In this document: piece after piece, positions 1 through 50,732 of the stretch
Numbering within the stretch: the stretch's first letter is position 1
How the letters are laid out: each line of letters opens with the position of its first letter
Assembly (NCBI GenBank): GCA_032718475.1
Contig: JAUCBJ010002261.1
Location: 1-50,732, forward strand
Direction: 5' to 3'
Origin: Nemertoderma westbladi
Lineage: Eukaryota > Animalia > Xenacoelomorpha
DNA length: 50,732 nucleotides
Made by a program: the position numbers and the translations under genes
The notes under the pieces: model-generated
Database searches by the model: none
Told to the model about the DNA's origin: nothing
Seen by the model: only the letters and a program-made list of their open reading frames with translations

Positions 1-111
1 CGGTCGCTTTGCATCATTCGAGTTAGAGAGCTTTTTAGAGTATTTCAGCGCCTGGGGGGGAACTGGATTGCAAAGCAAAAGGGCCAGTTACATCCCACAA
101 AAGCTTTTACA
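1..111 (-). mobile_element. Terminal segment (TGTAAAAGC...) of an unclassified TG-ended element; probable TIR or LTR end
   Basis: Reverse complement of ~20-111 (tgtaaaagcttttgtgggatgtaactggcccttttgctttgcaatccagttccccc...) closely matches 45483-45573 and 50687-50732; all three begin at the same TGTAAAAG. Confidence 0.65.
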
Positions 112-1520
112 AAGAGATCTAGGGTCAAAGAGATCTAGGGACAAAGAGATCTAGGGTCAAAGAGATCTAGGGTCAAAGAGATATAGGGTCAAAGAGATCT
201 AGGGACAAAGAGATCTAGGGTCAAAGAGATCTAGGGTCAAAGAGATCTAGGGACAAAGAGATCTAGGGACAAAGAGATCTAGGGTCAAAGAGATCTAGGG
301 TCAAAGAGATCTAGGGTCAAAGAGATCTAGGGACAAAGAGATCTAGGGTCAAAGAGATCTAGGGTCAAAGAGATCTAGGGTCAAAGAGATCTAGGGTCAA
401 AGAGATCTAGGGTCAAAGAGATCTAGGGTCAAAGAGATCTAGGGACAAAGAGATCTAGGGTCAAAGAGATCTAGGGTCAAAGAGATCTAGGGACAAAGAG
501 ATCTAGGGTCAAAGAGATCTAGGGTCAAAGAGATCTAGGGTCAAAGAGATCTAGGGTCAAAGAGATCTAGGGTCAAAGAGATCTAGGGTCAAAGAGATCT
601 AGGGTCAAAGAGATCTAGGGTCAAAGAGATCTAGGGTCAAAGAGATCTAGGGTCAAAGAGATCTAGGGTCAAAGAGATCTAGGGTCAAAGAGATCTAGGG
701 ACAAAGAGATCTAGGGTCAAAGAGATCTAGGGTCAAAGAGATCTAGGGTCAAAGAGATCTAGGGTCAAAGAGATCTAGGGTCAAAGAGATCTAGGGTCAA
801 AGAGATCTAGGGTCAAAGAGATCTAGGGTCAAAGAGATCTAGGGTCAAAGAGATCTAGGGTCAAAGAGATCTAGGGTCAAAGAGATCTAGGGTCAAAGAG
901 ATCTAGGGACAAAGAGATCTAGGGTCAAAGAGATCTAGGGTCAAAGAGATCTAGGGTCAAAGAGATATAGGGTCAAAGAGATCTAGGGACAAAGAGATCT
1001 AGGGTCAAAGAGATCTAGGACAAAGAGATCTAGGGTCAAAGAGATCTAGGGTCAAAGAGATCTAGGGTCAAAGAGATCTAGGGTCAAAGAGATCTAGGGT
1101 CAAAGAGATCTAGGGTCAAAGAGATCTAGGGTCAAAGAGATCTAGGGTCAAAGAGATCTAGGGACAAAGAGATCTAGGGTCAAAGAGATCTAGGGTCAAA
1201 TAGATCTAGGGTCAAAGAGATCTAGGGTCAAAGATATCTAGGGTCAAAGAGATCTAGGGTCAAAGAGATCTAGGGTCAAAGAGATCTAGGGTCAAAGAGA
1301 TCTAGGGTCAAAGAGATCTAGGGTCAAAGAGATCTAGGGACAAAGAGATCTAGGGTCAAAGAGATCTAGGGTCAAAGAGATCTAGGGACAAAGAGATCTA
1401 GGGTCAAAGAGATCTAGGGTCAAAGAGATCTAGGGTCAAAGAGATCTAGGGTCAAAGAGATCTAGGGTCAAAGAGATCTAGGGTCAAAGAGATCTAGGAT
1501 CAAAGAGATCTAGGGTCAAA
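112..1520. repeat. 16-bp tandem satellite (AGGGTCAAAGAGATCT)n, ~88 units
   Basis: Direct reading; frequent T/A variant (agggAcaaag); line pattern recurs every 240 bp = 15 units. Confidence 0.97.
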
Positions 1521-1556
1521 CTAACAAGAGAAACCTTCATTCTTTTACCTGATTAT

Positions 1557-4500
1557 CTTACCTTACCTTATTGTGCCAGAACAAGGCTTCCTCCTACCTT
1601 ACCTTATTGTGCCAGAACAAGGCTTCCTCCTACCTTACCTTATTGTGCCAGAACAAGGCTTCCTCCTACCTTACCTTATTGTGCCAGAACAAGGCTTCCT
1701 CCTACCTTACCTTACCTTATTGTGCCAGAACAAGGCTTCCTCCTAACCTACCTTACCTTATTGTACCAGAACAAGGCTCCCTCCTACCTTACCTTATTGT
1801 GCCAGAACAAGGCTTCCTCCTACCTTACCTTATTGTGCCAGAACAAGGCTTCCTCCTACCTTACCTTATTGTACCAGAACAAGGCTTCCTCCTACCTTAC
1901 CTTATTGGGCCAGAACAAGGCTTCCTCCTACCTTACCTTATTGTGCCAGAACAAGGCTTCCTCCTACCTTACCTTATTGTACCAGAACAAGGCTTCCTCC
2001 TACCTTACCTTATTGTGCCAGAACAAGGCTTCCTCCTACCTTACCTTATTGTACCAGAACAAGGCTTCCTCCTACCTTACCTTATTGTGCCAGAACAAGG
2101 CTTCCTCCTACCTTACCTTATTGTGCCAGAACAAGGCTTCCTCCTACCTTACCTTATTGTGCCAGAACAAGGCTTCCTCCTACCTTACCTTATTGTGCCA
2201 GAACAAGGCTTCCTCCTACCTTACCTTATTGTGCCAGAACAAGGCTTCCTCCTACCTTACCTTATTGTGCCAGAACAAGGCTTCCTCCTACCTTACCTTA
2301 TTGTGCCAGAACAAGGCTTCCTCCTACCTTACCTTATTGTGCCAGAACAAGGCTTCCTCCTACCTTACCTTATTGTGCCAGAACAAGGCTTCCTCCTACC
2401 TTACCTTATTGTGCCAGAACAAGGCTTCCTCCTACCTTACCTTATTGTGCCAGAACAAGGCTTCCTCCTACCTTACCTTATTGTGCCAGAACAAGGCTTC
2501 CTCCTACCTTACCTTATTGTGCCAGAACAAGGCTTCCTCCTACCTTACCTTATTGTGCCAGAACAAGGCTTCCTCCTACCTTACCTTATTGTGCCAGAAC
2601 AAGGCTTCCTCCTACCTTACCTTATTGTGCCAGAACAAGGCTTCCTCCTACCTTACCTTATTGTGCCAGAACAAGGCTTCCTCCTACCTTACCTTATTGT
2701 GCCAGAACAAGGCTTCCTCCTACCTTACCTTATTGTGCCAGAACAAGGCTTCCTCCTACCTTACCTTATTGTGCCAGAACAAGGCTTCCTCCTACCTTAC
2801 CTTATTGTGCCAGAACAAGGCTTCCTCCTACCTTACCTTATTGTGCCAGAACAAGGCTTCCTCCTACCTTACCTTATTGTGCCAGAACAAGGCTTCCTCC
2901 TACCTTACCTTATTGTGCCAGAACAAGGCTTCCTCCTACCTTACCTTATTGTGCCAGAACAAGGCTTCCTCCTACCTTACCTTATTGTGCCAGAACAAGG
3001 CTTCCTCCTACCTTACCTTATTGTGCCAGAACAAGGCTTCCTCCTACCTTACCTTATTGTGCCAGAACAAGGCTTCCTCCTACCTTACCTTATTGTGCCA
3101 GAACAAGGCTTCCTCCTACCTTACCTTATTGTGCCAGAACAAGGCTTCCTCCTACCTTACCTTATTGTGCCAGAACAAGGCTTCCTCCTACCTTACCTTA
3201 TTGTGCCAGAACAAGGCTTCCTCCTACCTTACCTTATTGTGCCAGAACAAGGCTTCCTCCTACCTTACCTTATTGTGCCAGAACAAGGCTTCCTCCTACC
3301 TTACCTTATTGTGCCAGAACAAGGCTTCCTCCTACCTTACCTTATTGTGCCAGAACAAGGCTTCCTCCTACCTTACCTTATTGTGCCAGAACAAGGCTTC
3401 CTCCTACCTTACCTTATTGTGCCAGAACAAGGCTTCCTCCTACCTTACCTTATTGTGCCAGAACAAGGCTTCCTCCTACCTTACCTTATTGTGCCAGAAC
3501 AAGGCTTCCTCCTACCTTACCTTATTGTGCCAGAACAAGGCTTCCTCCTACCTTACCTTATTGTGCCAGAACAAGGCTTCCTCCTACCTTACCTTATTGT
3601 GCCAGAACAAGGCTTCCTCCTACCTTACCTTATTGTGCCAGAACAAGGCTTCCTCCTACCTTACCTTATTGTGCCAGAACAAGGCTTCCTCCTACCTTAC
3701 CTTATTGTGCCAGAACAAGGCTTCCTCCTACCTTACCTTATTGTGCCAGAACAAGGCTTCCTCCTACCTTACCTTATTGTGCCAGAACAAGGCTTCCTCC
3801 TACCTTACCTTATTGTGCCAGAACAAGGCTTCCTCCTACCTTACCTTATTGTGCCAGAACAAGGCTTCCTCCTACCTTACCTTATTGTGCCAGAACAAGG
3901 CTTCCTCCTACCTTACCTTATTGTGCCAGAACAAGGCTTCCTCCTACCTTACCTTATTGTGCCAGAACAAGGCTTCCTCCTACCTTACCTTATTGTGCCA
4001 GAACAAGGCTTCCTCCTACCTTACCTTATTGTGCCAGAACAAGGCTTCCTCCTACCTTACCTTATTGTGCCAGAACAAGGCTTCCTCCTACCTTACCTTA
4101 TTGTGCCAGAACAAGGCTTCCTCCTACCTTACCTTATTGTGCCAGAACAAGGCTTCCTCCTACCTTACCTTATTGTGCCAGAACAAGGCTTCCTCCTACC
4201 TTACCTTATTGTGCCAGAACAAGGCTTCCTCCTACCTTACCTTATTGTGCCAGAACAAGGCTTCCTCCTACCTTACCTTATTGTGCCAGAACAAGGCTTC
4301 CTCCTACCTTACCTTATTGTGCCAGAACAAGGCTTCCTCCTACCTTACCTTATTGTGCCAGAACAAGGCTTCCTCCTACCTTACCTTATTGTGCCAGAAC
4401 AAGGCTTCCTCCTACCTTACCTTATTGTGCCAGAACAAGGCTTCCTCCTACCTTACCTTATTGTGCCAGAACAAGGCTTCCTCCTACCTTACCTTATTGT

Positions 4501-7500
4501 GCCAGAACAAGGCTTCCTCCTACCTTACCTTATTGTGCCAGAACAAGGCTTCCTCCTACCTTACCTTATTGTGCCAGAACAAGGCTTCCTCCTACCTTAC
4601 CTTATTGTGCCAGAACAAGGCTTCCTCCTACCTTACCTTATTGTGCCAGAACAAGGCTTCCTCCTACCTTACCTTATTGTGCCAGAACAAGGCTTCCTCC
4701 TACCTTACCTTATTGTGCCAGAACAAGGCTTCCTCCTACCTTACCTTATTGTGCCAGAACAAGGCTTCCTCCTACCTTACCTTATTGTGCCAGAACAAGG
4801 CTTCCTCCTACCTTACCTTATTGTGCCAGAACAAGGCTTCCTCCTACCTTACCTTATTGTGCCAGAACAAGGCTTCCTCCTACCTTACCTTATTGTGCCA
4901 GAACAAGGCTTCCTCCTACCTTACCTTATTGTGCCAGAACAAGGCTTCCTCCTACCTTACCTTATTGTGCCAGAACAAGGCTTCCTCCTACCTTACCTTA
5001 TTGTGCCAGAACAAGGCTTCCTCCTACCTTACCTTATTGTGCCAGAACAAGGCTTCCTCCTACCTTACCTTATTGTGCCAGAACAAGGCTCGCTCCTACC
5101 TTACCTTACCTTATTGTACCAGAACAAGGCTTCCTCCTACCTTACCTTATTGTGTCAGAACAAGGCTTCCTCCTACCTTACCTTATTGTGCCAGAACAAG
5201 GCTTCCTCCTACCTTACCTTATTGTGCCAGAACAAGGCTCCTCCTACCTTACCTTACCTTATTGTGCCAGAACAAGGCTTCCTCCTACCTTACCTTATTG
5301 TGCCAGAACAAGGCTTCCTCCTACCTTACCTTATTGTGCCAGAACAAGGCTCCTCCTACCTTACCTTACCTTATTGTGCCAGAACAAGGCTTCCTCCTAC
5401 CTTACCTTATTGTGCCAGAACAAGGCTCGCTCCTACCTTACCTTACCTTATTGTGCCAGAACAAGGCTTCCTCCTACCTTACCTTATTGTGCCAGAACAA
5501 GGCTTCCTCCTACCTTACCTTATTGTGCCAGAACAAGGCTTCCTCCTACCTTACCTTATTGTGCCAGAACAAGGCTTCCTCCTACCTTACCTTATTGTGC
5601 CAGAACAAGGCTTCCTCCTACCTTACCTTATTGTGCCAGAACAAGGCTTCCTCCTACCTTACCTTATTGTGCCAGAACAAGGCTTCCTCCTACCTTACCT
5701 TATTGTACCAGAACAAGGCTTCCTCCTACCTTACCTTATTGTACCAGAACAAGGCTTCCTCCTACCTTACCTTATTGTGCCAGAACAAGGCGTCCTCCTA
5801 CCTTACCTTATTGTGCCAGAACAAGGCGTCCTCCTACCTTACCTTATTGTGCCAGAACAAGGCTTCCTCCTACCTTACCTTATTGTGCCAGAACAAGGCG
5901 TCCTCCTACCTTACCTTATTGTGCCAGAACAAGGCTTCCTCCTACCTTACCTTATTGTGTCAGAACAAGGCTTCCTCCTACCTTACCTTATTGTGCCAGA
6001 ACAAGGCGTCCTCCTACCTTACCTTATTGTGCCAGAACAAGGCGTCCTCCTACCTTACCTTATTGTGCCAGAACAAGGCTTCCTCCTACCTTACCTTATT
6101 GTGTCAGAACAAGGCTTCCTCCTACCTTACCTTATTGTGCCAGAACAAGGCGTCCTCCTACCTTACCTTATTGTGCCAGAACAAGGCGTCCTCCTACCTT
6201 ACCTTATTGTGCCAGAACAAGGCTTCCTCCTACCTTACCTTATTGTGCCAGAACAAGGCTTCCTCCTACCTTACCTTATTGTGCCAGAACAAGGCTTCCT
6301 CCTACCTTACCTTATTGTGCCAGAACAAGGCTTCCTCCTACCTTACCTTATTGTGCCAGAACAAGGCTTCCTCCTACCTTACCTTATTGTGCCAGAACAA
6401 GGCTTCCTCCTACCTTACCTTATTGTGCCAGAACAAGGCTTCCTCCTACCTTACCTTATTGTGCCAGAACAAGGCTTCCTCCTACCTTACCTTATTGTGC
6501 CAGAACAAGGCTTCCTCCTACCTTACCTTATTGTGCCAGAACAAGGCTTCCTCCTACCTTACCTTATTGTGCCAGAACAAGGCTTCCTCCTACCTTACCT
6601 TATTGTGCCAGAACAAGGCTTCCTCCTACCTTACCTTATTGTGCCAGAACAAGGCTTCCTCCTACCTTACCTTATTGTGCCAGAACAAGGCTTCCTCCTA
6701 CCTTACCTTATTGTGCCAGAACAAGGCTTCCTCCTACCTTACCTTATTGTGCCAGAACAAGGCTTCCTCCTACCTTACCTTATTGTGCCAGAACAAGGCT
6801 TCCTCCTACCTTACCTTATTGTGCCAGAACAAGGCTTCCTCCTACCTTACCTTATTGTGCCAGAACAAGGCTTCCTCCTACCTTACCTTATTGTGCCAGA
6901 ACAAGGCTTCCTCCTACCTTACCTTATTGTGCCAGAACAAGGCTTCCTCCTACCTTACCTTATTGTGCCAGAACAAGGCTTCCTCCTACCTTACCTTATT
7001 GTGCCAGAACAAGGCTTCCTCCTACCTTACCTTATTGTGCCAGAACAAGGCTTCCTCCTACCTTACCTTATTGTGCCAGAACAAGGCTTCCTCCTACCTT
7101 ACCTTATTGTGCCAGAACAAGGCTTCCTCCTACCTTACCTTATTGTGCCAGAACAAGGCTTCCTCCTACCTTACCTTATTGTGCCAGAACAAGGCTTCCT
7201 CCTACCTTACCTTATTGTGCCAGAACAAGGCTTCCTCCTACCTTACCTTATTGTGCCAGAACAAGGCTTCCTCCTACCTTACCTTATTGTGCCAGAACAA
7301 GGCTTCCTCCTACCTTACCTTATTGTGCCAGAACAAGGCTTCCTCCTACCTTACCTTATTGTGCCAGAACAAGGCTCCCTCCTACCTTACCTTACCTTAT
7401 TGTGCCAGAACAAGGCTCCTCCTACCTTACCTTACCTTATTGTGCCAGAACAAGGCTTCCTCCTACCTTACCTTATTGTGCCAGAACAAGGCTTCCTCCT

Positions 7501-7976
7501 ACCTTACCTTATTGTACCAGAACAAGGCTTCCTCCTACCTTACCTTATTGTGCCAGAACAAGGCTTCCTCCTACCTTACCTTATTGTGCCAGAACAAGGC
7601 TTCCTCCTACCTTACCTTATTGTGCCAGAACAAGGCTTCCTCCTACCTTACCTTATTGTGCCAGAACAAGGCTTCCTCCTCCTTACCTTACCTTATTGTG
7701 CCAGAACAAGGCTTCCTCCTACCTTACCTTATTGTGCCAGAACAAGGCTTCCTCCTACCTTACCTTATTGTGCCAGAACAAGGCTTCCTCCTACCTTACC
7801 TTATTGTGCCAGAACAAGGCTTCCTCCTACCTTACCTACCTTATTGTGCCAGAACAAGGCTTCCTCCTACCTTACCTTATTGTGCCAGGAACAAGGCTTC
7901 CTCCTACCTTACCTTATTGTGCCAGAACAAGGCTTCCTCCTACCTTACCTTATTGTGCCAGAACAAGGCTTCCTCC
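1557..7976. repeat. 36-bp tandem satellite (CCTTACCTTATTGTGCCAGAACAAGGCTTCCTCCTA)n, ~175 units
   Basis: Direct reading; near-invariant from ~2.1 to 5.0 kb, with variants (extra CCTTA, ggcGtcc, tgtAcc) clustered at the edges and at 5.1-6.2 kb. Confidence 0.98.
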
Positions 7977-8065
7977 GAAAATGTTAGTTCTACGGGTTCC
8001 TCGATGTCATCGACTACCGGTTCTATTTCTTCATTTTCTACGATTAACGGAAATACAATTAATTC

Positions 8066-8200
8066 CAATCAATTACAATAAATCAATTACAATAACAATC
8101 AATTACAATAACAATCAATTACAATAAATCAATTACAATAACAATCAATTACAATAACAATCAATTACAATAACAATCAATTACAATAATTACAATCAAT
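8066..8200. repeat. AT-rich 14-16-bp minisatellite (AATCAATTACAATAAC)n
   Basis: About 8 direct copies visible. Confidence 0.85.
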
Positions 8201-8550
8201 TAATTAATACAATTAATTCTATTACAATTATAAGTTATTTTAAAATGAATAATAAATTATTGATTAACAACTGGTCAAATATTCTATAACAATAATATTA
8301 TTATTGTTATAAACTCGGTAAGCATCTCGGTAGGCATCTACTACGGCTTAGGCTATATCTTTTACGGAGTCGTAGAGTAGTCTGAAGTTCCCCATTTTGC
8401 CCCTAGAGGGCGAAATGTATCAAAGTAAAAACCTGATCTCATTTGATTGTTTTTAATTCATTGAGGCTGAAACTTGGTAGACATCTACTATGGCATAGGC
8501 TATACTTTACAGAGGAGGTTGATCGACTCGCAGTTCTTCAGTGTGCTGCT

Positions 8551-9682
8551 AAAGACTCGGATTCAAGACCTGAGGTACTCCTAAAGACTCGAGTTTTAGG
8601 TCTGAGGCACAGACTATGCCTCACTGAGGCATAGACTATGCCTCACTGAGGCACAGACTGCCTCACTAAGGCACAGACTATGCCTCACTGAGGCACAGAC
8701 TATGCCTCACTGAGGCACAGACTATGCCTCGTTGAGGCTCAGACTATGCCTCACTGAGGCACTGGGACATAGACTATGCCTCACTGAGGCACTGAGGCAA
8801 AGACTATGCCTCACTGAGGCACAGACTATGCCTCACTGAGGCACTGAGACACAGACTATGCCTTACTGAGGCACTGAGGCATGGACTATGCCTCACTGGG
8901 GCACTGAGGCATAGACTATGCTTCACTGAGGCATAGACTATGCCTTCTGAGGCACAGACTATGCCTCACTGAGGCATTGAGGCACAGACTATGCCTCACT
9001 GAGGCTCAGACTATCCCTCACTGAGGAACTGACAGAAAAGACTCGGATTCAAGACCTGAGGCACTCCTAAAGTCTCGAGTTTTAGGTCTGAGGCACAGAC
9101 TATGCCTCACCTAGGCATAGACTATGCCTCACTGAGGCACAGACTGCTTCACTAAGGCACAGACTATCCCTCCATGAGCCACAGACTATGCCTCACTGAG
9201 GCACTGTGGCATAGACTATGCCTCACTGAGGCATAGACTATGCCTTACTGAGGCACAGACTATGCCTCACTGAGGCATTGAGGCACAGACTATGCCTCAC
9301 TGAGGCATTGAGGCACAGACTATGCCTCACTGAGGAACTGACAGAAAAGACTCGGATTCAAGACCTGAGGCACTCCTAAAGTCTCGAGTTTTAGGTCTGA
9401 GGCACAGACTATGCCTCACCTAGGCATAGACTATGCCTCACTGAGGCACAGACTATGCCTCACTGAGGCACAGACTATGCCTCACTGAGGCACTGAGGCA
9501 TAGACTATGCCTCACTGAGGCACAGACTATGCCTCACTGAGGCATTGAGGCACAGACTATGCCTCACTGAGGCATAAACTATGCCTCACTGAGGCACAGA
9601 CTATGCCTCACTGAGGCTCAGACTATCCCTCACTGAGGAACTGAGACACAGACTATGCCTCAGTGAGGCACTCAGGCTCAGA
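8551..9682. repeat. 22-bp self-complementary minisatellite (GAGGCACAGACTATGCCTCACT)n with higher-order structure
   Basis: Unit contains the GAGGCA/TGCCTC inverted pair; array is punctuated at ~8551, ~9038 and ~9347 by a ~55-bp block aaagactcggattcaagacctgaggcactcctaaag. Confidence 0.93.
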
Positions 9683-10327
9683 TTAAGGGTCAAAGGCCTT
9701 CAAGCTGATCATTTGCTTAGTTTTCTACTTAGAAGGTCGTGAGGTCGAACCCTAGAATAGCATTATTCTTTTTTCCTAGCTCTTTGCTGGCTTTATTATA
9801 CACTAGCTTTTAATCTCCCAGCTAGTGATAGTATGCAACCTTGGGAGTTAATGCGCTGTCTTATGAGTAAAGGCCAAGAGATTAGACTTCAGGTTGCCTC
9901 TGTTGGTTCACTCTTCTTAACATTACAAAAGAGTTTGCAAGCGCAGGTTCAAATCCAACTAAAGCTCTATATATTTTGCACTGAAGTGGAATACTTTAGA
10001 TGCTGGGGGAATCTGGTTTGCGAGGGATATTTGAATGGTGAGTATAACTATCCTTGAGAGTTAGTGTGACGTTATCTCACCATGGATGGGTTTTACCACT
10101 GAAACGAAAAACGGGTAAAGAAATTAAGCGTGTACTCGCATCTGCTCTGGCTCTCTCATTGGCTGCCTAACTCACCCTCGCGCTCTGATTGGATAATCCA
10201 TTCTAACCTCCCTTTATAATAGCCCGTTCACCGCATTCCATTTCATCCTCATAAAAGTTTTATTTATTTAAAATTTTGTAAAATCATTTAGCGAAAATTC
10301 AATACTATCAATTGAGATTGCTATATA

Positions 10328-10432
10328 ATGCATAGAGATGAAAGATGTTTGGTTTGTAATAAAGAAATCAGACAAGACAATCTATCTTGTCATAGGGAAA
10401 AACATATAAAGGATAAACTAATAAACTTATAA
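10328..10432 (+). pseudogene. Short or truncated C2H2 zinc-finger ORF (34 aa), paralogue of the N-terminus of 30809-31564
   Basis: Hand translation MHRDERCLVCNKEIRQDNLSCHREKHIKDKLINL*; 10195-10410 aligns by eye with 30645-30890, including the promoter and 5' UTR. Confidence 0.75.
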
Positions 10433-11590
10433 AACTAAGCAAATGATCAGCATGAGTGTGGAGAATTGGTCTTTTGCATTGAGCGTGTTCACTGAAAACT
10501 TGACCTGTGGGAGCAGCTCGGAATATACTTCCAGGAACTGTGAACCATAAAGTGGAGAGTCACTAATAAACTTTATTATGTCATAGGACGTCATGCACTC
10601 TGGATGTATCTCTCGAAGGAAGCGTCGGATGAAGCGGGTATTTGTACAGGAGGCTACACGGTTGAGGAGCTCATAACTCAGTAGCCAAGCACACCGAATA
10701 TCTGTTGCGCAGGTGAAGGGGGCAAATGCGTATACACCGAGGTGAGCTTTCGCTGCGGCGTATCGGGACATGGTAATCGCATTGAGATCTGCGCATCCTT
10801 CCAACGATCGAATATGTTGGGTGACATTTGTTTCATCTTCTATCTCGATTTCGGGGCCAAAGGGGCAGTTTGGACTACCTTGAGTTGGCAACGTTCGCAA
10901 TGGGTAGCAAAGATCAAACAGGAGAAGAAGATATGGTCGTTATTAACACGGCAGTAGGGACAATAAAGTTCGATACAATTATCAGTGAGGTGCTCACAAA
11001 GGACTCCAGGTTAGGTGTGAGCCTTGTGTGTGCGAAGACCGCAATTCGCACAATGGACATGTTTACGAAATAACGCATAGCGGAAACCTCAAACCGTGAA
11101 CCGCTCGGTCCCGCGATACCAATCAATCAAGGCGGACTCATTGTCAGGGGTGAGCATGACAGGGGCGGCTACTGAGGTCACTTCTAGGTGGATTGGTTCC
11201 TCCGCTTGATCCATAACATCAGTCTGTATTTGTCCAACCGAGAAACCAGGTTTAATAATGGGTCTCTCGATCACCGATTGATGGAGATTCGAAATACGTA
11301 CGTCTCGGAATATAGCAAATCTACTGCTGGCTAGCTCATCCGCTGCGGAGCGACGTAGCTCTCACTGAGACAGTGATTTCATGCGAAACTGACCATCAAT
11401 GTTGGCGAAAAGGGTTAGGAAATGTGTTCAGGAATTTACAAGTTCATCGAGTTTGGCGAGTTGTGTTCCCAACAACAATGGGTGTGCTCTCAGCGTGCGG
11501 CTCCAGACATCCACAAGCCATCCTGATAATGCTTGGTTTTCAAATATGAGGTATATCGCTAATGAGGGGTGCAAGGGAACGATTTGATTT
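10427..11590 (-). pseudogene. Decayed intronless orphan ORF (fragments 10427-10900, 10914-11126, 11089-11274 and upstream)
   Basis: Consecutive same-strand protein-like fragments separated by stops or frameshifts and bounded by AT-rich flanks; no family recognised. Confidence 0.4.
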
Positions 11591-11726
11591 GACTTAGTTT
11601 AATTCACATATAGTGACAATGACACATACACATAAACACAAAATACACATAATGTTTAATATATATAGTAAAATGCTTAGTAAAAACTGTTAGTTCAGAC
11701 TAATAAAAGCACGAAAATTAAAATTG

Positions 11727-13130
11727 CTAAATGTTGAAAAAGTCGGTAATATGTTTGTGCTTAGCACTGAAAGTGATCCCTGATAATTTATAAATCTGTT
11801 GTATAAATCGCGCTTCTTCAGCGTGTTGTGGTGATGCGGTTGATGGGGATAAACGTTGGAATAAATTTTTAGTATGGTACTCGTAATTGCAGAGTGATGT
11901 AATGGAGGGTAGTCCGTAACTTACGACCGATTTTCTGTGCATGCTCCCCAGTCCTTGATACTCAGAACGATGGTTAGATTGCAATGTAATCCGGAGGGAT
12001 TCTTGGACATTTGTGTTGGGGCATTTTAGCGCACGAAGCAGCGTACCCAAACATGATTTGTAACCCTCTAGCGACAGTGTTCCAGTTCCAAACAGATGAT
12101 AAAGGGTCTCATTGGATACGTAGCATCCTAAGTGCAGGATCCCCCGTAATTGTTTCCTGTAATACAATTCCACAGTTTCAGTGTCCTTTTTGGATAGCTC
12201 CCCAATGCGAAACTTGAGTCGGTATAACAAGGATGATAGGGCAACAGTCCGCCATAACATTGCCACCGTCTGTACAGGATAGTGTTTCGTTGTCCACCCG
12301 TTTCTGTGGAACGAGTCTGTGAGAGCGGCGATCGATTGTATGATGTCTGAGGCCCCTGTTTTGTTATGTCCCGGACTTCCATAGATTGTGACCCCAAGAA
12401 ATGTTAGGAACGGTGATGCTGCATGAAGATGGTCATTAATGGAAATCATGAGTGGTGGGCTCTGATTTTTTTTATTATGGTATGGTTCTTTGAATATCCA
12501 ATTCACTTTGGTTGTTTCCAAGACAAGGTTTAGATTAGTCAGTTTGGATTGTATGAGAGTGGTCATCTGTTTGATTTCGTTGTCGGAGGTTCCCAGCAGC
12601 AGTATGTCATCAGCATAAGATAGCGCGCTTATAATCAAATGAAAAATTCGGCAACCTCTACTGTCTGGACCCCCATCGTGTAGTTGTGAGAGAACACCAT
12701 TCGTGTAGAAGTTAAATAAAATAGGTGATATGATTGATCCTTGTTTCAAGCCATTGTGCATTGCAAATCCATTTACATCTACTGAGCCGTTGATGTTTAT
12801 GAATACTGTGCTCAAATTATAGTATACAGCCAGAAGTCGACATATATGGGGATTCATATGACCTGATAGTTTCTTGAACAAGAGGTAATGGTTGACTGAG
12901 TCAAATGCTGATGCAATGTCCATTTGGCAGACATAGACCCCGAACCCCCTGCTGCGATAGAATTCAATATATTCCAGTATGGCACTGATTATGACATCAG
13001 ACCCTATGAGCTTTTGGTAGGCAAATTGCATTCCGTCAGGCTGTAAGTCAGCTAAGTAATCCTTCAGTATTACACCTTCAAGAATTTTTGCGAATAGACT
13101 GATAGATGCAATAGGGCGTGTAAATAATCG
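11727..13130 (-). mobile_element. Non-LTR retrotransposon (LINE) reverse transcriptase, 5'-truncated
   Basis: RPIASIS..AKILE upstream of the called start, then QFAY, DIASAFDSV, GLKQGSIISPILF, SYADD, FLGV. Confidence 0.92.
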
Positions 13131-13829
13131 CCAGGTTGTCGACCGGAATTTCTAACTTTCTGTACCCGTTTTTTGGGATCGAGACGTAATCTGCTGTCTT
13201 TACAGCACTCTGTCCAACCTCCCTCTAGCGGGAAGGTTGGCAGGCAATCTTAGGATCGAAACGTAGCTAACTGGCCACTCAGCAGTCTCCTTGGCTACCC
13301 AATCAGGACGCTTCCTGAGACGGTATTTAAGGAGCTGCTGGCCACTTTTCCTCACTTCCAAGTCGACAACCTTTTCCTTGTGCAAACCCCTGCTTCAAAG
13401 TTTAGTGATTTAATTGTCTCCTCTTCTATTTCCTTATTATTCAACGAACTATTATAAATAAACTCAGTTATCGCGTTCACTCAAAATCAACTTTTTCAAC
13501 CTTCACCTTACCCTTCTACCTCTACTTTGGGAGCCGTCACATAGTTGCACTCCCTTCGGCAACTGGGATTCTAAAATCGAAAACTCTCTGCATCTCTCAA
13601 CGCCCAGTTCACCACACTTCGAACCGGATACCTCTCTCAACCACACTAACTATGGAGAACTTCGCCGAGGCTACTCTACGGGGTCGCAAGAAGTCCACAA
13701 AGAAGGCCATCACTTATCAGATCCGCGAGATAACCGCTCTGGATCCTGACACCCCCGAGCTCCAAGGACACCTGGCGCTACACACCGGTCAACTACAGCA
13801 GCGAATCATCTATCATCACACATTCCTTA

Positions 13830-16612
13830 ATGACTAGACAGGGGGCACGGTCCATTTGAACTGGAGGTTGGAACGCTGGACAATTGGCATTGAGTAGGCC
13901 ATTGAGTTGACCCACCGCGACTACATCTTTGTTGAAGGTGTTTTCGATGTCCGGGTAGACAGTAATGTTCTCCTTGTGGGTACTGGAAGGTCCTTCACCA
14001 AGGAAGGTAATATCGTTGGGGCAGAAGAGAGGTGCTGTGGCTGATAGGGCCGAGTGGGCGCCTGAAGAAGTTGGAGTTGTAGTGTCCTGTTCGGGTAAGG
14101 ATGTTGTTTGTGACTGAACTGTAGGTGTCTGTGGCAAGGGAGATGTTGTAGATCTCTCAGGGGTAGAATTCGAATTTGAATTGTTAAAGTGCTCAAGCTC
14201 AGCCGCGATGGATACGCAGTCATGGGTTACTGGTTGTGACATAGTAATTGGTTGGAATTGGACAGTGGGCGATGATTGAATCTGTGTTACTGGCGTTGTT
14301 TGGGAATGTGCTGGTGGAGTTTGCAATTCCAAAGTTGCATGTGCTATGGGCGTCTTCTTTTTGCCCTTGACTACTTTATTGGGTTTAGTGAGGGATGGTA
14401 TTGGGGCAGGTAGGCCTTTGCTCCTCGTACAGGGTCCTGAGGAAATATAACTAGGTGAGCAAGCTGTCTCTGTATGTATTGTATTGTGGCGTGGGGCAGG
14501 GTGTAGTTGGTGTTCTTCAGTGTCAGTGAAGCTATTGATGGGTATGTGGCTATGTATGGTCGAATTGGGATTATCTGAGGAGACTTTAAAAGTGGCGTCC
14601 AAGGGGACAGGTGTAATACGGGATGTTTGGGGTGGAGTGGTGTAGGCTATACTATTACTGGTGCTACTAGAAATGTGTGATGGTTTCAGTGGTGGGCGGG
14701 TGGAGGTAACAGTACACGACATTGGTAGGGATGGGCCCATGCATATGCATGCCGCACTATACACAGTACAGTTACTGCTACAAATACAGGTATTTATTGA
14801 AAAAGATACACAAGTTTTACTATTGATTGGATCAGTTGTTGAAAAAGATACACAAGTTTTACTATTGATTGGATCAGATGTAACAAAATTATGATTGAAT
14901 CGATCCAACCTTTCAAGTCCGATTTGCCCCTCAGTCGTCGTCCCGTGGGAACCCGCCGAGGGAGCGGTGACCGTCCCCCCGGGGGAACCTGCCGAGGAAG
15001 CGGCAGCCGTCGTCCCGAGTGAACCCGCCGAGGAAGCGGTGGTCGTCGTCCCGGTTAAACCCGCCAAGGAAGCCATGGTCATCATCCCGGGTGAACTCGC
15101 CGAGGAAGCAGTGGTCGTCGTCCCGGGTAAACCAGCCGAGGAAGCAGTGGTCGTCGTCCCGGGTAAACCCGCCGAGGAAGCAGTGGTCGTCGTCCCGGGA
15201 AAACCCGCCGAAGAAGCAGTGGTCATCATCCCGGGTGAACCCGCCGATGAAGTAGTGGTCGTCGTCCTGGGTAGACCCGCCGAGGAAGCAGTGGTCATCG
15301 TCCCGGGTGAACCCGACGAGGAAGCGGTGGTCTTCATCCCGGGTGAAACCGCCGAGGAAGCAGTGGTCGTCGTCCCGGGTAAACCCACCGAGGAAGCAGT
15401 GGTCGTCGTCCCGGGGGAACCCGCCGAGGAAACAGTGATGGTCGTTGTCGCAGGTGAACCCGCCGAGGAAGCGGTGGTCGTCCCCCCGGGGGAAGCCGCT
15501 GAGGAAGCGGTGGTCGTCGTCCCGGGGGAACCCGCCGAGGAAGCAGTGAACATCGTCCCGGGTAAAACCGCCGAGGAAGCGATGGCTGTCATCCCGGCGG
15601 AACCCGCCGAGGAAACAGTGATGGTCGTCTTCGCAGGTGAACCCGCCGAGGAAGCGGTGGTCGTCCCCCCGGGGGAACCCGCTGAGGAAGCGGTGGTCGT
15701 TGTCCCGGGGGAACCCGCCGAGGAAGCAATGAACATCGTCCCGGGTAAAACCGCCAAGGAAGCAGTTGTCATCGTCCTGGGTGAACCCGCCGAGGAAACA
15801 GTGGTCATCGTCCCGGGTGAACCCGCCGAGGAAACAGTGGTCATCGTCCCGGGTGAACCCCCGAAGAAGCAGTGGTCGTCGTCCCAGGTGAACCCGCCGA
15901 GGAAACGGTGATGGTCGTCGTCGCGGGTGAACCCACCGAGGAAGCAGTGGTCGTCGTCCTGGGTAGACCCGCCGAGGAAGCAGTGGTCATCGTCCCGGGT
16001 GAACCCGCCGAGGAAGCGGTGGTCGTCGTCCCGGGTGAACCCGCCGAGGAAGCGGTGGTCGTTGTCCCGGGTAAACCCGCCGAGGAAGCAGCAGTCGTCG
16101 TCCAGGGTAAACCCGCTGAAGAAGCAGTGGTCATCGTCCCGGATGAACCCGCCGAGGAAGCAGTGGTCGTCGTCCCGGGTGAACCCGCCGAGGAAGCGGT
16201 GGTCGTTGTCCCGGGGGAACCCGCCGAGGAAGTGGTGGCCGTCGTCCCTGCGGAACCCGCCGAGGAAACAGTGATGGTCGTCGTCGCAGGTGAACCAGCC
16301 AGGTGTGAATCCGCCGAGGAGGCGGTGGTCGTCCCCCCGCGGGAACCCGCCGATGAAACGGTGGTCGTCGTCCCGGGGGAACCCGCCGAGGAAGCGGTGA
16401 ACATCGTCACGGGTGAACCCGCCGAGGAAGCAGTGGTCGTCGTCCCAGGTGAACCCGCCGAGGAAGCGGTGGTCGTCGTCCCGGGTGAACCCACTGAGGA
16501 GGCGGTCGTCGTCATCCTGGGTGAACCCACCAAGGAAGCGGTGATCGATTGAGATGAATTGCCTCGACTGTCGAATTTCGACCCCACTTCTGTAGGCGAG
16601 GTTGAGTCTCAC
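13830..16612 (-). pseudogene. Long Ser/Thr-rich low-complexity ORF, possibly ORF1 or linker of the adjacent LINE
   Basis: 939-aa ORF; same strand as and upstream of the RT; non-repetitive C-terminal half is in frame with the TTTASSAGSPG repeats; frameshift near 15860; two PAM2-like motifs (LSATAPLFCP, LNANCPAFQP). Confidence 0.45.
14930..16545. repeat. GC-rich 36/39-bp degenerate minisatellite (GAACCCGCCGAGGAAGCAGTGGTCGTCGTCCCGGGT)n
   Basis: About 43 units; translates as PAEEAVVVVPGE (+) and TTTASSAGSPGT or DDDHRFLGGFTR (-). Confidence 0.93.
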
Positions 16613-16859
16613 CCTGGACGGGTCGGGGCAGCCGGCTTCGCAGCTTTGTTGGTGTGCGTATCATAGTGCTGTAGTGGACACAGCCGGATCCAAATTGTTA
16701 TTGCAGTATTGGTTAAGCAGTTAAGTGACAAGCAGTACTGCAGTACGCCAGTAGGCAATTAGAAGTTAACAACAGTCTGTACTGTACGAGAGTAACAAAC
16801 AATGTAGTGTTACTGTAAATAATACAATAATTAATTATTAGCCAGAGGGTAATAATAAA

Positions 16860-17650
16860 AAGCACAACGCTCATAGAGCTATATACAGCGCCAGGGGCGG
16901 TGAGTGGTCCTTGAAAGTAATAAGGTGAATATGAATCACCATACTTTGGAATACGTCTCGCGATCGGTTTCTTTAAAGTTCCAACCATACTCTTGAAACG
17001 CAATGTGGCCAGAGGACGTACGGTCAATTCTGCTATATGTATCATTGGTGTTGCGTTGATACATAACCCGGAAAATGCCACAGGATTGCGCCCAAGGAAG
17101 GATGACTTGGGTGTCGACAAAGGGATATGGTATGTCATGGACGATAGGGAAATTGTCTGTCAAATCCCAATATATGGCTGAACCGAGTTTATAAACTGAT
17201 TCGTCCAAGAGGATGTCCAGTACGGGTCGCGGCTAATGCTGCATCTATTTCCATGGCCGGGTGTCAGTTCATGTCATTAACATAAGCCAACGCTTTAACA
17301 AACTGTTGATGTCTCGCACGGCGTTGATAGGCTGTCAAGGCTGGGAAAACGCTGTTGGTGCTGCCACAAGTACGCGTAAAAACGTGCATGGTTCTAGTGA
17401 GGCCACGGATATAAATCAACCGAGTTGAACCGAGCTCATGATCTGGCACTGAGCCTTCATTGTCGTAAATCATAACGCCGTGACTGTGAATAGCATTAAC
17501 TGTATGTAACCATTCAGCATTAGCCACTTCGGTGGTCAGTTCTAATGGCTTCCATAAAGTATCCAACGAACCAGGTTCTCCATGCTCTATTCTTATAGAT
17601 TCATTGCTAGGCATTTCATTAGTATTTGCATTTGGTTTGATATATTTCAA
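16860..17650 (-). pseudogene. Decayed orphan ORF (17264-17650 + 16936-17208 + tail)
   Basis: ATG at 17650 just after a TATATA-rich stretch; sequential protein-like fragments broken by a stop and frameshifts; no family recognised. Confidence 0.4.
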
Positions 17651-17704
17651 ATTATTCTATTTATATATAGTTATATATAAGTTCCAGTGTACGAGGCGAT
17701 TTTA

Positions 17705-18825
17705 ATAAGGTTAATGAGGTTAATAAAAAGACCAACACTAGAAGCAGCATGTTCTAATGAGCTGAGGAGCCGTTGGGCTCCCTCTAATGATTCTGAGAGT
17801 ACTCCTAAGTCATCAGCAAAGTCTAGATCAGTTAGGTACTTGGCAGGATTTCCTCGACTTCTGGAGCCAGTAGGTGGAGTTATCATCACCCCATCATCAT
17901 TATGGTGATCTAAGGACATGCGTAGAACATAGTCAACCACAATAATGAACAATAATGGTGCAAGTGTGTCTCCTTGGAGGACGCCCCATAACACTTCAAA
18001 TGGTTCTGTGTCACCGTCAACAGTAGACACAAATGTTGTCGAACCATCGTATACTGATCTGATTGCTGCAATAATTTCATCAGGAATCCCATATAATGAA
18101 AGTATGCTGAACATACGTGAGCGAGAGACTGAATCAAAGGCCTTGAAGAAGTCAACAAAGATAACAGCCAGATGCCTGTCTTTCTTTTTAGATAACTCTT
18201 CAATTATCCTTCTAAGTGCCAAAATGGGCTCCATGGTCCCACGGCCTTTACGGAACCCATTCTGATTTCCACGGAGCAGTCTCTCAATGGGATCCCTGAT
18301 GCGATTTAATAGAATCCTATTGTATAGCTTTGCAGCAATCGAGATCAATGAGATTCCCCGAAAAGAACCATAGAGTGTTAGGTTGCCCTTCTTGGGAACT
18401 GGCAATAACTTATTTGTTTTCATTTATTGTGGGACTCTTGTTGTTCGGTACATGTCTACTATGATGGGATAGATGAGCTTTAAACACTCAGGTATTTTAA
18501 AGACCTCAGGGGGAACACCATCTACTCCACTGGCACAATTGGTCTTAATGCTCTTTGCAGCAACCTTCACTTCTGCAAAGGAGATATCGCCAATGGGAAT
18601 ATCTGGGAGTACAGACTCAGACACTTTTACTTCTATAAAGTTATCAGGCAATACCCTGTCATTATTGAGGAGCTTTTCAAAGTGGGCTTTCCAACCATTG
18701 AGGCGATCGGCTGGTGATTCAGCCTTAACCTTGGTGGTTGGTTGGCTTTTCCACCCAGTAAGCAGATTGATCGATTTCCATGCCTGGGATGATTGCCTGC
18801 TGTCGTGAATACCATAATTTAAAGT
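17705..18825 (-). mobile_element. RTE-like LINE RT fragment (both ends truncated, internal stop)
   Basis: ASGVDGVPPEV, PKKGNL...FRGISL, QNGFR, FVDFFKAFDSV, GVLQGDTLAP, DFADD. Confidence 0.92.
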
Positions 18826-18834
18826 CCTGGCGAC

Positions 18835-19470
18835 TTATGTGTGGAGATCGGGGACCAGTTTTATACTCCTCCTTGGCGTCGAACGATCTGGCAATATGGG
18901 TAAAGGTATAGTGGCGGTTAGGTACATCATTGTATGGTACAAACGCTTAAGTTCCGCTATTGGGTCGGGGTGGATGCCTTTGGGGCAATGAATTTGCAGA
19001 TTTTGAGCTGCCGCCACGTTCAAATACGTTTCTCTGAGGAAAGTAATTAAATCCTCAAATCTAGCTGCATTGTCGCGAGCTTCCGCATCATTCATTGCCA
19101 TGGTGTCCCGAATCGCATCTTCCTTGTCCATCTGGGCAGTATTTTCTAGCTGCTTTCGTACATGATAGCGCCATATTTCCATATCTTGTCATTCATGCAC
19201 ATCTTCGGAGTATATGAGGTCACTTGGATGTCCGGATATAACGAATGGCTTGTATGATCCATCAATATTGGTGTATCTGTTCATGAAGGCGTGATAATGA
19301 AGTTGTTCCAATATCTCTGCGGGAGACATTAGCGGCTCCGTATACTGTTGTGGTGCTCCGGGCGCCAATAGATCCTCCATCATCTCTTTCATACCTCAGC
19401 TACATTCCTCGGAAAGTCGTTGTCGCTGCATTTCGAGATTGTCTCTTGAATCGTCTTTAGTAGTATCCAT
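18835..19470 (-). pseudogene. Decayed orphan ORF (~210 codons with in-frame stops)
   Basis: MDTTKDDSRDNLEM...EECS*GMKEMMEDLL...EDVHE*QDMEIWRYHVRKQ... appears to read in one frame through two TGA codons. Confidence 0.45.
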
Positions 19471-20061
19471 AATTGTTATAGGAAATGGGTGAATATATTG
19501 ATAACCCAACAGAAGTGAACCAATGAGTGGATATAATTGTTATAGTTATTTGAGTTCATATAGGGCCGGCAGTGGCAAGCGCCCTTTGTCCCCAGCCCGA
19601 CACGGACCCAAGCTGCCCCTGGCCGCATTAGCGCTGCTACGTCTATTCCCTATCTAACATATGTGGAATAACGGGTGGAAGACAAAGCGGCTAACCTGCA
19701 GGTAATGCTCGAGGCCAGTCTCTCCTAGGGCTATTCGTCGGGGTATATCGACTATTGTAGTGCAAGTGAAATTAGTCTGCAATAGGGTTTCGGTTCGCTA
19801 CAGTAAACACACAGAGAATAGCTGTTATTCGTACTAACACGCAAATTAACACAACCAATGCCACAACATGCACACATGTCCGTTACAAAAACCTACTATT
19901 TCCCGAATGTTAATATTTTAAATTTCCATGGATACTTATTAAATAAATTTAAAGGTATTAATTTTAGGAAAAATATACAATAAAACACTAGAAATTTAAT
20001 AAAAGGGTTGCGCGAGCGACACACCAGCGTCCCAATGTATTTAAATTAGCTATTAATTTAT

Positions 20062-20458
20062 CAAGGATCAACATTCGGTAAATATAGCGGTAGAATAGGG
20101 TATGGCCAGGGCCTTCATAAAATAACAGGCCTGGACACAGAGCTGCCCTCAAAAAAATAAGAGGCCAAGTAGGAAGTTTTCAAGAATAAAATCATAAAGG
20201 ATTTACACAAATTGCCAATGGAGTTATGTTCTAGAACAAAAATAATTTAATATTTTATTAAATACTTGTTGTGTGTTGTGAAATTTTGAAATTATGGTTA
20301 GACACTGCAGTGTCAATAACTGTGAAAGTGGGAGTCAGCGGAGTGCATTGAGAACTGTTTTTGCTCCACCAAAAAACGTCGAAAAGAGAAAGTTGTGGCA
20401 AGAGGCACTACGCGAAAATGGTGTAGTGACATTAACTGATAGTATGGGAGTTTGTGAG
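20062..20458 (+). mobile_element. 5' end of a P-element-like DNA transposon with a truncated THAP domain (ATG 20294)
   Basis: Hand translation MVRHCSVNNC...VFAPPKNVEKRKLW...MGVCE fits THAP (C-x4-C...P...W...C-x2-H) but is cut before the last His by the LINE. A CAAGG possible terminus at 20062 is tentative. Confidence 0.72.
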
Positions 20459-22882
20459 TAGTAGTCTTGTGTAGCAACCATCAATTCGTTGTTCAAGTGA
20501 TTTAGTCAGTGTCCAGGTCTCATCCCCGTATAAAAATACACTTTCCACTGTGGCTCGAAAGAACTTAGTCTTCAGGTGCCTGGAGAGATCTGATTTCCAG
20601 ATGGTATCCATTTTTGATAGAGCTACCCAAGCCTTTGCTTTCCTAACTTCTATGTCCTTTTTGCTACTCTCTATCCATGATCCAAGGTACTGGAAGTCAT
20701 CGACCTTCCTTAGTTGATTATTATCAATGGTTGTCAAGTTTCCATCAACATTAAAGGTCACGAATTCGGTCTTGGTAGCATTTATATGCAATCCAACCTC
20801 CTTAGCAGCCCTCTCCACTTTATTTAGTAGAAGCTGTGCATCTGCTAGCGTATTAGAGAGCAGGGCGATGTCATCCGCAAAGTCAGTGTCTGTGACTGTA
20901 GTTGCCGGATATCTACTACTTTTGCGTTCTTGAAGTGTGAATCCCAGATCTTCACCCTTTGTGGCCGTCCTCATTGCGTAATCCAGCACAATTACAAATA
21001 GTAATGGTGCTAATGTGTCACCTTGCAGTACGCCAGCCAGGATTGAGAAAAACTCAGTTTCACCATCTGGTGAGAGTACCTGCGCTTCTGTGTCACAATA
21101 TAGCAATCCAATGCCAGCAACAATTACTTCTGGTATTCCATAAGCTCTTAGGATTTCAAGCATTTTACCTCTATGGATGGAGTCGAATGCCTTCTTGAAG
21201 TCCACAAAAGTCATGACTGCGGGGAGATTCTTTGACTTAATTCCTTCAATCAGTCTCCGTAGTGCAAGTATCTGAGCTATTGTTGATCTACTTGGTCGAA
21301 ATCCGTTTTGGCTCTTACGCAGTAGTTTCTCTATGTGAGGCCTAATCCTATATAGAATCATTTTATTGTATATTTTGGCAGCTACCACAAGCAGACAGAT
21401 CCCACGATAGTTTGTTGGTATGCCGAGGTCTCCTTTCTTGGGGAGAGGCTTTAGTTGACCTTTAGTCCAAATTGGTGGTGGCTTTTCCCCTTTTAACATC
21501 CGGTTGCAAACATTCAATAATGGTCTATTTAGCACTCCGGTTTTCCATACCTCCGCTGGGATTTCATCTAATCCACTCGCTTTATTATTGGACATGCTTT
21601 TAATGCTTCTTTGGAGTTCGGCAGGTGTGAAGTCCCCTGTTTCTATAGGTAGTGTCTTGTCATATATTTTCCTTGTAGGGCTGACCTCGATGTTTGGTGG
21701 CTGCCCAAGCAAGTTGCTGAAGTGATTTTTCCACTTCCCAACACGTTCTTCAGGACTATCGGCTTTGAGGCGCCCTTTGCACAACTTTTCCGACCAGATA
21801 CCTCATTTACAGTTTGCCAGGTAAGTCTTGATTGTTGCTGTATGTGAGCTGTTGTAATTGCTTCAGTTTTATCCTGTATGTACTTTTCCTGGCTGATGTT
21901 GTAGGCCAATTTAAGATCGTCCTTCGCTTTCTCAACCTTGTTAATGTTTTCGGTTGTTGGTTGTTCGGTTTTAACTTTGTAGGCTATCTTAAGATCTTCT
22001 CTCTTACAAGTAACCTCAGAGTTTTGCCATGGCACATACTGTTTTCGTTTAGGTTTCTGGGGGATATGCCTCTTAGCTGATTCCTTGTGGGCTGTTATTA
22101 TATTCTGGTATATTGAATCGGTGGATTGGTCTTCATCCATTGACTGAAGTGCTTCAAAGCGGTTTTGAACTTCTACTGTATAAGCATCCTTTACAGCATT
22201 GTCAGTTCTGAGTTTCTCCCAGTCATAGTTGATATGCTTGCTTGTCCTGGGTTTGCTGGCTCTCAAACTGAGTCTGATCTCTGCAGTCACAATTCTGTGG
22301 TCCGAACCAATTAGGTTGAACGAGCTGTATGCCTCGCAGTTGATCATGCTATTTCTCCACTTTTTGTTTATAAGGATGTAATCCAGTTGTGCTTTGGTTC
22401 CATTAGGGTATTGAAAGGTCCATAGCTTCCCCTTACTCTTTTCGAATGTGTTGTTTGTTGGTATCAATTCACATTCTTCCATTAGGTCTAAGAGTAAGTA
22501 CCCATTTCTGTTAGAACTGGTGTTATAGGTGTAACCCTTGATGTCTTCTGGGCCAATTTGCGCATTCAGGTCACCAGCAATGACTTTAACATTGTGTTTC
22601 GGGATGTCCTTAATAAGTCCAGTCAGTTCTTCATAAAACTTGACTGCTTGTTCTGGCTCTGATGCATTGGTTGGACTGTAGCAACATATAACTGTTGTCT
22701 TGGGATTCCCATCAAATGTTGCGATCATAACCCTGGAATTTATAGATTCGATGTTGTTTAGGGTCTTAAGTGCAAATGGGCTTAGCAGAATTCCTACTCC
22801 ACCAATTGATGCATTGGCCGAGTTTCTTACTGCTGAGCTTGTTACTAACGTCCATCCATTTCCAATGTCATTGTCTATGTAA
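20459..22882 (-). mobile_element. RTE-like LINE ORF (APE endonuclease + RT), one frameshift near 21780, both ends truncated
   Basis: EN motifs GGVGILL, CYSPT, GDLNA, LDYIL, SDH; RT motifs YRGICL, FVDFKKAFDSI, LQGDTLAP, DFADD, YLGS. Confidence 0.95.
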
Positions 22883-25230
22883 GCACAGGATAAAGCTATT
22901 CATGGAGATGTCATTAACCATATCCAGCTGTATGGCACGGCATGTCATGTATACGAAGATAACGCACCATCTCTTAACCATGGTTCGAGCCCTCTAGACT
23001 TCTATTGGTCCAAATAAGTCTACACCCATGTTTGTAAAGGGGGGCTCATAGCAGCTAATGCGTTCCTTAGGTAAGGGAGCTTCTAACTGAGTCATCTGTC
23101 GGCAATACAGTTTCTTACAGGGTAAGCAGCTGCGCAGAACTTTATTTAGGGCTTTCTTGGGTTTTACAAAGTAATACCTAGTGCGTATTCACTAAGTATG
23201 TGTTCCCTTCTGGCGTGCAACAGCTGATTATGCACATCCTGTATTATCTTCTGTTGTATGACAGGATCGTAGATAATAATGGGAAATATCGTGTCGCGAG
23301 AAAGGGGAGCGTTTGTGAGTCTACTTCCCACTCTAATTAGGCCATCGAATATAACACTGGAGACTTCATGCTCCAATAATCTACCTTTTGTGATTTTGTT
23401 TTTATTACAGCGGTAGTACACATAATGCTTCAGTATGGTAACGGCACGGTAAAGTTTGTTCCAGGAACTATAGTGATCCTTGGCCCTGCTAATAAGTGGT
23501 GAAAACTGTCAGTCAAGTCTGGAATGGAAAGGGTGATGAGGGCCTCACTATCTGAGGTGCTCGGTGGGTTCACACTCTCGCGCACATGCAGTGAAGATAT
23601 GTCGATGCTTTTAAATAGCTTCGATTTGGACGCTTTGTTCTTAGATTTAGCGATTTCCACACCCTTCACTTGCTGTCTTATCTCTGCAGGCATTAAGTTT
23701 TTGGGCCAAGTATCTTCGGGGCCTTGCAAAAAGGCAGGTACCTGCAACCAACATTTAGTGTCTATCACTGAGGGGTGGCGCTGCGAGAAGCAATGTCAGC
23801 TGGGTTTAACAATCCAGGGCAGTGTCACCACTGTTTGACGTTGTCAGTGTCCTTTAGGATCCAAGCTACACGGTTCGTCACATACACGCTAAACTGACAT
23901 GTTGTGTTAGTCAGATATTCTAAAACTAACATAGCGTCTGTCCAGTAAACTGTCCTCACTACTGCATAGTCTGTCTGTGCCTACATGTTCTTGGCAATGA
24001 TGGTAGCGTATACGGCTGCCTTAAGTTCGGCTCTGGGTATAGTCAGAGTGTCTTTGGTTTTGGCAATTGGTCTTATAAGGGCTTTCGAAGCAACTAAAGC
24101 TACTGTGATACCATTCACGGTTTTGCATCTAAAGTAAGCTACAATGAAGACGCCCTTGTCGCTTGCATCACCGAATACATGGAGTTCGTAGGTTTGCAGG
24201 GAGTCTACATTTGGGAAATATTCTCTGGGTAGGGAAAACCTTTCCAAGTCTGGCAAGGACCGTTCCTATCGCCACCAGTCTTCCAATAGTGTCCCAGTCA
24301 AGGGGTCGTCCCAACTATCATTCTCCTTCCACATTCGCTGAACGAGATCTCGAACCAGTAAAATAACTGGGCTAATAAATCCCAGAGTGTCAAAGTAAGT
24401 GCTAAGTATGCTGAGGCAAATGCGTGTTGTTCGAGTTTCGCCCTTTCTTAACTTGACTCTGAATACCAGAGTATCGCTTTCTGTTAGTCAACGAAGACCT
24501 AACGTCTTAGTCTCTGGTAGGTGATCCTTGTTTAAGTCACGCTCGGCGGGGGGTATGGCCTTTAAGAACTCGAGGGAATTGCTAGTGATTTTTGTCAGGC
24601 GAAATCCTCCAAGTTTCAGGCAGTTTACTGTCCCCTGAGCAATGTTTATGGCTTCCTTAACTGTCGGGGCTGATTTCAAGTTATCGTCCATGTAAATATC
24701 CCTTTGATATTATCTATGACGGATGGTCGAAATTCATCCTGGTGGTCATCAGCTGATCGATGTAGCACTGAACATGAGTTCGATGAGCTGGAAATTATAC
24801 CGAATGCCTGAATGGTCATGCGATACTCTACTGGATCGGAATTTAGGTCCCCTTCTGTCCACCACAAGAAATGCATGCTTTCCTGGTCAATGTCCAAAGC
24901 TTTCACTTGCTGGAACATACCCTCTATGTATGAAGCGAAGGCGACAGCATATTGTCGCATATGCATTAATATTCCAGGTAGGGACTGCAACAAGTTGGGT
25001 CCGGGCAGTAGTTCCGAGTTAAGGGATTGTCCTTGGTATTTAGCTGAACTGTCGAACACTACTCTAATTCCTCCTGGTTTATGCTCACATTCGACGTAAT
25101 GGTGGGTAAGGTAGTATGTCCGGTCAGTCTTGGGGGTGTCTGGTGGGACCAGTTACGCATATCCCTTGCTTATAAACTTAGTCATTTGCTTCTAATATAA
25201 CTCATGAGCTGTTCAGATGAAACAGATTCA
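22883..25230 (-). mobile_element. BEL/Pao LTR retrotransposon pol remnants (RT, RNase H, start of integrase)
   Basis: FDSSAKYQGQSLNSELLPGPNLL, YMDD, LHVFGDAS, TIPRAEL, DGLIRVGSRL, PPFTNMGVDLFGP; many stops and frameshifts. Confidence 0.92.
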
Positions 25231-25234
25231 TCGA

Positions 25235-25346
25235 TTATTTAATAACGAGACGCTTGCGCATAAATGCATCTTACAGCTGGAAAGGCGGTGAGATGCCTTT
25301 CCAGCTGTAAGATGCGTTTATGCGCAAGCGTCTTGTTATCAAATAA
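25235..25346. repeat. ~52-bp-arm inverted repeat (hairpin) with 8-nt loop
   Basis: ...gacgcttgcgcataaatgcatcttacagctggaaaggc-ggtgagat-gcctttccagctgtaagatgcgtttatgcgcaagcgtc... Confidence 0.9.
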
Positions 25347-27932
25347 TTTGGGTTGGGGGGACCGCCAGAGAAACCCCACTTCCTATTTGCCTTGTTCTGG
25401 CAAAAACCTGGTAGTGGTTCGCTGAATCTGTTTTGCTCGCTCCTCTTCCACTGACATTGCCTTGTCATTGTATTATAGGCCTTCATGGTCGTCTTACGGT
25501 TATCCACATATGCTTTCTTGGGGGCGCTATTGGCCTTGGGAGGAGGTATCATCCTATTTGGCTTACCTTGGCCACTATGTTTATTCTCACCTCTGGAGTT
25601 TACGTCACCATAATATATGCTTTCACATCCCTCTGTGTTTGAACTAGAGTGATCAGAGGGGCACTCTTCATAATTGGTGACATAAGCGTATCGCTTCTTG
25701 GTTGTTGTCTTATCAGTATTTTTTGTGTCTGAGTGGGTGCTTCTTTCCCCGTTTACTGTGATAAGATACGTGGAGATACCTGGTTAGGCAATCCTTCCAG
25801 GCAACTAATTAAATATCTAATCTTCTCACGTTCACTCAATGGCGATTCTAGAATATTGTCCTTGCAGAACTCTGCAAAGGGTAACCATTTCAGTTCGCAC
25901 CATCAAACTTTAAAACTTGACCTGAGGTGAGGAGACCCACTGTCGAGCTTCGTTTCTAGCCATATGCCGGGTAAGGTCGGTTTGGACCGCTGAAGAATTT
26001 AGTAAAAGGTTGGTTAGATATGAGCTTTGGTCGTTCTGATCTACGGTATTCTTGGCATGAATACCACTCACATCGGGGGCACGTTCCAGAATTTTTACAC
26101 CCTGCGACGCTGCTAGCATTAAGGCCATTTGTTGCTCTAAGTCGTCATTTCTTTGTAATAAAGAATCATTTTTGTGTAATAAAGAATCATTTGTGTGTAA
26201 TAAAGAATCATTTCTTTGTAATAAAGAATCATGATTTCTCAAGAGTCGCCGTTGTTGGAGGTCTGGGTTGGCTGATATTTTGTACATAACGGTGGATTTC
26301 ATGTAGGCTGGGATCTAATAGGGGTGCATAGCATAAGCCTCTGAAGGTGAAGGAGGGTCACCTAAGGGGAATGCTTCACCTGGGATGCCTGGCGCAAACC
26401 TAACTCCGTTTCTGGGGTAGGCTTCCCTTTGCCTGTCAGGGGGGGGGGGGGGGGCTGATATCCGTCAGCCGGATGATAATGATGCCGATGCCTTTGTGGC
26501 TAAGTGGGCCGATCTGGGCACCAGGTGCCTATCATCCAGTTGGTTTTGACGGTTTTATTATATCGTCGAGCGGGGATTCATTTCATCCCTAGATGTCCAA
26601 TTATTATTGTTTCCTCCTTCGTTACCATGGGGTAACGATGTGATACCTTGCAATTTTCTACCAAGCTGGTGATTGGGGATATTCCAGTGCCAAATATTAT
26701 ATCGTGCTTTGTCCTGGCCAAGGTACTAGACAGGTAGTTAGGTCTGGGGCGTTCTAGACAAGCTATATGAGAGATATTGTGGGAGTTTGGGGCTTCACTG
26801 GGTATTTCTTTAGTTACAGTTTGTGCCTCTACTGATAGTACAACATCTCTATTGCGGTAGGAGGTTGCTGTCATGATCGAGTGTGGAACTACCACTGGGT
26901 CGATTGTCTTGGCTGATGTATCGCATAATGGGGCTGCAACCAACCGAGGTGGTTCTTATTCCCGCGGATCTATATAGATCTCGAACCTGGGGTCGTTTGG
27001 CTCATCTTCCTTCTGTAACCTACCTAGGGGGAGCCGCGAATCCAGCGGTCTCGGATGATCTAAATCTGTCTGCTTTGGGTTATCCTGTCCCTATTATATG
27101 GAGGCAGGTCCGGCAGCACCACTCTAACAGCTCTCTTTTATCTGCTTTGTGAGTGGCTACCACCTTCACTAGCGTTGGTGGAGTTTCCTTCATCCGACAA
27201 AGCATAAGTCCTCTAATCGGCTGGTCTCGTCCTGAGGTTGAGCCTGCTCTTTCCTTATGCTGATTTTCACTTAAGTTTTTTAGCATTATTTTATTTCATA
27301 AAGCTAGATCAGCTAGCTTTCATTTTCCAGCTCGTCTTCTAACTGTAACTTAGCCGTTTCCTTATCAGCTTCTAACTGCAGCTTCACTGTTTCTAGCTTT
27401 ATTTTAGTGGCACGTTTGCTGGTTTTATTACATAGCTGGTTTGCGCTTAACTGCAACTCAATTTCCAACCTGGGGAACCTGGGGAACCTTAAGTTTGTAT
27501 AGATCTGCCCATGCCATATCATTAAACCTAAAGAACTTATGAAGTTCCAGGTGGACATGATGTAGATTTATTAAGAAATGTAATTCTTCCCCATAAACCT
27601 CCTGTTCAGAAGCTACAGTTCCGGTTACCACTTTCTCCCGGTAACTGTCAATCTTCTCCAGCAAGTACGTAAGCTAGTCTTGCTTGCGGGTGAACAGGAA
27701 TTGTTTCATCTGCAATGTCCTGCGAAAGGGTGTTACTAATCGGGGGGTGCAATTCCTCATTGCTGTTGGGTGAGGGGGCAAACATAATGGGGGATGTGTT
27801 CATTACTAGTAGTGATGATGAGCTCACTCCAGTTTGTACAACACTAACTATGGGTGGATGTACATTTAAGTTGGCTACAATCCCTCTGGCAAATTGTCTA
27901 GTTCTGTAATGGGCTGAGAGTTGGGGAATCGA

Positions 27933-28440
27933 AAACAAAGAATAGAGATGAGGAACAGCGATAAAGTTTTTAATTTCATAATATTATAAGACAAATGCAA
28001 ACGTTTCGGAAGTAAACAACTACCATCTTCAGTGCAATCAATAATAAGCCAAAATAAAGTAAACAGAAATTTGAAAAAAACGGCAAAAAAACAAATATAG
28101 AATGCAGTAGTGCTATAGTGCAGAAATAGGAGGGCCTACCTAAGACGGGAGAGCAGTATAGTAAATAGGTTTAAATAATATAACGGCAAATATCCTATCT
28201 AAATGGGTATATACTGTATATGGGGGGGGGGGGGGGGGGGGTGTCCTAAAATAATTCAAGAGGGATGGAGCTAGTTTGTGTATTCAACGTCGGGTGTCTG
28301 TCTCTAATAAAATGTCTAAATAAAATAAAATAAAAAAAATAAAAAAAAAATAAAATGTTTACTTCCGAAACGTTTGCATTTGACTTATAATATTATGAAA
28401 TTAAAAACTTTATCGCTGTTCCTCATCTCTATTCTTTGTC
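27933..28440 (-). mobile_element. Penelope-like element 3' fragment with inverted partial pseudo-LTR
   Basis: Minus strand ~28312-28247 reads FIRDRHPTLNTQTSSIPLELF*, typical of a Penelope GIY-YIG C-terminus; 27935-28018 is inverted at 28356-28439; tgtctagttctg occurs on both sides (27895, 28437). Confidence 0.82.
27996..28036 (-). ncRNA. Minimal type I hammerhead ribozyme motif
   Basis: Minus strand UGCA-CUGAAGA-UGGUAG-uuguuua-CUUCC-GAAA-CGUU-UGCA: CUGANGA and GAAA boxes, short stem I, imperfect stem II, palindromic vestigial stem III as in Penelope hammerheads. Confidence 0.7.
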
Positions 28441-30200
28441 TAGTTCTGATGTGGGACCTGTCCCAAAGATTTCTTGCTGGGAACAGGTGGTGCAACCTGG
28501 TCAATGGAAGGGGGAATGCTAGTATGGGGGGCAGCTGTAACCGATGGGTGGTAAACAAAACTGACTCGGTCGGACATGATGGCAAATTAATAAAATTTAT
28601 GCACAAATAGTATGTTGCAACTATTAAGATGTGTTAACTACGTGTTTGTTCTACAACATAAATAATCAACACCAAATAAGATATTCTATTTACGCCACCT
28701 AGAGAGATAAATAATTTGGCTATTATCGGAGATGTAATACTCTCTGCTCCCACTGGGTGGCTTTATCCTAAATAAATTAAGTAACGCCTTTCAAAGAGAA
28801 CAGGAATAACAAGTATCGCTAAAGTGTTTTTACAATTCTTATTTCACCGCTAGTAGTCGCTGTCTACTGTGATCCGAGTGAATGCCGTCTGTTGTCATAT
28901 CTTTTAAGGAAGGTGTGTGCCCATGTCACTGATGTAATCATATTGAAAATTATAGAGACCAAAAGTGACCAAAAACAAAGTTAATTGACGTATATTACGG
29001 CCAACAGGCCTTTATTCAACGTCTAAAGTCAGGTTTATTTATTTAAACACCGAACCGACTGACTGACAGACTACTGCAGTACTAACAACAAACCGGTAAT
29101 CGAAATGCAATCTACTGTATGAAATTTAATAACCACTACTACTATATAGATTTTGTACAAAGCACCAATAAAACTAAAAACCAGTCGGGCTACCTAACTA
29201 TAAATTTAGATGTTAAGCACCAACAACACCGTAAGACCAAATTAAGCACACATTCTAACTGTAATTCAATCGTGAAATTTGTGATATGCCGAAAAAATAT
29301 GCAAAAAGTCTGCAAAAAGGCAAAAAAGTCGAAAACATGTAAAAAGGTGTAAATATTGTAAAAAGCATTTCGCAAAAGGAAACCGCAGGACGGAATGCGG
29401 GGGGGGGGGTGTAGATGGGAGTAGTAATGGTTTACCCTATTTCGGCGACAATTGGACCTACTTCACACCTTGGGTGTTAAGTAGGTCATTAATTAATTAA
29501 CCAATTAATTAATTGGTCGATTAAACAATTAATTAATTGTTTAATCAATCGATTTGTATCAAATAATGTTGCCAAAGGCAATTTAATTTGATACAAATCA
29601 ATCAGATAGGGACGCGAGATGAATAAATTGTACTATAACAAACGAAATATACAATACAATATACAATACATTTGTATTATTTTTGCCATACAATAGGTAA
29701 AGGTAGAATTAAATAAAAAGACACAATCGAGACCCAAAACATAAATTACCCTCACACAAAAATAAAGTGGCCCCAGTTTGGCCCCGAGTCATCCCTCAAT
29801 AATCTGCGGTCTGTTGGGCTCTTATTAACTGTAGCATGACTAACCCAAACATCAATGCGTGAATGGGGCCTGCGTGAATGGGACCTGCCATAGAGTTTAA
29901 ATTATTCAAACCTATAGCTTCGTTATTACATCAATTCATCCAAGAAATTAGAATAAACATCTGCTCTTGCAATAGATTGCATTCTTTCGCATTGTATTGC
30001 GAAGCAGTTTACGCATGCATTAGCTCAACAACAAAGGCAATATCCAAACGCCATGTGTCAAGTCCATGTGAGGGTTGAACCCACGACCTATTGGAGATGT
30101 GAATTCAAAGCAACCACTACACCAAGGTGGAACAGTAACGTTTGAATTTGTTCGTTAACGTTCGAATTTGTAAGACTCTGATTTAAGACCTGAGGCACTC

Positions 30201-30578
30201 CCCACAACCACAGCCACAGCCACAGCCACAGCCACAGCCACAACCACAGCCACAGCCACAGCCACAACCACAGCCACAACCACAGCCACAGCCACAGCCA
30301 CAGCCACAGCCACAGCCACAGCCACAGCCACAGCCACAGCCACAACCACAGCCACAGCCACAGCCACAGCCACAACCACAGCCACAGCCACAGCCACAGC
30401 CACAGCCACAGCCACAGCCACAGCCACAACCACAGCCACAGCCACAGCCACAGCCACAGCCACAGCCACAGCCACAACCACAGCCACAACCACAGCCACA
30501 GCCACAGCCACAGCCACAACCACAGCCACAGCCACAACCACAGCCACAGCCACAGCCACAACCACAGCCACAGCCACA
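30201..30578. repeat. (CCACAG/CCACAA)n hexamer microsatellite in the left IR arm
   Basis: Direct reading. Confidence 0.97.
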
Positions 30579-30660
30579 AATATTCTCCTCCAGAAAAATT
30601 CAAGAAACATCTGGTTTACAATAGATTATTCTTTTTTCACAACTCCATTCTAGCCTCCCT

Positions 30661-30697
30661 CTATAAAAGCCCCCATTCACCGCATTCTCATTCATTC
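30661..30697 (+). promoter_or_regulatory. TATA box and Inr-like core promoter of the zinc-finger cargo gene
   Basis: cTATAAAAg at 30661-30669, TCATTC ~26-30 nt downstream, ~115-nt AT-rich leader to ATG 30809. Confidence 0.6.
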
Positions 30698-30808
30698 TCT
30701 AATTTTTATTTTTAAAAGTTTTATTTATTTTCATAAAAGTTTTATTTATTTAAAATTTTGTAAAATCATTCAGCGAAAATTCATAATATCAATTGACATT
30801 GCTATATA

Positions 30809-31564
30809 ATGCCTAGCTATGAAAGATGTTTGGTTTGTAATAAAGAAATGAGACGAGACAGTATATCCCGTCATATGAGTATACATAGAAAGGAAGGTGT
30901 AATGGAACCATTACCAAAGAAATTAAAAAATAATGATGATATTTTTAGTGAAGAAGAAAACAAAAAGAGAGTTGAGAGTGATTTTCTAGAGATTAAACAA
31001 ATGATGAAACATAAATTCGAGAAAATCATGAATATTTTGAAGAATATACAGAAACAGCCACATAGTGAAAAGGACGATGAGAGTGAGGAAGAGAATAAAT
31101 CAGAGGAAAGTGAGAATGATGAAACGGAGAGTGAGATAGAGAAAGAAGAAAATGAGAGTGGTGGTGAAGAAAATGAGAGCGAGAAAGAAGTCGAGGAACA
31201 TGAAAGTGGTGAGGATAATGACTCAGATAATGAGGAGATATTAAGACATGTATTAGGAAATAAAAATAAATTGCAGAAGATAATTAGACAATTGAATGAA
31301 ATGCAGAAACATTCGCATAAGGAGAGTGATAATGATGGAAATGAGAGTGATGGGGATGAATCGGAGGAGAGTAGCGATGACAGTGAGGAAGAATCAGAGG
31401 AGAGTAGCGATGACAGTGAGGAAGCATCAGAGGAGAATGACAATGAAAATGGACAGAAAATCAGAGTAGGGAATGGAAAAGTTATATCTCCAGCAACTGT
31501 TGTATATCCTAGGATTATGAACAGTAACAGTCGTACAGTTAATGCGAGACAGTGCAGAAGATAA
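30809..31564 (+). CDS. Single N-terminal C2H2 zinc finger + basic patch + long Glu/Asp/Ser-rich acidic region (251 aa)
   Basis: CLVC-x12-HMSIH; PKKLK NLS-like patch; intact, intronless, with upstream TATA. Confidence 0.75.
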   Translation: MPSYERCLVCNKEMRRDSISRHMSIHRKEGVMEPLPKKLKNNDDIFSEEENKKRVESDFLEIKQMMKHKFEKIMNILKNIQKQPHSEKDDESEEENKSEESENDETESEIEKEENESGGEENESEKEVEEHESGEDNDSDNEEILRHVLGNKNKLQKIIRQLNEMQKHSHKESDNDGNESDGDESEESSDDSEEESEESSDDSEEASEENDNENGQKIRVGNGKVISPATVVYPRIMNSNSRTVNARQCRR

Positions 31565-31974
31565 TTAGACAATTGAATGAAATGTTACAATGTGTTATAA
31601 CTTATGTGTTACAATGTGTTATATCTTAAATGTTACTCTGCTATATGTATATGTATATGTGTTATGTTATAAATATATATTTCAATGTTGCTATATTAAA
31701 AATATGAAAATAGTCGACTATATTTCATTTTTCTTTTTCAACTTTGGATAAATAATATAGGGGTTAAACAAAGAACATCAAAACAGTTAAACAGTTACAT
31801 TTAACATTTAGACAGTAAACAGTAACAGTAAACATTTACATGACCAGTTGCGGTGAATGGGGGCTTTTATAGAGGGAGGCTAGAATGGAGTTGTGAAAAA
31901 AGAATAATCTATTGTAAACCAGATGTTTCTTGAATTTTTCTCAGGCGTATTTAACAATAAAGTGGGTGAAGGTG

Positions 31975-32655
31975 AGGCTGTGGTTGTGGCTGTGGTTGTG
32001 GCTGTGGTTGAGGCTGTGGCTGTGGTTGTGGCTGTGGCTGTGGCTGTGGCTGTGGCTGTGGTTGTGGCTGTGGCTGTGGCTGTGGCTGTGGTTGTGGCTG
32101 TGGTTGTGGCTGTGGTTGTGGCTGTGGCTGTGGTTGTGGCTGTGGCTGTGGTTGTGGCTGTGGCTGTGGCTGTGGTTGTGGCTGTGGCTGTGGTTGTGGC
32201 TGTGGCTGTGGTTGTGGCTGTGGCTGTGGTTGTGGCTGTGGTTGTGGCTGTGGCTGTGGTTGTGGCTGTGGCTGTGGCTGTGGCTGTGGTTGTGGCTGTG
32301 GCTGTGGCTGTGGTTGTGGCTGTGGTTGTGGCTGTGGTTGTGGCTGTGGCTGTGGCTGTGGCTGTGGTTGTGGCTGTGGTTGTGGCTGTGGCTGTGGTTG
32401 TGGCTGTGGTTGTGGCTGTGGCTGTGGCTGTGGTTGTGGTTGTGGCTGTGGCTGTGGTTGTGGCTGTGGCTGTGGTTGTGGCTGTGGCTGTGGTTGTGGC
32501 TGTGGCTGTGGTTGTGGCTGTGGCTGTGGCTGTGGCTGTGGCTGTGGCTGTGGCTGTGGCTGTGGCTGTGGCTGTGGCTGTGGCTGTGGCTGTGGCTGTG
32601 GCTGTGGTTGTGGCTGTGGCTGTGGCTGTGGTTGTGGATGTGGCTGTGGTTGTGG
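31975..32655. repeat. (GTGGCT/GTGGTT)n hexamer microsatellite in the right IR arm
   Basis: Reverse complement of 30201-30578, but longer. Confidence 0.97.
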
Positions 32656-33251
32656 GGAGTGCCTCAGGTCTTAAATCAGAGTCTTACAAATTCGAACGTT
32701 AACGAACAAATTCAAACGTTGCTGTTCCACCTTGGTGTAGTGGTTGCTTTGAATTCACATCTCCCGCATGTCATGGGTTCAACCCTCACATGGACTTGAC
32801 ATGTGGTGTTTTGGGTAGGGCTTTGTTGTTGAGCTAATGCATGCGTAAACCGCTTCATAAAGTACAATATGAAAGAATGCAAACTATTGCAAGAGCAGAT
32901 GTTTATTCTAATTTCTTGGATGAATTGATGTAATAACGAAGCTATAGGTTTGAATAATTTAAACTCTATGGCAGGTCCCATTCACGCAGGCCCCATTCAC
33001 GCATTGATGTTTGGGTTAGTCATGCTACAGTTAATAAGAGCCTAACGACCGCAGATTATTGAGGGATGACTCGGGGCCAAACTGGGGCCACTTTATTTTT
33101 GTGTGAGGGTAATTTATGTTTTGGGCCTCGATTGCGTCTTTATATTTCATTGTAGAGTATAACTCAACAAGGGGTTCCATGGGATGCTTAATCCTTCACG
33201 CATGCCATACCAAAAACTATGGTTCTGTTTGAAATGTTAAGGTGGACCTTT

Positions 33252-33286
33252 CTATATAAATAAAACCATGTAAAGTTAGATCATTA
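33252..33286 (+). promoter_or_regulatory. TATA box and Inr-like core promoter of the GTSF1-like gene
   Basis: cTATATAAAT at 33252-33261, TCATT at 33281, AT-rich leader to ATG 33368. Confidence 0.55.
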
Positions 33287-33367
33287 TCTCTAAAAATATT
33301 AAGTGAGGTTTTTAAAAGTTTTTTAAAAAGTATATCTCAATAAATTTTGTTTTTGTCTTTTGTTACT

Positions 33368-33670
33368 ATGGAATATTTCATATGTCCTTATGATGCCACA
33401 CACAGAATTCATTCAGAAAAATATGTTACGCATTTAAGAAAATGTCGTAAGAACTTTTCGAATCAAAAAATGGTTCAGTGTCCTTTTCAACCCGCACACA
33501 GCTTTAGAGAAGCTGAAAAGGATCACCATTTGCGGTTTTGCGAATATAGGTCCAGGAACTCAATTTTTCATATATTAAAAGAACAGAAAAAAGAAGAGAA
33601 AAAAGAAGAGAAAGAAGAGAAGAAGGGAGAATGTTCAATGGCGTGGGGAGAAGAGGTGTGGGATTATTGA
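33368..33670 (+). CDS. GTSF1-like: GTSF1/Asterix-like protein: two CHHC (zf-U11-48K) zinc fingers and a Trp-containing acidic tail, 100 aa
   Basis: CPYDATH-x9-HLRKCRKN...K..QCPFQPAH-x9-HLRFC..R matches the GTSF1 pattern CPYD..H.I......HL.KCRKN...CPF...H....E..HH...C; ends AWGEEVWDY. First ATG is at 33368. Confidence 0.88.
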   Translation: MEYFICPYDATHRIHSEKYVTHLRKCRKNFSNQKMVQCPFQPAHSFREAEKDHHLRFCEYRSRNSIFHILKEQKKEEKKEEKEEKKGECSMAWGEEVWDY

Positions 33671-35583
33671 TCACATGGTGTTTGGGTAGGGGTTTGTCTT
33701 TGAGTTAATATGCGCGTGGACTGCTTCATAAAGTATAACGCAAAAGAATACAAACTATTGCAAGAGTAGATGATTATTCTAATTTCTTGGATGAATTGAT
33801 GTAATAACGAAGCTATGGATTCAAAGGGATTAGTCAAACTGGGGCCACTTTATTTTTGTGTGAGGGTAATTTATGTTTTGGGTTTCGATTGTGTCTTTTT
33901 ATTTAATTCTACCTTTACCTATTGTATGGCAAAAATAATACAAATGTATTGTATATTGTATTGTACTGTACTACGGTTCCTATTGTATTGTATATTTTAT
34001 CTACTGTACCTACTGTAGTACAATTTATTCATCGCGCGTCCCTATCTGATTGATTTGTATCAAATTAAATTGCCTTTGGCAACATTATTTGATACAAATC
34101 GATTGATTAAACAATTAATTAATTGTTTAATCGACCAATTAATTAATTGATTGATTAATTAATGACCTACTTAACACCCAAGGTGTGAAGTGGGACCAAA
34201 CTGTCGCAGAAGTAGGGTAAACCATTACTACTGCCAGCGTTTGGTTTGTATTTTGTTTGAGTATTCTGTACGGGTAGCGTAATATTTATTATTCAGAGTT
34301 TATGCGATTATTCGCAACATTCATGTCCCCAAGTTTATTCCTACAGTAATTGTGCTTGTTACACATACCGTTATAGTTAAATTAACCCCGGTACTACACG
34401 GGCTGCTTGGCGTAGGTAAAGACTGGTGACTTTATGCTCCGGTCACTCCAGCAGATGCCGTGGTTCTTTTAACTGTTCAAGTATATTTAACTGCTAGTTA
34501 TCTGTTCTTAATAAGTACTTGTACCTAATTTAGGGTTTGGTGTACAGTGCTTTCCGAAAGTAATTAGTGTGTAGGCAGTGTATTGTGTTGTAAAGTGGTT
34601 AATAGGCACGTTGGATCTGGTAGTCCACGGTAATTAACTTCTAGGTAGGAACACTCCGTGATACATAACTTAGTACCTATAGCGATACGGCTATAGGTCG
34701 TCAGGCGGTGGTATTTTCCTATCTGGACAGCGCAATATATTTACTACTACTTATTATTTTCAAATACCGTAGTATCCTGTCTGTTATAATAACCAGAATT
34801 CTAACCCTTTGTTAGACTGGTTTGTAGACTTCCTGTAAAATTACCCTAAAATTTCATACGTAATATTTTGTTGTGTTTTAATTAGAGAATTAATCTCACC
34901 CGTATCGTACGTAATTTGTAGTATTAAGTAACTTAGGTAAATTAGAATTATCTGTTTTAGTGTCCAATAAGTAGCACTTCACTGAGAGCGCACAGCTTCT
35001 GTGTAGTGACTCCCCCCAGAAATAATAACATTTATTTCAAATATTGACAAAACCCATTTTAAACGGGTATATATCTATTATAAATCAACTCAAACGATTT
35101 ACAAATAGTAGGCCTGCCATACAACAACTAGGTCTCAATATCAGTTGGACTACTGCTTAAATAACGGTAATAAAGTAAGTTAAAGTAACTAAGTAACCTT
35201 TAAAATTCAGAAATTCAATTATTTAAATAATTGATATACCGGTATTTACGATAGGCCTATTATCTTTATTTCTATAAATTTAGGCCATAAATTTAGGCCT
35301 AAATTTTAATTTATTTAGTCCAGAATTATACTTATATACTATAAGTGTAGGCTGTATACCGGTATTCACGATAGGCCTATTATATATTTATATATATTTG
35401 TGTTAAAATTATATACCGGTACTCTGTGACAAACCTAGTTTACAATACTTATATACTATAAGTGTATACCGGTATTCTAATATATTGTAATTAATTACCG
35501 GTACTAGGCCAACGGTCATACTGAATTACTAGACTCGCTTTAACTGTAACTATAGCAGTAAGCATTCAACTGTATAGATAAAC

Positions 35584-36972
35584 ATGTCTGACACCCAGCA
35601 AAACCTGTCAGACAGTCTAATCGATACAACCATCTGTGACACAGATAGGAGTGTGGAGCGATTAAGAAAGGGGTTCAGCTCACCTCGTACTGAAAGAAAG
35701 GTCATCCCTCCAGTAGTAGTATCAGACCCTAGGCTAATCCAACACCGTAGGTCTATCATCGGCACTCGGGCCCAAGTCAAACGGAACCAGGAAGCAGCTG
35801 TCCAACAGCAGCAACATCCTAGTCAAGAAACTTGTTCCCAGCGACCCGATAGCTCCAGTAGTTCGGATACTGTAGAGCTGACCCCCGAACGCGGAGTGCA
35901 GATGGCGGCTACAGCCTACTCGGATCCCCTTCTCACCCTTCCTGCCGCAGTGCTAACTACTATATTGATTGCGGTGGAGGAACACCAAGTCGATTGGGCG
36001 AGAAGTAAGCGAGCGACCCAAGATAGTTATGCGGGATACGCCAGGGAAGAATTGATGTCTATTGTCGAGTCACAATGGAACTTTCCCGGACCCGGACTCC
36101 CGTTAGATTTGTCCGAAGCTACTTGGGAAGACATCCACAGGATGGGAGTGACTAAAGATACGATGGATCCAGCTGTTTGGAAGAGGTCAGCAGCAGGATA
36201 TGTGCAGGGATTCTTCAGCTCCTTAGAGCGATTAGAAGAACAACTGTTTCGACAACCCCAAGGACCTCAAGAGCAGGAAGAGCTGCTATATCAAGTACGC
36301 GAAAGAACCCTACGCATTAGACTAATCCTATCAGCCTTTGAGGAAACTTCCAAAAGAAGACAGGACACGTCGCTGCAGGTTGCTGTCAAGACTTGGTTCC
36401 AGCGGGTAGGTCTCAAAGAAACGGCCCAGTGGAAATCCCAGCTGGCTGAGAGACCAACCTATGAAGAACCAACCGATGCCACCCTTTCTCAAGTGGAAAG
36501 CGAAGGGACAGCAGAGAGACCGCGAACGAGAGACGCCATCGACATCTATCTGTCAGACTATCAACACTTCTTGGGTGATGAAGAGTTGAGGAGACGACTG
36601 GCTGGACTTCGCCCCAATAGTGAAGGAGCCAAGCTTGTGTTGGACTCAATCGATGCGGAAATGTTAGCTGCAAACCAAGCTAAATTTGATGAAAAACTCC
36701 GCCTCGCTAGAGTCCAAGAAGAACAAGTAAAGAAAAAACGGATAGAGGACAGAAAGGCAGCAGCAGTAACAGCGGCAATGGCAGAAGTAGAAGCAGAAAG
36801 AAAGGCAGCAAGAGCAGCGGCGGCAGAAGCAGAAGCAGAAAGAAAGGCAGCGGCGGCAGAAGCAGAAGCAGAAGCAGAAAGAAAGGCAGCAAAGGCAGTG
36901 GCAGAAGCAGAACGGAGAGCGTCTGAGGAGACTACCCAACTGGAGTTACCCAAAGAGGTGAGGTCTCTATAG
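35584..36972 (+). CDS. ORF A, 462-aa coiled-coil protein, likely N-terminal part of a BEL/Pao gag
   Basis: Intact ORF with AEAEAERKAA repeats; abuts the gag-B sequence directly in copy 3. Confidence 0.55.
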   Translation: MSDTQQNLSDSLIDTTICDTDRSVERLRKGFSSPRTERKVIPPVVVSDPRLIQHRRSIIGTRAQVKRNQEAAVQQQQHPSQETCSQRPDSSSSSDTVELTPERGVQMAATAYSDPLLTLPAAVLTTILIAVEEHQVDWARSKRATQDSYAGYAREELMSIVESQWNFPGPGLPLDLSEATWEDIHRMGVTKDTMDPAVWKRSAAGYVQGFFSSLERLEEQLFRQPQGPQEQEELLYQVRERTLRIRLILSAFEETSKRRQDTSLQVAVKTWFQRVGLKETAQWKSQLAERPTYEEPTDATLSQVESEGTAERPRTRDAIDIYLSDYQHFLGDEELRRRLAGLRPNSEGAKLVLDSIDAEMLAANQAKFDEKLRLARVQEEQVKKKRIEDRKAAAVTAAMAEVEAERKAARAAAAEAEAERKAAAAEAEAEAERKAAKAVAEAERRASEETTQLELPKEVRSL

Positions 36973-38225
36973 GGGTGACTCCAACAGGTGGCGGCGGACT
37001 CGTGAGGGTCTGGGGGCACGTTAAATCGTTGGTATAGTGCAGGGGAGTTACTGAAGGCCCTCGTGTCTAGCGAACCATGAATTAACATGGTGCCGTGGTA
37101 CCGTCTAGTCGGCCTGTTGCCGTACTGCCAGTCCTGTACACAGTAGGGGTGGTGGCTTAGTGTGATCTGTGGTTTATGTGGTCTATGTGGTAGGTCTATG
37201 TTTGGTATGTATGAGTTGACCAGACTCTTTACTGTCTCCGATCGGTTGCCAAAACGTGTCTTTTCCCAGGGTAGCACTATTGGAATGGAGGTGTTGCATC
37301 GGAATGGACAGGTTTCTGATGATTCTGTTGGTACTACTATTGGAATGGAGGTGGCACCCGGAATATCGGCTGCAAGGAGGGGTTGGTGTTGTAGTGTGGT
37401 CCGAGTGAATGATACTCTGGAATCTGTGGTTTGTGTGTGTACGTGGTATACGTGAGTGTATGTATGGCCACTGCGAGTGAGTATGGGAACCCTTGCCAGT
37501 TGGTCCAGACGCCGCTGGTTATTAGTAGGACCATATCTTTACTGCGCCCCAGCATACTTTGTGCACACAAAGTTATTTTGCCCTGACGGCAAAATAAGGT
37601 ACTCTCGACTCTTTTAACAGTCGATACAATTTTGTCCCCTCTGATTTTGTCACCGATTTTGTCTTCCCCGATTATGTCCTCTGTGTGTGCATGGTATGCG
37701 TCAGATTTGTGTTTACCGTTGTGTACTTGATTTCGTCAGCATCTATTGAGTACACGTGTACAGTGACTGGTAAGTGGTTACTTGTTCCTAGCTTTCGAGC
37801 TAGTCAGTATTGTTTGTGGAACCGACTTCCCCTCAATACTGCCGGTGAGGCGGGTGAAAACGTGTCAAAATTCCATGTTGGGTAGCGCAAGCCCACTTGG
37901 GACAAGACCGTCGGTTTGGCTCAAGGGCGACCTTGATGCTCGATCGCTATCGACTGGTCCACCCGCCGGTTGACTCTCTGAGTTGGCTCAATGTACAGTC
38001 AGGCCACAGTAAGTTGACAGTAGGCGAACTTTGTGTAATTCGGCTACACACGACGAGCTGTGCCGGTGTGATCGGGGGATTGAAAATTGAACCCGGGAAG
38101 CATCGGGCTATCCTCCGGCCCGGTCTGATAAAAACGGAGTCGGACTGGCCCCAAGGGTAGTGGAAAAGCGTCCGCCTCGTGGGTGCGCCTCGGGGAGGAG
38201 CCCAGAAGGACGTAAGCGGGAAAAT

Positions 38226-38991
38226 CTGCAAGAGACGCAAGACAACATAAATAAACAGTTAACTGCTAGCCAAATGCAGATGATGAGACGATCTACTCCC
38301 AAACGCCAGGGATACACATCATCGGAGGAAAGCGAAACCACCGATCCTGAAGGCGGAGGAAATAGATCTCGTCTAAGCAGGCGTAGAAAAACATCTCACC
38401 GTCACAAATTGCCTGATTTGCCCCCAGCGGTTAGAAGACAACTAGCTAGCACAGACTTAAGTAGTATAGAACCTACAGACCAAATTATTAAGGTCAAAAG
38501 ACTCCCTACTATAGTTGATGAGCCTGAAATAATTAGGCCTGTCGTTCCCAAAGCCACTCCTGTGCTAGAGACCCCTGTACTTCCAGAGCTTAACTCTAAA
38601 TTCCCTTTACACCGTACTACACTGCCTGTACCCGGTAGAACAGTCCATGAGAATATCCCTGTCCTGGAAGCTGAGAGAGAAATCAAAGATTTGTCTCCCG
38701 TCGTCCCGCGTCGGCCCGCTACAATGATGGCGACTCCCGCTTCGGCGGTCGAGTGGGTAGAGGAGGGACGGCGGGGGATGAATCTCCTGCTCGGACAGAT
38801 GCAGGAGACTGTCCACCAACTTAAGGGAACAGTAAGGGAAAGTAGGGCAGAATTGCAGGAAGTGCAGCAAAGTATCGCGCTAGAACGTGACAAATTAGTC
38901 ATTATACAAAAGGGTATACCAATACCCCCAGTAACATTGTGTCAACCTGTTAGGTCTGAAGTATTACATGCGCAAGGTATGGAGCCTACAC
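38226..38991 (+). pseudogene. Truncated gag-B segment (copy 1)
   Basis: Near-identical to the N-terminal part of the 43228-44913 ORF, broken at ~38991. Confidence 0.75.
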
Positions 38992-40655
38992 ACCGTGTAT
39001 GCCCACTGTGTATTCTGCCAGCGTTTTGGCCTGTGTTTGTTTGTGTGGTCCGTTCAGATACCGTAATAGTTATTACTCAGATATTTTGTAGGCTGGATTG
39101 TTGTCTAGCTATTATTAGGTCTGAAGAGATTGCTGCGTGTGTAGAGTTTGTCTGATAAAGTGCCAGTTAGTAAGTTGGGGCAGCCAGAGCTGTAAGGTCA
39201 ATCCCCTCCTAAAGAATAAGTCGTACTACCATGTTAGAACGCATACTAACTAACCATTTTGGAATCTGCACATACTGTAGTTTATTTAGGCTTGATGGTA
39301 GTCTGCCAGCGTTTGGTTTGTATTTTGTTTGAGTATTCTGTACGGGTAGCGTAATATTTATTATTCAGAGTTTATGCGATTATTCGCAACATTCATGTCC
39401 CCAAGTTTATTCCTACAGTAATTGTGCTTGTTACACATACCGTTATAGTTAAATTAACCCCGGTACTACACGGGCTGCTTGGCGTAGGTAAAGACTGGTG
39501 ACTTTATGCTCCGGTCACTCCAGCAGATGCCGTGGTTCTTTTAACTGTTCAAGTATATTTAACTGCTAGTTATCTGTTCTTAATAAGTACTTGTACCTAA
39601 TTTAGGGTTTGGTGTACAGTGCTTTCCGAAAGTAATTAGTGTGTAGGCAGTGTATTGTGTTGTAAAGTGGTTAATAGGCACGTTGGACCTGGTAGTCCGC
39701 GGTAATTAACTTCTAGGTAGGAACACTCCGTGATACATAACTTAGTACCTATAGCGATACGGCTATAGGTCGTCAGGCGGTGGTATTTTCCTATCTGGAC
39801 AGCGCAATATATTTACTACTACTTATTATTTTCAAATACCGTAGTATCCTGTCTGTTATAATAACCAGAATTCTAACCCTTTGTTAGACTGGTTTGTAGA
39901 CTTCCTGTAAAATTACCCTAAAATTTCATACGTAATATTTTGTTGTGTTTTAATTAGAGAATTAATCTCACCCGTATCGTACGTAATTTGTAGTATTAAG
40001 TAACTTAGGTAAATTAGAATTATCTGTTTTAGTGTCCAATAAGTAGCACTTCACTGAGAGCGCACAGCTTCTGTGTAGTGACTCCCCCCAGAAATAATAA
40101 CATTTATTTCAAATATTGACAAAACCCATTTTAAACGGGTATATATCTATTATAAATCAACTCAAAGGATTTACAAATAGTAGGCCTGCCATACAACAAC
40201 TAGGTCTCAATATCAGTTGGACTACTGCTTAAATAACGGTAATAAAGTAAGTTAAAGTAACTAAGTAACCTTTAAAATTCAGAAATTCAATTATTTAAAT
40301 AATTGATATGCCGGTATTTACGATAGGCCTATTATCTTTATTTCTATAAATTTAGGCCATAAATTTAGGCCTAAATTTTAATTTATTTAGTCCAGAATTA
40401 TACTTATATACTATAAGTGTAGGCTGTATACCGGTATTCACGATAGGCCTATTATATATTTATATATATTTGTGTTAAAATTATATACCGGTACTCTGTG
40501 ACAAACCTAGTTTACAATACTTATATACTATAAGTGTATACCGGTATTCTAATATATTGTAATTAATTACCGGTACTAGGCCAACGGTCATACTGAATTA
40601 CTAGACTCGCTTTAACTGTAACTATAGCAGTAAGCATTCAACTGTATAGATAAAC

Positions 40656-42049
40656 ATGTCTGACACCCAGCAAAACCTGTCAGACAGTCTAATCGATACA
40701 ACCATCTGTGACACAGATAGGAGTGTGGAGCGATTAAGAAAGGGGTTCAGCTCACCTCGTACTGAAAGAAAGGTCATCCCTCCAGTAGTAGTATCAGACC
40801 CTAGGCTAATCCAACACCGTAGGTCTATCATCGGCACTCGGGCCCAAGTCAAACGGAACCAGGAAGCAGCTGTCCAACAGCAGCAACATCCTAGTCAAGA
40901 AACTTGTTCCCAGCGACCCGATAGCTCCAGTAGTTCGGATACTGTAGAGCTGACCCCCGAACGCGGAGTGCAGATGGCGGCTACAGCCTACTCGGATCCC
41001 CTTCTCACCCTTCCTGCCGCAGTGCTAACTACTATATTGATTGCGGTGGAGGAACACCAAGTCGATTGGGCGAGAAGTAAGCGAGCGACCCAGATAGTTA
41101 TGCGGGATACGCCAGGGAAGAATTGATGTCTATTGTCGAGTCACAATGGAACTTTCCCGGACCCGGACTCCCGTTAGATTTGTCCGAAGCTACTTGGGAA
41201 GACATCCACAGGATGGGAGTGACTAAAGATACGATGGATCCAGCTGTTTGGAAGAGGTCAGCAGCAGGATATGTGCAGGGATTCTTCAGCTCCTTAGAGC
41301 GATTAGAAGAACAACTGTTTCGACAACCCCAAGGACCTCAAGAGCAGGAAGAGCTGCTATATCAAGTACGCGAAAGAACCCTACGCATTAGACTAATCCT
41401 ATCAGCCTTTGAGGAAACTTCCAAAAGAAGACAGGACACGTCGCTGCAGGTTGCTGTCAAGACTTGGTTCCAGCGGGTAGGTCTCAAAGTACAAGAAACG
41501 GCCCAGTGGAAATCCCAGCTGGCTGAGAGACCAACCTATGAAGAACCAACCGATGCCACCCTTTCTCAAGTGGAAAGCGAAGGGACAGCAGAGAGACTGC
41601 GAACGAGAGACGCCATCGACATCTATCTGTCAGACTATCAACACTTCTTGGGTGATGAAGAGTTGAGGAGACGACTGGCTGGACTTCGCCCCAATAGTGA
41701 AGGAGCCAAGCTTGTGTTGGACTCAATCGATGCGGAAATGTTAGCTGCAAACCAAGCTAAATTTGATGAAAAACTCCGCCTCGCTAGAGTCCAAGAAGAA
41801 CAAGTAAAGAAAAAACGGATAGAGGACCGAAAGGCAGCAGCAGTAACAGCGGCAATGGCAGAAGTAGAAGCAGAAAGAAAGGCAGCAAGAGCAGCGGCGG
41901 CAGAAGCAGAAGCAGAAAGAAAGGCAGCGGCGGCAGAAGCAGAAGCAGAAGCAGAAAGAAAGGCAGCAAAGGCAGTGGCAGAAGCAGAACGGAGAGCGTC
42001 TGAGGAGACTACCCAACTGGAGTTACCCAAAGAGGTGAGGTCTCTATAG
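40656..42049 (+). pseudogene. ORF A copy 2 with a 1-bp frameshift near 41091
   Basis: gcgacccagatagt versus gcgacccaagatagt in copy 1; also a 6-bp insertion (KVQET). Confidence 0.75.
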
Positions 42050-43293
42050 GGGTGACTCCAACAGGTGGCGGCGGACTCGTGAGGGTCTGGGGGCACGTTA
42101 AATCGTTGGTATAGTGCAGGGGAGTTACTGAAGGCCCTCGTGTCTAGCGAACCATGAATTAACATGGTGCCGTGGTACCGTCTAGTCGGCCTGTTGCCGT
42201 ACTGCCAGTCCTGTACACAGTAGGGGTGGTGGCTTAGTGTGATCTGTGGTCTATGTGGTAGGTCTATGTTTGGTATGTATGAGTTGACCAGACTCTTTAC
42301 TGTCTCCGATCGGTTGCCAAAACGTGTCTTTTCCCAGGGTAGCACTATTGGAATGGAGGTGTTGCATCGGAATGGACAGGTTTCTGATGATTCTGTTGGT
42401 ACTACTATTGGAATGGAGGTGGCACCCGGAATATCGGCTGCAAGGAGGGGTTGGTGTTGTAGTGTGGTCCGAGTGAATGATACTCTGGAATCTGAGGTTT
42501 GTGTGTGTACGTGGTATACGTGAGTGTATGTATGGCCACTGCGAGTGAGTATGGGAACCCTTGCCGGTTGGTCCAGACGCCGCTGGTTATTAGTAGGACC
42601 ATATCTTTACTGCGCCCCAGCATACTTTGTGCACACAAAGTTATTTTGCCCTGACGGCAAAATAAGGTACTCTCGACTCTTTTAACAGTCGATACAATTT
42701 TGTCCCCTCTGATTTTGTCACCGATTTTGTCTTCCCCGATTATGTCCTCTGTGTGTGCATGGTATGCGTCAGATTTGTGTTTACCGTTGTGTACTTGATT
42801 TCGTCAGCATCTATTGAGTACACGTGTACAGTGACTGGTAAGTGGTTACTTGTTCCTAGCTTTCGAGCTAGTCAGTATTGTTTGTGGAACCGACTTCCCC
42901 TCAATACTGCCGGCGAGGCGGGTGAAAACGTGTCAAAATTCCATGTTGGGTAGCGCAAGCCCACTTGGGACAAGACCGTCGGTTTGGCTCAAGGGCGACC
43001 TTGATGCTCGATCGCTATCGACTGGTCCACCCGCCGGTTGACTCTCTGAGTTGGCTCAATGTACAGTCAGGCCACAGTAAGTTGACAGTAGGCGAACTTT
43101 GTGTAATTCGGCTACACACGACGAGCTGTGCCGGTGTGATCGGGGGATTGAAAATTGAACCCGGGAAGCATCGGGCTATCCTCCGGCCCGGTCTGATAAA
43201 AACGGAGTCGGACTGGCCCCAAGGGTAGTGGAAAAGCGTCCGCCTCGTGGGTGCGCCTCGGGGAGGAGCCCAGAAGGACGTAAGCGGGAAAAT

Positions 43294-45465
43294 CTGCAAG
43301 AGACGCAAGACAACATAAATAAACAGTTAACTGCTAGCCAAATGCAGATGATGAGACGATCTACTCCCAAACGCCAGGGATACACATCATCGGAGGAAAG
43401 CGAAACCACCGATCCTGAAGGCGGAGGAAATAGATCTCGTCTAAGCAGGCGTAGAAAAACATCTCACCGTCACAAATTGCCTGATTTGCCCCCAGCGGTT
43501 AGAAGACAACTAGCTAGCACAGACTTAAGTAGTATAGAACCTACAGACCAAATTATTAAGGTCAAAAGACTCCCTACTATAGTTGATGAGCCTGAAATAA
43601 TTAGGCCTGTCGTTCCCAAAGCCACTCCTGTGCTAGAGACCCCTGTACTTCCAGAGCTTAACTCTAAATTCCCTTTACACCGTACTACACTGCCTGTACC
43701 CGGTAGAACAGTCCATGAGAATATCCCTGTCCTGGAAGCTGAGAGAGAAATCAAAGATTTGTCTCCCGTCGTCCCGCGTCGGCCTGCTACAATGATGGCG
43801 ACTCCCGCTTCGGCGGTCGAGTGGGTAGAGGAGGGACGGCGGGGGATGAATCTCCTGCTCGGACAGATGCAGGAGACTGTCCACCAACTTAAGGGAACAG
43901 TAAGGGAAAGTAGGGCAGAATTGCAAGAAGTGCTGCAAAGTATCGCGCTAGAACGCGACAAATTAGTCATTATACAAAAGGGTATACCAATACCCCCAGT
44001 AACATTGTGTCAACCTGTTAGGTCTGAAGTATTACATGCGCAAGGTGTGGAGCCTACACGCATCTATACTGCTAGTGAAGTAGAAACTCCTATAGCAAAC
44101 CCTATTAAGGGTGATTATAAACCTGTTGTTAATGATATTCCCTATAGACCTGATAATGATCCGAGAAATTTATATACCAATAATTCGATATTAAATAACA
44201 CGATGGCCCAAGAAAGCTTTACGCGTCAGATGGCTAGAACAGAAGCCCGCCAAGCGGTCAAAGTGGGAGAGATCGTCAAATTCAATGGAGATGAGATGAA
44301 ATGGTTACCTTTCAATGAATATTACAAAGATAGCATACAGAACTCTGTACTATCTAACGGAGAGAAACTTAGATTCCTCATCAAGTGCTTGGAAGGACCT
44401 CCCAAGTTAATGGCGTTAAAGTTCATTGGACATCCAGATGGATTAAGACAAGTTTGGGATACATTAAACATCAGGTATGGTAACAAGGATAACATAGCTA
44501 AGTATTTGTATGCAAAATTAGTAGCCCCCCGAAACTTCCTTAGTAGCGGGATTATAGAGTTTTCCAATGAGATTCAGGAGATCTGTAGACAATTGGACTG
44601 GTTAGGTAAGTCTCATGAATATCAGAGTTCCATGGTTATTGGAGCCGTAGTCTCTACTTTACCAAAGGGTGGAGTATGTACACGCTGGGATAAGAAAGTG
44701 TTGTATATGAATGAGCAGCAACGACAAAGCCCTACCATGGCTGATCTCATGTCCTTCTTAGATGGCGAAGTAAAACTACAACTCATCAAGCAGTCCAGAG
44801 AGAAAACATCGGAAAATAAGGTAAGTGAGAAACCCGTTTCTAGGAGAAGAGTAACACCAGTGTGTTACACTGACGACGGCGAAAGCCAAGCTTCTCAAGA
44901 AGAGGACAGCTAGAAAGACACTGACCGATTTTACTACGTTAACAAAACCTCAAAGGACGTAAGTAAATACAAGGCTCGAACCAAAGATAGGAGAGAACAG
45001 GTTGCCAAGACTCCTCCTCAGTCTCCTAACAGAATGCACGGAAGAAAGCCCGAAGAAAGAACGAGAGTGCATCAAGTTACCCAAGGTAAAGTGAGTAACA
45101 TCAAACCAAACTGTGCGCTGTGCGACGGGCCCCACCGTTTGAGTGCGTGTGCTGAATTTCTAAAGAAATCCCTTGTAGACAGACGTGCAGTCATGTGGGA
45201 TAAGCGGTTATGCTATAATTGCCTCAGATCAGGACACCAACGGCGAACCTGTTACTCCGACGTAAAGTGTGCAAAGTGTGGCGCGAAACATCACATCTTG
45301 TTACACAGTGATGTCGAACGAGACAACCCGAGTCAGGTAAGTGAGCCCGAACTACATGTCCAATTCAGTGATGTAAATGACACTGATCAAGAGTCTGAGA
45401 GGGAAGGATTCTATACTGACGAATTCTCCGACGCCAACGAATCCTGTTACCTAATAAATACCGCA
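43294..45465 (+). mobile_element. BEL/Pao gag (DUF1759-like region + three Cys/His knuckles), stop at 44913, truncated before the protease
   Basis: KFNGDEMKWLPF...KLRFLIKCLEG...WDTLNIRYG; CALCDGPHRLSAC, CYNCLRSGHQRRTC, CAKCGAKHHILLH. Confidence 0.9.
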
Positions 45466-45482
45466 GTGTATCGAGCACTTAC

Positions 45483-45575
45483 TGTAAAAGCTTCTGTGGG
45501 ATATAACTGGCCCCTTTGCTTCGCAATCCAGTTTCCCCCCAGGCGCTGGAATACTCTAAAAAGGTTCTCTAACTG
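45483..45575 (+). mobile_element. TGTAAAAGC terminal segment interrupting gag copy 2
   Basis: Matches the reverse complement of 20-111 and matches 50687-50732. Confidence 0.65.
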
Positions 45576-46819
45576 TATATATATTCCCCTCGCCCGCAAG
45601 GTACCGTTACAGGTGTTTTAACGGACATAAAAGTCATTCTGCTATATACGTGTTTTGGCGGACATGGTAAGGCAAAAAACCTGCAATGCACCAACTACCT
45701 TTCACAGCTTAGCCGTGATGATTCATATTACGACATCTAACAGCTGGTTGCTGACATGGAAACAGCCATTGGACGCATGGTTCTTTGTTTGGCTTGAGCC
45801 AATCAGAGCGATTTTTCCTGTCGACGTGTAGCTTTTCGGCCGATCATAAGGAGAGTGTTCAGTCTTACTGTTCTTACTTGATACTTTGTTGTTATTGCTG
45901 TCTAAGCCAGAAACAACGGCTCTAGAAAGAAACATTAGTAGGCTTAAGATTATAGAGCGTATGACTGTTATCGGTTCATAACAACTCACATATCGGTCCA
46001 TATCAGTGCATATCGCTGTACATATCTGTTCATATCATATCTTAACCTACCGTCTTAATGTTTTTACTGTTGTCATATCTTATGTCAGTGGATTGAATAT
46101 TATTTGGAGAACATTTATAAAGAACCCAAATTTCCCAATTTTCTTGATACACTACAGGTTAGAGAGGCGGGTTATATATATAGCGATTGCGACTTATATT
46201 ATTGTGGTGTGTATTGAATTTAATGCTATTTGATAAGCCCTACATGAGTCCGTTGCTATTCTCTTTATATATGATAAAATTCATTGACGGTCGGCAAATT
46301 AGTGAGCAGTATTGTGCGTTACCGGTAGTGTGCATGATTGTGGCTGATAACTAAGCATTTCCTAAAGAATGCGCCTCATACGTGAATCATAAGCCTTACC
46401 GACTTACCGTTGTGATTGGTATAAGTCATATCTCTGTTTACTTAGATAGAGCGCCACGTCCTAAAAGGAACTGTTAATATTTCCCGAAAGTGAATAATAT
46501 TAGTCAGAAATTAATTATTAACGATCAATCGAATAATACAATACCGTAAGCTTCACTGCAATAATAATCTAAGCCGACAGAATCCAGCCTCCCGGGATTA
46601 TCCAGCGGGTGAATGGACGCGCACTAGGCTGGCTTCTGCTAATGTTGTGTTTATTGGTATTAAATATTTGTCATCTTCTAAAGTATATTTATAAATCAAA
46701 AGACATATAAATTTTGGCAGGTTAAACTGCTAAAGGTCTTCAAAAGCGCGTACAATAACAGTCATTGACTTTATTGCAGTAAGCAATAAAGTTGAAAGTA
46801 CCGGTCAACCGGTAAACCT

Positions 46820-46948
46820 GAACCGGTACTTCTGTAGGTCAGTAGGCCCAACTGCCAGAACCGGTACTGCCGTAGGTCCGTAGGTCCAACTGCCAGAACC
46901 GGTACTTCTGTAGGTCCGTAGGCCCAACTGTCCTAACCGGTACTTCCA
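46820..46948. repeat. ~38-bp minisatellite (AACCGGTACTTCTGTAGGTCCGTAGGCCCAACTGCCAG), ~3.3 copies
   Basis: Direct reading. Confidence 0.8.
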
Positions 46949-47109
46949 GTATAAGTACATTAGTATTATTTCGATTGTGATCTATTGTATATTGTAGGCT
47001 GCCAGGGGAATAGGGATTGATCACCCCTCATTCTTTTGTATAGTTTACTTATTTCTGTCAGTTTTATTTCCTAGTAAGTTAATATTGAGCTGAAGACGTG
47101 TAAGTCTGC

Positions 47110-50100
47110 TCAGATTGTTCAGATAATTGTAGGCCGGACTGTTGTCGGATTGTTGTTGGGTTTGGAGCGATTACGGCGTGTGTAGAGTTTGTCCGATAGA
47201 GTGCCAGTTAGTAAGTTGGGGCAGCCATCGCTGTAAGGTCAATCCCCTCTTAAAGAATAAGTCGTACTACCGTGTTAGAACGCATACTAACTAACAATTT
47301 TGGAATCTGCACATACTGTAGTTTATTTAGGCTTGACAGTATTCTGCCAGCGTTTTGGCCTGTGTTTGTTTGTGTGGTCTGTTCAGATACCGTAATAGTT
47401 ATTACTCAGATATTTTGTAGGCTGGATTGTTGTCTAGCTATTATTAGGTCTGAAGAGATTGCTGCTTGTGTAGAGTTTGTCTGATAAAGTGCCAGTTAGT
47501 AAGTTGGGGCAGTCATAACTGTAAGGTCAATCCCCTCTTAAAGAATAAGTCGTACTACCGTGTTAGAACGCATACTAACTAACCGTTTTGGAATCTGCAT
47601 ATACAGTAGTTTATTTAGGCTTGGTGGTAGTCTGCCAGCGTTTTGGTTTGTATTTGTTTGGGTATTCTGTACGGGTAGCGTAATATTTATTATTCAGAGT
47701 TTATGCGATTATTCGCAACATTCATGTCCCCAAGTTTATTCCTACAGTAATTGTGTTTGTTACACATACCGTTATAGTTAAATTAACCCCGGTACTACAC
47801 GGGCTGCTTGGTGTAGGTAAAGACTGGTGACTTTGTGCTTCGGTCACTCCAGCAGATGCCGTGGTTCTTTTAACTGTTCAAGTATATTTAACTACTGATT
47901 ATTTGTTGTACCAGTACTTGTACCTAATTTAGGGTTTAGTGTACAGTGCTTTCCGAGGTAATTAGTGTGTAGGCAGTATATTTGTGTTGTAAAGTGGTTA
48001 ATAGGCACGCTGGATCTGGTAGTCCGCGGTAATTAACTTCTAGGTAGGAACAATCCGTGATACATAACGTAGTACCTATAGCGATACGGTTATAGGTCGT
48101 CAGGCGGTGGTATTTTCCTATCTGGACAACGCAATATATTTACTACTACTTATTATTTTCAAATACCGTAGTACCCCGTCCGTTGTAATAACCAGAATTC
48201 TAACCCTTTGTTAGGCTGGTTTGTAGACTTCCTGTAAAATTACCCTAAAAATTTCGTACGTAATATTTTTGTTGTGTTAAATTAGAGATTTAATCTCACC
48301 CGTATCGTAAGTAATTTGTAGTATTAAGTAACTTAGGTAAATTAGAATTATCTGTTTTAGTGTCCCATAGGTAGCACTTCACTGAGAGCGCACAGCTTCT
48401 GTGTAGTGACTCCCCCAGAAATAATAACATTTATTTCAAATCTTGACAAAACCCCTTTTAAACGGGTATATATCTATTATAAATCAACTCAAACGATTTA
48501 TAAATAGTAGGCCTACCATACAACAACTAGGTCTCAATATCAGTTGGACTACTGCTTAAATAACGGTAACAAAGTAAGTTAAAGTAACCAAGTAACCCTA
48601 AAATATTCAGAAAATCAATTATTCTAAAATAATTGACATACCGGTATTTACCATAGGCTTATTATATTTATTTCTATGGATTTGTGCTGAAATCATACTG
48701 GTATTCTGTAATTAATTCTAGTCCAGAATTATACTTATATACTATAAGTGTAAGCTGCATACCGGTATTCTAATATATTATATATATATCACGCTACACT
48801 GAGTAGCAGTATCGGTAATTAATTATTAGGCTAACAGTGATACTGAATTACTAGACTTGCTTTAACTGTAATATAGCAGTAGGCATTCGACTGTACAATC
48901 AAACATGGCTGACACAAGGCAAACTCTGTCAGATAGTCTCCTAGAAACAACAGCCTGTTTCTCAGATCAAAGTGTAGAGAATCCCAGACCGAGGTCTGAA
49001 ACCCCTCATACGGTAAGAAGGGCAACCCCTGCAGTGGTTGTGTCAGAACCTAGGTTGGTAGAAAAGATTTCGCAATTTGCGAAGTTAGTGAAGCGCCGTT
49101 GGTCTGCCATAGGCACTCGGGCCCAAGTCAAGCGGGATCAAGAAGAAGCTATAAAACAGCAGCAACCTCCTAGCCAAGAACCTAGTTCTCAGCGGCCCGA
49201 TAGCTCCAGTAGTTCGGATACTGTTGAGCGGACGCCCGAACGCGGAGCGAAGATGGCGGATACGGTTTATGATGAGCGGCCAACCTATGAAGAATCAACC
49301 GACGCCACTTCTTCTCAAGTGGAAAGTGAGGTGGAAAGCGAAGTGGAAAGTGAGGTGGAAAGCGAAGTGGAAAGCGAGGTGGAAAGCGAAGTGGAAAGCG
49401 AATTAACAGCAGCAGAGAAGCCGCGAACTAGAGACGCCATTGACATCTATCTGTCAGACTATCAGCGATTCATAGGAGACGAAGAGTTGAGGAGACGACT
49501 GTCTGGACTTCGCCCTAATAGTGAAGGAACCAAGCTTGTGTTGGACGCAATCGATGCTGAAATGTTAGCTGCTAACCAAGCTGAGTTTGATGAGAAACTC
49601 CGACTCGTTAGAGTCCAAGAAGGACAAGTAAAGAAAAGACGGATAGAGGAACAAAGGGCGGCGGCCATGGCAGAAGCCGAAGCAGAAAGAAAGGAGGCAG
49701 CGGCAAGGGCAGAAGCAGAAATACAAAGAAAGGCGGCCATGGCAGAAGCAGAAATACAAAGAAAGGCAGCGGCGGCAGAAGCAAAGGCGGCCATGGCAGA
49801 AGCAGAAGCACAAAGAAAGGCAGCGGCGGCAGAAGCAAAGGCGGCCATGGCAGAAGCAGAAGCAAGGGCGAAAAAGGCAGTAGCAGAAGCAGAACGAAGA
49901 GCGTCTGAGCAGACTACTTGGAGAAGCTGCAAGAGACGCAAGACAACATAAATAAAAAGTTAACTGCTAGTCACATGCAGATGATGAGAAAATCTACTCC
50001 CAAACGCCAGGGCTATACTTCATCGGAGGAAAGCGAAACCACCGATCCTGAAGGCGGAGGAAATAGATCTCATCTAAGCAGGCGTAGAAAAACATCTTAC

Positions 50101-50687
50101 CGTCACAAATTGCCTGATTTGCCCCCAGCTGTTAAAAGACAACTAACTAGCACAGACTTAGGTAGTGTAGAACCCATAGAACAATTTCTTCAGGTCAAAA
50201 GACTCCCTACTATAGTCGATGAGCCTGAAATAATTAGGCCTGTCGTTCCCAAAGTCACTCCTGTGCTAGAGACCCCTGCACTTCCAGAGCTTAACTCTAA
50301 ATTCCCTTTACACAGTACTACACTGCCTGTACCCGGTGGAACAGTCCATGCAAATACCCCTGTCCTGAGCATTGAGAGAGGAATCAAAGATTTGTCTCCC
50401 GTCGTCCCGCGTCAACCCGCTACAATGTTGGCGACTCCCGCTTCGGCGGTTGAGTGGGTAGAGGAGGGACGGCGGGGAATGAACCTCCTGCTCGGACAGA
50501 TGCAGGAGACTGTCCACCAGCTTAAGGGAACAGTAAGGGAAAGTAGGGCAGAGTTGCAAGAAGTGCAGCAAAGTATCGCGCTGGAACGCGACAAATTAGT
50601 CAATATACAAAAGGGCATACCAATACCCCCTGTAACATTGTGTCAACCTGTTAGGTCTGAAGTATTACATGCGCAAGGTGTGGAGCC
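47110..50687 (+). repeat. Copy 3 of the unit (diverged; ~288-bp tandem duplication at its 5' end, lacks the 1.3-kb insert)
   Basis: 47339-48900 aligns with 39010-40655; 47180-47350 recurs at 47468-47640. Confidence 0.88.
48905..49951 (+). CDS. ORF A copy 3 (348 aa) with (EVES)n 12-bp expansion and ~175-aa internal deletion
   Basis: Homologous to 35584-36972; gag-B continues in another frame from ~49912 to 50687. Confidence 0.5.
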   Translation: MADTRQTLSDSLLETTACFSDQSVENPRPRSETPHTVRRATPAVVVSEPRLVEKISQFAKLVKRRWSAIGTRAQVKRDQEEAIKQQQPPSQEPSSQRPDSSSSSDTVERTPERGAKMADTVYDERPTYEESTDATSSQVESEVESEVESEVESEVESEVESEVESELTAAEKPRTRDAIDIYLSDYQRFIGDEELRRRLSGLRPNSEGTKLVLDAIDAEMLAANQAEFDEKLRLVRVQEGQVKKRRIEEQRAAAMAEAEAERKEAAARAEAEIQRKAAMAEAEIQRKAAAAEAKAAMAEAEAQRKAAAAEAKAAMAEAEARAKKAVAEAERRASEQTTWRSCKRRKTT

Positions 50688-50732
50688 TGTAAAAGCTTCT
50701 GTGGGATATAACTGGCCCCTTTTGCTTCGCAA
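50687..50732 (+). mobile_element. TGTAAAAGC terminal segment interrupting gag copy 3
   Basis: Near-identical to 45483-45527; runs off the window end. Confidence 0.65.

Follow-up and report, generated by a model that had tools for sequence, protein, structure and literature searches.

A multi-version GTSF1-family gene, probably under selection, in a Maverick-ended element of Nemertoderma westbladi: a candidate transposon-encoded piRNA-pathway factor

The window analysed here, the whole 50,732-nucleotide stretch of contig JAUCBJ010002261.1 from the Nemertoderma westbladi assembly GCA_032718475.1, contains a GTSF1/Asterix-family gene located between long terminal inverted repeats (TIRs) (Table 1). 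Its frame runs from the ATG at 33368 to a stop at 33670, encodes 100 amino acids without the need of an intron and ends in W-G-E-E-V-W-D-Y, confirming the intact, intronless reading frame given in a preliminary description of this DNA. The surrounding element measures 4,813 bp and is 64% palindromic, with 3,072 of the 4,813 bases having an inverted partner. It is arranged in the order left TIR, left arm with hexamer array, middle gene, mirrored arm, GTSF1 cassette, short subterminal copy and right TIR.

Table 1 Features of the GTSF1-bearing element and of a related fragment in the window
Feature	Position	Strand	Remarks
Decayed middle-gene promoter/start fragment	10197..10413	+	86-88%
Left TIR	29420..29780		Begins AGTAGT, (AGT)2
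Left inner arm	29704..30684		Mirrored at 31849-33154
Middle gene	30809..31564	+	251 aa; N-terminal C2H2-like finger and long acidic tract; own TATA/Inr
Mirror copy of left arm	31849..33154		GTSF1 cassette directly after
Hexamer array	31976..32655		Mirror at 30202-30578
tRNA/SINE-head-like stretch	32724..32800 (mirror ~30060-30135)	+	A-box/B-box look-alikes; very abundant genomic repeat
Promoter-like region	33253..33367	+	TATA 33253, Inr A+1 33283, T-rich leader (motif matches)
GTSF1/Asterix-family gene	33368..33670	+	Intact, intronless, 100 aa (P0001)
CHHC finger 1	33383..33445	+	C6-H12-H22-C26; profile score at family median
CHHC finger 2	33479..33541	+	C38-H44-H54-C58; zinc ligands retained, other positions remodelled
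Terminal Trp motif W93-x4-W98-D99	33644..33664	+	Alignment with rat W129/W134
Shortened second subterminal copy	33667..33911	+	86% to 32804-32945, 92% to 33078-33154
Right TIR	33835..34232		Ends ACTACT, (ACT)2; 37 bases longer than left TIR

The profile search that the preliminary description had proposed recognizes Pfam zf-U11-48K (PF05253) in two stretches of the protein (40 bits against a cut-off of 21.1, E 3.3e-10), bearing out the two CHHC fingers. These tandem zinc fingers share the spacing C-x5-H-x9-H-x3-C, and all eight zinc ligands are kept. A sequence search of the PDB returned three matches in total at E ≤ 1, namely mouse GTSF1 (6x46, E 2.6e-11), the GTSF1 chain of 9nhb (E 2.9e-8) and U11-48K (E 0.063); TRM13 is absent among the three. 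An AlphaFold2 model built on a 44-row alignment (mean pLDDT 88) shows both fingers, a long helix spanning the charged linker and a tail that is open. In fold comparisons it is matched best by 6x46 and by the GTSF1 chain of 9nhc, a SIWI-piRNA-target-GTSF1-Maelstrom complex. Named database relatives are largely animal GTSF1, GTSF1-like or uncharacterised CHHC proteins. The PDB E-values, the fold matches, the named relatives and an alignment with the Trp pair of the rat protein agree in placing the protein with GTSF1 rather than with U11-48K or TRM13, as had been proposed, and the gene is thus a member of the GTSF1/Asterix family.

HMMER searches against 1.84 billion representative sequences gave 434 matches at E ≤ 0.001, of which the best 150 were analysed. 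Among these, the nearest relative is 47% identical over both fingers, and one 35-residue stretch reaches 57%. A word-index protein search yielded none at E ≤ 0.001 among 76 candidates, and the exact protein sequence is absent from a collection of 15 billion sequences. No relative was found in viral contigs, queried with the protein itself and with compact homologues, or in metagenome contigs, and the model had no match at E ≤ 0.001 in a viral structure library. In a quick, poorly resolved tree of 142 rows and 63 columns, the end branch of the protein has a length of 1.48 against a median of 0.49; with 80 of its 139 inner branches open, this tree does not allow a donor lineage to be named. Compact GTSF1-like proteins of 105-115 amino acids that end at the Trp motif (P0158, P0159, P0029, P0110 and P0077) are encoded on metagenome or run contigs of 9-50 kb.

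The two fingers compare differently with those of their homologues. Among 138 finger-scored homologues, which were selected by likeness to the 100-residue protein, 63 score at or below it for finger 1, versus only 5 for finger 2. The departures in finger 2 include Gln in place of Asn (Asn in 116 of 138) and Tyr in place of Asp (Asp in 88 of 138), and on this comparison the second finger appears unusually remodelled. Residues were compared with 141 of the best 150 homologues, those having canonical tandem fingers. In finger 1, K18, K25 and K28 stand at the positions of mouse R29, K36 and K39, and His occupies the R26 site, so that three of the four basic residues predicted to bind RNA (mouse R26, R29, K36 and K39) appear to be kept, a state that is modal in the family (93 of 141). 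The preliminary description had taken this His as a hint of a decoy. The substitution itself is real in the alignment, but the hint does not hold: the R26 site has Arg in 31 of the 141 homologues, Lys in 15 and His in 5, and because Arg is this infrequent and three of four basic residues are the commonest state, a His at this position carries little meaning.

At the C-terminus, W93 and W98 fall in the register of mouse W107/W112 through their alignment with the rat pair and form a putative PIWI-binding motif, with the W98 column at least 90% conserved in the 44-row alignment. The distance from the last Cys to W98 is 40 residues, close to the family median of 42 (quartiles 37-45, n = 99 homologues with the motif). 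The stop directly after this motif had also been offered as a decoy hint and must be given up. Silkworm Gtsf1L, which binds Ago3 and Vreteno, likewise ends just after the Trp, as does the chain of 5 of the 99 motif-bearing homologues (within six residues), and compactness is therefore no sign of a decoy.

Upstream of the gene, the TATA motif and the Inr A+1 are separated by 30 nt, the canonical spacing, and the gene's own TATA/Inr noted previously is thereby upheld as a pair of sequence motif matches. A leader 10-mer at 33313-33322 has four matches in the window, a number reached in 0 of 100 shuffles: one in the GTSF1 leader, two in the middle-gene leader and one in the decayed leader copy at 10.2 kb, with no occurrence elsewhere in the window. 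To judge by this motif, common to the element's other gene, the GTSF1 gene belongs to the element. No poly(A) remnant was found 3' of the stop, so that retroposition, one of the two origins suggested earlier, is without support. No AATAAA occurs between the GTSF1 stop and the element end.

The AGTAGT- and ACTACT-ended TIRs reported around the gene are present, and 352 of 361 aligned bases are identical between them, with 37 gap bases. The first 221 nt of the left TIR form four stacked hairpins (−43 kcal/mol for DNA, z −7.6, a stability reached by 0 of 200 shuffles), possibly a replication-origin structure. The AT-rich TIR hairpins at 29455-29605 and 34045-34195 are near-perfect, and a search of Rfam gave no match at gathering level and 13 weak matches, mostly to these AT-rich hairpins. 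A 6-bp target-site duplication, for which a check had been suggested, is absent (2 of 6 bases match), and no length from 2 to 12 matches. Polymerase, integrase, capsid, ATPase and protease had no Pfam match in the window frames scanned, which comprised 28 ORFs, 5 more frames and 81 of 99 stop-to-stop frames, the 18 omitted being already-scanned ORFs or repeat frames. The earlier label of a Maverick-like element therefore stands in part: the long TIRs of the (AGT)2//(ACT)2 type are confirmed, whereas the core genes and the target-site duplication are absent. Because both of the latter are missing, we do not file the element as a Maverick proper; it is probably a non-autonomous Maverick satellite. 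The TIR pattern had no match in viral contigs, and ten metagenome matches to it were rejected as chance, each being limited to 18-22 bases. The right flank runs into a 4.8-kb unit that is duplicated further along at 99.4%, and the usual upstream sequence of this unit differs from the left flank of the element. With its flanks mismatched in this way, the present copy has been rearranged, recombined with another insertion or misassembled.

The two arms are 94% identical over 501 columns outside the hexamer arrays and 100% identical over 93 columns. Owing to the second subterminal copy, the GTSF1 cassette is framed by direct repeats, and the joint of this copy is present in both DNA sequencing runs described below. 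The middle gene has no homologue in database searches. The interval 30592-30809 looks, from its sequence, like a bidirectional promoter shared by the middle gene (+) and the left Val/Ala frame (−), and 93 of its bases are repeated exactly, inverted, at 31849-31941. The hexamer arrays lie inside ATG-started Val/Ala-repeat frames at 31923-32702 (+) and 30155-30610 (−). They consist of two alternating unit types, the Val/Ala frames stand behind identical promoters, and the unit variation is silent in a Gly-Cys frame and in the opposite Pro-Gln frame, both without an ATG.

The tRNA/SINE-head-like stretch contains what we take, from familiar motifs, to be look-alikes of an A-box and a B-box. Its summed depth reaches ~390,000 in run X1, its loose ends resemble tRNA B-boxes, and ARAGORN called no tRNA. 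Mouse GTSF1 has been reported to bind tRNA. The fragment at 10197-10413 is, by its resemblance to the middle-gene promoter and start, a likely trace of another member of the element family. Many sequence versions and a high subterminal depth were seen in the compared interval 32670-33589, which lies inside the outer ends of the element.

Repeats and retroelements also occur in the remaining window. The interval 110-7976 holds a 16-nt satellite (88 copies) and then a 36-nt one (177 copies, 98% alike), in which a single frame stays free of stops over more than 6 kb. At 8552-9376, three copies of a 30-mer match the element at 30172-30201 and 32656-32685 (90-93%) and head a 22-nt quasi-palindromic satellite. 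Reverse transcriptase is encoded by three minus-strand ORFs within 11727-24265, one of them preceded by an endonuclease ORF, and a fragment of a Pao peptidase lies on the minus strand of this interval as well. Two inverted 84-bp repeats (27935-28018 and 28356-28439, 99%) enclose ~340 bases in a MITE-like arrangement. From 34231 to 50732 there are three related BEL/Pao-like units (99.4% and 92-93%), one of which leads into a DUF1759 gag-like ORF at 43342-44913.

Parts of the stretch are contained in five of eight listed sequencing runs. Two DNA runs from two studies, X1 and X2, hold 0.90 and 0.81 of its words, and one of them is possibly the source of the window assembly; two RNA runs are marine metagenome libraries rather than the host (word share 0.04). 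Three further runs with the same species label contain next to none of the window's words. The interval 32670-33589, which covers the promoter and codons 1-74 and leaves the linker, Trp motif and outer ends outside, was compared with the two DNA and two RNA runs, with 16 of 1,845 pieces listed, and neither RNA run matched it. In X2, at least five contigs overlap at 33435-33486 and differ from the window at 0/123, 7/162, 11/136, 23/160 and 19/95 positions; contigs of X1 differ at 0/121, 6/107, 12/86, 12/97 and 15/140. Across the two DNA runs, versions of the gene are thus up to 14-20% diverged. Alleles of a single locus would be expected to be fewer and closer to one another; the most diverged contig (19/95) may represent the GTSF1 gene of the host itself.

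The comparison yielded 40 listed difference rows and 27 further ones. Among the 40, 23 are coding, and 22 of these 23 were seen in both runs. Silent changes account for 14 of the 23 listed coding differences and replacements for 9, corresponding to a pN/pS of 0.14-0.24 for transition weights of 1-6 (binomial p 5e-6 to 8e-4), with changes classed singly against the window's codon and four codons carrying more than one. If the 27 further rows were all neutral coding changes, pN/pS would be 0.36-0.51 (p ≤ 0.02), and the signal vanishes only if nearly all of them are replacements. The 23 listed coding changes include no replacement of a zinc ligand and no stop, and all ten listed indels lie 5' of the ATG, with none in codons 1-74.

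The diverged versions retain their element context. One contig, differing at 8 of 91 bases, spans the transition from the subterminal repeat to the GTSF1 promoter, and the leader is continuous with the coding part in two diverged contigs; the divergence therefore occurred with the gene in the element. The joint at the right end has a depth similar to that of the exact gene contigs (352 versus 334-355 in X1; 140 versus 192 in X2). Per-site depth in X1, which is not a copy number, is ~230-1,380 for the gene versus ~11,000 for the subterminal repeat, and by this far higher subterminal depth the GTSF1 gene seems to be present at only a minority of family ends. Several versions with mostly silent differences indicate that the gene is not just a single locus of the host and not a one-off neutral retrocopy, two of the three deflationary readings that the preliminary description had set out.

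Mouse GTSF1 offers a basic face of finger 1 to RNA and Trp residues for PIWI binding, and it speeds up slicing, according to the available parts of PMC9385479; GTSF1 and Maelstrom are described as joining target-engaged PIWI to form PIWI* (PMC13269885, PMC13650160, in part). Against this background, we tentatively propose that the GTSF1 carried by this likely Maverick satellite is kept by selection, docks on host PIWI-piRNA complexes and dampens the silencing of its own family. The proposal starts from observed features, namely family membership, an intact frame, a position between inverted ends and several versions in two DNA runs. The protein has very probably been maintained by selection during its time in the element, and the element would probably be moved in trans by autonomous Mavericks. 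Host Pol II would transcribe the gene from its TATA/Inr, after which finger 1 would contact RNA and the W93/W98-D99 tail would contact PIWI, with tail binding modelled on mouse GTSF1 and silkworm Gtsf1L; we regard this step as likely. As both putative docking parts, the basic finger 1 and the Trp tail, are kept, binding to host PIWI would be the likely first step. Once docked, the protein might compete with the host's GTSF1 for target-engaged PIWI, and the complex formed with the remodelled finger 2 might slice poorly or be inefficient in recruiting Maelstrom and chromatin silencers; given docking, the chance of this joint step is little better than even.

Such a mimic, which we likewise favour with some hesitation, is consistent with the accessory position in a parasite, the element-type promoter, the selection across copies, the long branch and the altered finger 2. 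DNA viruses generally keep compact mimics of defence proteins, a further ground for this reading. The low score of finger 2 beside a finger 1 at the family median, the branch of 1.48 and the nearest relative at 47% together suggest a changed role. Several considerations count against this proposal. Every feature known as needed for activation appears to be kept, and since silkworm Gtsf1L, of the same build, works inside the pathway, a working activator would fit the sequence equally well. A protein that shut down piRNA function altogether should reduce the fertility of the host and thereby also hurt the element (sections of PMC6719617). By analogy with nematode GTSF-1, the GTSF fold may also switch partner (excerpts of PMC13650160). 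The missing target-site duplication and the mismatched flanks of the element weigh against the proposal as well.

Four other explanations may be weighed against this mimic. The protein could be a working PIWI activator, carried as the satellite's defence cargo to sharpen piRNA slicing of competing transposons or of its own helper Mavericks, or limiting its own family. This we consider rather unlikely, even though purifying selection, the eight zinc ligands, the modal set of three basic residues, the two Trp at the mouse spacing and the compact build of silkworm Gtsf1L all agree with it, and it would spare the host the loss of fertility expected from a broad suppressor. Cargo of this kind has an analogy in the anti-phage genes of phage satellites. 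However, finger 2 departs at well-kept positions (Gln for Asn, Tyr for Asp), the branch is long, and a host with its own GTSF1 would gain little unless the cofactor is limiting.

Alternatively, a host GTSF1-like paralogue may have been picked up and amplified by a TIR element in the manner of Pack elements, with selection acting on the host and the element serving as a vehicle. GTSF1 paralogues are common and specialised on PIWI paralogues, as the portions at hand of PMC9385479 report, and mobile families with only protein-coding cargo are reported in insects. The lack of core genes in the element and a gene depth in X1 far below that of the subterminal repeat, by which most family ends seem to be without the gene although depth is not a copy number, fit this explanation as well. 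It is nonetheless quite unlikely, as the leader motif is common only to the element's other gene, the gene is intronless without a poly(A) trace, and a diverged version keeps the element junction, placing the divergence inside the element.

Re-use of the fingers for a job without PIWI, such as binding element RNA, tRNA-like RNA or a Tudor-domain protein, appears distinctly improbable, since, despite its low-complexity linker, the protein has the Trp pair of PIWI-binding GTSF1s at a matching distance from the fingers. In its favour are the tRNA-head-like stretch in the element arms and the remodelled finger 2, together with the published observations that nematode GTSF-1 binds RRF-3 rather than PIWI (PMC13650160, excerpts) and that silkworm Gtsf1L uses its W-D motif to bind Vreteno, a Tudor protein (PMC10711660, excerpts). 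Finally, a neutral, passively carried copy or a single host locus overrun by repeats would suit the transposon-dense window, the missing target-site duplication and the 27 difference rows beyond the 40 listed, but is very improbable and largely refuted by the five or more versions in one run with differences common to two studies and by the 14 silent among 23 listed coding changes without a listed coding indel.

Rapid evolution of piRNA genes is usually ascribed to an arms race. In the available sections of a 2019 review, no factor encoded by a transposable element and directed against the piRNA pathway was known (PMC6719617). The present gene is a concrete candidate for a piRNA-pathway factor encoded by such an element: 100 residues long, selected, element-borne and a homologue of the cofactor by which PIWI is switched on. 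Maverick-type elements are already known to carry host genes as cargo; a selected, multi-version GTSF1-family gene in a Maverick-ended satellite appears to be a new case. The preliminary description knew of no Maverick-borne GTSF1, and full-text literature searches, in which Asterix and Cue110 were not library-wide terms and which mostly did not extend to subscription papers, agree, having found no element-borne GTSF1 among the papers listed. The terms GTSF, Asterix, CHHC and gametocyte do not occur in the available adintovirus text and supplement material (PMC8502044), GTSF and Asterix are absent from the available main text of the Pannagram preprint (bioRxiv 10.1101/2025.02.07.637071), and GTSF, CHHC and gametocyte are absent from the supplement of PMC8097293 as far as available. 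That an animal Maverick satellite captured GTSF1 as a mimic that jams target-engaged PIWI*, and thus encodes an antagonist of the piRNA pathway, is a possible but somewhat doubtful reading. PIWI slicing has been assayed with purified GTSF1 for mouse, silkworm and sponge (PMC9385479, available parts), so that the choice between decoy and activator is decidable in one experiment. Either outcome would be new, being piRNA counter-defence in one case and a satellite carrying a booster of genome defence in the other, and both bear on whether mobile elements fight the piRNA pathway with proteins.

Among known GTSF1 proteins, mouse GTSF1 (6x46) and the 9nhb/9nhc chain share with the element-borne protein the tandem CHHC fingers, the basic finger 1 and a Trp pair in the W107/W112 register at the usual distance. 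Unlike known GTSF1s, it is element-borne and intronless, has a remodelled finger 2, only five residues before the first Cys (family median 14) and no region beyond the Trp motif, and its highly charged linker is predicted to be helical. In Bombyx mori Gtsf1L, the tail is 39 residues long and carries W99-D100 among its last five residues, a motif that supports Ago3 and Vreteno binding, as described in the consulted part of PMC10711660. The likeness, drawn from that published description, extends to the pair of fingers, the tail length of ~40 residues and the W-D motif close to the C-terminus; Gtsf1L, in contrast, is a host gene.

In vertebrates, (AGT)2//(ACT)2 is the commonest Maverick end type, with a mean TIR of 402 bp and elements of 12.7-24.6 kb (PMC8097293, in part). 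The present element resembles Maverick/Polinton elements (adintoviruses) in these ends, in a TIR of ~360 bp near that mean, in intronless genes and in accessory genes near the ends; it differs in being 4.8 kb long, mostly palindromic and without core genes or a 6-bp target-site duplication. Mavericks with cargo are already known, and Polinton insertions in C. elegans are described as reshaping a small-RNA gene (bioRxiv 10.1101/2024.01.15.575659, abstract), a phenomenon different from the capture of GTSF1. Among anti-silencing factors encoded by transposable elements, VANC of Arabidopsis VANDAL elements and mir820 (PMC6719617, in part) are likewise accessory genes of DNA elements; the GTSF1 gene shares this position and possibly acts on host silencing. 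They differ in being plant factors of the DNA-methylation pathway, sequence-specific and experimentally shown.

A parallel in kind concerns a gene labelled MAEL on four adintovirus maps (supplementary Fig. S2 of PMC8502044, available part) and a "mael-associated" polinton group in moths (bioRxiv 10.1101/2025.02.07.637071, Pannagram, available part). We read MAEL as Maelstrom, the other PIWI* cofactor, by inference, because neither text, as far as available, expands the label; a mobile MAEL does not appear in the accessible portion of PMC2628886. As in the GTSF1 satellite, a Maverick-type element would carry a putative piRNA-pathway cofactor, and the adintovirus gene represents a possible second case; unlike the GTSF1 gene, it encodes a different protein in autonomous elements, with no function reported in the available sources. 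If the mimic proposed here is real, it and the MAEL-labelled genes of insect adintoviruses would together imply that both PIWI* cofactors were taken up by Maverick-type elements, in separate lineages, as counter-defence.
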